Source: Antechinus flavipes (lineage: Eukaryota). Taken from it: DNA of 64,000 nt. Below are positions 1 through 64,000 of this stretch, in pieces. The notes under the pieces are model-generated. The model saw nothing but the letters and a program-made list of their open reading frames with translations. It was not told where the DNA came from and did not search any database. Where the stretch lies: the NCBI RefSeq assembly GCF_016432865.1, contig NC_067400.1, positions 612,870,001-612,934,000 of the forward strand, in the 5' to 3' direction. How positions within the stretch are numbered: position 1 is the first letter of the stretch; each line of letters starts with the position of its first letter. The translations under genes were made by a program, and so were the position numbers.

Positions 1-1709
1 GACTTTAGAAAAAGTTGTGAGAGTTCAAAGGGGTACAGCTTAAGAGTAGAATTCAATAGATTAAGAAACCAAGGTGATGAGGGGAGGCAAAAGTATGGAA
101 GTTGTGAATAATTTTAAGGGAAGAGTGAAAACTGAAAAGAAAATTAACTTGAGAAATGGTCAGAGGGTAGAAGTGGGGGAAGAAGTCCTGGCAGAGAACT
201 GAGAATTAATAAGACTAAATTAGAAAGTTCTTAAATCTTTTCTGTCTCATGTCTGGTAAAGTCTGTAGATTGCTTCAGCATGTTTTCAAATGGATAAAAC
301 AAAATACATAGGATTCTAAAGGAAATCAATTATGTGGAACTATAGTTACCAAAGAGTAGAGGGAAAAAAGTTCACAAACCTTAATTTGAGAATCCCTGGT
401 CTAGAAGAGAGGTCTCTCTAGGGGACCCAATAAAGGCTGATGAGGTGGGAAAAAGAAATGGCTAGTAGTGTCTGCTGGAGGGTGGAGGATGATAAGGAAA
501 TGAGGAAAAAACTTTTGCCTTCCCACATCCCTCAATTCTTTTCCTTTCTATCCCTCCTAAATTAGGTTTTCAGAAAGTCCTGCCTAGACTATTTTAATCT
601 TCATTAACCTCCTTGTTTCTTTTCTCTTCTTTCTCCAAACCATCTTTCACTTGGCTGCCAAAATAATCTTAAAACCTAGTTCTGCCGCTTTCCTGATCAA
701 AAATGCTCCCAGAGGTCCCATATATACACAGGATCAAGAAGACTCCTTAGATTGGCAATGAAATCCCTCCATAATCTGACCCCCACCTAACTTTCCAGCA
801 TTACTTTCTAATACTCTGATCCATTCATTCTATTCTCCAGTCAAATTGGACTATGAGCATACCCCAAATTCTAGAATCTGCCCTCTCTCAGCTCCTGCAT
901 CAACCATTCCTCATGCCTAGAATGTCATCCTTCCTCACATCCATTTGTCTGAAGCTCAGTCTTCCATTGACCCTCAGCTCCTCTCTTCTGGAAAGCCTTC
1001 TTTGATTTCACCTTCTTGTAAGCATGTACTCCTACCCTCCATTTTCCTTGGACCGTGCCAATTTGGGCACCTGTTTTATCACTCCATTAGAACAAAAGCT
1101 CCTTGAGGCTAAAAGCTCGTTTTCCCTCTCTTTCTTCAAGGAATGTCCAAGTACTCTGTCCATCATCAGTGTCTAATAAATGTTTGCTGAGTTGAAGAAA
1201 GGACAGGGAGCAAGACCAGGAAAGGAATCCCGACCTTGAGAAGATGGATAGGAGCAGGAAGAAAGGAGGTCAAAAGCTCTGAGGCAGAGAGGTAGTTAAA
1301 GGCTTTGGGAGGGAGAGATGGAAGGCTGTTCTGGATCAAAAGGACCTAAGTAAAGATACAACCTGAGTCTCTTTAGGAAAGAAGGTCTGGGGGCAATGGT
1401 CTCTCAAAGGTTTCAGGGGTGAGGACGCCAAGGGTGAGCTCATTTTTTGGAAGGAGTTTGTCAGGGATGGAGACTTGGGAACTGATGATGGGGCCTGATA
1501 GAGAGCTGGGAAGGGCCCACATAAGGAGGATGGGAAACAGGTATCTGCACTGCTGGGGTGGGAAGGTGGAGGACAAGCACACTGACATCAAGGACTCTAG
1601 GGAGCTCTCTGGAAAGATTGTCAAAAGGGACACACTCGCCCCCAAGGGGCTGTAAAAGGTCCATGGACAATTGGATAGATTCTCTAACCAAGGAAACTAA
1701 CTGGAGAAT

Positions 1710-2550
1710 AGGGAATGGGGGGTCTGCAGAACTCTGTGAAGGGGAAAGAGACAGGCTGAAGGGCATTACTAAAAGGGGCTGAGGGGAATCACTAAGGGGA
1801 GTAGGGGACCTGTAAGACCTTCTGAAAGGGGAATGGGGACAGGCTGGGGGGTCACTAAGGGAAGTGAGAGATCTGTAGGACCCTCTGAAGGGGAATGAAG
1901 ACAGGCTGGGGAAGTCACTAAAGGGGAGGGAGGGTCTGTAGGACCTTCTTTAAGGGAAAGAGACAGCCTGAGGGCCATTACTTAGGGGAGTGGGGGTTGT
2001 GTAGGACCCTCTTAAGGGAGAATGAGAATAGGATGATGGTTGTCACCAATGGAAGTGGGGGGTCTATGGGACCCTCTGAAGGGGATTGGGGGCTGGCTGG
2101 GAGGGATCACAAAAGGGAGAGGGCCTAAAAGATCCTCTTTAGGAGGAAGAAACAACCTGAGGGACATTACTAAGGGGAATAGGATCGGGTAGGATTCTCT
2201 GAAAGGGGAAAAACAACAGGCTAATGGAGGTCACCAACGGAATTGGGTTTGTAGGACCCTCTGAAGAGGAATGGGGACAGGCTGATGGGGGTTACCAACG
2301 GAAGAGGGGGGCTTGTGGGACCCTCTGACGGGGATTGGGAACAGGCTGGGGGGGTTACTAAAGGGAGAGGAGGGGACAGGACCCTCTTTAGGGGGAAGAA
2401 ACAACCTGAGGGGCATTACTAAGGGGAGCGGGAGTAGTGTAGTACCCTCTGAAGGGGAATAAGAACAGGCTGATGGGGGACACCAAGGGAAGTGGGGGGG
2501 GGGCTTGTAGGACCTTCGGAAGGGGATTGGGGACAGGCTGGGGGAACTTC
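1710..2550. repeat. Diverged G-rich ~62-bp tandem repeat, ~13 units, with trimeric higher-order structure
   Basis: ACAGGCTG/ACAACCTG anchors at 1751, 1839, 1901, 1963, 2028, 2091, 2152, 2216, 2277, 2341, 2401, 2465, 2533 (mostly 60-68 bp apart); shared GTAGGACCCTCTGAAGGGG core. Confidence 0.85.
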
Positions 2551-2848
2551 TAGGGAGGTGGGGCCTCTTGCGGGAGAGCCAAGGGGGTCCTCTTGGGGGC
2601 GGAGTATGGGCCGCGGCCCGGCGGCCGGGGGTCCCCGAGGGGCGGGGCCGCGCGGCTGGGGGGGTCGGGCTCGCGCCGCGCACGCGCGCGGGGGGGCGGG
2701 GCCGGGCGGCCTCGCGCCTCTCCCTCCCTCCTCCCCGGAGCTGCGCCGCGGTGAGGAGAGGGTGGGTAGCTGCCCGTCTGTCCCTCCCTTCCTCCCGCCC
2801 GCCCGCTCCCCGAAGTGGGGAGGCCTCTTCAGGTCACTCGGGACTCAC

Positions 2849-3050
2849 CGCCTCGGGCCCGCGCCACCGCCGCCCTCACTCGCCTCGCTCTCTCCGCCTT
2901 CCCTCCCTCTCTCCTCACACCGACCGACGCCGTCGCCGCCGCCGCCGCCGCTGCCGCCGCCGTCGCCGCCGCCACGCTGCGTCACCGCGCCGCTGCGTCA
3001 CCCCTCCTCCCTCTCCGCCCTGCTCGCGCCGTCGTTCCGCCCTCACCACC
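2849..3050 (-). other. SAMD4B: Probable non-coding first exon of SAMD4B (5' end approximate)
   Basis: Minus-strand GTGAGT donor (plus ACTCAC 2843-2848) inside the island; GGC-repeat-rich 5'UTR-like sequence; SAMD4B is head-to-head with GMFG in eutherians. No SAMD4B coding sequence seen, so the name rests on synteny only. Confidence 0.5.
2928..2973. repeat. Interrupted (GCC/CGG)n triplet repeat, ~15 units
   Basis: cgccgtcgccgccgccgccgccgctgccgccgccgtcgccgccgcc read directly. Confidence 0.9.
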
Positions 3051-5299
3051 GCCTCCTACTTGGCGCGCCTTTTCATTGGGTGGTCTTTTGCAGATGGACG
3101 GCCCGTCAACCAATGGGTACTGCAGAGGTCGGAAACCGAGAAAGGGTGAGGAGAAGAACGCCACGGGGTTAGCTGAAGCGCCGCCGGGGAAGGGCCCGCC
3201 CCCAGATCCGGGCGAGGATAGGCTGGACGTCGCATGATTGGCAGATGAGAGGGAAAGGCGGAGGACTGGGGAAAAGAAGGGAGGGAGGCAGGACCGCGCT
3301 GTCTGGAGCGTTGCCATGCCAACGGGTCGGGCTGTACTGGGCTTCGGGCCTCCGCCCTGCAGGAGGCGGGTTCAGATCGACGCTTCACCCGCCGGCTCTG
3401 CACTCCACACCCCATCTCCTGGACTCCCCTAGCCTCAATATCTCCTCCTTTATTAAATCCCTCTACTCTCACGTTCCCTCCTCCTTCGACAAATCCCTTT
3501 CTCCCACACGGACCCTCCCTTTTCAGCAGGTCCCCTCCCTCTGCACAGACCTCTCCGCCTTCAGTCGGGCCCCCTTTAGCAAGTCTCTCTCCCCCTTCAG
3601 CCGGCCCCTTTCCCCTAACAGACCCTCCCCCTTCGGTAGGCCCCGCCCCTCTTTTAGCCGGGCCCCCTCCCCCTTCTTCTGGGCCTCCTCCTCCCACAGC
3701 CCCTTCCTTTTTAGCCTGGGGCTCCCCTCACTCCCACACCTCTTCCCATTTCTGTCACTTTCACAAACATTTCACTCCTTTGAGGTCTCAGTTTCTTCGT
3801 CAGTAAAATGAAACCTTTGGACCTGTGAAGTCACTCTTAGGAACAAATCTATGATTTTATAATCCCTTCCATGAGTCTTTAACCCCTTTACCCAAGTCCC
3901 TGTACGCCTCTCCCAGTCATCAGTCCCATACCCCTCCTCACATTTCTACCTCTGTCTTCCCATTCCTTCTCTTCTCAGATGTTCCTCTACTCTTCCCTTA
4001 TCACCTCCTGTCAACCCTTCAGCCTCATAACACTCATATATCCTTCCTCTTCCCCTTCTAAATCCTCCAATCTCCCCTACATCTCTCTCCTCTAAAATGC
4101 TTGCCCCTCATCTGTTCCCCTTCCCTCTCTAATTCCCTTCTATGTCTTCTCCAAATCCCTTTCCCCTAAATCTCCTCCCCCCAGATCCCAGCCTACAATT
4201 CTCTCCCTCTAAACCTCCCCTCAAATCTCCCCAAGCCCTCCTCTCCTCAAATGCCTTCCTTCCAAATCCTCATGCCCTCCATCCACCTCTCAGCAATTCC
4301 CTCCTCATACATCTCCTCCAAACTCCATCCTCAAATCCTCTAGCCACACACTCGTCTCCTTTATCACACATTTACTCAAATCTCTCCCCAGATCTCCTCC
4401 CCTCCGTAACTCTTCTTCCTCATAGCCCCGCTTCCAAAAGTCTCAGTACCCTCTCCCTCTATCTCTGACCACATTTCTGTCCAGTACATCTGAACCACAG
4501 ATCTCTTGAGAATCACCTCGAATTCTTGTCCATCCCAAATCCCCATGCTTTATCCCATGTTTTCTCCTCCCTTTTCTCTTCATACTATCCTGTCTCGGAG
4601 TCTTCTTTTAAATACATTTTAAATACATTTCCCTCAAATCGCTGCCTCATTGTCTGTCTTTCCATGTTACCTTTAAACTAGTTCTAGGCCTGCACCTTAT
4701 ATCCTTTTCCCCTAGACCCCTTCTCTCTCCCATACCCATAAAACCCTTTGCAGCTCTTCCAGTGCCTCTTGTTCTGTATTCATGCCTTCTTCCATCAAAC
4801 TGCCCCCTTCCCAGCCTTCTCTCTCAGCCTAATTTACCAGCAACCCTTAATTTAAGGATGTGGAGATATTGGAGGAAAGGAAGCAGAACTCAGGTGTGTG
4901 TTATGAGAACTAGGAGACAGGCTAAAGAAAGTGGGGAGGGTGTGGACAACAGGTGTTACAATGTACTTGTACAGAGAAATGGGGGTGCTCTGACTTACTG
5001 TAGGATCCTGCCTAAATTTCTCAAACCCTTAGTTTCCCTTTAGGTAGACTGAGAAGTTAAGTCCAAGATCTCTTATTAACCTTAGAATTATATTCCTGGA
5101 GAGAATCTGGAGCAGGGCTTCATAGTTTTGTATGTCCTGGACTCCTCGGAATCCTGTTTTAAAATTATAAAATGAAATTGGATTAAAAAGGAAAAGCAAT
5201 TAGATTGAACTAAAGAAGTTTTTTCCATCCAAGTTCCCAGATCCCTTCATCATGAATCCCAAGTTAAGACTCCTTTGATTTAGAGGCTGGAAGAGTCAG

Positions 5300-5551
5300 T
5301 GGATCTGGGAGGACTTCCTGGAAGAAGTCAGAACAGAATGGACATTGGAGGCCTGAAGATAAGGCCTGGAGTGCAGAAGTTGGGGATGGGAAGGAAGTAG
5401 GGGAAGAGGAAGTATGACAGGGCTTAAGGGAAGAGGAGGGGCTCGGGCAACAGTTACCCCAGGACAGATATAAACAGGATGTGGTATCGGAGCAGACCTT
5501 CCCTTCTCCTCAGAAGGCAGGAATCAACCCAAGGGAGACATCCTTGGGACC
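5300..5551 (+). promoter_or_regulatory. Candidate haematopoietic GMFG promoter (ETS/RUNX motifs)
   Basis: Several GGAAG/CTTCC ETS cores (~5314-5415) and CAGGATGTGGT (ETS+RUNX-like composite) at ~5475-5485, just upstream of the candidate GMFG ATG exon. Confidence 0.5.
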
Positions 5552-7610
<2,059 letters not shown>

Positions 7611-7701
7611 CTGGGGGTGTCTGGAGCTGGGGGGATTCAGCTGTCCAAGGATCCAGAGGCGGGACACGGGGGGCCCTGGGAAATTCGATACCCTGAGACA
7701 A

Positions 7702-7707
7702 AATAAA
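7702..7707 (+). terminator. GMFG polyadenylation signal AATAAA
   Basis: AATAAA ~90 nt after the GMFG stop codon. Confidence 0.75.
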
Positions 7708-7776
7708 CCAGGGAAATCTGGCCTGGTCCCCTTGGTTAGCACGACTCCACCCACGCAGGCTCTGCAGGGCTCCGGG

Positions 7777-7795
7777 TGGCCAGCAGAGGTCAGTC
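7777..7795 (+). promoter_or_regulatory. Candidate CTCF site
   Basis: TGGCCAGCAGAGGTCAGTC resembles the CTCF core CCASYAGRKGGC (one core mismatch). Confidence 0.4.
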
Positions 7796-8408
7796 AGCGA
7801 TCGCAGAAGGGGAGGCGGAGCGCGGGGCATCCGGGTCCCACTCCCAGAGGCTTGGGGAAAGGACACCAGGTTCCCGAAAAGGGGAGAGCGCCAAAGGACG
7901 GGCCACTTGGGTGTTGAAAGGGCAGAGGCCCGTCGATCCAGGAGAGCTGGGAGGCAGAACCCCTGGGTTCCCTAGAGAAGAAAGCTGGGGGGGAGGGGGA
8001 AAGGGGGGAGGAGTAATTCTTGGAAGAGCCTGCCAGTCCTTTTAAACTTTTCCTCTTCCTTCAAGGAAGGACTCAGTTTGGGAACTGACGCTCAGGGAAA
8101 GATCTTGGGGAGATATGGAAGGAGACTCAAAACCGGCTGTCTGAGAGAGGGAATAGTGCTACATGGAAGTGCTTCCTGCCCTCCAGCCGCGGCCTTTGGG
8201 GTCGGGTCTGTGTTCTGCTCCCTCCTTTCACGAGTCCACTTTATTGTGTGTGGGGGGAAGGGGGAATGGGGGGGAGGGGCGAGAGGGGAGGCAGGAAGGG
8301 AAGAACCCAGAGGCCAGAGTGCACGGGCCAGGCCTGTGCCCCACCCCCCTCGGAGAGCAAGGTACACCCTGGTCCAGAACATGCTGCTGCTGCTGAAGCT
8401 GAGGCCAT

Positions 8409-8422
8409 GTTGCCATGGCAAC
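8409..8422. promoter_or_regulatory. Perfect palindromic RFX X-box
   Basis: GTTGCCATGGCAAC; a second near-consensus TTTGCCATGGAAAC lies at 9084-9097. Confidence 0.65.
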
Positions 8423-10849
8423 CAGCTACCATCCCCAGGTCTCCAGGCCAGAGCACTGTGTCTCCAAGCTCCAGATGAGGGGCCTGCACCCCAGGACTCA
8501 GGGGGCAAGAAAGGAACTCAACAAGTTCTCTCTGTGTTAGAGTATTAACCTACCTGTCCCCATTCACAGAAGCAATCCCTAAATCTTGATGGGGGAAGAA
8601 AAGAGGGGGGACTGAAACAGAGCTCTCCCCATTTTCCTCCAAAGGTGACCTCCCTCCCTACCTCACATCCTTCCTTTCCTTGGTATAGAGGGTTCCTGTG
8701 ACCTCTATTATGCCCCAAATTTGGGGGGGGGAGGCGGCAGAAGGAAGCACTCGCCTACTAGACAGCAGGGCTTGTCAATCTGGGAATTAGCATGCAAAGG
8801 AGGAGGTGGCAGCAGGAGGAGATTAAAGCAGTAAAGTCACCAAACAATTTAATTGCTTCAGGGAATGGAGAATTAGAGGGAGGGGAAGGACTGATCTTCC
8901 AAGATTACTCACCTTGCCTGAAAGGAGGATGGGGTCCAAGTGGACCCCATGATAAAGGGGCCCGGAAAGCCACGGTTGGGGAAAGAGAACCAAAGGATCC
9001 CAGTGTTAACCTTCTCTGAGTCTTAGTCTCTAGGGCCAAGAAAGCCCCTTCATTCCCAGGTTACTGGAAGGGACCTGGTGGCCTTTGCCATGGAAACAAT
9101 GACAATGACCTTGGGCCCCCAGCCACCCTTTCACCATTGATTGAGATTTCACAGTGGAGGGGCAAGAGTTTCCAACCCAGTCCTTCCCTCCTCCCCCTTC
9201 CCTTTCCTTCCCTTCCTTCCCTTCTCCTTTCCTCTACCATCTCATCCTCACAAAGTAAGGAGAGAGAAAGCCAGGATGGAGATGTTAGTACTGGGGCTCT
9301 CCACAGTATAGAAGTCTTGTGATCAAGGAGCACAGAGGCAGACTCAGTCCTCTTCCCCTCCAGTTCAGATGAAACCACTTCCCTGATCACTGGATGGACT
9401 GTCCACCCTCATTGGGTCTCAGCTTCCTGAACCTAAAAATGGGCAGGTTTTAACATTGTGATCCCCTCCATTTTTTTCTCTGATCTGTTGCTGGGGGAAG
9501 ATGTCAGGGTGTCGGATTGAGAGACTCTGAAGGCCAGAGATGGAAGGGGTAGGGCCTTCCAGAGAAAAAGAGTTTTCTATGAGTTAGTAAAAAACTACCA
9601 CCTTATAATTAGAAAGAGAAATCTGATTTAGTGGATTTTAGGAGGGAAAAGGAGGGCTCATGGAGTACCTTTTGATTTCTCTGTCCCAGGAAGTTTAGAG
9701 TAATTTGTCCCTTCCAATGCACTTGGAGTCATTTAGACAAGGGTGGGACAAGGCGGGGCCATCTGGATGGTAGAATAATCAGAATAGAAATTTCAGAGGC
9801 TTTTGTCCAATCCAGGTTGAGAAGAGCAGGGTGTGATCTGAGGAATTCTGGAAGATCCAGGTGGAGAAGATACCCAGTAGGCTTCTGTTCAGGAATGGCC
9901 AGTACAGGGCAAAAGTACAGGACTCCTCTCCTGATGGCTCCCTCAAGGCCACTTGAAGGGTTCTGGCCAATCACTTTGTCCCTTAGCTCCCAACTCAGTT
10001 GAATGGGAAGGCTTGGCCCAGGTGACCTAGCCCCTTTCGACTCAGAGGTATGTTCTTATCATCCTCAAGGTCCCTCCCAGCTCCCAGTCCTGCGATTCTC
10101 TCAAGACCGGAGGGTGTCTTGGAGCAATGGACTTGAGCAGCCACCAGATGAAGCAGGAGATGGAGAGGATGTTGTGAAAGGCTTTTGGGGGACCAGGGAT
10201 GCTGAGCAGCAGGATTGCAGAGAGGCCTTGGGGAGGGATGAGTGGGCTGAAGTCTGTTCTAAGTATACCTCCCTCCTCCCTTTCTCACCCCTCTGCCGAA
10301 CCAGACTCTGAGCCCTGGCTTTCCAGGTTTTGCTTCTCCCCAGTTATCCCATCCTTTTTAGGCTCAGTCCAGGTGGGGGTCTTCTTGGGGGCGTTCAAGA
10401 AAGAACTGAATCATCCTATCATAAATAGAGCCATCAGCAGGCCTGATGGGTAGACAGAGAAAAGGTTGGGGTTTGGAAAAAAGGAAGGCTGTCTGGTTTG
10501 GGCGAGGCCAGGAGGGCGGGGACATAGACCACAAGGATGCAGCCCCAGGTGTCCTTTCCCTATCTGCAATTATTGAGCACCTCCTGTGTACAAGGGCTAG
10601 TAACCATAGCTGTCTCTCCCCCAGGCGTTCCCTGGCTTTGTCTCGGTCCCCTCTGCCAGTAGGTCCCGTCAGGGTCCCTCCCAGGTTGGGCTCCAGGGCT
10701 CCCTGGCTCTTCCTGGGGCCTTCTCCTTCCATCTCTATCACAGGCTCTTCCCCCTCTTTCCCGTTCCACCGGGACCCTCCTCCTCCTGCAGCATAATCTC
10801 GCCCCCACGTGTGTCCATCTGGTCCCCTTAGGCAGGGAACCCAGGTATC

Positions 10850-11950
10850 CTGACATCCGAGGGTCCCAGACCTGGCACGGCCCCTCCCTCTGCGGAGAGA
10901 AGAGGGGGCCAAAGCCCGACCGCCATGGTTGGGGGCGCTGCGTCTAGGCTGGGGGCCTGGGTGGGGAGGGGTCCGCCGTGCTCCGGCTCCCGGGGCCGGG
11001 AGCAGGGGAGGGACCCAGGCGCGCCCGCCTCCCCGCCCCCTCGCCCCTCCCTTCCGCTCCCCTCCCCCCCCTTTGCAGATCGGGCGCCCGCGCCCCGCGC
11101 TGTGCGGAGGGAGGAGCCGCGCGCCGAGCTCCGGCTGTACCGCGCCCCCCCCGCCCCCTCCCCCCAGCCCTCCCGGCCCCGGCCCCCCTCCCTCCTTCCC
11201 TCCCTCCCTCCCTCCTCCGTCCCCATCCCCCTTCCCTCTCCGTCCCCTCCCCTCCCCTCCCCCCGCCATGGCGCGGACCGAGGCGGCGGCGGCCGGAGCC
11301 AGAGCCAGAGCCCGGGGCCGGGCCGGGGCCGGGGCCGGGCCCCCCCGGAGGTGAGCTCGGGGCCCGGGGTGGGGAAAGCGGGGGACGGGAGCGTGTGTGC
11401 TGGGTGCTGGGCGCTGGGGCGGTGGGATGTGTGCGATGTGGGATGTGTGTGCGCGCGTGTCCGCGCCGCTGCGGCGCCCCGGTCTGGGTGTCCGGGTGTG
11501 TCTGTGTGCGCGTGGGGGGCCGGGGTGGGGGGCGGGGGTCGCGGGGGTCCGCGGCTGCTCGCGTGCCTCGGCGTGCCCGGCGCGGCGTGCTTGTGGGAGC
11601 GTGTGGGCTCCGGTGTGTCCGCGGATGTGTTTGCTTGTCGGTGTGTCCGTGTGTCTGTCTGCATTTGTGTGCTGCCGTGTGTCTGCGTGTGAGTGTCCGT
11701 GTGTGTCCGCCCGTGGGCCCGGATGTCTCCCCGGCGTCTCCGACACTGTCCATGTGTCTCCGTGGGTGTCCAGGTGTCTCGGGGACAGCTCCTACCTTAA
11801 GCCCTTGGGAGGGGGGGGGCAACGTGGGCCTGGGTCCCTGGGGCTTTTCCCTCCCCTGTCATTTCCTCCCCGGGCCGGGAGCAGACCGGGGCTGAGCCCG
11901 GCAGGGAGCTGGACACATGGACCCGGACTCCAGGGGAGAAAGGTGGAATC
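10850..11950 (+). promoter_or_regulatory. LRFN1 CpG-island promoter and candidate first exon (ends 11350)
   Basis: CpG island with GC boxes; strong donor GAG|GTGAGC at 11350/11351; lies 3.5 kb upstream of the LRFN1 coding exon. Confidence 0.7.
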
Positions 11951-12126
11951 GCCGGGAGACCACCCCCTCCCTTCCGAAGGGGGAGGCCTGCCCAGCCCTG
12001 CCCCTCCTAGCTAGATCTCCCAGGATCCTTCAGAATCTGCCCGGATCCATTGGGATCCTCTAGGCCTCCAGAGGGAGGGGGGCCTGAGGGACCCTGCCAC
12101 AGGCCCAGGTCTGCTTTTCTTTGCAG

Positions 12127-12392
12127 GATTCTCTCCCCCCCCCCCCCCCCCCCCCCAGCACATTTCAGTGTTTGGGGATTGGGGCCTGGAGAGAAGCCAT
12201 AAGACAGCCCTGGAGCCCATCCTCGCGGAACCCAGACATCCACCCCCCTCTCCCTCCCCCTCCCTCCCAGACCCAGCCCTACCTGGCCCACTTCCATCTC
12301 AGGAGCCTTGACCTTCTGACCCCTCCTCTCTGCTCCTTAAATCTTGACTCCCAGCTCGGGCCAGGTTTGGCCCCAGACAGTCCCTGGGGGTG
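12127..12392 (+). other. Candidate LRFN1 5'UTR exon containing a C22 homopolymer (12135-12156)
   Basis: Acceptor ctgcttttctttgcag|G at 12126/12127, donor GTG|GTGAGT at 12392/12393; splice-site prediction only. Confidence 0.35.
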
Positions 12393-12497
12393 GTGAGTAC
12401 TGGACCAAGGTGAGGCGGAGGCTGGAGTGAGATCCTGGGAGGCCAGAGTGCTGGATGTGCTGGCCACTGGCTGGCGTGGGTCTGTCTCCGGGACGGG

Positions 12498-12499
<2 letters not shown>

Positions 12500-12537
<38 letters not shown>
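12500..12537. repeat. (GT)19 microsatellite
   Basis: Direct reading. Confidence 0.95.
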
Positions 12538-12539
<2 letters not shown>

Positions 12540-13278
12540 GGAGCCATGTGCTGCCAGCCAGTCTCCTCCTTTCCCACAGCTTTCTGTGTCTCTATCTATG
12601 TGTCAGGGTCCCAGCACATTTCAGTGGCTGGGCTTTTTGTCACCTGCCCGTGTACGTGGGGACGGATGTTGAGTGTGTGTGTCAGAGTATGAACAAACAC
12701 AGGTGTGTCCCTGGGGCAGGCCTTGCACGCCTTCCCGTGGGGACCTGGAGATGTTGGGGGGGGCGACGTGAGCCGGGGCCAAGCATGTCCAAGCATGTGC
12801 CGGGGGGTTGCATGTCAGCGAGATGTCCCCGGACCCTCCCTCCTTCCTCAGTGGGCGTCCTGGGGGGGGACTGAGCTTAGGGTACTCCCGCTCCCTTCTG
12901 AGGGGCGGTTCGAGGTAGGGGAGAGAGTGCTGAGCCCGGGATCCCAGAGACCTGCGTGCAAATCCTGCCTCTGACACTTCCTCGCTTTGAAAGCACTGCC
13001 AGCCGTTCAACCCGATTCCCTGTTTCACCATCGGCAAAATTGGGGTGGGGGGAGATGACAGGCAGTGTCTCCCCCAAGGAATGTCGGGAGACCCAGATGC
13101 TGACTTGTGGGAGTGAATATCAAAGGCAGTAGTTGTCCTGGAGGGCCTGGAATCCAAAGCCTGGGCCAAGGTTCCCCTGGGCTGGGGAAGCTGAAGCATG
13201 AGGGATGAGAGGCGGACCCCAGCAGGGACTTTCCCGGTCCCCAGTGGGGCTGATGGGGCAATGTTGCTGTCTTTCCAG

Positions 13279-13308
13279 GTGGTGCCGGCCATGATTTCGT
13301 GAGGAGAG
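13279..13308 (+). other. Candidate 30-nt LRFN1 5'UTR micro-exon with a mini-uORF (ATG ATT TCG TGA)
   Basis: ctgtctttccag|GTGG...GAGAG|gtgagc; both splice sites near consensus. Confidence 0.35.
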
Positions 13309-14151
13309 GTGAGCTGAGGAGGCAGGTGCTGGGGAGGGGGCAGCTTGGGCTGGATTTTAAGCCTCAGGAGCCCTGGGTGGATGCTCTGCTGTGGTGGGGC
13401 CAGGGAGGAGCATGTCTGGGGGGAAGGGTGGGGCTTAGGCTGGGATGTGAAGGGGGAAGTTGGAGGAGAAATGGGAGGGGGGCAGGTGTCCTCTTTCGCC
13501 ACGTGGATGGCCGCTTATGGCACTGGGAAGGATAGCCCCACTAGGAACTTCATGCTGAAGTGGAAGGAGAGGCAGGTGGGCCCACTGTCCCTACAGGCTA
13601 GGGGGAGGCTTTGGGCAGAGGGAGTGGGAGCAGGAGCCAAGCTGTGGGATGTATGGCCAGTTCCGGGGAGAGATGGGATCGGGGGTCACCACACTAGGGA
13701 GGCAGGAGCTCCCTCCCTCCCTCTCTTCCTAGGCAATGGGCACCGATGAGGCCCAATTTCACCCCTGCTGGGCCAAACTCAGAGAGAGAGAAACTCGGCA
13801 AAGGGGGCTGAGAAGTTCAGGAGACAACCAGAGAGAAAACCCAGACAGAGATGGAGAAGCAGGCACGAGGACGCAGAGGCCAAAACAGAGATAGAAGAAC
13901 CGGGGGGCTCTGAGACAGAGGAAGATGGTGGGGAAGGGGGCAGAGGAGGACCTCGGGAGACAAATACACAGGAACTGAAAGGGAGACAGAGACACAGACA
14001 GACACTGAAGAACTGAGGGAGACAGAGAGATAGACATAGGGAGAGACAGAGGCAGGCAGATACAGGGAGACACACACAGATGTAGGCACTGAGAAGGACG
14101 CAGAGATAGAGACACAAAGAGAGGCAGACAGACATAGGAACTGAGAAAAAG

Positions 14152-14153
<2 letters not shown>

Positions 14154-14197
<44 letters not shown>
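14154..14197. repeat. (GA)n microsatellite
   Basis: Direct reading, ~22 units. Confidence 0.9.
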
Positions 14198-14201
<4 letters not shown>

Positions 14202-14834
14202 AGATAAAGACATGGAGGACTCCAAGAGGGCGAAAGAGGGGCCAGGAACTTTGCCCTGCTGGCCTCTTGGTACTTGTTTCCTAGGAAAGCCCTGGCTCAT
14301 AGGGTGGGGAACATAAGGTAAAGTGGAATATGGAGGCCCCCCTTTGCATCTCTCCCCATTCCCTCCACACTCCTCCTCGGGCCCTGTTGTGATGGGAGCT
14401 GACACACCGTGGGCTGGAGCTGCCGCAGGGGGATTCCCAGACGAAAAGTTTGCCGGGAGCAAGTGGGGGGCTCTGTGTGTGTGTGTGTGTGTCTGTGACG
14501 GAGCAGGCATTCCCACAATTAGAGCTGTAGGCTGACACTGCAGTGGGAGGTTGGAGGTTAGACACCAACAAAGACTACCCACAATCCACAAGCGCCAGGG
14601 CCCAGCCTCTGAGTTCCTGCTGTGTTATGGCACATGCTCCAAGCCTGCTCCCTCCAGTCCTGAGGAGGAGGGGCTGGGTCCCTGGAAGAGGGAGCGAGGT
14701 GAGTCCGCAGGAAGCCCATCACTCCTGGGAAGGGCAGCCGCATTCGAGTGGAGGACAGAGAGACCCTCCCTCCTCCCCACATCTCAAATGCTTCCTCTCC
14801 TTCTCCTCTAGGACCAGTCGCTGAGGTCTCCACC

Positions 14835-17800
14835 ATGGCCCCAGGATCTTCTTCATCATCATCTCCTCCATCTCCAGCCCTGCCCCTCCTTCTCCTCCTG
14901 TGGGCTGGGGCCCCCCCATCCACTGGGCAGCCTTGCCCAGGCCGCTGCATCTGCCAAAATGTATCCCCAACTCTGACCATGCTGTGTGCCAAGACTGGCC
15001 TGCTTTTCGTCCCACCGGCCATCGACCGCCGGGTAGTTGAGTTACGCCTGACCGACAACTTCATCGCCGCCGTGCGCCGCAGGGACTTCGCCAACATGAC
15101 CAGCCTGGTCCACCTCACCCTGTCCCGCAACACCATCGGCCAAGTGGCCCCTGGCGCCTTTGCCGACCTGCGGACCCTGCGCGCCCTCCACCTGGACAGC
15201 AATCGCCTCGGGGAGGTGCGGGGCGACCACCTGCGCGGCCTGGTGAACCTGAGACATCTCATCCTGGGCAACAACCAGATCCGCTGGGTGGAGCCGGCCG
15301 CCTTCGATGCCTTTCTGGGAACCGTGGAAGACCTGGACCTGTCTTACAACAACTTGGAGTCTCTGCCCTGGGAGGCCGTGGGCCAGATGGTCAACCTCAA
15401 CACCCTCACCCTGGACCACAACCTCATCGACCACATCGCCGAGGGCACCTTCGTGCAGCTGCACAAGCTGGTCCGGCTGGACATGACCTCCAACCGGCTG
15501 CACAAGCTGCCCCCCGACGGGCTCTTCCTGCGCGCCCAGGCCTCGGGCCCCAAGCCGCCATCCACGCTGACCGTCAGCTTTGGGGGGAACCCTCTGCACT
15601 GCAACTGTGAGCTCCTCTGGCTGAGGAGGCTGACCCGGGAGGATGACCTGGAGACTTGCGCCACGCCCGAGCACCTGACTGACCGCTACTTCTGGTCCAT
15701 CCCGGAGGAGGAGTTTCTGTGTGAGCCGCCCCTCATCACGCGCCAGGCGGCCGGCCGCGCCCTCGTGGTGGAAGGCCAGGCCGTGAGCCTGCGCTGCAAG
15801 GCGGTGGGCGACCCCGAGCCTGTGGTGCACTGGGTAGCCCCCGATGGGCGGCTGCTGGGCAACTCTAGCCGTACTCGAGTTCGGGGGGACGGGACCCTCG
15901 AAGTGACCATCACCACCCTCCGAGACAGCGGCATCTTCACTTGCATAGCCTCCAATGCGGCCGGGGAGGCCACGGCCCCCGTGGAGGTGTGCGTGGTGCC
16001 TCTGCCGCTCATGGCGCCGCCCCCTGCTGCGCCGCCCCCCCTCAGTGAGCCCGGGTCCTCGGACATTGCCACGCCGGGGCGGCCGGGGGCCAATGAGACT
16101 GGCTCTGTGGGGGCCGAGCGGAGACTGGTGGCCGCGGAGCTGACCTCCAGCTCGGTGGTCATTCGCTGGCCCGCCCAGAGGCCTGTCCCTGGCATCCGCA
16201 TGTATCAGGTGCAGTACAACAGCTCCGCCGATGACTCGCTGGTCTACAGGTGAGTTTGTGGTGAGCTCGCCTCCCTCCCGGGCACCTGGACCCCTTCTTC
16301 CAGCCGGGACTCCAAGTCTCTTTTTCTGTCTCATCAGTTTTCTCTTCCACTCTCTGTCACTCTGTCTCTCCATCTCTGTCTCTCCATTTCTTCCTCTTTC
16401 ACCTGTTTTTCTTTTCTTTTCTTTTTTTTTTTGCTGAGGCAATTGGGGTCACACAGCCAGGAAGTATTAAGTGTCTGTGGCCAGATTTGAGCTCGGGCCC
16501 TCCTGACTTCAGGACTGATGCTCTACCCACTGCACCACCTAGCTGCCCCCTTCCACCTCTGTTTTTCGGTCCCTTTTTCTTCCTTTTGCATTTCTGTCTG
16601 TAGGGCCCTTTGACCCAAACCCTCTTGACTTTCTCCCCTCCCTAGGACTGCCTCCATGTAGTCTCCTGAAGTCTCAGAACAGAAAAGGGACCTGAGTCCC
16701 CTCGGTTTAAGGATACCAAGGGAGGGGAAGGGGCTCTGTGGGTTGTACCAGGCAGACTCCCCAAATGTCTGGAAAGTCCAGCTCTTCTGCCTCTGTCTCT
16801 TCCCATATCCCTGTCATGTTTGGGGTGCAAAAATAAGCCGCCCCTACATCTTCCTCCAGTCCCCTTGGGTCCCAAGAAGGAGAGGATGGGTCTAGTTCCA
16901 GTTCCTTAAAGGAATGATAGAGTAGGGAACCAACCGAAACACTACCTTCCCTCCCACTTATTCCCCCAACACCCCCCCTCCCAGTGCGGCAAGGGTTAAT
17001 TTGTAAGCCTGCCTAGATGGGCTGAGGTCTCACCCAACCAGAAGCCATCTTTTACTCCAGGCTGTAAGCTCCTGACCAATGAGAGCCTCTTGGGCCTGGA
17101 GGGTCTTTAAAGAGCCCGGAGGCCCAATAAGCCCGATTAATCCAGAGAGGATCCCTGAAGTTTGGGGGAGGGAGTTCAGTGGCGATCTGGAGGCTGAGGA
17201 AGACTTTCCTTTTAGAACCTGGACCTAGACGTGGGGGTTAGAGGAGGTCGGGGCTTTTAGGAAAGGTGGGGCGGAGAGAGGGCTGGGGCCTGGGGAGGGG
17301 CGGGGCTTAGGAAGAGCAGTGGGCGGGGTTTCTTGCATTTGACATTTCTTGGAGAGAGGGGGAGGGCCTTGTATTGTGAGAAGGGCGAAGGCTTCTGGGG
17401 CGTGGCGTATGCGGAGGGTGGCTGTTGGGCTAGCTTAGGGTCGACCTTGCTGCCTGGGGGCACGCTTTGGCTTTGGCTTGGAGCGGGAAGCCCCTCAGGC
17501 TAGAATAAAGGAAAGCGTGCTCCTTAATGATAATAACCGCCATAATAATAGTAATGGCCTTTTAATTGCACTTTCAAGTTTGCTAAGTGCTTTTCTTCGT
17601 TAACTCTGTGGAACGTTTTCTTTGGCCTGGACTCTGGGGACCACCACCCGATGCGCCCCCACCTGGTTTAGCATCTCAGATAAGATGAAACAAGGATGCC
17701 CATAATTACCACTATTATTTACCCTTGTGCTAGACATGTTGGCTTTAGCAATAAGAAAAGCAAAGGGAATTAGAAAGGAATTAGGGAAATCTCATAAACC

Positions 17801-19797
17801 GGGCGCTAGGTTTTCTGAGTGAGGCCCCCCCCCGGTGGTTTAGGGGTTAACGGAGTTAAGGGAGGTTCCAGGTTGAGGCTATTTCTGGCCCACAGCAGTG
17901 GGAAAAGGTCAGGGTTTGAGGGGAAGGTGCCAGCGATGGCCACGGTTTCGGATAGCCGGCTGGAGGAGCTGCGGGATGTTGTGGAAAGAATGCTGCGCCT
18001 GGAGGCAGGAAGCCTGGGGTTCAAATCGCTGCCTCGGGCACTTATTACCCTTGTCACGAAATCTCTCGCCTGCTTTTACGCGCGATATATCCTGGGCATG
18101 ATAATACCTGTCCCCACAGGGTGATTGTGGAGGCCTAATGAGATATTGCGCGCAAAGCACTTTGGAAAGGAGCCATAAAGCGCTATATCTCCGAGCTAGG
18201 TGGGAGGCTGGAGAGACACCCCGAGGCCCGACTTAATCTAGCCGCCAGAAGGCTCATTAAGTCCCGGGATTCAGAGCCTGAAGAGTTTAGCCATTTTCTC
18301 CATTTAAGATGTAGGGCTCCAAGGGACCTTAGAGATCCGGGCCCCATTTTTACAGAAGAGGACACTGAGGCACTAGTGGCTGATGTGACAGGTAGTGAGC
18401 TGAGCTCCGGGGATGCAGAGACACGAGACTGTCTCAGCTGGGATTCAGAGGCGTTGGGAAAGCCTTGGAGAAAGTGGGACTTGAGCAGAGACTTGAGGAA
18501 TCGGAATTTGAAACGAGGTCCATAGCTCGAAATCCCGAGAAGGGGGGATCAGGCCTAGGGCTTCCCAGATCGCCTGGCCCGGGGCCAGTTCCGAAAACTA
18601 CCTGGACTAGGGCTTCTGAAACCAGGGGGCGGGGCGTGCGGGGAGGAATCTGGGGGCAGCTCCAGAGGAGGCGGAGTTTAGGGAAGGAGGCCTGGTTGGC
18701 GGGTGGGTGGGGTTTGGTCAAAGGGGCGGGGCCTGCTCAATGACAGCCAAGTGCAGTCTAGACTGGAGAGAAGAGCAGCCGGGGTTTGCTTGAAGGGGTG
18801 GGGCTTCCTGGACGGGAGGGGCGGGTGCTCACTCCCGTTCCCCCGCCCCTCTCTCCCTCTCTCCCGGGACCCCAGGATGATCCCGTCGAGCAGCAAGACG
18901 TTCCTGGTGAACGACCTGGCGGCGGGGCGGGCGTACGACCTGTGCGTGCTGGCCGTGTACGACGACGGAGTGACCGCGCTGACCGCCACGCGCGTCGTGG
19001 GCTGCGTGCAGTTCACCACGGCCGGGGAGGTCACTCCGTGCCGTCCGCTGCACGCTCACTTCCTGGGGGGCACCATGATCATCGTCATCGGCGGCGTCAT
19101 CGTGGCCTCGGTGCTCGTCTTCATCGTCATCCTCATGATCCGCTACAAGGTCTATGCGGGCGGCGACGCCGGCTCTGGCCACAAGGGGGCGCCGCCGCGC
19201 GTCAGCCACGTGTGCTCGCAGACCAATGGTGGCGCCGCGGGCTCCGGCTCGGCCCCGCCCCCGCCCACCGCTCTGGACCAATACGAGGCTCTGCACGAGC
19301 TGGCGCCCGCGCCGTCTGGGCCAGACAAGGAGAAAGTCAAGGTCGAGGCCGAGGGGGCGGTGGCGGCGCAGCCCCCGGCGGGGGAGGCGGAGCGGCTCCC
19401 GGCCCGGCCGCTGGGCGGTGGCGGCTCCTCCACGTCGCTCTGCCTGCTGCCCTCGGGGACCGAGGCAGGGACGACCGGGCCGGAGGAGGATGGGCGGCCG
19501 CAGCTGGGACCCGCGGGCCCGCGGCGAAGCCGCTCGGGGGCTCCCCTGGGGACCTCGGCGCCGGCCTCAGCCCCCGCGCTTCCCCCGGGCCGGACCCCCC
19601 GGCAGCGCTACTCTTTCGACGGGGACTATGGCGCACTCTTCCAGAGCCACAGCTACCCGCGCCGGGCCAAGCGGACAAAGCGCCACCGCTCCACGCCCCA
19701 CCTGCTGGACGAGGACGGGGGCTTGGGTGGCCTGAGCCCCGCGCGGGCCCGCCTCGCCTTCACCAGCACCGAGTGGATGCTGGAGAGCACCGTGTGA
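14835..19797 (+). CDS. LRFN1: Leucine-rich repeat and fibronectin type III domain-containing protein 1 (SALM2), 778 aa
   Basis: join(14835-16249,18876-19797). Signal peptide MAPGSS...[25 protein letters not shown], LRRs, [20 protein letters not shown], Ig domain, FN3 split by the phase-2 intron (VYR|MIPSS), [26 protein letters not shown], cytoplasmic [23 protein letters not shown]-terminal PDZ ligand ESTV. Acceptor of the first coding exon at 14811/14812. Confidence 0.97.
16420..16549 (-). mobile_element. WSINE1/MAR1-like tRNA-derived CORE-SINE
   Basis: Reverse complement begins GGGGCAGCTAGGTGGTGCAGTGG and ends CCCCAATTGCCTCAGC plus poly-A. Similar copies at ~24244-24367(+), 26986-27107(+), 35455-35615(-), 35801-35960(+), 39562-39720(-), 42715-42853(-), 58030-58165(+), 61740-61880(+). 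Confidence 0.85.
17960..18190 (+). mobile_element. MIR-family SINE, CpG-rich
   Basis: GTGGAAAGAATGCTG...CCTGGGGTTCAAATC...ATAATACCT...GTTGTG-like...GAGAT...AAAGCACTTTG architecture of MIR. Confidence 0.6.
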
Positions 19798-22489
19798 GCG
19801 GGAGCCCTGGGACCTCGGCCCGGCCTGGGGCGCCTCCTACTCCCCGGCCGCGGGGAGTGCGTGCCCTCCTCTCCACCCGAGGCACGGACTTCCGGGGGGG
19901 ACACTTCCGCCATCTGGACGCCTGGGACCCGAGGGGAGAAGGGGGATCGGCTGGGGGGAGAGGGGAGGGGAGGGAGCCAAAGGGAAGCCCCGCTCCTTCT
20001 CGGCCCGGCCCCGCCCACGCGCGGGGGAGGGGCTGAGTTGGAGGGGGAGGGGAGTAGCATGGACGCGTCGGGTCTCCTCTCTTCCCCTTTCTACCCCACC
20101 CCGGGTTCTTCACGCGCGCTCCGGGACCTCGCGGGAGCCGGTGCCTTACACAGCGGAGCGCGGGGCGGACACTTAGCAGCACTGAGACACGACACTCCCC
20201 ACCGGGGACTGGTGGATGCAGCCCCGGGAGGCCCTCCGGGGAGGAGGCGCCCACCGGGGCAGGGGAAGGGGGGGTTGCTGGGAGGGGGAGGGGGGCCTAT
20301 TTATTGTATCTGGCTGGACTAGATCTTGTTCTGTCGCGTGTTTCCCCGAATCATGACCCCGTAATCATCCCCCCTCTCCCACTGCCACTCTTTCTCGCTC
20401 TGCTCCCAAGGACCCTCACTCATCCCCTCCCTGACTCCAAGGATCACAGTGTTAGAGCTGGAAGGGGCTTAGACACCCTAGTCTGCTCCCTGCTCCATTG
20501 TACATGCGGGGAAACTCGCCCAGAGAGGGAACGGGATTTGCCTGAGGACACACAGCCAGTTAGTGGCACAGCCGGGCTAGAATCGGGGTCTCCCGATCGC
20601 CAGTCTGTGGCTCTGATCGATGCACCACACTGCCTCCTCTCCCCCCCATCTTTCCCATCTCTCCCTATCACTTCCATCACCCTCATCTGACCCCTGCCCC
20701 CAATCATACCCATCTCTTTGACCTCCCCAACCTGGCTCTCCCTCCTCATCTTCATTCTGGGCTGGTCCTGGCCTCGGACTCAGGGTTTCCCTTTGTAGGC
20801 CTGGAACTAGGACCTACCCCAAACCAAACCAAATCCTCTTCCATCAACACCCCTCCCCCCAGCCGGGGGCTTCCAGTCGCAGCAGAATTAAACTTTTCTG
20901 TGTCTGAGCCCCCGAGTGATGTGTGTGTGGAGTGGGCGGGGAAGGGATTTAGGTTAGAGTTCAGGAAAGGGCAAGAGATGGGGCCCAGAAAGGCAGCAAA
21001 TCCATGGCCGGAGGAGGAGGATGGGAAAACGATCCTATTTGGAAGGGGAAGAGTGATGGGGCTGGGGAGGGGGGAGATGGAAAGAGGAGGTGAGTGGCAG
21101 ACTGAGTAAAGGGGCCAGCAGTATGGGGGTACAGAGCTCCTGGTGGCAGTGGCAAGCTAGTGTTGGATTTGGAGAGCTGGAAGGATCAGCAAAAAGGCAG
21201 AACACAGAAATGGTCAGGGGGGGGGGAGAGGTGTCCTTGGGGACTCAAAACTCCTCCCTACCTGGTCTGGGGATGCATATATGAGGCCCCAGTTTCCTGG
21301 GTTTGCCGGGGGCAGAGCCAGCCCTATGTCCCCTTGGGGCCAAGCAGGCGGGGGATGGAGAGAGACGGAAATAGAAGCAGAGACGTCTTTGAGAGAAGGG
21401 GGGGATGGAAAAGACTGCAGACTGCAGAGGGGGGATGGGAGGCAGGCAGGGAGGCTGAGAAACAAGCAGGGACAGAGACAGTGGAGTGGGGAGAGAGGGA
21501 GAGGGAGAGACGGACCCTGCAGGGGCAGCAGCTTCTCAATAAATGTTCTAGTAATCGATGGGGAGAGAGACAGGCTAAGAATGGAGCCAGAGAGAAAGAG
21601 GGAAGGAGATAGATGAAAAAAAGGAGGAAGACAGCTCCAAGAGAAAGGGAAGCCGGCAGAAACAAAGGTTATTTTGGCCAAGATGAATTCAAAGGAGGCT
21701 TTCACTTGACATAGTAGCTCCTGATGGGCTCTCCCCGGAGCACCCTTAATCATACTTTGGGACGCCCCAAGGTCTTTGCCAACCGGCTCCAGATCTCTGG
21801 AGGCCTCCACTGCAAAGAGGAGGTACTACACCCCCAAGAGAAGCCCACAATGGCAGAAAGAGAGGGGGGTTAGAACCCATCACCTCGAGCTTGGAACAGT
21901 CCTGTGAACTGGGCTCACTTCCATAAGAGGCAGACGACTTGACTTTAAAATCAGAGCATCTTGGCAGGGTTACCAGTTGGGACTTGGAAGCCCCCACACT
22001 TCAGATGGAGGACAAAACTAGGCAAGAGGGGAATGCTGGGAAAAGTGGATTTCCAGGAGGCCGGAGGTCAAGGGCCACTTCTGCCATCAACATTGGCTAA
22101 TTTCTTTCTCATTAGCTTCATCTAACTGGGGAGCTTTTCTCTGGCTCCACAGGTGACTGGGAGACGGGAGCAAACCCCAAGGATTCAGAGAATAAATCTT
22201 GACTCCAATGGCATAAATCTGGGGGTGGATTTTTGCGAAATAGAGGGTTTTGAATGTGTACTGTGTGGATTAACTCTTCATACTTTCCCTACGGAAAGTT
22301 GGAATTAAAGTGAATTTTTGTGTTAACAGCTCACCCTCTCCCCCATTGACTCTGAAACCATTTTCTCCTAAAGAAGCCATCCCCACATTCTGGTCCATTA
22401 TGGACATTGTTTTAAGCCAGTTCTGTGCCCAAACCCAAGCAGTCCAAGGATTCTGAAGTATCGCCAAAAGTGATACTACGCTATGGAGA

Positions 22490-22684
22490 TGATGTGAGGT
22501 TCAGAGGTAAGCACACTGCATTTGAAGTCGGAGGACCTGAGTTCAAATTCTGTCTTTCATCTCATACCAGCTGTGTGACTTTAGGCAAGCCATTTGACCT
22601 CTCTGGGCTTCAGTTTCCTCACCTGTAAAATGAAGGAATTGGACTAGGTAACCCTTCTCGATTGAAATCTAGAATCCTATTATG
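22490..22684 (+). mobile_element. MIR3/MAR-type CORE-SINE whose 3' tail seeds the adjacent minisatellite
   Basis: GGAGGACCTGAGTTCAAAT, CTGTGTGACTTTAGGCAAG and CTCAGTTTCCTCACCTGTAAAATG core, followed by a GGACTAG...CCCTTC...TCTA...ATCCTAT tail. Confidence 0.75.
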
Positions 22685-23125
22685 GAATTGGACTAGGTAG
22701 CCCTTCCAGTCTGAAATCTAGCATCCTGTTGTGGAATTGGACTAGGTGGCCCTTCCAGACTGAAATCTAGAATCCTATTGTGGAACTGGACTAGGTAACC
22801 CTTCCAGATTGAAATCTAGAATCCTATTGTGGAATTGGACTAGGTAACCCTTCCAGATTGAAATCTAGAATCCTATTGTGGAACTGGACTAGGTAACCCT
22901 TCCAGATTGAAATCTAGAATCCTATTGTGGAACTGGACTAGGTAACCCTTCCAGATTGAAATCTAGAATCCTATTGTGGAATTGGACTAGGTAACCCTTC
23001 CAGATTGAAATCTAGAATCCTATTGTGGAACTGGACTAGGTAACCCTTCCAGATTGAAATCTAGAATCCTATTGTGGAATTGGACTAGGTAACCCTTCCA
23101 GATTGAAATCTAGAATCCTATTATG
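22636..23125 (+). repeat. Minisatellite, 10 x 49 bp
   Basis: Unit GAA(T/C)TGGACTAGGTAACCCTTCCAGATTGAAATCTAGAATCCTATTGTG; exactly 490 bp; no spacers. Confidence 0.97.
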
Positions 23126-24789
23126 ACAAAGCCCTTGATTTGGAGTCAGGGAATCCAGACTGGAACCCCAGCACTATTTATGCTTCTGTGTCTGTCTCTG
23201 CACCTGTGAGAGCCCATCCGAAAATTAAACCAATAACAGGACAAGAAGCTTTAGAGGCAGCGTCGGGGAGAGCCGCTCGCAGCCCTTTAAAGACTCCCTC
23301 CCCTCTCAAATTGGATGATCTTCCTTCTCGCCTGCCTAGGGAATAGTGACAGTTGTAGGCCTGCGGGGCCTGCCAGCCTCCTCCCAGCCCCGCCCCCGTC
23401 TTCCCTCCCTCCCCACTCTCCACCTGCGCTGTCATCTGAGTGGCTGTCCCGTAGCCCAGAAGAAAGGCCCCGCCCCCTTGTTTAGTCCCGGGTTGGAGAA
23501 TCCCTTTATCGATGAAACGCAAATGGGTAAAAAGAAAATGACTCACAGGAGGATCAACAGCCAGCTAGGTCACAGGCTGTTGTCACCTGTTAGGTCATTG
23601 GAAAACCCCTGGGAGGGACTTCCCCGTCGCTAGCCCTTCAAGCTCCCTGCCCCCTTCTCTGAAAAGACCCCCGAAATTCAACATCACTCCTCCCTCCTTC
23701 AGTAACGCTGTCACCCCTACCTTGAGACCCTGGGAATCCTCTCTGGAAAATGAGCACAGTTGCTGGTGTCTGTGCTGGCAGGTGGCAGGCAAGGCCCTCA
23801 GAGAGGTCCAGCTGTAAGGTGGGATAGGCATGGGGGGAAAAAGAAGCGATAAAGTGCCTACTATGTGCCAGGCACTTTACTAAATATTTCACAAATAGCT
23901 CATTTGATCCTCACAAAACGCTGCATGATGGATGTTATTATCACCCCATGTTACAATCAAGGAAACTGAGGCACAGAGAGGTACGTTTTGGGGGGGAGGC
24001 AATCAGAGTTAAGTGACTTGCCCAGGGTCACACATCTAATAATTGTCAGAGACAGGATTTGAAGTAAGGTCTTCCTGATTCTAGGCCCATTGAAGATGAG
24101 AGGAAAGAGAAACACAGGAGTAGAGAGCCAAATACAAGGTGGATTGTTGGACTTGGGAGTTTAAGAGACTCCCTTTTAAATCTCCTTTAGAAGTCTTCTG
24201 GAAGGAAGAACGATCCTTGGCTTAAAAAAGAAAGCCCTCTCTGGAGGCAGTTAGGAGGGCCAGTGGCGAAAATGCTGATTCTCCGGCAGGAGGACCTGAC
24301 TTCAAATCGGGTCTGGGACACTTGCTAGCTGTGTGACCCTGGGCAAGTCATTTAACCCTATTGTCTTCTCCTAAAACCCACCTCTCTGTTCCTCAGTTTC
24401 CTTAACAATAAACTGAACCAGTCGGATTCCCTTCCAACTCTATAATCCTTTAATTAGAAAATCACAGCAATAGGACAGAGGACGGGTGGGGGTGGGGTAG
24501 AAGGGAAGAAAGGAACTGCAGGAGAAATAGAGGGGTGGGGGAGAAGAGGACATACACCCAGAGGGCTGGGAGAGAAAAAGTGAAGAGAGGCAGAAAGACA
24601 CAAAGAAACAGAGACTCAATAAGGGAAACCCAAAGAGACAGAAACGGGGTAGAGGAGATGGAGAGGTGAGAGGGGGAGGGGGTCTGACGTAATCCTGGTT
24701 TTGGGTGAGGAAAGCACGGCACGTGCCCGTTTGAAAAGCCAGGGAAGGTCTTGGCAGGCCTGGCCCTCGCTCCTGAGGTCCTCGAGCGC

Positions 24790-24870
24790 TTTTATTGATT
24801 TTCCTTTTTCCCTTTCCCTCTCCGACCGCCCCCTCACCGCTAAAAGATAAAATCCAGCATCATGGGCCCG
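24790..24870 (+). promoter_or_regulatory. Candidate IFNL4 promoter (IRF-like element, TATA-like box)
   Basis: TTTCCCTTTC 24807-24816 (GAAANNGAAA on the minus strand), TAAAAGATAAAA ~24841-24852; kB-like GGGATTTCC at ~25179-25187 in intron 1. Confidence 0.5.
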
Positions 24871-24998
24871 AGCAGAAGCGCAAACGATCCTGGGTATCTC
24901 CAGATCGCACCTCACCCAGGAGGGAAGGAGGCTTCGCGCCGGAGGGCACAAAGGCTGGGAGGGAGCCCCTTTGTCCTCCACTTTAACCCCGATCCACA

Positions 24999-26748
24999 AT
25001 GCCATCGGGACTCAGCTTCCCGATCTCCTTCATTCTGGCGCTCTGGGTGCTTCAGGGCTCAGGGGACCCCGACGTCCCGCGCCCGAGGCACTGCAGCCTC
25101 GGACATTATTACTCCCTGAATCCTAAGACACTGGAGGCTGTCAAAACGTTCAGGGATTTATATGTGAGTCACGGAGCCGGGATTTCCGAAAGCCCAATTC
25201 ACTAGCCCTTCAGCCCTTCCCAGACCAGGGGTCCAGATAGCCAGGCTCCCCACCTTTTGCCCCGAGCTGCTCAGGGACGCAAGTATCTGGGAACGTAGCC
25301 AGTTTGTCAGCATAGTGGAGCAAGAGACCGCTGAGACCGCTGGGATACCCGCATTCGAATTCTGCCCAGGATATCGCCTGGCTGTGGAATATAAGCCTTA
25401 GCTTCCTTAGCAGACGATGGGATGATGACCAGGGGTCCTCCCCAGGTTGTGGCTAAGGCTAAAGGACAGAATACAGGGGAAAAGCCTTGCAATCCTCCCA
25501 GAACTCTCTGGAGCTATAGTCCGCGAGCTGGCTTCGAGTTCGGGGGTCACCTGGGGCACATCCCGGCTGGGGGACTCTGGCTAAGTCACCTCCGGGAGTT
25601 CTAGGTGATTCTCTAAACGGTAGAGGAGTGGTGACCTACCTTGGCAGCTGTAGCCCCCGTCCTAAGGGTTTCTGAGTGCGCTCTATTATTATGAGATTCG
25701 ACGTCCCGGAGCCCCGAGCCCCGAGCCAAGCCTCCCCGAGTCTCAGGACCCAGCACACTCTAGCCTCGTCCCTTTCCCAGCAATCTCCCAGGAGTCCCCC
25801 CTCTATCTAGGGGATAGAGTTCCCCATTCCTCCTAAAGGTTTTCTTCCTCCTCCTCCTTCTCCTCTTCCTCCTCCTCCTCCTCCTTTTCCTTCTCCTTCT
25901 CTCTCAGGAGCAAGAGATGCTGAGTTGGGGAAAGAGGAATTGCACGTTTTTTAGGCAAAAGGAAACCCGGAAAGTCTCGGTGAGACCCTAGGACACGGGA
26001 AAGGGGAGGGAACCCTGGGAGGGTGCTCCCAGGACCATCTCTCCAAGTGGCGTGTCTCCCCCAGCCCTGCACCCGGCTCCATCAGGTGGCCCTCGCTCTG
26101 GCCGCCACCGAGTCCGTTCTGCGGAACCTGAGTCGCCCCGCTCTGGCTGCCAGCGCCGTCCCGGTCCTGGAGCTGCTCTCGGCCGTGAGGAGCGACGTGG
26201 TCGCCTGCGTGTCCCGGCCCAGCCTCGGCTCCCTCTCTCAATCTTCCGCTAGTCCTGGCGCCCCAGACTCTGAACACGGTGGAGCCCGGGCGGGCAGATC
26301 CAGGGAAGCGTCCCGCTTAGCGGAACGCCGGCTTGCGGAAAATCCCTCCATTGCACAGCCCTGGACGCGGGCCCCAAAGAGAGCGCGCCCCGGACAGGGG
26401 GGATGGGCTCAGCCCCTAGATTTCGACACTCAAGCGCCCCCCATCCACGGCAAGCCGGACGGAGTGGATCGGGGCTCCGAGAAAAAGAAAAGAAAACACA
26501 AAGCCAAGACATCGGTAAGAGTGTAATGAGGCGGGAGGAAGGAGAGCCTGAAGCCTGCGGGGCGGGGAAGTTGGGGGGGGAGGGGAGAAGGGGAGCGATC
26601 CCGAAGGGAAAAAAGCGAGGATGCGTGCGTTCTCCGCTAGGAAAGTCCCCGATGTCGCGAAGTCCGGACGGTTCTCAGCCTCCTGAGGCTGCTCACCTTT
26701 GACCTGAAGCTGGCGATTCTCGCAGGGCCCTGTGCCTCAGCTAAGTAG
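24999..26748 (+). CDS. IFNL4: Interferon lambda 4 orthologue, 5 exons (214 aa if intron 3 is spliced, 264 aa if retained)
   Basis: join(24999-25163,25908-25979,26065-26208,26359-26514,26641-26748), all phase 0. HCSLGHYYSLNPKTLEAVKTFRDLY / EQEMLSWGKRNCTF / PCTRLHQVA...LELLSAVRSDVVAC / ...KKKRKHKAKTS / ESPRCREVRTVLSLLRLLTFDLKLAILAGPCASAK* align exon by exon to human IFN-lambda4; six Cys and the N-C-(S/T) sequon are conserved. The exon 3/4 boundary is uncertain. Confidence 0.9.
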
Positions 26749-28802
26749 TCCCGGATCCAAAGCGCTTTGCTCCACGGGCGCTTTCCACCAGCCGGGACTG
26801 TGTCCCTGCGCCAACTGGCCAGTGAGGGGGTCGGGCTCCCCGTTGTGCCTTCGCCAGCGCTCATTTCCAGAGAACATCATCAGATGGCAGGAGACCTGGG
26901 ATTTGTGCAGTGCCTCAGGTTCAAAACCCCAGGCCCGGGGCCGGGTAGGGCGCGCGGGAATGGGGGACGTTATAATCACTGAGGTGGGGCGGCTTGGTGG
27001 CGCAGTGGGTAGAATCCCGGCCCTGGATTTAGGAGGATCTGATTTCACTCAGAACTAGCTGCGTAACCCGGGCAAAGTCACTTAACCCCGATTGTCTCAA
27101 AAGAAAAATCCGGGTGGTCCGGTTGGACAATTCACGTCATCTCCTTGAACCTCAGTATCCCCACAGCTGCAAAATGGGACTAAAAAAAAGGGTAGTGTGA
27201 TAGAAATTCGAGGGATACCTGCAATCGGGAAATCTTGGTTCAAATCCTGCCTTTGTCATTGTCTACCCAATTTCACTTTGGAGAAATTATCCAATCTGGA
27301 AAATGGGAATAATACACCAAGTCGTTGGAGTGTGATGCAAAGGAAAATGGACCTGGAGTCTGCAGCCTTCGTGATGACTGTGGAACACTGCACAAGTCAC
27401 TTACCCAACCCGATCACAATTTCCTCCTTTAACATGGAGATCATACTTGAAGTATTTCGCTCACAAGATTGTCGTGAGAAACGTGTTCTGTCCATGAAAT
27501 GGTTTTGCAAATGTGAATGTCATTATCCTGCCCACCTCCTAAGGTTGCACATGGGGAAAAGGCCTTGACTTTTGCAGAATGCTTCCTAAAATACGATACT
27601 TTGTGAAGAGTAGATTGTGAAACCTCTGTGAGGTATAATTCTGTCAATAGGCTACAGATGTTATTTTTTAAGTCATTTTCCTTCCCCTTCTTTTCCCTGA
27701 TAATTTATCGTTATTTATAAACCTCTTCCAAAAGATGGCGTCTTGTAACTCACTCCTTGCACACCCACTCCGGGCCTACAGGACGGCAGCTCAAAGTCTT
27801 CATCACATTCTTAAAAATCTCAGGGTCCCATCAAAAATAAGTGAAGGGCAATGTTTTGGGGTGGAGAGGCGGGGAGGAGCGGGACTGCTCCGGGCCAGTT
27901 CTGCAGCCAATTCCTGAATCACTTGGTGATTGCACCTTCCCAAATATTTCTTGTTTTTGTTTCCCTACAAAATGTGTGTGTATGTTGGGTGTGGCGGGGA
28001 GGGGTGGGGAAGGGAAAGAAAGTAGGAAGATGGAAACGGAAGTGTCCCATAAATCCTTCTATCTCTGACATACTTTGGTTCCAAGGAATGAGTCAGAGAT
28101 ATAGACTTGGTGTGGGAACCTGAGCTCCCTGCTTTGGAGAGCTGCCACTCAAACTCAACAATGGGTAAAAAAAAAAAAGTCTTTGAGGCGAATCTAAGAG
28201 GTCAATCAATGTAGCTCAGGGAAGGCTCCCATAAAGGACTGGTGGTTGTCTCACTGGAATGGAACTACAGCATGGCAGCCCTTCGACATAAAGGTGCTCA
28301 TTAAGAAGTTATGCCTTATGTTGGGACCAGCCAAGGGAGGAAATGAGTAACCGAGGAAGGGAGGAAGAAAGAATCCTCCCCTTCTTGTCTATCTTCAGAG
28401 CTCAGTTTAGGAGGCACCTTCTATCCCACCCATTTCCTCCTCTCCTCAGCCACTTCTGCTCCCTCCTGGCCCCCTAATGCATTTTGTACTTTCATATGTA
28501 GGTATGTTGATCTTTCCTACTCATTTCCCAATTAGATCATGTGACAGAATCACAGAACTTGAATTCAAGGATACCTCACTCACCATCTAGTCCAACCCAT
28601 ACAAAAAAAATTAAATTAAAAAGCAATCCCTATTATAATTTACCCAATAAGTGGAAATCTGTCTGCTTGAAGACCTCTAAGGAAGAGGAACTCAAACCTT
28701 CCAAGCCATCCTATTCCTGATGGGACAACTCCAATTGTTAGGAAATTTTTCCTCATGGCTCCTTCACAACTTCCACCCATTTGGGTCTAATCCTTCCTTG
28801 AC

Positions 28803-29110
28803 TTCAATCAATCAAAGAACATTTATTAAGTGCCTACTACATGCCTGGCATTATGCTAAGCATTGGGATACAAGAAGAGGCAAATGATAGTTCCTACCTT
28901 TACACATCAACTGTGGGAAGACAACATGGAGACAAATATAGACAAAGCAAGTCATATACAGGATAAATAGGAAACAATTAATAAAGGGAAGGCACTAGAA
29001 GTAAAAGAGATTAGAGAGGAGAGAGGGAGGGAGAGAGGGAAGAAAAAGAGACAGAGACAGAGAGACAGAAAGAGAAAAAAAATTTAGCTGGAATTTAAAG
29101 GAAGCTTAGG
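28803..29110 (-). mobile_element. L2 3' end fragment
   Basis: TCAATCAA...CATTTATTAAGTGCCTACTA...GTGCTA...GATACA motif; similar remnants at ~620-1196(+), ~33015-33130(-), ~54915-54990(-). Confidence 0.6.
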
Positions 29111-29665
29111 AGAGCAAAGACAGAAGGGCATCCCAGGCATAGGGGACAGCCAGCCACAGAAAATGCCCATAGTGAAGAGAACCGGTGTCTTATTCAGGGA
29201 GCAGCCAAGAAATCAGGGATCAAAGAGTTTCATGGGATAGTCCTTCAAATACTTAAAAGTGGCTATTAGACTTCCAATCAAAGCCAAAATAGCTTTCTTA
29301 ATGGAAGCAGACCACCTAGCTCCCCATCACTACTCTAGCAAAAATCTGGAATTCTCATAAAGCCAAATAATGATTCAGAAATCCAAGAAGCCACTAGCAG
29401 GTCACAGGAAATAGGAAAGCAGCCACTGCAGGTTAACAAGACTGGAATATCCCAGCATGAGAGAGAAGTGTAAGAAACAATTATAACCTAGAGAGTCCTA
29501 TGTCTGGAGTAAAAGGCTGCATTGAAAAAATCCCAGGTAAAATATAATCCTTCAAACGGTCTCTGGAAGCTCTTGGAAAGCAATAGCTATCAGATGCAAT
29601 AAGGTAGACCCACACAAATAAAACCAAGATCATGCACCCAGAGGCTTCAAGGTCCTGAAAGGACT

Positions 29666-30550
29666 GAGATACCACTACACACCTGTCAGATTGGCTAGAA
29701 TGACAGGGAAAGACAATGCGGAATGTTGGAGGGGATGTGGGAAAACAGGGACACTGATACATTGTTGGTGAATTGTGAACACATCCAGCCATTCTGGAGA
29801 GCAATTTGGAACTATGCTCAAAAAGTTATCAAACTGTGCATACCCTTTGTCCAGCAGTATTTCTACTGGGCTTATACCCCAAAGAGATACTAAAGAAGGG
29901 AAAGGGACCTGTATGTGACAAAATGTTTGTGGCAGCCCTGTTTGTAGTGGCTAGAAACTGGAAAATGAATGGGTGCCCATCAATTGGAGAATAGTTGAGT
30001 AAATTGTGGTATATGAACGTTATGGAATATTATTGTTCTGTAAGAAATGACCAGCAGGATGAATATAGAGAGGACTGGCAAGACTTACATGAACTGATGC
30101 TAAGTGAAATGAGCAGAACCAGGAGATCATTATGTACTTCAACAACGATACTGTTTGAAGATGTATTCTGATGGAAATGGATCTCTTCGATAAAGAGAAC
30201 TAATTCAGTTTCAATTGATCAAAGATGGACAGAAGCAGCTATACCCAAAGAAAGAACACTGAGAAATGAATATAAACTGCTTGCATTTTTGTTTTTCTTC
30301 CCAGGTTATTTATACCTTCTGAATCCAATTCTCCCTGTGCAACAAGAAAACTGTTCGGTTCTGCACACATATATTGTATCTAGGATATGTTGTAACCTAT
30401 TTAACATGTAAAGGACTGCTTGCCATTTGGGGGAGGGGGTGGAGGGAGGGAGGGGAAAAATTGGAACAGAAGTGAGTGCAAGGGATAATGCTGTAAAAAA
30501 ATTACCCTGGCATGGATTCTGTCAATAAAAAGTTAAAAAAAAAAAAAAAA
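29666..30550 (+). mobile_element. Young 5'-truncated L1 (ORF2 C-terminus, 3'UTR, poly-A) with target-site duplication
   Basis: TSD GGTCCTGAAAGGACT at 29651-29665 and 30551-30565; ORF2-tail peptide MFVAALFVVARNWKMNGCPSIGE; AATAAA and A-tail. Confidence 0.92.
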
Positions 30551-30565
30551 GGTCCTGAAAGGACT

Positions 30566-32280
30566 CTGAAGATGCAGTGTTCTAAATCTCAAAGATCAAG
30601 GAGGACCTAACCCCAGAAGAAACAGGTCAGCATTGAAATCCATGGAATATAGTGAGATCAAGCAGAATGGTCAATAAGAGTTAAAACCTGACCATTGAAA
30701 AATTCAGGAATTAGACTAGGAGAGATGAGTAGATCCCAGAAGATGCCATCCAGAATTGAAAATGATTCCAAATGTAGAGAGTCCCCCTCAAAAGAAGAAA
30801 ATAACTCCATAACAACTTCAAGCAGAAACTCTTAAGGTGAGGAGTGGCGAGGTGGGAGGGGTGTATGAAGATTTCCCCACAAGCACTATATGAAGGTTTA
30901 CAAGAAATAAAGAGGTTAAAAATTTTTTTTAAAGAGTTCTATATGAAAGAGTCAAAAGAAGGATAAATTTAGAAGAGAAAGGGGTAAACCTTATTTAGTA
31001 ATGGACTATTTGAAAACTAAAAGAGTTGAAACAGAAATCATTGACTCCATGAGACAGCAAAAAGTATTAGAATAAATCAAAAGATTGAAAAATGGGGAAA
31101 GGGATAGCTGATTAAGGATAACCAGACTCTGAAAAGCCTGATTTTTAAAAAATACTATATTTTGAGAAATCATAAAAAACAAAAATTGCCTGTATTTAAT
31201 AGAACCAGAGGATGAAGGAAGAAATAAACTAGTGATCACCCCAAATGGAGAAGTCCCAGGAGTATCCTATTAAAAAATCCAGAGTTTCAATATCAAAGAA
31301 AAAGTATTGTAAGTAGCAAGAAAGAGGTAGTTCATGTACCAAGACAGAATCCTATAAGACCTGGCAGTTTGTATTATTAAACTAAAGACCTTAAAATCCA
31401 ATATTACAAAAGGCTATATATACACTTACGACAAATAACCATTTACCCTACCATGTTGAGTATTATCCTATGGGATAAAAAAAATGAACTTTAATGGAAA
31501 AGGGAACTATAAAACATTTCTAACAACAAGATCAGAGATGAATAGGAACTTTGAAGTGCAAGCACAAGAGTCCAAAGAAATCTTAAAAGTTAAATGTATT
31601 TGAGGAATTGGAATTAGTTGTATGATGATGTAGTGCTAACATTCTAAATGGGAGAAAAGAAACCAATGACCCTTCAGTACTTTAATATCTTCAAAGGACT
31701 CTGAGGGAGTTAAATAGAAAAAACAGAGTTCTTGGGAGTTCATTGGTTCTGTTTTGAGGATTTTAAAAGGGAGAGAAGAAAAGGAAAAGGAATATCTAGA
31801 AAGGAACAATCAAGGGATGGAACTTAATATTTTTCATAATTAAGAGAGAGTATACAAACATGGAGGAATGAGTAGGGGTATGACATCAGGTGAACCTTAT
31901 TTTTATCTGATACAGGAAAAGCCAAATAGATACAAGTAGTTCTCAATAATGTCTCAATAAGGAGACAAGTGGGGAGAGAGTAGGGGGGAAGGCATGGCAT
32001 TCAGAGAGAGGATAATATCAGGCAGGGAATAGTACCAAGGAAAACAAACTTCCCTATCATGAAGGGACAAGTAAAAACAGAAGGTGGAGGGAGAAGAGGT
32101 GATGATCAATTAGAAAATGGGTGAACAAATTATGGTATATGAATGTAGTGGAACATTATTGTGCTGGAAGAAATGATGAGAGACAGTTTTGCAGAAAATC
32201 CTGGGCAGAATGAGTTGATACAGAGTGAAGTGAGTGGAGACAGAAGTACAGTACTTACAAAAACAACAAGATTGAAAAGA
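30566..32280 (+). mobile_element. Old degraded L1 (ORF1-like region), host of the young L1 insertion
   Basis: A-rich; ~31280-31360 gives a broken KEK(I)L..ARK..F.Y..IRI.QDLA-like ORF1 motif; boundaries approximate. Confidence 0.55.
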
Positions 32281-32384
32281 CAAACCATCTAGGTTTCTTA
32301 GGTTTCTTGGATTCCGAGGACCTAAGAACGATGATCAGTGTCTTTAGAGAACATATGATCAAGCATGCTACCCACCTCTTGACT

Positions 32385-32945
32385 AAGCAGTGGTTCTGTT
32401 CTTGGACAATCTACTAGCACCATGGCCAGGAAACTAAATCACTTCCATTTGAAATGTCTTAGGAAGATTCTGAAGATCATCTGGCAGGACAAGACACTGA
32501 AGTCCTTTTTTGAAGTAAATTGTGAGTGTTCCAACTCTACTTCACAGAGCATGACTGTTGAGTTGATCACGTGGTTCAAATTTGCACTTGACAAAAAGGG
32601 CAAATGCTCACAAGGTAGTTAGAAAAAGCAATAAAAGGACAACCTCAAAGTCTCTCTTAAGAACTTTAGAATCAATTGCATGACATGGGAGATTCTGGCA
32701 CAAGATCCCTCAGCATGGCATGCTCTCATCAGAGAAGGTGCCATGCTCTATGAGCAAAGCAGAATTGAACAAACTCAGAAGAAACATGAGATATGCAAAG
32801 TTAGAGAAGCATACCATATGTCCATAGGGACTATTTGTGCCCAACCTCTGGCAGAGCATTCTGAGCTCATATTGGTCTGATCAGATACAGTCAAGTACAC
32901 TGTAACTGGACTCTAATATAGTGATGTCATTTTGGTCCTCTATGA
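32385..32945 (+). mobile_element. RTE-clade LINE 3' fragment
   Basis: Peptides ARKLNHFHLKCLRKILKIIWQDK and TWEILAQDPSAWHALIREGA are typical of RTE ORF C-termini. Confidence 0.8.
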
Positions 32946-34229
32946 GAAAGAAGGTCCTCTACTACCAAGTGGTGGTAGACTCAAGGTAAAGAAAAAGAAA
33001 TGTGCTTTTGGACATCCAAATTCAAAAACCATTTATTAAATACTTACTATGTGCCAAGTACTGTACTAAGTGCTGGAGAAGCAAATAAGAAAAAGAAAGA
33101 TAGTTTCTGCTGTTAAGACACTTACATTCTTTCCCATCTGTGTAATCCTGGCCAAATCATGTAACCCCAATTGCCTCAGCAAAAAAAGAAAAAAAAAAGA
33201 AAGAGAGAAAGAAAAAGAAAAGAAACTTAATAGGAGAAGACGATCTGGATATTGTAAATTGTTTTCTTTGACTGTGCTTGTTGATTATGTGTTTTTTCTC
33301 TAACTGAAGAGGTGGTTGGTTAGAGCTACCTGGAGCAAACTCAGCACTACTCATTTCCCACCAATAAATAAATAAATAAACAAAAAATAAAACTATATTT
33401 CAAAAAATTGTTAAAATGAAAACTATTAGAATCAAAGTATGAAAGTAGATACAATCTACTGATCACCGTCTGAAAGAAACCCTAAGAGTAAAATCCCAGG
33501 AATATCACATAAAATATGCACTTCTTGAAGCAGACCATTATCTTTTTTTTGGCTTGTCATATCCCACTGTGGAATTATTTTGAGCCTATGAGCTAGTAAG
33601 ATCTAATTCTTTTCAGAATAACCACTGTTTACCCTTAACTTCTTAATTTTATTGAGAGAATGATGATTTTTTTTTACTCCAATGCAAGATTTTGCATTTA
33701 TCCCAACTGAATTTTCTAACCTGAATTTACCCTACATTTATCTTAACCTGAATTTTATCAGGTTTAGCCCAGTGTTCTGGTCTGCCATGATCCTTTGGAT
33801 GCTGTTGTCCACTATGTTACCCTTCGCAGCTTTGTGTCATCTGCAAAAAGGATGAGCTCATCATCTGTGTGTTTACCCAAGTTATTGATAACCATGTTAA
33901 ATAGCACAGAGATAAGCAATGTTGACACTGAATCACTAAAAATTACTTTTTACCTAATCAGTCCTGAACCCATCTGATTGTATTATCATCTATTCCATAT
34001 CTCTCCATCCTTTCCAATAGAATAAGACAAGATTATTGAAAGCTTTGCTGAAATCTAAGTAATTTGTTTCCACAGCATTCTTCTCATTTATAAGACTAGA
34101 TTTCTTGTTGAAAAAGGAAATAAGATTAGATTTGAATGACTTGCTGATGATGAAACCATGCTGGCTCTTTGTAATAACTACTTTCTTATCAAGTGTCTCC
34201 CCCCCCCTAGTAAATTCATTTATTTTTAA

Positions 34230-35090
34230 TACATATTACTTTATGAATCATGTTAGGAGAGAAAAATCAGAGCAAAAGGGGAAAGCCATGGGAGAGAGTA
34301 AAAAAAAAAAAAAAAAAAAAAAACCAGAAAAAAGAAATGAACATAGCATGTGTTGATCTACATTCAGTTTCCTTAGTTCTTTTTCTGGATGCAGATGGCA
34401 TTTTCTGTCCCAAGTCTATTAGGATTGGATCACTGAACCACTCAGAACAACCAAGTCTTTCACAGTTGATCATCGCACATTCTTGCTGTTACTGTGTACA
34501 ATGTATTCCTGGTTCTGCTCGTTTCGCTCAACATCAGTTCATGTAAATCTTTCCAGGCCTTTCTAAAATCAGTTTGTTCATCTTTTTTTTTTAATAGAAC
34601 AATAATATTCCATTATCTTCATATACCACAACTTGTTCAGCCATTCCCCAACTGATGGGCATCTATTTATTTTCCAATTCTTTGCTCCCACAAAAAGAGC
34701 TATAAACACTTTTTGCACATGTGGATTCCTTTCCTCCTATAAGATCTCTTTGGGGTATAAGTAGAAACACTGCTGGGTCAAAGGGTATGCCCAGTTTTAT
34801 AGCCCTTTGGGCATAGTTACAAATTGCTCCCCAGAATGGTTGGATTATTTCACAATTTCACCAGCAACACATTAGTGTCCCAATTTTCCCACATCTCCTC
34901 CAATGTTAATCATTATCTTTTCCTGTCATCTTAGCCAATCTGAGAGGTATGAGGTGGTAACTCAGAGCTGTTTTAATTTGCATTTCTCTAATCGATAGTC
35001 ATTTAGAGTATTTTTTTTCATATAATTATAGATGGCTTTAACTTTGTCATGTGAAAATTATCTGTTCATATCCTTTGATTCTTATTAAGT
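34230..35090 (-). mobile_element. L1 3' fragment (contains an A24 tract at 34300-34323)
   Basis: Homologous to the reverse complement of 29666-30550. Confidence 0.8.
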
Positions 35091-36329
35091 GTTGATAACC
35101 ATCTCTTTAAAGGGGTTGGAGCCATGCTAATCTAGTCATGGTAGGACCAACTGACTTGCTTCAATGACCTAATAAGGGAAGATACTTGATGCCAACTGGA
35201 TTGTACTGGATTGGATTCAATCAGAAAAGGGCAATTGTCAATTAATTATGTTATAGTTTGAAAACTGCAATCAAAGTTTGGCTTTTATTACAACCTGGCA
35301 TTGTGATCATAGTAGTCTCAAGACAGAGAGAATTACTTCAGAAACCATATGAATGAAGCCAGATTGCTTTGAACTCATTAGTATGGGCCCTAGAGGCAGG
35401 CTGGGATGATGGAGTTGACAAGTTGGTTTGTGTTCAGACCATTCCTCATGTTCTTTTTTTTTTGGTTGGGGAGTGAAGGTTGTAAAGCAATTGGGATTGA
35501 GTGACTTGCCTAGGATCCTACAGCTAGTAAATATCAAATGTCTGAGGCTGAATTTGAACTTAGGTCCTTCTGACTCCAGGGATCATGTTCTATCCACTGT
35601 GCCATCTAGCTGCTCCTGTTCCCCAGGTTTTTTAGTGGCTTACCACAAAGCACAGGGTTGCCTTGGAAGCTGAGTGATCAATAGGGAAAAGCTCTCAGCA
35701 TCTTTGACTAGAAGGAGACCATACAATGCCATCGCCTCCTTGACTAAGGGGAATTACCAAATATTCTCAATTCATCTAAGATCTAACAAATAAATTCTAA
35801 GGGGCAGCTACATGGCACAGTGGATAGAATACCAGCCCTGAATTCAGGAGGATCTGCGTTCAAAGCCGAACTCAGACACTTAACACTTCCTAGTTATGTG
35901 ACCCTGGGCAAGTCACGTAACCTGGAATTTCCTCAAAAACAACAACAACAACAACAACAAAACAATAATTTGTAAGAAAGCTGAAGTGAGCTAACTTAAA
36001 CATAACCACATGGAGAGTAAATATTAGAGAAGAGATATGAACCCAGATCTTCCTTAATGCAAGCCTATTATGGCACATTCCATCATCTTTGGCAGAAATT
36101 CTTTAAAAGTTCAATGGGATTGTAATCTCAGAGATATGGGCATTGACTTGAGTAATGCACATTGAAATCCTTCCATCCTGCCCTTCCTATGCAAGTCTCC
36201 TCCTATGTCATGTCTCTGTATAACTTTGGTAGAGGAAGACCTTTTCCCCCTAAGCTTTTAATTAATTAATTTTTTTTTAATTAAGAGGGAGGAAAGGAGG
36301 GAAGGGAGGAGGGAGAAGGGAAGGAAGGA

Positions 36330-38050
36330 AAGAAGGAAGTTTTAAAATGCTTTCATTTTTACTCAGAGTCATGAATTCTCTCTCTGAAGGATTTTACATC
36401 CCAGGTCCTTGGGAATGGTTGTGGATCATTTTATTGATTAGAGTAGCTAAGTCTTATATAGTTTATCATTGTTACAATAACTGCTATTACTGTGTACAAT
36501 GTTCTCCTGGTTCTGATCATTTCACTCATGAGATCCGCTCATGTGTCTTCCCTGGTTTTTCTGAAAGCTTCCCCTTCATTGTTTCTTGCAGCACAGTAGT
36601 ATCCAAACCATGAACTACGACTTGTTCAGCTGTTCCTCAGTTGATGAGTATACCCTCACTTTCTCTCTCTCTATATTTTTTTGCCATAACAAAAAGTTAC
36701 TAGAAATATTTGGGTATATATGAATCTTTTTCCTTTTTTCCCCATCTCTTTGGGTTATGGGCCTAGAAATGGTATCACCAAGTTTAAAGACTATCCACAG
36801 TTAAATGACTTGGAGGAATCATTCTAATTTGCTTGTCAGAATAGTTGGCCCATTCACAGCTCAACCAATAGTGCACCAGTGTGCTTGTTTTCTTGCAGCC
36901 TCTTCACAATTGTACATTAGATTTGGTTGATATGCTTCTTCTTTTTTTTTTAATTGCCCCTGTATACCTGCACCAACCCCTCCCAGAGAACCATTTCTTA
37001 AAGATTAAAAAATAAATGAAAAAGAGGAAGAAGAAGAGAAGCTAGTATAATTGAGCAAATCTGAAAATATATGCAATATTTCACATGTTTGGACTTCCCA
37101 CCATGGAGTGACAGGGTGAGGTGGAATGAGATCTTTTTTTCATATATCTCCTTTGGGGTCAAGCTCCTTAAAATTTAAAAAATATTATCATTATTTATAA
37201 TATTTATTATTATATAACATGTATTATTAATGCTATTTTGATGTTATTGTTTTAATATATTTTTATATTAATTTTTTTATTGTTTCCTAAGTGGCGTTTG
37301 TCCATGTATGTTATCAGTTTGATTTATATATATAAATATATAATTTTCCTTCAAATGCTTTATTTTGAATTAGTTCATGTAAATCTTCCTGTGCTTCTCT
37401 GTATTTATGAATGCTTATCATTTCTTAGAGCTCAGTAATAACCCAGGATATTTATGTAACACAATTTCTTTAGCCATTTCCCCATCAATGAGCATCTTCT
37501 TTGTTTTATGTTCTTTGTGACCACCAAAAAATGCATCTGTAAATATGCTGTAAATATAGATATATAAATATGTGTATATGGAATCTTTCTTTTTAATGAC
37601 TTCCTTAAAGATACAGACATTTTCATCACTTTATTTGCATAATTTCAAATTGCTCTCAGTATGGTTGTGCTGATTCATAGCTCCACCAACAATGCATTGG
37701 AACGCTTATCTTTTCACAACTTCTCCATAGGTAATACTATTCCCATTTTTGTCTTTTTTGCCAGTTAGGGTTAGTTTGGATGAGGTGAAACCTGAGAATG
37801 ATTTTGATTTACATTTCTCTATTATTAGTGACTTGAAGCAATCTTTCATAGGTTAATAGTTTGCTCTCCTTTTGAGAAGTCTATTTTCCTTTGACAACTT
37901 TTTATTTTGGAACAGCTTTGGGGGCTTATCTATTTATGTTAGTTGGTTAGAAATCTCTCTCTGACACAAAATCCTTATCAGTGTCATTTGATACAATTTA
38001 GTTATTCTCCATTCAATGAGCATCTACTTTGTTTCCAGTTAGTTACTACC
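36330..38050 (-). mobile_element. Older marsupial L1 fragments
   Basis: Degenerate L1 ORF2-end/3'UTR motifs (e.g. CAAATTGCTCTC, CACCAACAATGCAT); boundaries approximate. Confidence 0.55.
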
Positions 38051-40229
38051 ATACATACAAAAGTGTTACTATCAATATTTTGCTACATCTAGTCTTTCTT
38101 TTTGTCACTATTACCTTGGAGCATCTGCCCATCATTGGAGTCTCGGGTTTCTCCATTCATAAAGCCACTGCCTTGGGTCAGGTCCTTAGCATCCCATGTT
38201 TGGAAGATTGCCTTCTGTTTGAACTCCCTACCTCAAGGCCTCTCCCCACTCCAATTAATCATCCACTTGGATGTCAAAGAGATTTTCCTAAATATTCATG
38301 ATTTTCCCTTTCCTCCTCCTCCTCCTTCCCTAATAAATGTCACCATCAGGATCCAATATAAAATCCTCTTCACCACTTGACTCCTGCCTTTACTGTTTCT
38401 CTTATTCTTCTAAGGATAGAATGCTGAGTGTCTCATACACTTACTAACTGTGTGATCCAGGGCACTTCATCTCTGTCTTCCTCAGTTTACTTAACTATAA
38501 AATGAAAAAAATAATATCATTCATCTCCCAAGATTGCTATCAGAGTCAAATGAGATATTTATAATACGATTGCATAATCATTTGGTACATAGTCAGTACT
38601 CCATTTCCCATCTCCTTGAATTGTCCCCATAACTGGAATGCTCTCTTCTCACCTTTGCCTCTTGGGTTCCCTGACCTTCTGAAAGACTTATGTTGTGTGT
38701 GTGTCTATACAGTTCATATATTATGTATACACACACATACACACACACATATAACATGTACACAAGCACAAGATCGTTTGTGAGTTGTCTCTTCAATTAG
38801 AATATGAACTTCTTGAGAGCAGGGACAAAGTTGTTGCTCTTGGCATTCCCAGAACTTAGTACTGCAATGAACTTAGCACATGATAGAAGTTTAATACATA
38901 TTTATTGATTTTTCCCCTCAATTGATCTCTTTATTTTTCTAGATCCATTAATTTCATTTGGGCTAAAAAATATTTTCAATTTCATATAATCAGAATTATT
39001 TGTTTTCTTTTTTAAAAAGCCAACAAATATTTTTATGACATTGCCCCCCCCATAATATTTTTTCCAATCACATGTAAAAACAATTTCCAACATTCATTTT
39101 TTGAAAGATTTTGAGTTCAAGTTTTTCCCTCCCTCCCTTCCTCTCCTCTCCATTCCCCAAAGAGCAAGCAGCCTGAAACAGTTTCTATTTGGGCAATCCC
39201 ATAAAACATATTTCCACGTTAAAAACATTGTGAAAGAAGAAACAGGACAAAAGGAGAAAAATGTTATTTTCTCTTTTGTGACAGATTCTATTATTTGTCT
39301 GATTAAGAATTCATCTCCTACCCTAAAAGTGGGAAAGGAAATGATCTCATCTTCTGATTGCTTTGTGTAATCTTTAATATTCAGGTTCTGGATCTATTTT
39401 GAATTTACTGTGGTATATGTTGTATGATATTGGTCTGAGTCTAATTTCTGCCAGAGGTAAGCTCACTGTATTTTTTAGTTGACCTAGACACCAGATCCTG
39501 CTTCAGTTCTATATCCCATCCAATCACCTATGACATCTTAAAATATCTTCCCTCCCCCCATTTTGCAAGGCAATTTGGGGTTAAGTGACTTGCCCAGGAT
39601 CACACAGCTAGGAAGCTAGGAAGTGTTAAGTACCTGAAGTCATATTTGAACTTAGGTCCCCTTGACTTCAGGGCTGGTGCAAAATCTAGCTGTCCTTCAT
39701 CTAGGAGCTGTCTACAAGCTCAACTGTTCCCTAAACCTTTTCAAATTCTCTCAAAAGAAAACTCCCTTCCCTAATCATCTTATGCACACACACATATTTG
39801 CATGTGTGTGTGCAAATCTGTATATGTATATGTATACATGCATGCACATATAGTCTTTGCCTTCTTAAAAAGGAAATTCTTAATTGCACATGTTTAACAT
39901 ATATTGAATTACTTGATATCTAGGAGAGGAGGTGGGGGAAAGGAGGAAGAAAAAATTTGGAACACAGAACTTTGCAAGGGTGAAAACACTTTGCATATAT
40001 TTTGAAAATAAAAAGCTATTTAAAATTTTTTAAAAAGGGAAAAAGTGAGTTATTTGAAATGTCTCTTTTTTTTTTTCATCTTTGGTTCCTCTGGGCTTAT
40101 ATAGTCCTTGGCATTTAGGTAAGTTCTTAACAAATACATACTTTCCCATTCGTTAATTCCAACATATAATTCCAACAAGATATGTCCTGAAACAGTGACT
40201 TCAAAGCAAAAATGAGAGTGGCCAAAATA

Positions 40230-40387
40230 TTTTTATTAATTAAAGCTTTTTATTTTTCAATACAGTGGCCAATTCTTCAATATTAGCCTTTGCAAAACTC
40301 TGTGTTCCAATTCCCCCCCTGCTCCCCATGCCCTCCCCTAGATGGCAAGTAGGCCAATATATGTTAAACATGGTAGAAATATATGTG

Positions 40388-40419
<32 letters not shown>

Positions 40420-41850
40420 CATGTTTATACAATCGTGCTGCACAAGAAAAAAAGAGAGAAGCAAAATAAAATGCAAGCAAACAACAATAAAAAGAATGAA
40501 AACACTATGTTGTGAACCACACTTACTTCCCATAGTCTTCTCTATGGGTATAGATGGCTCTCTTCATCATTGAACAATTGAAACTGGTTTGAATCATCTC
40601 ATTGTTGAAGAGAGCCATGTCCATCAGTCTGGATCATCTTATAATCTTTTTGTTGCCATGTATAATGATTGCCTGGTTCTGCTCATTTCCCTGAACATCA
40701 GTTCATGCAAATCTCTCCAGGACTCTCTGAAATCATCCTGCTGGTCATTTCTTACAGAACAATAACATTCCATAACATTCATATACCATAACTTATTCAT
40801 TTTCCAGTTGATGGGCATTCATTACATTTCCAGTTTCTAGCCGCTACAAAAAGAGCTGCCACAAACATTTTTGCACATGTGGATCCCTTTCCCTCCTTTA
40901 AGATCTCTTTGGGAAATAAATCTAGTAGAAACACTGCTGGGTCAAAGCAGTGATTACTTTTTGAGCATAATTCCAAATTGCTCTCCAGAATGATTGCATT
41001 TATTCACAGTTCCACTGATAATGTATCAGTGTCCCAGTTTTCCCAATTCCCACATCCCCTCCAACATTCATCATTGTCTTATCCTGTCATCTTAGCCAGC
41101 CTGACAGGTGTGTAGTAATATCCCAGAGTTGTTTTAATCTGTATTTCTCTGATCAATAGTGCTTTAGAGTATCTGTTCATAGGACTAGAAATAGTTTCAG
41201 TTTCTTCATTTAAAATTGTCTGTTTATATCCTTTGAACATTTATCAATTGGACAATGGCTTGAATTCTTATAAATTTGAGTCTATTCTCTATATATTTTA
41301 GAAATGAGGCCTTTATCAGAACTTTTGAATGTAAAAATGTTTTCTCAATTTATTGCTTCCCTTTTAATCTTGTTTGCATTAATTTTGTTTGTACAGAAAC
41401 TTTTTAACTTAATATAATCAAAATTATCTATTTAGTGTTCAATAATGAACTCCAGTTCTTCTTTGGTCACAAATTCTTTTCTCCTCCACAGATCTGAGAG
41501 GTAAACTATCCTATGTTCTTCTAATTTGTTTATATCATTATTTATGTCTAGATCACGAACCCATTTCCACCTTATTTTGGTTTACAGTATTAGGTGTGGG
41601 TCAATGCCTAGTTTCTGCCATACTAGGTTCCAATTTTTGCAGCAATTTTTGTTGAACAGTGAGTTCTTAACCCAAAATCTGGGATCTTTGGGTTTGTCAG
41701 GCACAAGATTGCTATGGTTATTGACTATTTTGTCCTGTGAACCTAACCTATTCCATTGATCGGCTATTCTATTTCTTAGCCAATACCAAATGGTTTTGAT
41801 GACCGCTGCTTTATAATATAATTTTAGATCTGGTTCAGCTAGGCTACCTT
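40230..41850 (-). mobile_element. L1 ORF2 3' part and 3'UTR
   Basis: Minus-strand peptide PDLKLYYKAAVIKTIWYWLRNRIADQWNRLG is canonical L1 ORF2. Confidence 0.9.
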
Positions 41851-42848
41851 CATTTGCAATGAATGCCAAAAATATTGAGAAATGTGGTTCAGGATTAAAG
41901 AATGACATAGTCCAAAAACTTATAGATTGCAAAGAAGTCTTATACTCAATGAATACTGTCTTAGAGGAAAGACCTGGAAGACACTGGTCATGGGAAGCAG
42001 CAAACAATATTTTTTTCCTCAACAAATTTTAAAGGGTTTTAATAGATCATTTTCAAAGTGAAGAATGCAAGCTATAAATGATCTATGAAAAAGTCCATAA
42101 TAAATTATTGTTATTGTTCAGGAATTTCACTAATGTACCCATTTCCGTGACCTCATTTGGTTTTTTTTTTTGTGTGTGTGTGATTTGACATTTCCTTCTC
42201 TAAATCATTTTACAAAAATGAGGAAACTGAAGCAAAGTGAAAGCAAACTCAAAGTTTCTGAGTCTTGATTTGAACTCAGGGCTTCCTGATGACTAATAAT
42301 TAGAAAAAATGCCAATTACAACTCTGAGGATAATCTCACAGTTTTCAGATTGATCTTCTTAAAGTTTTTTTTTAGGGAAAGTGATAATTAGGAAAAGATA
42401 ATTATAAATGTTAGAGGGAATGTGGGAAAACTGGAATACTAATACATTGTTGGTGGCATTGTGAACTGATACAGCCATTTTGAAAAGCAATGTGGAACTA
42501 TGCCCAAAGGGCTATCAAATTGTGCATACCCTTTGATCCAGCAGTCTCTTTACTAGGTCTATATTCCAAAGAAATCATAAAAGAGGGGAAAGGACCCAAA
42601 TGCAAAGATGTCTGTAGCAGCTTTTTTAATATAGTGGCAAGGAGATGCCCATCACTTGGGGAATGGCTGAATAAGTTATGGTATTGTATGTTAGGGAATA
42701 TTATTATTCTTTTTTTCTTTTCCTGAGGCAGTTGGGGTTAAGTGACTTGCCCAGGATCACATAGCTACGAAGTGTTAAATGTCTGAGGCCAAATATGAAC
42801 TCAGGTCTTCCTGACTTCAGGGCTGGTACTCTCTTCACTGCACCACCT

Positions 42849-44555
42849 CACTTGCAGAACAAAGACCCCTATGGTATTTACACACTAATTTGGTTCTTCC
42901 TCTTCCCCAATCAAAGCAATTGAAGATGGAGCATAAATTAAGGGGCGGGGGAGGGAGGGGCAGAAAACAGGGTAATGAGCGAAATGATTATTAAATAACA
43001 AGTTATGGCAGAGATTTCTGACTTTACCCAAAATTTGGGCTACCTATCCTGTCTTGGTGGAGTTGTTTCCCCATGCAAAACTTTTTTCCCCATAGAAAAA
43101 CTTTTCAAAGAGATTCTAGTCCCAAGAAATCCAATCTTCTGTGTTTTAATCTGCCAAAACTGAAAGGCAGACCCCCATTTGTCAAGATTGTCCTAGGCAG
43201 GGATAGTTTGAATAAGAGTAATGATCCCCCCCCCCCAAAAAAAATGGAGGAGCTGGGAATTGAGGCCAATTGGGGAAAGGAGGGAGCTTAGGATCAGAAG
43301 TCTCTATCCCTGGGCAGTCAAAAGGGAAGCTGACCATCCATGTAGAGTGAAGCCCCAGTCCCCACCCCGCTGCCATGGCCAAGAAACTGATGGGGGCAGA
43401 GGGACCTGAGGGAGAGTGAAAACAGACACCAGTTTAAAAAAGAAAAAAAAAATCCAACCTGAAACCTGACCATGGGAAACAGTTTTCTAGTCTCATAGAG
43501 ACATTGGTTAGCAACCTGCATAGCCCCCCAGGGTGTTCCCCCATTCCCTCATTAGAATAAGCCCACCTCTCATTATAACATTCATTCATCTCATTGTTAA
43601 CCTATCAGCTATTGCCATCCTTAAGAACAACTACCCTTCCAAGTACATATGAGCATTGACTGGGTTCCATGAAGAGTCGTTGGCACCCAGAAATGCCACT
43701 GACCCGAATGTCAAAGAACACTTTTAAATAATTAGCTGCTATATGTAAGTATGTGTATGGATGAATATATATGTCTATAGATAAATAAATCTGTGCATAA
43801 CAGTAGCCTACTTGGGAGAGATGGGGAAGAATGAAAGGGAGAAAAAAGAATAATGTAAAAAATGCACAGCAGAAAATAAAAGTATAACCTATAGGGAAGC
43901 AAAGATGAATACTCATGAAAATAATATTTTCTAGTATCATATATGTTTTCTCAAAGTGGAAATTCATTATTGTATATTTTGAATCTCTCTGATGTTCTGC
44001 TGGACACATAATTTTTTTTTTTGTTTTTTACTTTCTTTTTCTGTCCTTTTTCTATTCTGTTCTTTCTTATATTGTATTCAGGTCAATAAAAAAAGATCTG
44101 CTAGCAATAATCAAATTATTAATTACCCAGAAACTATATCTCTTGAACTTTTTATGTCATAGTAAGAAAGTAATAAGACATCAACAGAGTCAAAGTGTCT
44201 GTATCCTTTTATCTCTTTAGGAAGTGTGAAGTTTCTTTGATTAAATTGGACGCCATCAAGCAGTCTGCTTCTAAACAAATGGGCAAGTAAGCCAAAACAA
44301 AATGTGACCAAAAGAAAATCTATTCTGTCCAGCTTCTGAATTTAGATTAGAGGATTATAAAATATTAAAAACATTAAAATATGAAATCGTTGGTCTTCAC
44401 AGTGCTCAAAGTCCTCCAACCCTTCATCTGGATTTTAAGTTTATTAGTTGAAACAACCTCTTTTCTCTCAATTCATAAGACTATAGCCACATAGCAAGAA
44501 ATGTAGGAAAAAGAATTCAGTGTGCTTGCTTGGAATATTTTAACCCTAAATCTAT
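42849..44555 (+). repeat. Third, gene-less copy of the IFNL 3'-flank duplicon
   Basis: 42849-43230 matches 52464-52840 and 60999-61380; 43538-43760 matches 61395-61615; 43865-44270 matches 53045-54550 (less an L1 insert); 44280-44555 matches 63673-64000. Confidence 0.85.
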
Positions 44556-46635
44556 CCCCAAATTTTCTTTTCCTTGCCTTATTGCCAATTTTAAAATTAC
44601 AGCTTTTTATTGACAAAACAAATGCGTGGGTAATTTTTCAACTCTGACTCTTGCAAAAACTTCTGTTCCAACTGTTCCTTTCCTTCTTTCCACTCCTCTC
44701 CTAGATGGCAGATAGTCCCATATATGTTAAATATATTAAAGTATATGTTAAATACAATATATGTATTCATATTTATATAGATGTCTTGCTACACAAGAAA
44801 AATCAGATTTAGAAAGAGGGTAAAAATAACCTGGGAAGAAAAATAAAAATGCAAGCAAACAACAACAGAAAAAATATAAATGCTATGTTGTGGTCCACAT
44901 TCCTTTCCCAGTGTTCTTTAGCTGAGTGTAGCTGGTTCTGTTCATTACTGATCAATTGGAACTGATTTGGCTCATCTCATTGTTGAAGATGGCCACTTCC
45001 ATCACAATTGATCCTCTTATAGTATTGTTGTTGAAGTGTATAATGATCTCCTGGTTCTGCTCACATCACTTAGTATCAGTTCATATAAGTCTCTCCAAGA
45101 CTCTCGGGAATCATCCTGCTGGTTATTTCTTATAGAACAATAATATTCCATAACATTCATATACCACAATTCACCCAGCTGTTCTCCAAATGATGGGCAT
45201 CCATTAAATTTCCAGTTCTAGCCACTACAAAAAGGGCTGCTACAAACATTTTTGCACATACAGATCCCTTTCCCTCCTTTCAGATCTCTTTGGGATATAA
45301 GGCCAGTAGTAACACTGCTGGATCAAAGGGTATGTGTTATGAGCTAGAACTCTGTACTTGAAACCAGGATTCCTACAAGGTGCTAACTCAGTGGAATTGA
45401 TAAGAGAATGGTTATCTTGTTTAGCATGGTGTTTAATAGTTCTCTAGTTCAGTATGATTGATTTAATCTTACCACAAATAATGGTTCTCTAGTGATATAA
45501 TGATTGTTTTATATTCAGTATATTGTAAATGACCTAATTATACTAGAGTATATAAGCTGGGATAAACTTAGCCAGAGGCAGACTCGGAAAAGACAGAGGA
45601 CTGGAGGCTGGAGCTCAGGCTCTCCCAGAGAGATTCACTCCATCTCACACCACCAGGTGGCTGGCCTCCTGCATTTCCTCCACTGAGACCAAGCTAGTGT
45701 TGGCCCCAGGCAAGGACGTGATAAAGAATTTGGACTTCAACACCTGGCTATTCTTGTGGTGATTAATCTGCTGAAATGGAGGCTGCTCCAAGACCTCCAG
45801 AAAACCAACCAGAACATTACAGGTATGCACAGTTTAACAACTTTTTGAGCATAGTTCCAAATTGCTCTCCAGAATGGTTGGATCCATTCACAATTCCACC
45901 AACAATGCATCAGTGTCCCAGTTTCCCCATATCCTCTCCAATATTCATCACTATCTTTTCCTGTCATGTTAGCCAATCTGAGAGGTATATAGTGGTATCT
46001 TAGAGTTTTCTTAATATGCATTTCTCTGATCAATAATAATTTGGAACATCTTTTCATATGGGTAGAAATAGTTTCAATTTCATCATCTGAAAATTGTTCA
46101 TATCCTTTGATTTCTCAATTTGATTTCTCAATTGGAGAATGGCTTGATTTCTTATAAATTTGAGTCAATTCTCTATATGTTTTGGAAATGAGACCTTTAT
46201 CAGAACCTTTAACTGTAAAGATGTTTTCCCAATTTATTGCTTCGCTTCTAATCTTGTCTGCATTAGTTCTATTTGTATAAAAACTTTTTAACTTGATATA
46301 ATCAAAATTTTCTGTTTTATGATCAATAATGATCTCTAGTTCTTCTTTGGTCACAAATTCCTTCCTCCTCCACAGGTCTGAGAAGTAAACTATCCTATGT
46401 TCTAATTTATTTGTAATCTCATTCTTTATGCCTAGATCATGAACCCATTTTGATCTTATCTTGGTGTATGGTGTTAAATATAGGTCACTGTCTAGTTTCT
46501 GCCATACTGATTTTTAATTTTTCCAGAAGTTTTTGTCAAATAGTACATTCTTATCCCAAAAGTTGGGGGTTTTGGGTTTGTCAAACACTAGAGTGCTATA
46601 GTTATTGACTATTTTGTCCTGTGAACCTAACCTAT
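44555..46635 (-). mobile_element. L1 3' portion interrupted by a solo LTR
   Basis: L1 3'UTR/ORF2 sequence continuous across the LTR insertion (GATCAAAGGGTATG|...|GGTATGCACAGTTT). Confidence 0.85.
45335..45821 (+). mobile_element. Solo LTR, 487 bp, 6-bp TSD (class II/ERV2-like)
   Basis: Starts TG, ends CA; TSD GGTATG at 45329-45334 and 45822-45827; TATATAAG ~45550; CTCF-like CCACCAGGTGGC 45650-45661. Confidence 0.9.
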
Positions 46636-47241
46636 ATAGCAAATCCCTACAACCTGCCCTACTCCCCACATCTTCAAAGGGTAACAGGAAATCTCTTTTG
46701 AGATTAAAGGGGAACACAAGGGAGAAAATGTATTTTAGGCAAAAACAACAGAATCTCCTTTCCTTTCTCTAATGTTAGGCTTGCCTTCTTGTCATGGAGC
46801 ACTAATTGAACAAGATATTATCCCATAGCACTGTATTGATGTTTGCCCACACTCATGGGCATGTTATTGGTGAGCAATGCACCTCCCTCTTTTCCATCCT
46901 CAAACAATAAAACCCAAAAGCACTCTGTGGGGCACAGGTTAAATCTTTTCACTATCGAGGATAGTAGAGTATATCTGGTTTCTAACAGCATAGTCCCAGA
47001 TGTGCTAAGAAAGGAAATGGAAATAACACAGAAGAAAACAGAGATGTAGGCTAGAGGCAACCCAATCATAAAGATGTTGAGAGGATCTTCCCAGAGTATG
47101 TGAAACCAAGGGAGGGGAGATTTTTAAAAATCTCAGAAAACCTCTTAGAACATATCATTACAATCAAAAGAAGACATCAATCATTACCAACTCATAGGAG
47201 GCTTCCTTTCCTATCTATTTAAATATTTTATGAGAATATTT

Positions 47242-47280
<39 letters not shown>

Positions 47281-47648
47281 GGGCATTCTTACTGAGAGCA
47301 GTAGAAGGGAACAAAGAAAAGGCAATCAGAAAGAGCTAACCATATCTTTCACAGTCTACAGTTGAGTAAGATGTGTAGGAAATACAGATCCTAATTATTA
47401 CTTAGAAAAATTTACATGTAAATATGTATGGATATATATATATGCATAGAAAAAACATTTCATTTGGTATAGCAAAATATTCTTGAAGACTCTCTGGAGA
47501 GACAAGATGTTTCCCATTTGTCCATCAAGAGGAAGTAAGAATCTTTATTCAATGACCATCTGATCTTTAACATCAAGTAATGTGGGAGATCCAACTTAGA
47601 TTTGCAACAAATTGTGTACTTTGGAAACTTGTATTTGGGAATTATATT

Positions 47649-48700
47649 TGTTAAAGACCATGCCTAAGTGTGAAGGGGTAAGTCAATTTTCCAAAAGCTC
47701 CCACTATGAATCACAACACCCCTGAAGGAATTGCAAATCAGCTTTTATTGACATAAATGTTAATTGTGGATTGGGAATGAAATAAATTGGAGGCAAGGGA
47801 GAAGAGGAGAGAGGTTAGAGAATGCACCTGCCTCTCAGTCTCCTGGTATTGTTATCATGCTCTCACATGAAAGGATCTATTCTGCTGGGCAGAAGTAGAT
47901 CCCCAGCAACCACTAACAAGAAGCTCTTGTACAAAATGGCACCCAGTGTGGGGAACAAGAAGCAGCAGCAGTAGCAGTAGTGTTCTAGAGCTGCTAGATA
48001 GTCACATTGTGAATCATAACACACCTGAAATAATTCAAAACAGCCTTTACCGATGCAGATGTTCCTTCTGAGAGGATGATAATGATACAAGGCTGATTTG
48101 CAACTCCTTCAGGGCTGTTATGATTTAGAGCTTCGGGGGCTTTCAGAAAAACGACTGGCCCCTTCACACTTAGGCATGGTCCTCAACAATTCCTCATTTT
48201 TTTTGTTTTATGGGAATACAATTATTTTTCCCACAACAGCATGGTCAATAAGTATGTACAGTAGCTGTTATCTGAGTCTGCATGTTCCCATGCTAAGGAG
48301 AAAACAGGATTGTCAAAGTCTTTTCTATCCTATTCCTCTGGATGTTTGCAGGATGAGACACTATAGCAGGTATTGAATCTTGTGAGATGTTATGGAGGCA
48401 AGATCTCTGACAAGTGGAGAAGTAGGATTTTAGTCAGTAGGCATTTTTCATAAGTTTCTCATCAATCTCCTGGCTAGACATCTTTGATGTGTTGGCCCAT
48501 TTTAATTATGCCAATTGAAAAAGTCTTACCAGGTCTCTTCTCCCTTTCCTTCCCCACAGGTTAAAGCAGGAAGTCTCCTGGGAGGATCCTACTCCTGAAC
48601 AACTCTCAAGCACTGCTACTGCTGCTGCTGCTGTTGCTGCTTCTTTGTTTACTTTGTTACTTTCCAGGTGGTGAAAAGCTCTTTCATACACTTGTGGAAA
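47649..48700. mobile_element. Nest of ERV fragments: two opposed LTR 3' ends, Lys-PBS-like site, minus-strand leader/gag-start remnant
   Basis: ~100-bp inverted arms 47649-47750 and 48085-48188 ending in CA; TGGCACCCAGTGTGGGGA 47937-47954 (14/18 to the tRNA-Lys1,2 PBS); minus-strand CCTG|GTAAGA donor and ATGGGCCAA (MGQ) at 48500. Confidence 0.6.
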
Positions 48701-49490
48701 GACTAAAAGATGGGAAAAGGAAAGGGAAAGAGGAGCAAAGAAAAGAGCTGGAGGGGGAGAAGAAATTATGGGAGAAAGAAAAGGAGAGGGAAGACAGGAT
48801 AGAGAAAGAAAAGGGGTATTGAGCGGGGGGAAACAGAAAGAGACTGGAGAAGAGAAAAGATGGAAGGTGTGGGAAGAGGCAAGGGTCTGACTGGAGGGAG
48901 AAGGGGAGAGGAGGGAGGGAAGAGATGTAGGAGGAGAGAGGGGAAAGGGCAGCATATGATGGGGAAAAGAGAATAGGATGAAAAAAGAAAAAGGGGGAAG
49001 GGATTATGAGGATGGAAGGAGGGGAAGAGGAGGGAAGAGCAATTGCAAGATAGGATGGAGGGAGCAAAAATGGAGGAGTGGGAAAATGATAGATAGGGAA
49101 TGGGAAAAGTTGGGAGAGGGAGAAAGAAAGAGGAAGAGAGAAAAGAGTTGGGGGAAAAAGGAGAGGGAAGGGGTTAGAAGAAGAGTCAGAACTAGGTAGA
49201 AAGATGAGGAGAGAGAAATAGGGACAAAGGGAGAAGGACAGAAAGAATAGGGAAGAGAAAGAGGTAAGAGAAGACAGGAATGGAGAGGGAGGGAGGACAG
49301 ACAAGAGATGGCTCGGACCTGAAAAGGAAGCCCGTATAGGGATGGAGGAAAAGATGAGAATAAAACGGGAGGGAGGGGAAGAGAAAGGTGCTGGGGAAGG
49401 GAGAAGAGACAGGGGAAATTGACATAAATAGAGAAGGCTGGGGAAAGATGTGGAGGAAATTGACAGGATAAGAAAGAGACGAAGGTGGGA
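48700..49490. repeat. Long purine-rich (GA-rich) low-complexity tract
   Basis: ~800 bp strongly dominated by A/G on the plus strand; continues at 49770-49960. Confidence 0.9.
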
Positions 49491-49496
49491 AATGAA

Positions 49497-49780
49497 TATA
49501 AACTACTTGCATTTTTGTTTTTCTTCCCGGGTTATTTCTACCTTCTGAATCCAATTCTCCCTGTGCAACAAGAGAACTGTGCGGTTCTGCACACATATAT
49601 TGTATCTAGGATATACTGCAACCCATTCAACATGTAAAGGACTGCTTGCCATCTGGGGGAGGGGGTGGAAGGAGGGAGGGGAAAAATCGGAACAGAAGTG
49701 AATGCAAGGGATAATGTTGTAAAAAATTACTCTGGCATGAGTTCTATCAATAAAAAGTTATTAAAAAAAAGAGAAAGAAA
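49497..49780 (+). mobile_element. Short young L1 3' end with A-rich tail
   Basis: Nearly identical to 30270-30550. Confidence 0.85.
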
Positions 49781-50046
49781 GAAAGAAAGAAAGAGACGGA
49801 GGAAGCTAAGAGTAAAAGAGGATTGGAGGGGGAAAAGGGAGAGATGCGGGGGAGGAAGAGTGCTGGCATAGAGATCCAAGGGATAAAGAAGGGGAGAAAA
49901 AAGGGGGGTTTGGGGCAGGAACAGGATGGAGGTCTGAAAGGGGGAGATGAGCCGGAAAGAGGCCACGAGGAGGGAAGGTGTGCCCCATCCGGGGCGAGTG
50001 CAGGAGCTGCTGCTTTTGTGGAACCACTGGCTACATGACCTTGCTC

Positions 50047-50177
50047 TTTCAGTTTCCCTTTCCTGGTACCCGCTCTTTTTCATGCAGACACCTGCCTCGC
50101 CCCTTCCGCTGAGGGATTTTTGGAATCTGTTTCCATTTTTTACGCATCTGTGGAATCTCCGGCTGGGCCGCTTAAAA
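50047..50177 (+). promoter_or_regulatory. IFNL copy A promoter: triple IRF/ISRE, broken kB site, TATA-like box
   Basis: TTTCAGTTTCCCTTTCC 50047-50063 (contains the AGTTTCNNTTTCC ISRE consensus); TGGAATCTCC 50151-50160; TTAAAA 50172-50177. Confidence 0.75.
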
Positions 50178-50231
50178 GTGCAGGGATGAAGCCGTCTCCT
50201 GAGACACTTGCCACCTCACTTCTCCAAGGCC

Positions 50232-51616
50232 ATGATGCTTCCTCAGGCTCTCCCGCTACTGCTTTCTGCCCTGATGTCAGGGACGATTTCGAAGTCCCTG
50301 GCCCCGACTCTCAGTAATCTTCCCCCCGAGAGGAGCTGCCAGATCAGCCACTTCAAGTTTCTTTCACCTCGGGAGATGGAAACTTTCAAGGTGGCCAAGG
50401 ATGCCTACGTAAGTTCCTGGCGGGCTTTTTGTACTCCTGCCCTCGCACTTCCCGGGGGTCTAACTTCGATCTCTTTTACTGTGCTCCAATACTCATCTCT
50501 TGCACTTAGGTCTAATCTTCATCCTTCCTTCTTGAGCTCTGTCCTTTTCTCTGTTTCTAACCTCCATCTTACATCGCAAGGACCTAGAAGGGTCACAAGC
50601 CTTTAATGTCTTCCTCTTCATCCCCTCAAGGAGAAGACCATGCTTCAGACGGAGAGGAAATGTAGCTCCAGATTCTTCCACAGAAGCTGGGACCTTCGGC
50701 AGCTGCAGGTAAGAAGGGGCGCTCCCCACCTGTCAGTCGCACATCACCTTTCTCCAAAATCTGTCGTATCCCCATTTCTTTTCCCCAATCTCCTCTCACC
50801 TGTCAGTCCCTCATCACCTTTCTCCAAAATCTGTCGCATCCCTATTTCTCTCCCCCTTCTGTCGGTGCTCCCCCGTCTCTTCCCCTGTCCCCTTCATCAG
50901 CCTCTCCCTCACAACGCCTCTCATCTCTCCCCTCACAGCTGTCAGTTCGGCCCGTGGTCTTACAGGCTGAGCTGAAATTGACTCTGGAGGTCTTGAAAGC
51001 CGTAACCAAGCCGGAGTTGGACAGCGTTCTGGCTCAGCCCCTACAAACGCTCAGCCACATCCACCAAGAGATCCAAAGCTGTGTGAGTACCGGAGGGTGG
51101 GCGGGGCTCCCCTGGACCAATGGGCATGGAGCTGTTCCCTGTCTCTCAGGTGCCTGGGTCCCTTGCAGTGAGGCTGAGGGGATGCAATACCTGGAATCTC
51201 CTCCTCCCCCTGCCACATCCATCAAATGCCTGGGTCCCCTTCCTTTTATTAAGTCCACCCTCTCCCTACACAGGTTACTTCCAGGCTCTCTAAAGAACAC
51301 AGGCCTCCAGGCCGCCTGAATAATTGGTTGAACAAGCTCAGTGAGGCTAGAAAGGTGAGTTAGAAAAGCTTCAGATCTACTGATGGCACCGGGGGATGGA
51401 AAGGAGGAGTCAGAGGGGACCCCAGAGTCTGGGCAGCAAGAGACTCTGTCTCCCTCTGAGGGAGGAACAAGGATTCAGGATTCCCCAGAGAACCCTTATC
51501 CCTGTGTCTCTTCTTTTTAGGAGGCTCACAATTGCCTAGAAGCATCCATTATGCTCAATCTCTTAGGAATCCTGACCAGAGACCTCCGATGTGTAGCCTC
51601 TGGGGACCTATGTTGA
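50232..51616 (+). CDS. Interferon lambda, IFNL3-like, copy A, 191 aa
   Basis: join(50232-50408,50631-50708,50939-51082,51274-51354,51521-51616), all phase 0 GT-AG. MMLPQALPLLLSALMSG...SCQISHFKFLSPREMETFKVAKDAY/EKTMLQTERKCSSRFFHRSWDLRQLQ/LSVRPVVLQAELKLTLEVL...HQEIQSC/VTSRLSKEHRPPGRLNNWLNKLSEARK/EAHNCLEASIMLNLLGILTRDLRCVASGDLC*. Six Cys, consistent with the three-disulfide IFN-lambda2/3 pattern. One-to-one orthology to human IFNL1/2/3 is not resolvable. Confidence 0.95.
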
Positions 51617-51659
51617 AGATTCAGACCCACCCTGAGATCTCAGAGTGGACTTTTGCACT

Positions 51660-51783
51660 CCAAACTTTATTTATGGACCAACACCCTTCTAATTTATTTA
51701 CTCCATGCCCAACACTCACATACTTTATATGCCAGAGGACAGTTTTATACTTTTGTATTTGTTTCTATATTTTGTTAAATAAA
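51660..51783 (+). terminator. Copy A 3'UTR AU-rich elements and poly(A) signal
   Basis: ATTTA motifs ~51668 and ATTTATTTA ~51692-51700; AATAAA 51778-51783 followed by a long GT-rich tract. Confidence 0.75.
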
Positions 51784-53239
51784 TAAGAAAACGCAAAAAT
51801 ATTGAAATCTTCTCTGTCATTTTGTAGTTGTTTTCTGTGTGACTGTGGCTATAAGCAAGTGTGGTTGTGTGTTTCTATGTGTAGTTGTGAGAAGGTGAGA
51901 TTGAGGATTTGTGAGCACAGTTGTGGGTTTGTGTGTGTAATTGTAGATCTGTGTTTAACTGTAAACAGGTAGGGTTGTGGATTTTGAATGCAATTATGGG
52001 TTTGTGTATATGGTCAGAGGGCTTTGTGTGGTTGTGAGCAGGTGGGATTGAGACTGTCTATGTGTGTGTGTAGTTGTAGGTTTGTGTATGGCTGTGAGCT
52101 GGTGGGATTATGGGTTTGTATGTGTGGGTATAAGTGGGACTGTAGGATGTGTGCATTGACCTGGATATCCGTGTGGCTGCAGTCTGGGTCTCCTTTGACC
52201 TCGCTTGTGGGCTCCACTTTGCTGGGAAGGTAGTACCTGGGCTGGAAAATTAGATTGCATTTAATAGGGACTCTAGTCAATCAATCCTGCCTGACTCTGA
52301 GTGAGCCCCTTGGACATAGGTGATAGGGACCAGGAATCAGTGTACCCTCTTAGCGGAGCCAGCTGGATGCTGGGCTTGGGAGACCATTAGACATAAAGAG
52401 ATTTCTTGATTCAGCGTCCTCCCTTGAGAAAGAAGACAGTCCATGGAATTTGTGCATCTTGCCTCACTTGAAGAACAAAGACCCTATGGCATTTACACAC
52501 AAATTTGCTTTTTCCTCTTCCTCAATCAGAGCAATTGAAGATGGAGCATAAAATAAGGGGGGATGGGGCAGAAAACAGAGTAATGATCGAAATGATGATT
52601 AAATAACAAATTATTGCAGAGATTTCTGACCTTACCCAAAATTTGGGCTACCTATCCTGTCTAGGGGGAGCTGTTTGCCCATTCAAGTAGGAAAACCTTT
52701 CCAAGAGATTCTAGTCCCAAGAAATGAAGTCTTCTGTGTTTTAGCCTGCCAAGACTGAGGAGAGGCAGGCAGAACCCTTTTGTCAAGACTGCCCTAGGTA
52801 GGGATAGTTTGGATAACAGTAAAATCCCTTTGTCTAAGACTGAGTTATCCAATCAAGTTCCCCCATTCTCTTATTAGAATAAGCCCACCTCTCATATAAT
52901 ATTCATTCTCATTAACCTATCAGAGTTATTGCCATCCTTAAGAACAACTACTCTTCCAAGTATATGTATGAGCATTTAATTATGCCAATTGAAAAAGTCT
53001 TACCAGGTCTCTTCTCCCTTTCTTTCCCCACAGGAAGTAGAGGGAGAATAAAAGTGTAACCTATATGGAAGCAAAGATAAACTCTCATGAATATATTTTC
53101 TATTGTTATATATGTTTCTCGAAATGAAAATTTATTATATTTTGAATCTCTCAGATGTTCTGCTGGGCACATGATAATGTTTTTCCTTTTTACTTTCCTT
53201 TTTTCTCCTTTTCCTTTTTTTATGTTAAAATACATAATA

Positions 53240-54340
53240 AATCCTATATATATATATATATACATACACATATTTATACAGTTATCTTGTTGCACAAGTA
53301 AAATTAGATCAAGAAGGAGGAAAAAGAAAAACTGAGCAAGAAAACAAAATGCAAGCTAATAACAACAGAGAGAGTGAAAATGCTATGTTGTGGTCCACAC
53401 TTTGTTCCCACAATCCTCTCTCTAGTGTAGATGGATCTCTATAACACTGAACAAGCAGAACTGATTTGAATCATCTCATTGTTGAAGAGAGCCATGTCCA
53501 TCAGAATTGATCATCATATAGTCTTCTTGTTGCCATGTATAATGACCTCCTGGTTCTGCTCTTTTCACTCAGCATCAGTTCCTGTAAGTTTCTCCAGACC
53601 TCTCTGAAATCATCCTGCTGATCGTTTCTTATAGAACAATAGTATTCCATAAAATTCATATACCACAGTTTATTCAGCCATTCTCCAATTGATGGGCATT
53701 CACTCAATTTCCAGTTTCCTGCCACTATAAAGAGGGCTGCCACAAACATTTTTCCACATGTGGGTCCTTTTCCCTCTTTTAAGATCTTTTTTTTTTTAAG
53801 CATATAAGCCCAGTAATAACATTGCTTGATAAAAGGATATGCACAGTTTGATAACTTTTTGACCAGAGTTCCTAATTGCTCTCCAGAATGGTTGGATTTG
53901 TTCACAGTTCCAACAACACTGTATTAGTGTCCCAGTTTTCCCAGAGCCCCTCCAACATTCTTCATTATCTTTTCCTGTCATCTTGGCCAATCTAAGAGGT
54001 GTGTAGAGTTATCTCAGTGTTCTCTTAATTTGCTTTTCTCTAATCAATAGTGATTTGGAGCATCTTTTCCTGTGACTGCAAATAGTTTCAATTTCTTCAT
54101 CTGAGAATTGTCTATTCATATCCTTTGGCCATTTATCACTTGAACAACGGCTTGAACTATCATAAATTTGACTCAATTCTCTCTATATTTTAGAAATGAG
54201 GCCTTTGTCATATCCTTTGGATATAAAAATGTTTTCCCAGTTTATTGCTTCCCTTCTAATCTTGTCTGCATTCTTTTTAACATAATATAGTAAAAATTAT
54301 TTATTTTGTGATCAATGATGATCTCTAATTCTTTGGTCTT
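53240..54340 (-). mobile_element. L1 3' fragment inserted in the copy-A flank
   Basis: Minus-strand peptide MFVAALFIVAGNWKLSECPSIGEWLNKLWY; absent from the colinear copy at 43865-44270. Confidence 0.85.
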
Positions 54341-54681
54341 CTATCCTCTTTCTATTTTGTTTTTTTCTTATTTTGTACTCAGGGCAATAAAAAAGATCTG
54401 CTAGCAATAATCAAATTATTAATTACCCAGACGCTAAGTCTCTTGAACTTTTTATGTCATAATAAGAAGGTAATAAGACATCAACAGAGTAAAAGTGGTT
54501 GTATCCCTTTATCTCTTTCGGAAATATGAAAGGTCTCTGATTGAATTGGAAGGGGATCCAGGCATTGGGTACTTGAAAATTGGTCATGATTTTGGTGTCT
54601 CTGAGAAGACAAGCCTGCTGCATTGGATGAGAGATAAGCAGTTCTAGGAAAAGATTTGATTCCCAGTTTTGTGAATCATAG

Positions 54682-54694
54682 CACTTTCACTTCT
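54682..54694 (-). promoter_or_regulatory. PRDI-like IRF/PRDM1 element
   Basis: Minus strand reads AGAAGTGAAAGTG, matching the IFN-beta PRDI core as recalled. Confidence 0.45.
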
Positions 54695-55139
54695 ACCAGA
54701 GGAAAGGACAGGGCCATAGTGGAGGTGATGATTAATTTTTTTCCCTCCCCCCACCATCAAGCCATGATGTTTTGCAGAGGCACTATTAATACAGGAGGGT
54801 GTGCCGTAACCAATTCAAAATCTGGGTTAGCCCACAACTTCCTGGATTTCTTCTGGACTCAGTCTGTCTTCCACCATGAAATGGCCTTTTTCACTCTGTA
54901 AATGTCTCACAGTTAGTCAATAAGCATTTATTAAATGCCTACTACATTTCAGGCATTAAACCCTAGAAATTAAAAAGTAAAAGGTAAGGAACAATCATCT
55001 CTGATGGATGAATTCATCCCTGAATCTGTTTTTCAGGAAACACCAGTGCCAACAAGCTGATTTTATTTATTTGTTTTTAATAGTATTTTATTTTTTCCAA
55101 ATACATGCAAAGGTAGTTTTTAAAAATTAAAACATTTTA

Positions 55140-56600
55140 TTTTCCCCAAAGGGATCTTAAAGGAGGGAAAGGACCCACAGGTACCAAAATGTGTGTAGCA
55201 GCCCTTTTAGTAGTAGCAAAAAACTGGAGACTGAATGGATGCAATCAGTTGCAGAATGGCTGAATAAGTTATGGGATATGAGTGTTATGGAATATTATTG
55301 TTCTTTAAGAAATGCCCAGCAGGATGATTTCAAAGAGATCTGGAGAGACGTATGATGCTGAGTGAGGTGAGTAGAATTAGGAGATCATTTTATAGGACAA
55401 AAATGAGATTTTACAATGATCAATTCTGATGGACGTGGCTCTCTTCATCAACGAGATGACTCAGACCAGTTCCAATGATCTTGTGATGAAGAGAACCATC
55501 TGCGCTCTGAGAGAAGACTGTGTAGGAACTGAGTGTGGAACACAACATAGTATTTTGACTCTTTTTGTAACTGTTTGCTTGCATTTTATTTTCTTTCTTA
55601 ATTTTGTTCCTTTTTGATTTGATTTTTCTTGTGTGTGCAGCAAAGTAATTGTATAAGTATGTGTGCATATATTGGATTTAACGTATATCTTACCATGTTT
55701 AACATATATTAGATTACTTGCTATCTGGAGGAGGGGATGGAGGGAGAAGGGGAAAAATTGAAACACAAGATGTTTCAAGGGTTAATGTTGAAAAATAATC
55801 CATGCATATATTTTGAAATTTAAAAAGCTTTAATAAAAAACTTTTTATTTTCAAAATATATGCACATCTTTTCAACAATGAAGTAATTTGGGCCAGTTCC
55901 CATGATCTTGTGATAAAGAGAGCCATTTGTACTCAGAAAGAGGACTGTGGGAATTGAGTGTGGATCATAACATAGTGTTTTCCCTCTTTTTGTTGTCATT
56001 TGCTTGCATTTTGTTTTCTTTCTCATTCTTTTCCTTTTTGATCTGGTTTTTCTTGTGCAGTATGATCATTGTGGAAATAAGTAAAGAAAAATTAGACATG
56101 TTTAACATATATTGGATTGCTTGCTATCTAGGGGAAGGGGTAAGGAAAAGAAAGGGAAAAATATCTGAACATGAGTTTTTGCAAGGGTAAATGTTGAAAA
56201 TCATCTATGCATATGTTTTGGAAATAAAAAGCTTTAATAACAAAAGAAAATAATTAAAAGCATACATGCATAATTAGTTTTAATATTCACCCTTATAAAA
56301 TGCAAAGATAGCTTTCAACATTCACCTCTGTAAAATGTTGTCCAAATTTTACTTCTTGTCTTCCTCTCTACCCCCACCCCAAGAGAGTAAGCAATCTGAT
56401 ACAGGTTAAACATGAGCAATTCTTCTAAACGTATTTCCATATTTGTCATGCTATGCAAGAAAAAACAGATAACAAGGTAAAAAAAACTTGAGAAAAAATA
56501 AGCAAACAAACAATAACAATAATAAAAAGATGAAAATACTATGCTTCCTTCCATATTCAGTCTCCATAGTTCTCTCTCTGGATGCACATGACATTTTCCA
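55140..56600. mobile_element. Cluster of L1 3' fragments in both orientations
   Basis: Repeated L1 3'UTR motifs (GAGAGAAGACTGT...CAACATAGT...TTGCTTGCATTTT). Confidence 0.7.
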
Positions 56601-56859
56601 TCGCAAGTCTATCGGAACTGCCTGGATGCAAATCCCCAGTTCTTTCCAGATCTCTTAGTTGGAATACCTCCTGCCCACATTTTAATATACCTGGAGGAAA
56701 GAAGGAAAACTGTCAGTGGAAAACAAAGCAAGGGGAAGGGAGGAATGTATAGTAAGTCTAGAAAGGGAAGTAAACACTAGGTTAGGAAAGCCTTCAAACA
56801 AAGGATTTTTAAAAATTATAACTTTTTATTGACAGTACAAATGCATGGGTAATTTTTTA

Positions 56860-57488
56860 AAAAATTTTTATTTAATGATTACTTTATATTGACAACATTA
56901 TCCCTTGCACTCGTTTCTTTTCCGATTTTTTTTCCCTCCCTCCCTCCACCCCCTCCCCTAGATGGCAAGCAGTCCTTTATATGTTGGATATGTTGCAGTA
57001 TATCCTAGATACAATATATGTTTGCAGAACTGAACAGTTCTCTTGTTGCGCAGGGAAAATTGGTTTCAGAAGGTATAAATAACCCGGGAAGAAAAACAAA
57101 AATGCAGATAGTTCACATTCGTTTCCCAGTGTTGGTTCTTTGGGTGTAGCTGCTTTTGTCCGTCATTTATCAATTGAAACTTAGTTAGGTCTCTTTGTCA
57201 AAGAAATCCACTTCCATCAAAATATGTCCTCATACAATATCGTTGTCGAAGTGTATAATGATCTCCTGGTTCTGCTCATTTCACTTAGCATCAGTTCATG
57301 TAAGTCTCGCCAGTCCTCTCTGTATTCATCCTGCTGGTCATTTCTTACAGAACAATAATATTCCATAACATTCATATACCACAATTTGCCCAGCCATTCT
57401 CCAATTGATGGGCATCCATTCATTTTCCAGTTTCTAGCCACTACAAATAGGGCTGCTACAAACATTTTGGCACATACAGGTCCCTTTC
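56860..57488 (-). mobile_element. Young truncated L1 with 17-bp TSD
   Basis: GCATGGGTAATTTTTTA at 56843-56859 and 57489-57505; ORF2-tail peptide MRKGPVCAKMFVAALFVVARNWKMNGCPSIGEWLGKLWY. Confidence 0.9.
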
Positions 57489-57924
57489 GCATGGGTAATT
57501 TTTTACAACATTATCCCTTGCACTCACTTCAAGGTCCTCAAAGGTCCTCCTTTGATCCTGGAGGTAACAGGAAACCTCAGGTTCATTGTCCTCGTGCATA
57601 TTTTTTCCTTGATTCTCTTGTTTTAATCTGCCTCCATTCACTTAAATTGTCCCATGCTTTTCTATACTTATTATATTCATTGTTCTTATATAGCACTTAT
57701 AGTCCATTACATTCATGTACCACGTTATATTTAGCCATTCCATGATCAATGGAGAGGGACAATTGATAGAATACTTTGTTTGGAATCAGGAAGACTCATC
57801 ATAAATTCATTTTAAATAGCTACTGGATTTGTGACATCGAGCAACTCATTTACCTTGTTTGCCTTTGTTCATCTATAAAATGATCTGGAAAAGGAAATGA
57901 CAAACCGAGATCTTCACCAAGAAA

Positions 57925-58704
57925 AAAGCCCAAAATAGCATCAGAGAGAGTCAGAATGAAACAATTCAACAACAGTCAATGGACATTTATTTTGTTTCCA
58001 GTTTTTTCTACTTAAAAAAAAAGTTAAAAGTACCTAGATGGTACAGTGGTTAAAGTATGGGTCTTGGAGTCAGGACTTGAGTTCAAATGTGACCAGACAC
58101 TTAAGACTTCCTACCTGTGTGAACCTGGGCAAGTCACTTAACTCTAACTTCATGCAAAAAAAAATGTAATATTTTGGTGTATATAGATCCTTATTTCATA
58201 TCAATGAGCTTTCTGGGGTATAGGTCTAGCAATAGAATCTGGGTCAAAGAGCATGGACTAAAAGCTAAAAATCTTCTTCATTTGCATAAGACATAATTGC
58301 TTATTTAAATGCTTGTATTAATTCACAACTCCACCAACAATGCATTTATGTACTATACAGTACTTGTCCAAAAACTGACTTTTTCCAGTTTTTGTCATCG
58401 TTGACAATTCCCTGGTGAGGAGGTAAAACTTCAGAGATGTGTTGATTTGCCTTCCACTTATTAGTGATTTGAGGCATTTTCTTATGTGATTGTATTCGTT
58501 TGTAATTTTTCTTTTGAGAACTGGTCACAGTTCTAACAACTTTTGACCGCGAAATTGGGAATTGGGAATTGTCTATTAAAGTTAAGTTCACTAGAGGGGC
58601 CTTTGGTGAGCACAATCCATAGGCAGTTTTGTGAATCTGATGTAGTAGCCACTTCCTTCTCCACTCCCCAACCTTTATCCCCAGCCAGAGATTCATCCCG
58701 GTAC
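57925..58704 (+). repeat. Direct repeat X1 (~0.8 kb) upstream of IFNL copy B
   Basis: Colinear with 61624-62438 (SINE + old L1 + unique tail ending CCCCAGCCAGAGATTCATCC); offset ~3.7 kb. Confidence 0.92.
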
Positions 58705-58781
58705 CCGCCCTTTCAAGGTAAGAACCTTGCAGACACACCTGGCCCCGTCCGAGCCTTTCGCAGCGAGATTTTACGAATCTC

Positions 58782-58829
58782 TTTCCATTTTTCATACATC
58801 AGGGGAATCTCCGGCTTGGCCGCTTAAAA
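58782..58829 (+). promoter_or_regulatory. IFNL copy B promoter: IRF-like site, perfect kB site, TATA-like box
   Basis: TTTCCATTTTTC 58782-58793; GGGAATCTCC 58803-58812 fits GGGRNWYYCC; TTAAAA 58824-58829. Confidence 0.75.
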
Positions 58830-58883
58830 GTGCGGGGATGAAGCGGTCTCCTGAGACACTTGCAGCCTCATCTCTCCAAGGCC

Positions 58884-60214
58884 ATGATGCTTCGGCAGGC
58901 TCTCCCCTTGCTGCTTTCTGCCCTGATGTCAGGGGCGATGTCGAAGTCCCTGGCCCCGACTCCCAACAGCCTTCCCCCCGAGAGGAGCTGCCAGATGAGC
59001 CAGTTCAAGTCTCTTTCGCCTCGGGAGCTGGAAGCCTTCAAGGTGGCCCAGAATGCCTACGTAAGTTCCTGGAGGGCTTTTTGTACTCCACTCCTGCCAC
59101 CTCCCACTTCCCGGGAAAGGGGTGGGGGACGGGGGTGGGGTCTAACCTCGATCTCTTTTACTGTGCTCCAATACTCATCTCTGGCACTTAGGTCTAACGT
59201 TGATCCTTCCTTCTTGAGCTCTGTCCCTTTCTGTGTTTCTAACCTCCGTCCTACATCGCAAGGACCTAGAAGGGTCACAAGCCTTTAACGTCTTCCTCTT
59301 CATCCCCTCAAGGAGAAGACCATGCTTCAAACGGAGAGGAAATGTAGCTCCAGATTCTTCCACAGAAACTGGGACCTTCGGCAGCTGCCGGTAAGAAGGG
59401 GCGCTCCCCACCTGTCAGTCCCATATCACCTTTCTCCAAAATCTGTCGCATCTCCATTTCGCCCTTCTGTCGGTCCTCCCCCCGTCTCTTCCCCTGTCCC
59501 CTTCATCAGCCTCTCCCTCACAACGCCTCTCATCTCTCCCCTCACAGCTGTCAGTTCGGCCAGTGCTCTTAGAGGCTGAGCTGAAATTGACTCTGGAGGT
59601 CTTGAAAGCCGTAACCAAGCCGGAGTTGGACAGCGTTCTGGCTCAGCCCCTACAAACGCTCAGCCACATCCACCAAGAGATCCAAAGCTGTGTGAGTACC
59701 GGAGGGTGGGCGGGGCTTCCCTGGACCAATGGGTATGGAGCTGTTCCCTGTCTCTCAGGTGCCTGGTTCCTTTGCAGTGAGGCTGAGAGACTGCAATACC
59801 TGGATCTCTCCTCCCCCCACCCATCAAACGCCTGGGTTCCCTGCGCTTTTATCAAGTCCACTCTCTCCCTACACAGGTGACTTCCCAGCCCTCTAAAGAA
59901 CACAGGCTTCCAGGACGCCTGAAGAATTGGCTGAACAAATTCAGTGAGGCCAGAAAGGTAAGTTAGAAAAGCTTCAGATCTGCAACTAGCACCTGGGGAT
60001 CCAAGGGAGGAGTCAGAGGGGACCCCAGAGTCTGGGCAGCAAGAGACTCTGTCTCCCTCTGAGGGACTCAGGATTCCCCGGAGGACACTTACCCCTGTGT
60101 CTATTCTCTTCTCTTCAGGAGCCTCACAATTGCCTCGAAGCATCCATCATGCTCAATCTCTTCCGACTCTTGCTCCAAGACCTCCGATGTGTAGCCTATG
60201 GGGACCTATGTTGA
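58884..60214 (+). CDS. Interferon lambda, IFNL3-like, copy B, 191 aa
   Basis: join(58884-59060,59313-59390,59548-59691,59877-59957,60119-60214), all phase 0 GT-AG. ...SCQMSQFKSLSPRELEAFKVAQNAY/EKTMLQTERKCSSRFFHRNWDLRQLP/LSVRPVLLEAELKLTLEVL...QSC/VTSQPSKEHRLPGRLKNWLNKFSEARK/EPHNCLEASIMLNLFRLLLQDLRCVAYGDLC*. Confidence 0.95.
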
Positions 60215-61623
60215 AGTTCCAGACCCAGCTTGAGGTCTGAGACTGAACTTTTGCACTCCAAATATTATTTATGGAACAACACCCTTCTAATTTATTCATT
60301 CCCTCCACCCCTAACACTCACATACTTTATATGCCAGAGGATAGTTTTGTACTTTTGTATTTTTTCTATATTTTGTTAAATAAATAAGAAAACACACAAA
60401 AAATATTGAAAGCTCGTCTGTCGTTTTGTAGTTGTTTTCTGTGTGACTGTTTGTGGCTTTAAGCAAGTGTGGTTGTGGGTTTTTGTGTGTGGCTCTGAGC
60501 AGGTGAGTTTGTGGATTTGTAGGTTTGTGTGTGCAATTGTAGATCTGTATGTGGCTGTGAACAGGTAGGGTTATGAATGTGTGAATGCAATTGTGGGTTT
60601 GTGTATATAGTCAGAGGGCTGTGTATGGCTGTGAGCTGGTGGGATTGTGGGTTTGTATGTGTGGGTATAAGTGGGACTGTAGGATGTGTGCGTTGACCTG
60701 GATCTCCGTGTGGCTGCAGTCCGGGTCTCCTTTGACCTCGCTTGTGGGCTCCACTTTGCTGGGAAGGTAGTACCTGGGCTGGAAAATTAGATTGCATTTA
60801 ATAGGGACTCTAGTCGACCAATCCTGCCTGACTCTGAGTGAGCCCCTTGGACATAGGTGATAGGGACCAGGAATCAGTGTACCCTCTTAGCGGAGCCAGC
60901 TGGATGCTGGGCTTGGGAGACCATCAGACATAAAGAGATTTCTTGATTCAGCGTCCTCCCTTGAGAAAGAAGACAGTCCATGGAATTTGTGCATCTTGCC
61001 TCACTTGAAGAACAAAGACCCTATGGCATTTACACACAAATTTGCTTCTTCCTCTTCCTCAATCAGAGCAACTGAAGATGGAACATAAAATAAAGGGGGA
61101 TGGGGCAGAAAACAGAGTAATGATCGAAATGATGATTAAATAACAAATTATTGCAGAGATTTCTGACCTTACCCAAAATTTGGGCTACCTATCCTGTCTA
61201 GGGGGAGCTGTTTGCCCATTCAAGTAGGAAAACCTTTCCAAGAGATTCTAGTCCCAAGAAATGAAGTCTTCTGTGTTTTAGCCTGCTGAGACTGAGGAGA
61301 GGCAGAACCCTTTTGTCAAGACTGCCCTAGGTAGGGGTAGTTTGGATAAGAGTAAAGTCTCTTTGTCTAAGACTGAGTGATCCAATCAAATTCCCCCATT
61401 CCCTCATTAAGAGAAGCCCACCTCTCATTATAATATTCATTCTTCTCATGAATTTTTAAGCTATCGGTTAGTGCCATCCTTAGGAACAACTCTGATTCCC
61501 AAGTGTATATAAGCATTGACTGGCTTCCATGAGGAGTCTTTGGCACCCAGAAATGCCACTGATCCAAATGTCAAAGACCACTTTTAAATAATTAGGCTGC
61601 TATATGTATGTATGTGTGAAAAA

Positions 61624-62438
61624 AGAATCCAAAATAGGGGTCACAGAGAGTCAGGCAGGAATGAAACAATTCAACAAGAGTCAATGGACATTTCTTTTGT
61701 TTCCAGTTTTTTCTACTAGAAAAAAATATATGTTAAAATTAGCTAGATGGTACAGTGGTTAAAGTATGGGCCTTGAAGTCAGGAGGATCTGAGTTCAAAT
61801 GTGATCAGACACTTAAGACTTCCTAGCTATGTGAACCTGGGCAAGTCACTTAACCCTTACTTCCTCATGCAAAAAAAAAGGTGTAATATTATATATAGAT
61901 ATATAGATTCTTATTTCATATCAATGAGCTCTCTGGGGTATATGTCTAGCAATAGAATCTGGGTCAAAGAGCATGGACTAAAAGCTAAAAATCTTCTTCA
62001 TTTGCATAAGACATAATTGCTTTTTTAAATGATTGTACTAATTCACAACTCCACCAACAATGCATTTATGTACTATCCAGTACTTGTCCAAAAACTGACT
62101 TTTTCCAGTTTTTGTCATCTTTGACAATTCTCTGGGGAGGAAGTAAAACCTCAGAGTTGTTTTGATTTGCCTTCCACTTATCAGTGATTTGAGGTATTTT
62201 CTTATGTGATTGTATTCGTTTGTAATTTTTCTTCTGAGAACTGCTCACTATTCTAACAACTTTTGACCATGTTTCTGTTGGGAACTGTCTATTAAAGTTA
62301 CGTTCACTGGAGGGACCTTTGTTGAAGCATAATCCATAGGCAGGTCTGTGAATCTGATGTAGTAGTCACTTCCTTCTGCACCCCGCCCCCCCACCCCACC
62401 CCCTACCTTTATCCCCAGCCAGAGATTCATCCTGATAC
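61624..62438 (+). repeat. Direct repeat X2 (~0.8 kb) downstream of IFNL copy B
   Basis: Second copy of 57925-58704; not followed by IFNL sequence. Confidence 0.92.
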
Positions 62439-64000
62439 CTGCAATACCAAATTAGGAAGACTCAACTAAAGAAGTGTAGGTCTCAGAGAAAGGAGATTAC
62501 TGTGGAATTTTTGTTTTCTGGGAAGGGTATCTACGCAACAGGGTAGTAGCACAAGTCTTGAGGAGATTGGGGGGCCCTGAAAACAACATCAAATACAGTT
62601 CTTTTTCATTGAGAAGTAATGGATTTTTCTCTTTCTGTTTTGGTTTATTCACTTTTACATCTTTAGCATCTTAGGTGTGTTTTCTACATGATTAAATACA
62701 AGTTTCCTCATCCCTAAAGTTCATACTATACATTAAATATCTGTATGAGTTGGGGGCTCTCTTACCTACATTTAGAGAAACTGAGTCATGCGCTATGGTT
62801 TATTTTGGAGTTTTTCCTGCATTAATTGCAGGTGTGTTTGGGGGGAAGATGAAAGAAAAGAAACTGACTTCTTTGGATTCCTTCAGATTAGGAATATTTC
62901 CTGTGAGTTTATAATTTTCATGGGGCAGTGAGGAAGAGGTTCCCAAGTTGTGAATACACATGAAGAGTAAATTATTTAAGATGAGGGAAAAAATATGCTG
63001 AACAATCAAAGCAGTGTTGCCCATTTGAAAGAGTTATTGACATCCCCAAATAGAAAATGGATGGGCGAACAGATATTGACCCAGATAATAAAAGTTTCTA
63101 GAGAAGTTTAGCCTGTGTAAATCAAAGGACTCTATAAGCCACTTGAGTCAGCAAATGTCTGATCTATTTGCCAAGTGGAGAGATGTGGTAGCTAAGGGCA
63201 GTACCAATTTTACAATATAAAACGGTAAGTTGGTAAGGAAGAATTTGAGCAGTATCAACTCAGGAAACAGCGAGAAGCAGAGAAATTTGGAGAAAGCTTG
63301 GCAGGATCTTGGCAACTAAAAACATTCATCATGAGGACATTTAAAGATGAAAGTGGAAATAACAAAAGATTAAAGTCCAGAAAGAGAAGTAAATATTTTC
63401 ATGTAACACCTGTGGACAGTGTGTGACACTTGGTGAGTACTCCATGTGTCAACTGGTCCACAGCAGCTGTGTAAGAAGTCTATGTCATCGATTTTCGTGT
63501 CATCATCTTGAAACCCACAGGAAATCAGTATTCCTTGATTCAGTGGGGGGCTGGGGGGGGGAGGGAGAGGACAGCATATTTGAACTGTCCCCCAGATGGT
63601 GCTATAGATTCAAGTCACCAACCAAGTGGTCTCATCAGGGTCTCTGGCACCAAACCTCCCTCACCCCACCAAGCAGTCTGGCTCTAAACAAATGCGCAAG
63701 TAAGCCAAAACAAAACTTGATCAAAAGAAAATCTATTCTGACCAGGTTCTGAATGCAGATTAGAGGGTTATGAAATATTAAAAACATTAAAATGTGAAAT
63801 CATTGGTCTCCACAGAACTCAAAGTCCCCCAACGCTTCATCTGGTCTTTATCCGTTGAAACAACCTCTTTTCTCTCAATTCATAAGGCTATAGCCACATA
63901 AGAAAAAATGTAGGAAAAAGGGTTCAGTGTGCTTGCTTGGAGTATTTTTAATCCCAAACTTATCACCAAACTTCCTTTTCCTTGCCTTATTGCCATTTTT

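Follow-up and report, generated by a model that had tools for sequence, protein, structure and literature searches.

The IFNL4 gene of Antechinus flavipes raises a simple question. The gene structure of the family, with four phase-0 introns at conserved positions between five coding exons, is not found in it, a usable donor being missing at the position of intron 3; how, then, is the protein read between exon 3 and exon 5? We have analyzed a window (the whole stretch of DNA considered here, 64 kb long) that carries this IFNL4 orthologue on the + strand. The ORF of the window was 100% identical to the NCBI protein 'interferon lambda-4-like [Antechinus flavipes]', and in protein searches the top non-marsupial matches of marsupial IFNL4 were the 'interferon lambda-4-like' proteins of eutherians and platypus. 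Exons 1, 3 and 5 matched the Pfam family IL28A (PF15177) at collinear profile positions with E values of 3e-4 to 1e-3; they obtained 19.5–21.3 bits each, as fragments, compared with a cut-off of 27 bits meant for the whole protein. The database models of the Antechinus gene also bear PF15177. In our alignment C221 and C247 were invariant and N47, C48, S49, C62 and C108 nearly so, and the Antechinus exons hold all the conserved cysteines and the N-glycosylation motif NCS/T. The window contains besides two IFNL3-like genes on the same strand, at ~50.2–51.6 kb and 58.8–60.2 kb. The lack of a usable intron-3 donor is a difference of gene structure and is no argument against orthology to IFNL4; from family membership, the protein is predicted to signal via IFNLR1 and IL10RB.

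Four marsupials from two orders were compared: Antechinus, Sarcophilus (the devil) and Sminthopsis, all three dasyurids, and Vombatus (the wombat). These were the only marsupials from which word-index protein searches returned IFNL4 proteins, with opossum, koala and macropod absent, and a search of the literature for papers on the IFNL4 of marsupials came back empty. For these genes the models of NCBI and Ensembl conflict, and both appear to be ab initio. The features of the Antechinus gene, as we read them (a slash marks a splice boundary), are the following:

24999..25163, + strand: IFNL4 exon 1, with ATG, signal peptide and helix A; 55 codons; donor TAT/GTGAGT; IL28A positions 2-27
25908..25979, + strand: IFNL4 exon 2; 24 codons, EQEMLSWGKRNCTF..., with the N-glycosylation motif NCT; donor TCG/GTGAGA
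26065..26514, + strand: exon 3, former intron 3 and exon-4 homologue, proposed to form one fused coding exon of 450 nt (150 codons)
26065..26208, + strand: exon-3 homologue; 48 codons, helices C-D; ends GTC GCC TGC (VVAC); IL28A positions 55-101
26209..26214, + strand: 'near-dead donor' GTGTCC, read as Val-Ser codons from cross-species comparison
26209..26454, + strand: putative translated counterpart of eutherian and platypus intron 3; 246 nt, 82 codons
26309..26325, + strand: 17-nt motif CGTCCCGCTTAGCGGAA, encoding ..SRLAE.. in Antechinus
26343..26358, + strand: TCCCTCCATTGCACAG, acceptor proposed by the first-pass annotation, here read as codons PSIAQ; acceptor score 2.6
26453..26454, + strand: AG aligned to the eutherian intron-3 acceptor, likely a relic (GGCAAG/CCG)
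26455..26514, + strand: exon-4 homologue PDGVDRGSEKKKRKHKAKTS; 20 codons, net charge +5; then donor TCG/GTAAGA
26515..26640, + strand: intron 4; 126 nt, GTAAGA...CGCTAG
26641..26748, + strand: exon 5; 35 codons and TAG; helix F, ESPRC...GPCASAK; IL28A positions 130-154

At the end of exon 3 the Antechinus gene reads TGC/GTGTCC and both IFNL3-like copies read TGT/GTGAGT (donor G at 51083 and 59692), as the first-pass annotation had it. Its description of the IFNL4 site as a near-dead donor was borne out by a score of -8.1 bits, obtained like all our splice scores with an approximate position-weight matrix. On the same approximate scale the 11 donors of introns 1, 2 and 4 scored in the four marsupials gave 2.5 to 4.7, with the exception of wombat intron 4 (~0), and real eutherian intron-3 donors gave 0.2 to 1.0. 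The hexamer at the donor position was GTGTCC in Antechinus, GTGAGC in Sminthopsis, ATGCCC in the devil and ATGACG in the wombat, i.e., the codon is GTG (Val) in the first two species and ATG (Met) in the others. Since the devil and the wombat have ATG and lack the GT, the intron cannot begin at the exon-3 end in these two species. U12-type AT-AC splicing was considered for them and rejected, ATGCCC and ATGACG being by eye unlike ATATCC. At the acceptor side, the site at 26358 scored as an acceptor in Antechinus only (2.6, the level of real acceptors); it was weak in Sminthopsis and wombat, and its pyrimidine tract has been lost in the devil through a 12-nt deletion. It is the site at 26454 that corresponds to the eutherian acceptor, and it too is weak in the four marsupials. 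Actually, in the devil no donor of the whole interval between exon 3 and the exon-4 donor exceeded -3, and no acceptor exceeded 0, by the approximate matrix.

In our view it is quite likely that the position of intron 3 is left unspliced in the four marsupials, giving a single fused exon of 450 nt and a precursor of 264 aa. Exon 3, the former intron 3 and a short basic exon-4 homologue would be read as one exon (26065-26514), with the GTG at 26209 serving as a valine codon instead of a donor. About 82 low-complexity residues would thereby be added between helix D and the ancestral basic helix-E segment, and the 264-residue precursor would keep helices A, C, D and F and the conserved cysteines of IFN-lambda4. 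The first-pass annotation had offered proteins of 214 or 264 aa, and both sums are correct (55+24+48+52 or 102+35); of the two, the comparative data favor the longer, with an insertion of ~77-82 residues rich in Pro, Ser, Arg, Ala and Gly after helix D. Read-through in the mRNA, production of the protein and its signaling are all inferred from genomic sequence.

The eutherian IFNL4 genes analyzed (n=5: Rhynchocyon, Chrysochloris, Tenrec, Mustela and Myotis) have an intron 3 of 175-230 nt that begins TG(T or C)/GTGAGT and is out of frame or contains stops in all five. The platypus IFNL4-like gene (XP_007658342, L015) has TGT/GTGAGT and an intron 3 that measures 455 nt and contains repeated MIR-like units; in copy A of the IFNL3-like genes of the window intron 3 measured by eye ~190 nt. 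A real intron 3 in five eutherians and in platypus indicates that the marsupial state is derived. The extra residues probably came from exonization of intron 3 itself. Specifically, the 17-nt CGTCCCGCTTAGCGGAA is identical in intron 3 of Chrysochloris (a match equalled in 1-3 of 300 shuffles) and conserved at 15 of 17 positions in that of Tenrec, and nhmmer gave a collinear match inside the Chrysochloris intron (E=0.012). The wombat has a putative acceptor relic, AG/CTGGAG (LE.V), 78 nt before the exon-4 donor, and the eutherian CAG/CTGGAG lies 75 nt before theirs; at the aligned position the wombat reads AAG/CTGGAG. Lengths are also comparable, 288-324 nt for the marsupial interval versus 250-301 nt for eutherian intron 3 and exon 4 combined (in the three eutherians with a value for each), and the eutherian exon-4 peptide aligned to the last 20-26 residues of the loop in 9 of 16 comparisons and to its start in none of 16.

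If there is read-through, a precise deletion of intron 3 followed by a roughly fourfold expansion of exon 4, the extra residues not being intron-derived, is a tentative second choice. It has on its side the beginning of platypus exon 4, GTG CCC CCC TCG (VPPS), similar to the V-S-P-P-S or M-T-P-P-S found right after exon 3 in marsupials, and the eutherian VRPGSS, which MAFFT aligned at the protein level with Antechinus VSRPSLGS. Against it are the intron matches, the acceptor relic, the parity of lengths and the placement of the exon-4 peptide at the end of the loop; besides, it requires two rare events in a gene without germ-line expression. Sliding the start of eutherian exon 4 ungapped along the loop gave ~50% identity at both candidate places. 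A start-anchored comparison of intron starts and exon-4 starts was discarded, as exon 4 of Myotis contains Ns and the null distributions differed strongly. With nhmmer, the profile of the marsupial interval found nothing significant at the platypus locus, and the profile of the exon-4 homologue found nothing at the eutherian loci, known exon 4 included. Since a known exon was missed, DNA tests are underpowered at such a distance.

Some other features of the interval were recorded. The CGCTTAGC motif occurs once in the window; a MIR/CORE-SINE origin, suggested by the MIR consensus, was considered for it and dropped. A nucleotide island at 26405-26434 is almost invariant among the marsupials. 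A scan of metagenomes with a marsupial-conserved 20-mer gave five contigs, in which the similarity was confined to a match of ~21 nt, and these were set aside as chance.

Among the alternatives to constant read-through, the one that fares best, although we consider it unlikely, is exitron-like alternative splicing, by which long-loop proteins of 264 aa would coexist with short-loop proteins of 214 or 182 aa, all of them productive. Both candidate lengths (150 and 246 nt) are multiples of 3, the Sminthopsis donor TGT/GTGAGC (-0.2) comes near the real eutherian intron-3 donors, the 26358 acceptor of Antechinus is a good one, and intron-retaining IFNL4 transcripts are abundant in human and gorilla (PMC5110018). 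However, the Antechinus donor is very poor, the devil and the wombat have no GT, the devil interval offers no plausible donor or acceptor, and neither acceptor is conserved as such. The sole other GT in the Antechinus interval, at offset 70, would shift the frame if used. Against constant read-through there is also a cryptic GCC/GTGAGG (-0.3), 24 nt inside exon 3. The 182-aa form would use the acceptor GGCAAG/CCG (26454) that had been put forward as an alternative; the site does correspond to the eutherian acceptor, but is, as said, weak in each of the four species.

A fused exon should keep its frame, and the first-pass annotation had named maintenance of the ORF in related species as a check. 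From the end of exon 3 to the exon-4 donor the interval measures 306 nt in Antechinus, 294 in Sarcophilus, 288 in Sminthopsis and 324 in Vombatus, all multiples of 3, and no stop interrupts the frame. The indels among the four species were of 9, 12, 9 and 18 nt, again all multiples of 3. By comparison, introns 1, 2 and 4 in these genes had 36 gap runs, of which just 9 were multiples of 3 (0 of 12 in introns 2 and 4); none of the 9 indels of intron 4 was, which indicates that intron 4 is a true intron. In Antechinus alone the open frame is within chance, at 64% GC and with just 2 stops in each of the other two frames. Neutral simulation with the observed amount of change left the four frames open in 1.3% of the runs, or in ~6% when conditioned on an open Antechinus frame, and the joint chance including the in-frame indels (0.25^4) is roughly 2e-4, all these probabilities being approximate. 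Judged by these comparisons, the four-species open frame is in excess of chance. In two ORFs from bats (P0032 and P0045) the frame continues across IFNL4 introns 3 and 4 despite intact donors, indicating that GC-rich introns of this gene can be open by chance.

The bat example is one of the points in favor of a decaying gene, in which the open frame would be incidental to GC-rich sequence. Besides, the dN/dS of the insert among marsupials was near neutral (0.6-0.97), the database gene models are incomplete, and exon 1 and the intron-1 acceptor of Sarcophilus could not be located. The insert has no codon periodicity either, with 45, 51 and 50 invariant sites of 72 by codon position. Given the near-neutral dN/dS and this lack of periodicity, only the frame and the avoidance of stops argue for translation of the insert. 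Yet exons 1, 2, 3 and 5 are intact and gave dN/dS values of 0.23-0.44 between dasyurids and wombat, and exon 5, located downstream of the interval, has the third-position pattern typical of coding sequence. Introns 1, 2 and 4 have canonical sites in Antechinus, Sminthopsis and wombat, the cysteines and the NCS/T motif are retained, all four indels are in frame, and the Sarcophilus gap sits in visibly garbled assembly. By the constraint on exons 1, 2, 3 and 5 the marsupial gene is alive, and its decay seems to us improbable.

A constitutive 150-nt intron (26209-26358) followed by a 52-codon exon 4 (214 aa) is the least credible reading, for in spite of a good polypyrimidine tract with CAG at 26358 and an in-frame length, its donor scores -8.1 and has no GT in two species, its acceptor tract is deleted or weak in the other three, and the frame of the 150 nt is kept across species, needlessly for an intron always removed. 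The measurements behind it were right: 26209-26358 is 150 nt, in frame and stop-free by translation, ending at the Py-rich tract, and 26359-26514 is 156 nt (52 codons), ending ...KKKRKHKAKTS before GTAAGA. What fails is the framing as an intron 3 plus an elongated exon 4, as position 26358 falls within the counterpart of eutherian intron 3 and its acceptor is unconserved. Neither is the basic KKKRKHKAK tail a novelty; it corresponds to the ancestral basic cluster of IFN-lambda4 helix E, of the RRHKARR type in eutherians.

Returning to the fused exon, the Antechinus insert (26209-26454) is rich in Ala, Ser, Arg, Pro and Gly, has a net charge of +5 and is predicted to be disordered; in the marsupials compared, the 76-82 extra residues are slightly basic, with a charge of +2 to +5. 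The wombat protein was modeled with AlphaFold2; its core helices had pLDDT values of 80-88, and residues 115-195 were below 50. The best PDB match of this model was the IFN-lambda4 chain 9bpu_C, from a cryoEM complex (TM 0.80 by target), ahead of IFN-lambda1 and IFN-lambda3. Human helix E, with the basic cluster KRRHKPRR, is disordered or unresolved, faces away from both receptors and limits expression, which is rescued by swapping out the segment (PMC11742915). The insert thus appears, from these models, to lengthen a loop without receptor contact. That it alters secretion, ER retention or heparin binding is speculation, made somewhat more plausible by the disordered, receptor-free and expression-limiting nature of the human region (PMC11742915).

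Automated gene models of marsupial IFNL4 disagree; annotation as read-through accounts for this and supplies a consistent alternative. IFN-lambda4 is an odd member of its family, poorly secreted and selected against in humans, and it bears a disordered basic segment, helix E, midway through the fold. In Australian marsupials a version of this segment four times as long seems to have stayed in frame from a time before the lineages diverged, which makes them a natural experiment in what the region can tolerate or do. An ancestral spliceosomal intron would have become coding sequence, with its frame held as the residues drift almost neutrally. A further and rather doubtful idea is that intron retention of the primate type was made productive in marsupials, with a functional disordered extension, the shared islands (CGTCCCGCTTAGCGGAA and 26405-26434) being an old RNA or DNA regulatory element that is now coding. 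If true, an extension of ~80 residues might change secretion or ER retention, or tether the cytokine to mucus or extracellular matrix.

Compared with eutherian IFNL4 (human p179 type), the marsupial gene is alike in exons 1, 2, 3 and 5, in the cysteine framework and NCS/T site, in the basic helix-E cluster before ESP(R/Q)C and in the phase-0 introns 1, 2 and 4. It differs in that eutherians have a 25-codon exon 4 after a spliced intron and marsupials 96-108 uninterrupted codons. The platypus IFNL4-like gene and the IFNL3-like paralogues of the window likewise end exon 3 after the conserved Cys, but they keep intron 3. The IFNL4 transcripts found in greatest abundance in human and gorilla after stimulation are those that retain introns (Hong et al., 2016, PMC5110018); retention in primates is described as non-productive, whereas in marsupials it would be in frame, stop-free and apparently the sole route to exon 5. 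Exitrons are in-frame, stop-free introns within coding exons (PMC10985678), and the marsupial interval is similarly a multiple of 3, stop-free and flanked by coding sequence. However, exitrons require a working GT-AG pair and alternative use, and three of the four marsupials have lost the donor or have a very weak one; by its sequence, the interval looks like the end state, an intron fixed as exon. With respect to human helix E (9bpu, PMC11742915), the insert would directly extend the same unresolved region, from ~25 residues in human to 96-108 in marsupials.

We have found a type III interferon gene at positions 24999-26748 on the plus strand of the window, laid out as follows.

Exons and open stretch of the Antechinus IFNL4 gene (window positions)
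24999-25163, plus strand, exon 1, 55 codons, donor GTGAGT
25908-25979, plus strand, exon 2, 24 codons, donor GTGAGA
26065-26208, plus strand, exon 3, 48 codons, C-terminal VVAC
26209-26514, plus strand, open stretch after exon 3, 102 codons uninterrupted, then GTAAGA
26641-26748, plus strand, exon 5, 35 codons and TAG

Searched separately, exons 1, 3 and 5 matched the Pfam family IL28A at collinear profile positions. In a protein search, the contiguous ORF was 100% identical to "interferon lambda-4-like [Antechinus flavipes]", which identifies the locus as IFNL4 of the yellow-footed antechinus. Further downstream the window contains two IFNL3-like genes. A literature search on marsupial IFNL4 found no paper. 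Directly 5' of the exon-2 acceptor, about 75 nt (25830-25905) form a (TCC/CTT)n polypyrimidine microsatellite; Sminthopsis and wombat have a comparable tract.

The first-pass annotation had described a near-dead intron-3 donor and an elongated exon 4, and these elements are all present: TGC|GTGTCC at 26208/26209, with TGT|GTGAGT in both IFNL3-like copies, a stop-free, in-frame interval of 150 nt, the acceptor tract TCCCTCCATTGCACAG, whose last base is 26358, a run of 52 codons between it and the donor at 26515, the basic tail KKKRKHKAK and an alternative acceptor GGCAAG|CCG at 26454. Between the two proteins it offered, the 264-aa form with a long insertion between helices D and E is the best reading, while 26209-26358 is better read from the sequence as part of a single fused exon, 26065-26514, common to dasyurids and wombat, than as an intron.

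The six bases following exon 3 are GTGTCC in Antechinus, GTGAGC in Sminthopsis, ATGCCC in the devil and ATGACG in the wombat. GT is thus absent from two of the four marsupials, and the position appears to behave as a codon that alternates between Val and Met. Splice sites were scored with an approximate matrix, suited to ranking only. Donors of marsupial introns 1, 2 and 4 (n=11 scored) gave 2.5 to 4.7, with the exception of wombat intron 4 (about 0), and real eutherian intron-3 donors 0.2 to 1.0; the intron-3 donor position gave -8.1 in Antechinus and -0.2 in Sminthopsis. Across the whole devil stretch no donor exceeded -3 and no acceptor exceeded 0. The 26358 acceptor scored 2.6, in Antechinus only, and the devil has lost 12 nt from its pyrimidine tract. 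Inside exon 3, 24 nt before its end, there is a cryptic donor GCC|GTGAGG (26185-26190), kept in Antechinus, devil and wombat, that scores -0.3, like real eutherian intron-3 donors; its use would remove the last eight exon-3 codons, a conserved Cys among them.

The Antechinus open frame is by itself weak evidence, since the stretch is 64% GC and each of the other two frames has only two stops. We compared the orthologues of Sarcophilus harrisii (L001), Sminthopsis crassicaudata (L002) and Vombatus ursinus (L003), and the maintenance of the ORF that the earlier annotation had singled out as a check was borne out, the stretch being a multiple of three and stop-free in all four species (306, 294, 288 and 324 nt in Antechinus, Sarcophilus, Sminthopsis and Vombatus, from exon-3 end to exon-4 donor). 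It carries four indels, with lengths of 9, 12, 9 and 18 nt. Among the gap runs in introns 1, 2 and 4 of these genes, only 9 of 36 have a length divisible by three, and for introns 2 and 4 alone the count is none of 12. When neutral evolution was simulated along a tree whose scale matched the divergence seen (at least 113 substitutions over 276 columns), the four frames stayed open in 1.3% of runs, or in about 6% given an open Antechinus frame, and the joint chance with the indels (about 6% x 0.25^4) is in the region of 2e-4. The frame has been kept beyond chance, and the cross-species case is stronger than that of Antechinus alone. Three vespertilionid bat ORFs (P0032, P0045 and P0083) also read in frame all the way from exon 3 to exon 5, with introns 3 and 4 and exon 4 included. 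They were called on unspliced contigs with intact GTGAG donors, so that open in-frame introns are a recurrent feature of IFNL4, and chance alone can leave its GC-rich introns open.

The flanking gene is under purifying selection: in dasyurid-wombat comparisons dN/dS (computed exon by exon and summed over exons 1, 2, 3 and 5) is 0.23-0.44. Exon 5 has the third-position pattern typical of coding DNA, and its only in-frame access is via the stretch. Within the stretch dN/dS was 0.6-0.97 and no codon periodicity was found in the marsupial comparison, so that the frame is conserved and the residues are not, the pattern expected of a disordered linker. The case for translation is therefore one of frame, stops and splice sites only. 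Amid these almost neutral surroundings a 30-nt island (26405-26434, GGGCTCAGCCCCTAGATTTCGACACTCAAG) is invariant at 27 of 30 columns in the four marsupials, synonymous positions included. It is the most conserved 30-nt window, tied with part of exon 2, across exon 2, intron 2, exon 3, the interval, intron 4 and exon 5, and hints at constraint at the nucleotide level.

The best reading of the product is a predicted IFN-lambda4 of 264 aa in which a long, disordered linker joins helices D and E. The full-length fold was predicted for the wombat database protein (P0005:84-331, alignment of 12 rows). Helices A, C, D and F had pLDDT 65-88, residues 115-195 stayed below 50 without secondary structure, and the exon-4 homologue formed a helix of low confidence. 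The best PDB match was the IFN-lambda4 chain of the receptor complex 9bpu (TM 0.80 by target). In the four marsupials the insert has 76-82 residues and a net charge, summed exon by exon, of +2 to +5 (63% Ala/Ser/Arg/Pro/Gly in Antechinus), and the exon-4 homologue 20-26 residues and +4 to +6. Human helix E (KRRHKPRR) is reported to be unresolved by cryoEM and to make no receptor contact, with expression rescued when it is replaced (PMC11742915). A role in direct antibacterial activity has been attributed to the cationic alpha-B/alpha-E cluster (PMC11536128). Since helix E lies off the receptors, an insertion there would be sterically plausible, and it sits in the most enigmatic part of IFN-lambda4.

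Public marsupial gene models all run through the interval and otherwise disagree with one another. Exon 1 is missing from both the Antechinus and the devil model, and the Antechinus one also extends into intron 4. In the Sminthopsis model most of exon 2 is left out and intron 2 is kept. Of the two wombat models, that of NCBI begins with a spurious N-terminus, and that of Ensembl leaves out two pieces without GT at their 5' boundaries (by eye). These models are not independent support for a read-through transcript. The Sarcophilus sequence 5' of exon 2 (L001:2900-3990) is homopolymer-ridden, unlike other marsupials; exon 1 was not found in L001 upstream of exon 2, which is preceded by CCCG where CAG is expected. 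This is probably an assembly or polishing fault and not a broken gene. The comparisons drew on no contig taken for human, and the primate-like short isoform proteins P0014 and P0029 were left out of them.

All five eutherians have TG[TC]|GTGAGT at the exon-3 boundary, and the intron 3 that follows (Rhynchocyon 175, Chrysochloris 184, Mustela 226, Tenrec 207, Myotis 230 nt) either carries stops or breaks the frame. The four complete copies of exon 4 measure 75 nt; that of Myotis lucifugus runs into Ns (L013 ~2113-2160), kept unaltered in comparisons, which accounts for the aberrant C-terminus of NCBI model P0012. The platypus IFNL4-like gene has TGT|GTGAGT, a 30-codon exon 4 and an intron 3 of 455 nt (L015:3241-3695), its larger size being due to three tandem units of type GGTGCCTCAGTTTCCTCATC..GGGGATTC that look like MIR/Mon-type SINE cores. 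The IFNL3-like paralogues in the window also keep intron 3, and from this distribution the marsupial IFNL4 condition is derived.

In a seven-species alignment 26209-26454 falls opposite eutherian intron 3, with GGCAAG| at 26454 opposite its acceptor, and we think it fairly likely that the insert arose by exonisation of intron 3. A 17-nt motif, CGTCCCGCTTAGCGGAA (26309-26325), is exact in Chrysochloris intron 3 (L005:2653-2669; equalled in 1-3 of 300 shuffles) and matches at 15 of 17 positions in Tenrec (L012 ~1826-1842). Coding in marsupials and intronic in afrosoricids, with weaker versions in Mustela and Myotis, it contains a small CCGC-TTA-GCGG hairpin and might, as no more than a guess, be of MIR-type origin. 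Against exonisation, platypus exon 4 starts VPPS, like the V-S-P-P-S right after marsupial exon 3, which would fit precise loss of intron 3 with later expansion of exon 4. Exonisation is favoured by the 17-nt match together with a collinear nhmmer match within Chrysochloris intron 3 (E=0.012, borderline, with an equally strong off-target match), AAG|CTGGAG 78 nt 5' of the wombat exon-4 donor (CAG|CTGGAG 75 nt 5' of the eutherian one), parity of length (288-324 nt in marsupials; intron 3 and exon 4 together 250-301 nt in the three eutherians where both were scored) and the eutherian exon-4 peptide, which in 9 of 16 comparisons aligned to the final 20-26 residues of the stretch in marsupials and in none to its start. 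Eutherian IFNL4 splices intron 3 at GTGAGT, whereas in marsupial IFNL4 the stretch is uninterrupted and two of the four species lack the GT.

What the first reader, a model, noticed from the sequence alone, without database searches (positions are those of the whole stretch)
50040..58830. Two IFN-lambda paralogues partition the IRF/ISRE and NF-kB promoter elements
Seen: A and B promoters are homologous only from CC(T/C)GGTACCCGC (A ~50062, B ~58697) onward. Just 5' of that point A carries three tandem GAAA cores (50047-50063, a consensus ISRE), which B lacks because its upstream is the unrelated X1 repeat. Conversely B has a perfect kB site GGGAATCTCC (58803-58812) and GAAAAATGGAAA, while A has TGGAATCTCC (50151-50160) and has lost the first G of that proximal IRF-like site. 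Known: human IFNL1 is induced mainly by IRF3+NF-kB and IFNL2/3 more by IRF7. Inference: this marsupial may have independently evolved an early kB-driven and a late/feedback IRF-ISGF3-driven lambda pair, with the duplication breakpoint itself removing the ISRE.
Basis: partly seen in the sequence, partly recalled or inferred. Interest (0 to 1): 0.82.

Follow-up and report, generated by a model that had tools for sequence, protein, structure and literature searches.

The report
Interferon-lambda array with copy-specific promoter lesions
The promoter differences between the two marsupial interferon-lambda genes are real, but they are recent copy-specific damage in a five-gene tandem array that inherited one conserved promoter, so a designed early/late division of labour is not shown.

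Summary
The framing is incomplete.

- **Source and array.** The window is Antechinus flavipes chromosome CM028219.1. It cuts through a tandem array of five IFN-lambda genes (A and B in the window, then C, D and E, then SYCN).
- **Ancestral promoter.** The order is distal triple-GAAA ISRE, E-box/GC box, proximal IRF site, kB site, TATA. It is shared with Sminthopsis, Sarcophilus, koala and Dromiciops. The proximal half matches bank vole in position, and matches the human IFNL3 sites called IRFb and NF-kBb.
- **B.** It lacks the ISRE because about 4.2 kb of spacer, including the distal promoter, is missing. The conserved intergenic segment X1 is joined to the promoter at a TCC microhomology.
- **A.** Its kB G-to-T and three nearby changes are A-specific substitutions in an otherwise unchanged block.
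- **Other copies.** C encodes exactly B's protein and keeps a distal IRF element. E keeps every element, but its gene is broken. All five sampled Sminthopsis and Sarcophilus copies keep both modules.

B still has the proximal IRF site and A still has its 10-nt core, so the partition is not clean. A functional split between the A and B/C/D lineages remains possible but is untested.

The parts
49793..50046 (+). Region U: the distal promoter/upstream segment of gene A. It is homologous to the upstream of copies C, D and E and of the Sminthopsis, Sarcophilus, koala and Dromiciops genes. It is absent upstream of B.
   Evidence: blastn of L001/L002 against the window; 12-sequence alignment A3.
50047..50062 (-). 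Distal IRF element / consensus ISRE GAAAGGGAAACTGAAA (three GAAA cores). It corresponds to the IRFa-type site of eutherian IFNL2/3 promoters.
   Evidence: motif statistics. The 18-nt core CTTTCAGTTTCCCTTTCC is identical in A, E, koala and Dromiciops, and is the longest three-way identical run in the promoter alignment. The best match to the human IRFa sequence quoted in PMC7611124 is GTTTCCCTTT, with one mismatch.
50089..50104 (+). Conserved CACCTG / GGCCCCGCCCC block (E-box plus GC box). In A it is degraded by a 1-nt deletion and a C-to-T change.
   Evidence: Alignments A3 and A4. The same CACCTG...GGCCCCGCCC is present in the bank vole promoter.
50129..50141 (-). Proximal IRF site of A, GTTTCCATTTTTT on the plus strand. 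It is the IRFb equivalent, 43 nt upstream of the TATA box. The last base is an A-specific C-to-T change; the 10-mer AAAATGGAAA is intact.
50151..50160 (+). kB-like site of A, TGGAATCTCC. Position 1 is an A-specific G-to-T change. The site lies 21 nt upstream of the TATA box.
50172..50178 (+). TATA box TTAAAAG of gene A.
50232..51616 (+). Gene A: five phase-0 exons (50232-50408, 50631-50708, 50939-51082, 51274-51354, 51521-51616), 191 aa, intact.
   Evidence: gene model; Pfam IL28A on exons 1, 3 and 5.
57942..58698 (+). X1 of unit A: a conserved intergenic segment, 90% identical to X1' at 61644-62432. It now abuts B's promoter.
   Evidence: A homologous segment lies downstream of Sarcophilus copy 3.
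58696..58698 (.). Rearrangement junction. X1 ...GAGATTCATCC is joined to the promoter CGGTACCCGC... at a TCC microhomology. The native continuations TGATACCTGC and CGGTACCCGC match at 7 of 10 bases.
   Evidence: Three-way alignment A2; motif positions.
58781..58793 (-). Proximal IRF site of B, CTTTCCATTTTTC on the plus strand (IRFb equivalent), 43 nt upstream of the TATA box.
58803..58812 (+). Consensus kB site GGGAATCTCC of B. It has the same offset from the TATA box (21 nt) as the vole site GGGGCTGCCC, which is the NF-kBb equivalent.
58824..58830 (+). TATA box TTAAAAG of gene B.
58884..60214 (+). Gene B: five phase-0 exons (58884-59060, 59313-59390, 59548-59691, 59877-59957, 60119-60214), 191 aa, intact. 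Its protein is identical to that of copy C.
61644..62432 (+). X1' of unit B. It continues into native spacer Z (62433 onward) and then, beyond the window, into region U and the promoter of copy C.

Best explanation
A and B are the first two genes of a five-copy tandem IFN-lambda array (A, B, C, D, E, then SYCN and an NCCRP1-like gene) in Antechinus flavipes.

All copies descend from one promoter that is conserved across australidelphian marsupials. Its proximal half is also conserved with a rodent. The order is: distal triple-GAAA IRF element/ISRE about 120-150 nt upstream of the TATA box; an E-box/GC box; a proximal IRF site 43 nt upstream; a kB site 21 nt upstream; TATA.

Each Antechinus copy carries its own recent lesion:
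- **B** lost the whole distal part. About 4.2 kb (spacer Z plus region U) is missing between the end of unit A's X1 segment and the promoter, joined at a TCC microhomology.
- **A** acquired four substitutions inside the otherwise unchanged proximal block, including kB G1-to-T.
- **C and D** have two substitutions in the distal element.
- **E** keeps every element, but has an LTR-element insertion in intron 1 and a 1-nt deletion in exon 4.

Inferred consequences, by analogy with mapped human IFNL3 sites: B should stay inducible through the proximal IRF plus kB pair, but lose any boost or feedback input from the distal element. A should keep IRF/ISRE input and have a weaker p50/p65 response. The pattern is birth-and-death turnover of a tandem cytokine array rather than an organised two-gene partition.
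For: - **Identity of the locus.** L001 1-6199 equals window 57802-64000 at 100%.
- **Extra copies.** C, D and E were found and modelled. B and C proteins are identical, and D differs at 2 residues. SYCN follows E.
- **Unit similarity.** B-C 98.6%, B-D 97.8% and C-D 98.5% over 7.9 kb. A-B is about 87%.
- **Unit order.** The order gene-D-X1-Z-U-promoter is collinear in Sarcophilus. It is largely collinear in Sminthopsis and koala.
- **Junction.** X1-like on the left, C-type promoter on the right.
- **Conservation.** In the 12-promoter alignment the distal block is present in every copy except B, and GGGAATCTCC is present in every dasyurid copy except A. The 18-nt ISRE core is identical in A, E, koala and Dromiciops, against 63% overall identity.
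- **A-specific changes.** Derived changes fall at 50141, 50144, 50149 and 50151. That is 4 of 25 core columns against 28 of 565 intron columns; the BCD, Sarcophilus and Sminthopsis lineages have 0 of 21.
- **Eutherian comparison.** The vole promoter has IRFb-like and NF-kBb-like sites 45 and 21 nt upstream of TATA. The marsupial sites sit 43 and 21 nt upstream.
- **Human site sequences and their reporter phenotypes.** PMC7611124.
Against: - There are no expression, binding or reporter data for any marsupial IFNL promoter, so all functional consequences are inferred.
- A deletion cannot be formally separated from a complex duplication or template-switch junction.
- The array holds 98-99% identical 7.9-kb units, and the assembly could not be checked against reads.
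- The Fisher test on A's core (p = 0.04) is post hoc.
- Only the two or three copies nearest SYCN were sampled in Sminthopsis and Sarcophilus. An A-type orthologue with the same lesion could exist further upstream in those species.
- At lineage level, A (proximal lesion) and B/C/D (distal lesions) do show complementary changes, which fits the rival reading.
Confidence: 0.65

Rival explanations
1. Regulatory subfunctionalisation. The old A lineage has become an ISRE/IRF-driven, feedback-type lambda gene. The B/C/D lineage has become an early gene driven by the proximal IRF and kB sites. B's deletion is the extreme of a trend already visible in C and D.
For: - The lesions are complementary and fall in ancestral, conserved elements.
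- A and BCD are old lineages. A is as far from B as from the Sarcophilus or Sminthopsis copies.
- The promoter is the most diverged segment between A and B (81.5%), while exons 2-3 and intron 2 are 96-98% identical and a 500-nt stretch of the 3' flank is 96-100% identical.
- The only copy with a complete promoter (E) is broken.
- Human IFNL1 and IFNL2/3 differ in NF-kB versus IRF7 dependence (PMC4288562).
Against: - B, C and D all keep the proximal IRF site. C and D keep a canonical distal GAAACGGAAA.
- A keeps AAAATGGAAA and a GGAA half site.
- In human IFNL3 reporters, mutating the distal IRFa site did not reduce activity (PMC7611124).
- All five sampled Sminthopsis and Sarcophilus copies keep both modules.
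- A's coding sequence cannot be distinguished from neutral change (14 non-synonymous to 8 synonymous).
- There are no functional data.
Confidence: 0.15
2. Gene A is decaying. Its promoter and coding changes reflect loss of constraint in a redundant copy, on the way to becoming a pseudogene, not a new regulatory role.
For: - A has the longest terminal branch in the tree (0.063).
- It has four derived changes in a block that is unchanged in the other dasyurid copies compared, plus damage to the GC box.
- It has 14 non-synonymous to 8 synonymous derived changes, including F175L/R176G/L177I and Y187S.
- Three near-identical intact sister genes exist.
Against: - The reading frame and all splice sites are intact.
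- The perfect ISRE has been retained unchanged since the split from koala and Dromiciops.
- The ratio of about 0.5 is compatible with weak purifying selection.
Confidence: 0.15
3. The X1-promoter junction upstream of B is an assembly artefact in a highly repetitive array.
For: Units B, C and D are 98-99% identical over 7.9 kb, which is a hard target for assembly. No read-level check was possible.
Against: - The left side of the junction is unit A's X1, which is about 10% diverged from the other X1 copies and so is effectively unique.
- The junction has the microhomology signature of a real rearrangement.
- No gaps or N runs lie nearby.
Confidence: 0.05

Closest known systems
Human IFNL3 (IL28B) proximal promoter with IRFa, NF-kBa, IRFb and NF-kBb sites (Lee et al. 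2014 as cited in PMC4126180; PMC7611124)
   Same: The order distal IRF, proximal IRF, kB, TATA is the same. The marsupial proximal IRF site (GTTTCCA[C/T]TTTTC) differs from human IRFb (GTTTTCACTTTTC) at one or two bases in Sminthopsis and Sarcophilus. The distal GTTTCCCTTT differs from IRFa (GTTTCTCTTT) at one base. Offsets from TATA equal those in bank vole.
   Different: The marsupial distal site is a perfect triple-GAAA ISRE. The NF-kBa position is not a consensus kB site in dasyurids. The kB site sequence differs (GGGAATCTCC versus GGGACTGCCC). No marsupial site has been tested for binding.
Differential control of human IFNL1 versus IFNL2/3 (NF-kB is an extra requirement for IL-29; IRF-3/7 are key for IL-28A/B; PMC4288562)
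   Same: Paralogous lambda genes in one cluster differ in promoter content of IRF and NF-kB sites.
   Different: In humans the difference is experimentally shown. Here it rests on one deletion and a few substitutions in a five-copy array, with near-identical sister copies that lack the lesion.
Duplication-degeneration-complementation model of duplicate-gene preservation (Force et al. 1999; from my own knowledge)
   Same: Opposite degenerative lesions lie in ancestral cis-elements of two duplicates.
   Different: More than two copies exist. The copy redundant with B (C) retains the element, so neither lesion is needed to explain why the genes are preserved.
Marsupial-specific IFNL duplication reported in the Tasmanian devil (two IFNL genes; PMC4662006)
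   Same: Dasyurid IFNL genes cluster by species or lineage and are not one-to-one orthologues of eutherian IFNL1-3 (tree).
   Different: Current assemblies show more copies: at least 3 in the Sarcophilus locus fetched and 5 in Antechinus. Promoters were not analysed in that paper.

Membership tests
Type III interferon (IFN-lambda) gene | Protein matches the IL28A family (Pfam PF15177) | tested here: met
   Exons 1, 3 and 5 of both A and B each exceed the gathering score. The closest proteins are named interferon lambda in dasyurids.
Type III interferon (IFN-lambda) gene | Five-exon structure with no codon split by an intron | tested here: met
   Exon lengths are 177, 78, 144, 81 and 96 nt, all in phase 0, with GT-AG introns. 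This is the same feature PMC2654155 describes for IFNL1.
Type III interferon (IFN-lambda) gene | Synteny with SYCN and NCCRP1 | tested here: met
   Syncollin and an FBA-domain gene follow the last IFNL copy in Antechinus, Sminthopsis, koala and Dromiciops.
Virus-inducible IFNL promoter (IRF plus NF-kB module) | IRF-binding elements (GAAANNGAAA type) upstream of the TATA box | tested here: met
   A and E have two overlapping GAAANNGAAA matches plus the proximal AAAATGGAAA. C and D have one plus the proximal site. B has only the proximal site.
Virus-inducible IFNL promoter (IRF plus NF-kB module) | Consensus kB site GGGRNWYYCC close to the proximal IRF site | tested here: met
   Met in B, C, D and E, in all Sminthopsis and Sarcophilus copies, and in koala. 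Not met in A (TGGAATCTCC) or Dromiciops.
Virus-inducible IFNL promoter (IRF plus NF-kB module) | Binding of IRF3/IRF7/p65 and induction by virus or poly(I:C) | not testable with these tools
   No marsupial expression or ChIP data were available. The devil transcriptomes showed no interferon expression (PMC4662006).
ISGF3-type ISRE | Sequence RNGAAANNGAAACT | tested here: met
   A reads AGGAAAGGGAAACT on the minus strand, and E has the same sequence. It is not met in B (absent), C and D (GAGAGGGAAACG), Sarcophilus or Sminthopsis.
ISGF3-type ISRE | Induction of the gene by interferon through STAT1-STAT2-IRF9 | not testable with these tools
   Needs IFN-treated marsupial cells.
Subfunctionalised duplicate pair (DDC) | Both lost elements were present in the ancestor | tested here: met
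   Outgroup copies carry both the distal block and the kB site.
Subfunctionalised duplicate pair (DDC) | The two copies are jointly required because no other copy retains the full set | tested here: not met
   C encodes the same protein as B and keeps a distal IRF element together with the proximal IRF and kB sites. D does the same with two residue differences.
Subfunctionalised duplicate pair (DDC) | Complementary expression patterns | not testable with these tools
   No copy-resolved expression data.

The most novel reading that the evidence does not exclude
In Antechinus no intact IFN-lambda gene keeps the full ancestral promoter. The old A lineage keeps the perfect ISRE but has a damaged proximal kB/GC module. 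The B/C/D lineage keeps the proximal IRF-kB pair but has a degraded (C, D) or deleted (B) distal element. The only complete promoter drives a broken gene (E). This could be a true, lineage-specific split into an IFN/IRF-feedback lambda gene and a primary virus- and NF-kB-induced lambda gene family. It would have arisen independently of the eutherian IFNL1 versus IFNL2/3 split. B versus C would serve as a natural deletion experiment on identical coding sequences.
Probability: 0.15. Interest if true: 0.6.

Novelty: new member of a known kind. Interest (0 to 1): 0.35.

Why it matters
Three things follow.

- **Conservation.** Together with the bank vole promoter and published human site sequences, the data show that the proximal IFN-lambda promoter has kept its order and spacing since marsupials and placentals split. 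That part runs from the proximal IRF site through the kB site to the TATA box. The distal IRF/ISRE element has been kept letter for letter within australidelphian marsupials. This gives the human IRFa, IRFb and NF-kBb sites an evolutionary footprint.
- **A natural allelic series.** Antechinus carries four promoter states: full promoter, distal element weakened, distal element deleted, and kB weakened. Three of these sit in front of identical or nearly identical proteins. This makes the long-unclear role of the distal IRF/ISRE element directly testable.
- **Antechinus biology (from my own knowledge).** The genus is known for stress-driven immune collapse in males, so its interferon repertoire has some biological interest.

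The finding does not show a new kind of regulatory system.

Tried and rejected
**Steps that returned nothing**
- DNA for bilby, Gracilinanus, tammar, Petaurus and Monodelphis IFNL loci could not be fetched because the sample files were too large. American opossum outgroups are therefore missing.
- A literature search for the IL-8-type site TGGAATTTCC gave nothing useful. The statement that T-GGAA sites can still bind RelA rests on my own knowledge.
- A word search of earlier scan notes was blank.

**Ideas considered and rejected**
- *The extra CAAGGTAAGAAC in B came from X1'.* It is shared by C and D, so it is a feature of the B/C/D promoter type.
- *X1 brings replacement IRF or kB sites to B.* No match was found in 800 nt upstream of B.
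- *C's and D's upstream regions are recent copies of E's, which would allow an old junction.* Rejected because U of C and D differs from U of E at many positions.
- *A simple two-copy tandem duplication made the junction.* Rejected because B is 98-99% like C and D but about 87% like A, and because the X1-Z-U-promoter order is conserved elsewhere.

No position weight matrices were available offline. Motif calls therefore rest on IUPAC consensus patterns plus conservation.


Full report
**1. What is in the window**

Two intact IFN-lambda genes lie on the plus strand.
- A has exons at 50232-50408, 50631-50708, 50939-51082, 51274-51354 and 51521-51616.
- B has exons at 58884-59060, 59313-59390, 59548-59691, 59877-59957 and 60119-60214.
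- Each has five phase-0 exons and encodes 191 aa. The two proteins are 85% identical. Exons 1, 3 and 5 of both match Pfam IL28A above threshold.
- Between A and B, dS is 0.16 and dN is 0.07.

**2. The observation**

- Promoter homology begins at CCTGGTACCCGC (50062) in A and CCCGGTACCCGC (58697) in B.
- Immediately 5' of it, A has GAAAGGGAAACTGAAA on the minus strand (50047-50062).
- GAAANNGAAACT occurs four times in 64 kb, against 0.34 expected. The other three lie at homologous positions of one repeated element.
- The triple-GAAA pattern occurs twice, against 0.02 expected.
- B has GGGAATCTCC (58803-58812), and A has TGGAATCTCC (50151-50160).
- The kB consensus is not enriched in the window (21 found, 28 expected). 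It matters only because of where it sits and how it is conserved.

**3. The window cuts an array**

A 48-residue exon search led to dasyurid IFNL proteins and then to their loci.
- L001 1-6199 is 100% identical to window 57802-64000. The window is therefore Antechinus flavipes GCA_016432865.2, CM028219.1.
- Beyond base 64000 lie three more copies. Their start codons are at window-equivalent positions 66805 (C), 74696 (D) and 82558 (E). SYCN and an FBA-domain gene follow.
- C encodes exactly B's protein, and D differs at two residues.
- Units B, C and D are 97.8-98.6% identical over 7.9 kb.
- E has all five exons, but it carries a 6.06-kb insertion in intron 1 with 100% identical 300-nt terminal direct repeats. 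It also has a 1-nt deletion in exon 4 relative to A and B. As assembled, it is probably a pseudogene.

**4. The ancestral promoter**

I aligned twelve marsupial promoters: Antechinus A-E, Sminthopsis x2, Sarcophilus x3, koala and Dromiciops.
- The distal block CTTTCAGTTTCCCTTTCC is identical in A, E, koala and Dromiciops. It is the longest three-way identical run in the alignment; the TATA box, at 6 nt, is the next longest. Overall identity is only 63%.
- The distal block varies slightly elsewhere. Sminthopsis has one change and Sarcophilus has two. C and D have two changes (GAGAGGGAAACGGAAAG), which still gives one canonical GAAANNGAAA.
- The proximal block TTTCCATTTTTCATACATCAG-GGGAATCTCC is almost unchanged in the dasyurid copies apart from A.
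- A bank vole IFNL2-like promoter shows the same order: an IRFa-like site, CACCTG/GC box, a kBa-like site, GTTTTCGCTTTTC followed by TACATCAG, GGGGCTGCCC, and TTAAAAG.
- Searching with the human IFNL3 site sequences printed in PMC7611124 places IRFb 45 nt upstream of TATA in vole and 43 nt upstream in dasyurids. It places NF-kBb 21 nt upstream of TATA in vole, and the best NF-kBb-like match in B and C (GGGAATCTCC, three mismatches) sits at the same 21-nt offset.
- In that paper IRFb was essential for IRF7-driven activity, and NF-kBb was the most important p65 site. Mutation of IRFa did not reduce activity.

**5. How B lost the ISRE**

- B's upstream (57942-58698, X1) is 90% identical to X1' at 61644-62432.
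- A three-way alignment shows B following X1' up to ...GAGATTCATCC and following the promoter from CGGTACCCGC onward. TCC is shared at the join.
- B's promoter is of the C/D type, including the CAAGGTAAGAAC insert.
- The order gene-D-X1-Z-U-promoter is collinear in Sarcophilus. It is largely collinear in Sminthopsis and koala.
- In the B-C spacer, 4187 nt separate the two junction partners.
- The A-B spacer therefore lacks about 4.2 kb (Z plus U), although it has separately gained about 4.9 kb of repeats at 53000-57900.
- The most economical reading is a microhomology-mediated deletion that removed everything upstream of about 187 nt before B's ATG. A complex duplication junction cannot be excluded.

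**6. A's changes are derived**

- Using the other dasyurid copies to set the direction of change, A has changes at 50141, 50144, 50149 and 50151. That is 4 of 25 core columns, against 28 of 565 intron columns (one-sided Fisher p = 0.04, post hoc).
- The BCD, Sarcophilus and Sminthopsis lineages have none in 21 columns.
- A's GC box is also damaged.
- A nevertheless keeps AAAATGGAAA and a GGAA half site.
- A is an old lineage. It forms an unresolved three-way split with BCD and the Sarcophilus clade. It is as distant from B as from the copies in other species.
- Its derived coding changes are 14 non-synonymous to 8 synonymous. This is compatible with weak constraint or none.

**7. Reading**

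The conclusion of an evolved early/late pair does not follow from this evidence.
- B has two near-twins with a distal IRF element.
- B retains the proximal IRF site, which is the critical one in human IFNL3.
- The other dasyurid copies sampled show no asymmetry.
- There are no functional data.

A lineage-level version of the idea (A versus B/C/D) remains open at about 15%.

**8. Limits**

- There is no read-level check of the assembly.
- Opossum sequence was not retrievable.
- Only the copies nearest SYCN were sampled in other dasyurids.
- Motif calls use consensus patterns, not matrices.

Noticed in passing
window 24790-25170: A more distant IFN-lambda-like gene on the plus strand; an earlier scan note calls it IFNL4. 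Its first exon lies at about 24999-25165, and it gives a weak tblastn match to B residues 30-59. Its own promoter has an IRF-type run, TTTTCCTTTTTCCCTTTCCC, at 24802-24821, followed by GCTAAAAGATAAAA. No consensus kB site lies nearby.
   Followed up: partly
L007 44-6109 (window-equivalent about 82890-88955): A 6.06-kb insertion in intron 1 of copy E with 100% identical terminal direct repeats of at least 300 nt. It looks like a very young LTR element. E also has a 1-nt deletion (CCC to CC) at the start of exon 4, which shifts the reading frame.
   Followed up: partly
L001/L002 (protein P0046): The NCBI model 'interferon lambda-3 isoform X5' of Antechinus has coding pieces about 8 kb apart, in different array copies. 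It appears to be a chimeric gene model, which explains why neither A nor B matches it exactly (94% and 91%).
   Followed up: partly
window 50593-51092 and 52074-52774: Stretches where A and B are 94-100% identical sit among segments at 83-90%. The first stretch (end of intron 1 to exon 3) is also slow-evolving between species. The second (3' flank) could be a gene-conversion tract.
   Followed up: partly
window 42846-44592 and 46638-47112: Upstream of A lies a gene-less stretch homologous to the downstream/spacer part of the repeat unit (D and Z segments). The koala locus shows the same collinear sequence upstream of its single gene.
   Followed up: partly
window 41193, 46070, 54084: Three copies of a repeated element (LINE-like by position) each carry GAAA[C/T]TGAAACT, a perfect ISRE-type match, on the minus strand.
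   Followed up: no
window 22635-23122: A tandem array with a 49-nt period, about 10 copies, about 95% identical.
   Followed up: no
ext2 32624-34877 (downstream of copy E; L007 about 7580-9830): The GT-rich segment found once downstream of A and B (window 60484-60652) is expanded into a long array with a period of about 62 nt between E and SYCN.
   Followed up: no

What the first reader, a model, noticed from the sequence alone, without database searches (positions are those of the whole stretch)
57925..62438. IFNL copy B sits in a 3.7-kb cassette bracketed by ~0.8-kb direct repeats
Seen: X1 (57925-58704) and X2 (61624-62438) are colinear and highly similar. X1 runs straight into the IFNL promoter, while X2 ends at the same motif (GATTCATCC..TACC) and passes into unrelated sequence. 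Inference: non-allelic recombination between X1 and X2 would precisely delete or tandemly amplify one complete IFN-lambda gene, an accordion-type copy-number module in an antiviral locus.
Basis: partly seen in the sequence, partly recalled or inferred. Interest (0 to 1): 0.7.

Follow-up and report, generated by a model that had tools for sequence, protein, structure and literature searches.

The report
Old tandem duplication of interferon-lambda gene
The two 0.8-kb repeats around the second interferon-lambda gene are real, but they are simply the tail ends of one ancient head-to-tail duplication of a "gene plus downstream DNA" block, not a special copy-number device.

Summary
X1 (57921-58708) and X2 (61618-62442) are colinear direct repeats, 86.6% identical with gaps and 90.4% over aligned bases. 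They flank an intact five-exon, 191-codon IFN-lambda gene (copy B).

The "cassette/accordion" reading is mostly not supported. The end of X1 and the start of the A/B gene homology meet at one 9-bp motif, GGTACCCGC (58700-58708). That is the join expected when a unit [gene … X] duplicates head to tail, giving A–link–X1 | B–X2.

- Background divergence is the same for the genes (K2P 0.141±0.011) and for X (0.128±0.016).
- X2 starts inside a SINE that is whole at X1.
- Copy B lacks downstream segments that copy A and an older relic, Z (42846-44592), still carry. So the second unit lost, or skipped, about 4.9 kb.
- X is largely old SINE and L1 debris.

As recombination substrates X1/X2 are poor: the longest perfect match is 79 bp. 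The gene bodies are better, with perfect matches up to 192 bp. Patches of 96-99% identity in both A/B and X suggest later gene conversion.

Verdict: an ordinary, old segmental duplication.

The parts
42846..44592 (+). Relic Z: a third, gene-less copy of the IFNL downstream flank. It comprises the tail 42846-43756, segment d1 43872-44250 and segment d2 44250-44592. It serves here as an outgroup for the order of segments.
   Evidence: 42846-43221 matches A 52462-52822 and B 60999-61355 (82%). 43536-43756 matches B 61391-61617 (86%). 43872-44250 matches A 53044-53218 and 54331-54550. 44250-44592 matches 63663-64000 (86%). No IFNL exon lies nearby.
50065..52976 (+). Copy A of the duplicated unit: proximal promoter, an intact five-exon IFNL gene (exons 50232-50408, 50631-50708, 50939-51082, 51274-51354, 51521-51616) and the 3' flank.
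   Evidence: Homology to B starts at GGTACCCGC, 50065-50073.
52977..57920 (+). Link between copy A and X1 (4.9 kb). It holds a 60-bp patch, d1a 53044-53218, an L1 piece 53221-54333, d1b 54331-54550, further L1 pieces (55136-56250, 56432-56612, 56889-57488) and the 5' part of an old SINE (about 57770-57920). Copy B has none of this.
   Evidence: multi-copy matches cover about 3.0 of 4.9 kb, and d1 is shared with Z. One search identifies the SINE.
57921..58708 (+). X1: the distal end of duplication unit 1. It is made of a SINE tail (57921 to about 57978), a second SINE (about 58034-58164), an L1-like piece (about 58276-58476) and about 230 bp of unclassified sequence.
58700..58708 (+). Duplication junction: GGTACCCGC is shared by the end of X (X2 has GATACCTGC at 62434-62442) and the start of the gene unit (A has GGTACCCGC at 50065-50073).
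58700..61617 (+). Copy B: proximal promoter, an intact five-exon IFNL gene (58884-60214) and a 3' flank whose homology to Z runs to 61617.
61617..61618 (+). Second breakpoint: the gene tail is joined directly to the middle of the SINE that begins X. Segment d1 and the rest of the link are missing.
61618..62442 (+). X2: the distal end of duplication unit 2.
62443..64000 (+). Original downstream flank of the unit: 62443-63662 has no match in the window, then d2 (63663-64000) is shared with Z.

Best explanation
One ancestral block read: proximal promoter – IFNL gene – 3' tail – d1 – TE-rich spacer – SINE – X – 1.2 kb – d2. A segment running from about 185 bp upstream of the ATG to the end of X was duplicated head to tail. 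The join formed at a 9-bp microhomology (GGTACCCGC), giving A–link–X1 | B–link–X2–1.2 kb–d2.

The second unit then lost its link, or the copying polymerase skipped it in the same event. That joined the gene tail (61617) to the middle of the SINE that precedes X (61618).

X1 and X2 are therefore passenger DNA, largely SINE and L1 debris, at the far end of the unit. X1 'runs into the promoter' of B only because that point is the duplication junction.

Since then the two units have diverged by about 13-14%. Patches have been re-homogenised by gene conversion: two in A/B and one in X. Both genes have been kept intact.

Shown: the repeat, the junction, the equal divergence, the SINE truncation, the missing d1 in B, and the intact genes. 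Inferred: the mechanism (microhomology-mediated replicative or end-joining duplication), whether there was one event or two, and gene conversion as the cause of the mosaic.
For: 1. Coincident boundaries. X1/X2 homology ends at 58708 and A/B homology begins at 58700, overlapping in GGTACCCGC. A has 9 of 9 of these bases and X2 has 7 of 9.
2. The outer flanks are unique. Sequence upstream of A (before 50065) and downstream of X2 (62443-63662) has no counterpart in the other unit.
3. The age is the same. Background K2P is 0.141±0.011 for A/B (0.142±0.013 for non-coding sites only) and 0.128±0.016 for X1/X2 outside its high-identity patch.
4. X2 begins about 58 bp from the 3' end of a SINE that is complete at X1. 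An independent copy of that SINE family at 42090-42340(-) aligns straight across the point.
5. Relic Z shows the ancestral order tail–d1–d2. A keeps d1 between its tail and X1, B keeps d2 after X2, and B lacks d1.
6. No IFNL relic follows X2.
7. The identity is a mosaic. A/B has tracts of K 0.041 (50461-51130) and 0.023 (52041-52830). X has a tract of 0.035 (58198-58400). Max-run permutation gives p = 0.008 for X and p < 0.0002 for A/B.
8. Both genes are open, with dN/dS 0.45-0.47.
Against: - No second genome or reads could be examined, so the order of events rests on one assembly.
- After about 14% divergence, the original extent of the junction microhomology cannot be known.
- The model needs an extra deletion or a second template switch in unit 2.
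- How much of the 4.9-kb link existed at the time of duplication is unknown.
- The 100 bp before X2 (61518-61617) is oddly close to Z (93%). Copy A has replaced the matching stretch with a 60-bp patch copied from 48501-48560. So the region has seen additional small rearrangements that the simple model does not explain.
Confidence: 0.75

Rival explanations
1. One reading: X1 and X2 act as a recombination bracket. Unequal crossing-over between them recurrently deletes or amplifies copy B, so IFNL copy number varies among individuals.
For: The repeats are direct, only 3.7 kb apart, and enclose exactly one complete gene. A 200-bp patch of 96.6% identity inside X (p = 0.008) suggests that X1 and X2 have exchanged sequence since the duplication.
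Against: - The longest perfect X1/X2 match is 79 bp, and identity outside the patch is about 88%. NAHR norms are 300-500 bp of uninterrupted identity and >95% over >=10 kb (PMC4195946).
- A/B gene bodies have better tracts, with perfect runs of 192 and 145 bp, so X is not the favoured substrate.
- The two-copy state with both genes intact has lasted for K about 0.14.
- X is TE debris with no sign of a dedicated function.
Confidence: 0.1
2. The unit is [X + gene], with X as upstream flank. A tandem duplication of 57921-61617 made X1-B-X2-B', and B' was later deleted. Copy A arose separately.
For: The tail|X2 join at 61617/61618 is also a point where two homology blocks abut. The 3697-bp spacing equals X plus gene plus tail.
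Against: - It needs the deletion that removed B' to end within a few bases of the independent 5' limit of A/B homology. That is an unexplained coincidence.
- There is no trace of B' after X2 at DNA or protein level.
- It needs more events than the best model.
- It does not explain why A carries d1 followed by X1.
Confidence: 0.08
3. X2 is a later, separate copy of X1 (a small duplicative insertion or templated repair patch), unrelated to the A/B duplication.
For: The overall X1/X2 K2P (0.103) is slightly lower than the A/B background (0.141). The neighbourhood does contain a small templated patch, 52975-53034 ~ 48501-48560 at 98%.
Against: Outside its conversion-like patch, X diverges by 0.128±0.016, which is indistinguishable from A/B. 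The 3' end of the copied segment would have to coincide with the older duplication junction by chance.
Confidence: 0.05
4. Assembly artefact: X2, or the whole B unit, is a falsely duplicated or mis-joined haplotype.
For: None positive.
Against: - X1/X2 and A/B differ by about 10-14% with many indels. That is far more than haplotypes or collapsed repeats would differ.
- The window has no N.
- Six public runs under three organism labels, from two studies, hold 54-77% of the 31-mers of 57400-63300.
- If the window is from the published A. flavipes reference, that assembly is 100x PacBio (PMC9290055).
Confidence: 0.02

Closest known systems
Lineage-specific tandem/segmental duplications of IFNL genes in mammals (e.g. 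human IFNL2/IFNL3), Fox et al. 2009, PMC2654155
   Same: An IFN-lambda gene was duplicated together with its non-coding flanks. Paralogues within a genome are closer to each other than to orthologues. Gene conversion has been invoked there. Copy number varies between species (opossum 2, platypus 3, shrew 9 in their table).
   Different: Here the copies are head to tail and 8.6 kb apart in a dasyurid marsupial. The breakpoints are resolved to a 9-bp junction, and the second unit is internally shortened. The human IFNL2/IFNL3 pair is, from my own knowledge, in opposite orientation. That was not checked here.
Microhomology-mediated (FoSTeS/MMBIR or MMEJ) tandem duplications, as catalogued at PLP1 (PMC6902434)
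   Same: A single head-to-tail join-point carries a short shared motif. The 9 bp seen here falls at the top of the 2-9 bp range quoted for microhomology. A second breakpoint inside the copy is compatible with a complex event involving two template switches.
   Different: This event is ancient and fixed in the assembly. The junction has since accumulated substitutions, so the original microhomology length is uncertain.
NAHR-prone low-copy-repeat pairs (genomic-disorder type LCRs; HERV- or Alu-mediated CNV), PMC4195946
   Same: Directly oriented repeats flank a gene, and there is evidence of patchy re-homogenisation.
   Different: X1/X2 are 0.8 kb, about 88-90% identical, with at most 79 bp of perfect identity. 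They are well below typical LCR or MEPS values. In size and identity they resemble the weakest, Alu-like class of substrates.

Membership tests
Head-to-tail (tandem) segmental duplication | Two colinear copies in the same orientation on the same strand | tested here: met
   50102-52976 ~ 58754-61517 and 57921-58708 ~ 61618-62442, all plus/plus.
Head-to-tail (tandem) segmental duplication | A single join where the end of the unit abuts the start of the unit, with unique sequence outside both outer ends | tested here: met
   the end of X1 (58708) overlaps the start of B (58700); upstream of A and 62443-63662 are unique.
Head-to-tail (tandem) segmental duplication | All parts of the unit show the same age | tested here: met
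   K2P 0.141±0.011 (A/B background) against 0.128±0.016 (X outside the patch).
Head-to-tail (tandem) segmental duplication | Units colinear over their whole length | tested here: not met
   Unit 1 is 8.64 kb and unit 2 is 3.74 kb. Unit 2 lacks d1 and the link. This requires a later deletion or a second template switch.
Microhomology-mediated duplication junction | A short identity (2-9 bp) present in both substrates and reduced to one copy at the join | tested here: inconclusive
   GGTACCCGC at the join matches A at 9 of 9 bases and X2 at 7 of 9. Divergence since the event blurs the original state.
NAHR-prone LCR pair / accordion CNV module | Directly oriented paralogous repeats flanking the variable segment | tested here: met
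NAHR-prone LCR pair / accordion CNV module | High identity with long uninterrupted blocks (MEPS about 300-500 bp; typically >95% over >=10 kb; PMC4195946) | tested here: not met
   the longest perfect block is 79 bp; 90.4% identity overall and 88.3% outside the patch, over 0.8 kb.
NAHR-prone LCR pair / accordion CNV module | Observed deletion or duplication alleles among individuals or species | not testable with these tools
The available runs are kept as contigs only.
Interferon-lambda gene (Pfam IL28A, PF15177) | Five coding exons with GT/AG borders, an open frame, and a match to the family profile over its length | tested here: met
The exons match profile positions 1-27, 28-52, 56-101, 103-128 and 131-156 of 157, with E-values from 1e-7 to 6e-15 (0.017 for exon 4).
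LTR-type or composite mobile cassette | Terminal repeats that are element ends, with target-site duplication and an intron-less or element-encoded interior | tested here: not met
   X starts inside a SINE and consists of SINE and L1 pieces. The interior is an intron-bearing host gene. The sequences flanking X1 on the left and X2 on the right are not alike.

The most novel reading that the evidence does not exclude
The two units still exchange sequence. The 96-99% patches in A/B and in X are recent conversion tracts. On this reading, occasional unequal crossovers, through X or more likely through the gene bodies, make IFN-lambda copy number (1, 2 or 3) polymorphic within or between antechinus species, possibly with chimeric A/B genes.
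Probability: 0.1. Interest if true: 0.45.

Novelty: new member of a known kind. Interest (0 to 1): 0.17.

Why it matters
The finding mainly corrects a reading: the "bracket" is a by-product of how the gene pair arose.

It is useful for annotating the marsupial IFNL locus in four ways.

1. It fixes the duplication breakpoints.
2. It shows that copy B inherited only about 185 bp of sequence upstream of its ATG from the ancestral promoter. Everything further upstream is TE-derived X1. This bears on any claim that the two paralogues are regulated differently.
3. It shows patchy gene conversion, which will mislead gene trees.
4. It predicts that the A–X1–B–X2 layout is shared by other dasyurids.

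It opens no new mechanism.

Tried and rejected
- **Simple model [quoted passage not shown].** Rejected, because the A link contains d1, which is shared with relic Z and is absent from B. B must have lost or skipped sequence.
- **X as the upstream part of the unit, with a decayed third gene after X2.** No DNA or exon-level relic was found.
- **X as LTRs or a mobile cassette.** Rejected on its SINE/L1 composition and its intron-bearing interior.
- **Known RNA families in 58149-64000.** None found.
- **Earlier notes of this scan.** Searching by words gave nothing on the duplication.
- **Joined spliced protein.** Only single exons were searched, by reference.
Full report
**Observation**

The window holds two direct repeats. 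X1 is 57921-58708 and X2 is 61618-62442.

- Ungapped seeds recover eight colinear blocks with spacings of 3705-3734 bp.
- Gapped self-BLAST joins them into one alignment of 829 columns at 86.6% identity.
- A global alignment gives 90.4% identity over 784 aligned bases, with 9 gap openings.

A match of this length cannot arise by chance (BLAST E = 0).

Between the repeats lies an intact interferon-lambda gene, copy B.

- Its five phase-0 exons all have GT/AG borders and encode 191 codons.
- Searched one exon at a time by reference, they match Pfam IL28A (PF15177) at profile positions 1-27, 28-52, 56-101, 103-128 and 131-156 of 157.

**Wider architecture**

Copy B is the second of two IFNL genes. 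Copy A (50065-52976) is colinear with 58700-61517, and A is also intact.

A third, gene-less relic of the downstream flank, Z, lies at 42846-44592.

- Z's tail matches the tails of A and B.
- Z's next segment, d1 (43872-44250), is present after A's tail, split there by an L1 piece (53044-53218 and 54331-54550).
- Z's last segment, d2 (44250-44592), matches 63663-64000, which is downstream of X2.
- No IFNL exon relic exists after X2 or before Z. The only other IFNL-like coding in the window is an IFNL4-like gene near 25-27 kb.

**The junction**

Reading the sequence directly and aligning it pairwise gives three facts.

- X1/X2 homology runs up to …GATTCATCCyGrTACCyGC, ending at 58708 in X1 and 62442 in X2.
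- A/B homology starts at GGTACCCGC, at 50065-50073 in A and 58700-58708 in B.
- So the end of X1 and the start of B overlap in a single 9-bp motif.

This is what a head-to-tail duplication of a unit [gene … X] produces: end of unit, short microhomology, start of unit. Upstream of A and downstream of X2 the sequence is unique, as expected for the outer flanks. Microhomology of 2-9 bp at such joins is the usual signature of replicative or end-joining duplication (PMC6902434).

If X were an independent bracket, its 3' limit would have no reason to coincide with the 5' limit of the gene duplication.

**Same age**

With the high-identity patches excluded, K2P is 0.141±0.011 for A/B and 0.142±0.013 for its non-coding sites only. 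It is 0.128±0.016 for X1/X2. The two are indistinguishable.

**The second breakpoint**

The homology of B's tail to Z runs to 61617, and X2 starts at 61618.

- X2's first ~58 bp are the 3' end of an old SINE.
- At X1 the same SINE continues upstream to about 57770.
- An independent member of that SINE family at 42090-42340(-) aligns straight across the point equivalent to 57921.

X2's left edge is therefore a rearrangement breakpoint. Unit 2 lacks d1 and the rest of the 4.9-kb link that separates A from X1.

Either unit 2 suffered a deletion later, or the original event involved two template switches. I cannot separate these. About 3.0 kb of the A link is L1-like multi-copy sequence. How much of that predates the duplication is unknown.

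**What X is**

X consists of four parts:

- a SINE tail;
- a second, tRNA-type SINE (about 58034-58164, which has several other copies in the window);
- an L1-like piece (about 58276-58476);
- about 230 bp of unclassified sequence.

Rfam finds no known RNA family in 58149-64000. X looks like passenger intergenic DNA.

**After the duplication**

Identity along both pairs is a mosaic.

| Pair | Background | High-identity tracts |
|---|---|---|
| A/B | about 86-88% identity | 50461-51130 (K 0.041); 52041-52830 (K 0.023) |
| X1/X2 | about 88% identity | 58198-58400 (K 0.035) |

- The clustering exceeds chance: max-run permutation gives p = 0.008 for X and p < 0.0002 for A/B.
- In the tail, A and B share 65 sites against Z, compared with 19 (Z with A) and 12 (Z with B).
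- I read these tracts as gene conversion. That is an inference.

Both genes are open, with dN/dS of 0.45-0.47, so both appear to be maintained.

**Rough age**

I did not verify this.
- With the rate used for that species (1.37e-9 per site per year, PMC9290055), K = 0.14 corresponds to about 50 My. Even at a rate two to three times faster it is 17-25 My.
- Either figure is older than the Antechinus–Murexia split of about 11 Ma (PMC9290055). The layout should therefore be shared among dasyurids.

**Could X1/X2 drive copy-number change?**

Formally yes. In practice they are weak substrates.

- They are 0.8 kb long, about 88-90% identical, and have a longest perfect block of 79 bp.
- NAHR is quoted as needing 300-500 bp of uninterrupted identity, and its usual substrates are >=10 kb at >95% identity (PMC4195946).
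- The gene bodies themselves carry perfect blocks of 192 and 145 bp inside 0.6-0.8-kb tracts of 96-98% identity. They would be the likelier sites of any unequal exchange.

**What could not be done**

- Six public runs under three organism labels, from two studies, hold 54-77% of the sampled 31-mers of 57400-63300.
- Copy-number polymorphism, cross-species conservation and assembly continuity are therefore untested.
- Mis-assembly is nevertheless unlikely. The copies differ by 10-14% with many indels, and the window has no N.

**Comparison with what is known, and verdict**

Lineage-specific duplication of IFNL genes together with their flanks, and possible gene conversion among them, is established for mammals (PMC2654155). 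This is a new, well-resolved example in a marsupial, not a new kind of element.

The accordion interpretation is an over-reading of an ordinary, old tandem duplication.

Noticed in passing
window 52975-53034 and 48501-48560: A 60-bp patch, 98% identical between the two places, sits exactly where A/B homology ends. It replaces about 214 bp that Z keeps and about 100 bp that B keeps. The copy at 48.5 kb ends in a splice-acceptor-like ...CCCCACAG|G followed by a CTG-rich stretch. It may be a small templated insertion.
   Followed up: partly
window 42846-44592: Relic Z is a third copy of the IFNL downstream flank (tail, d1, d2) with no gene in front of it. A SINE and L1 pieces lie directly upstream. 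This implies an older duplication whose gene was lost.
   Followed up: partly
window 50461-51130 / 59140-59790 and 52041-52830 / 60570-61365: Two tracts of 96-99% identity between copies A and B sit in a background of about 87%. The first covers exons 2-3. These are likely gene conversion and will distort paralogue trees and per-exon divergence comparisons.
   Followed up: partly
window 58700-58884 vs 50065-50232: Copy B shares only about 185 bp upstream of its ATG with copy A. Further upstream, B has TE-derived X1 while A has purine-rich low-complexity sequence and an L1 piece. Any distal promoter elements cannot be shared by descent.
   Followed up: no
window 61518-61617 vs 43658-43756: The 100 bp just before X2 is 93% identical to relic Z. 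That is closer than the rest of the Z/B tail (about 76-86%). The sample is small, and the cause could be conversion or chance.
   Followed up: no
window 60420-60700 and 51985-52132: Degenerate TG-rich repeats of about 60-74 bp occur in the 3' flank of both IFNL copies.
   Followed up: no
window 22537-23222: A tandem array of 49-bp units, about 14 copies at 80-95% identity, lies in the GC-rich first half of the window.
   Followed up: no
   Followed up: no
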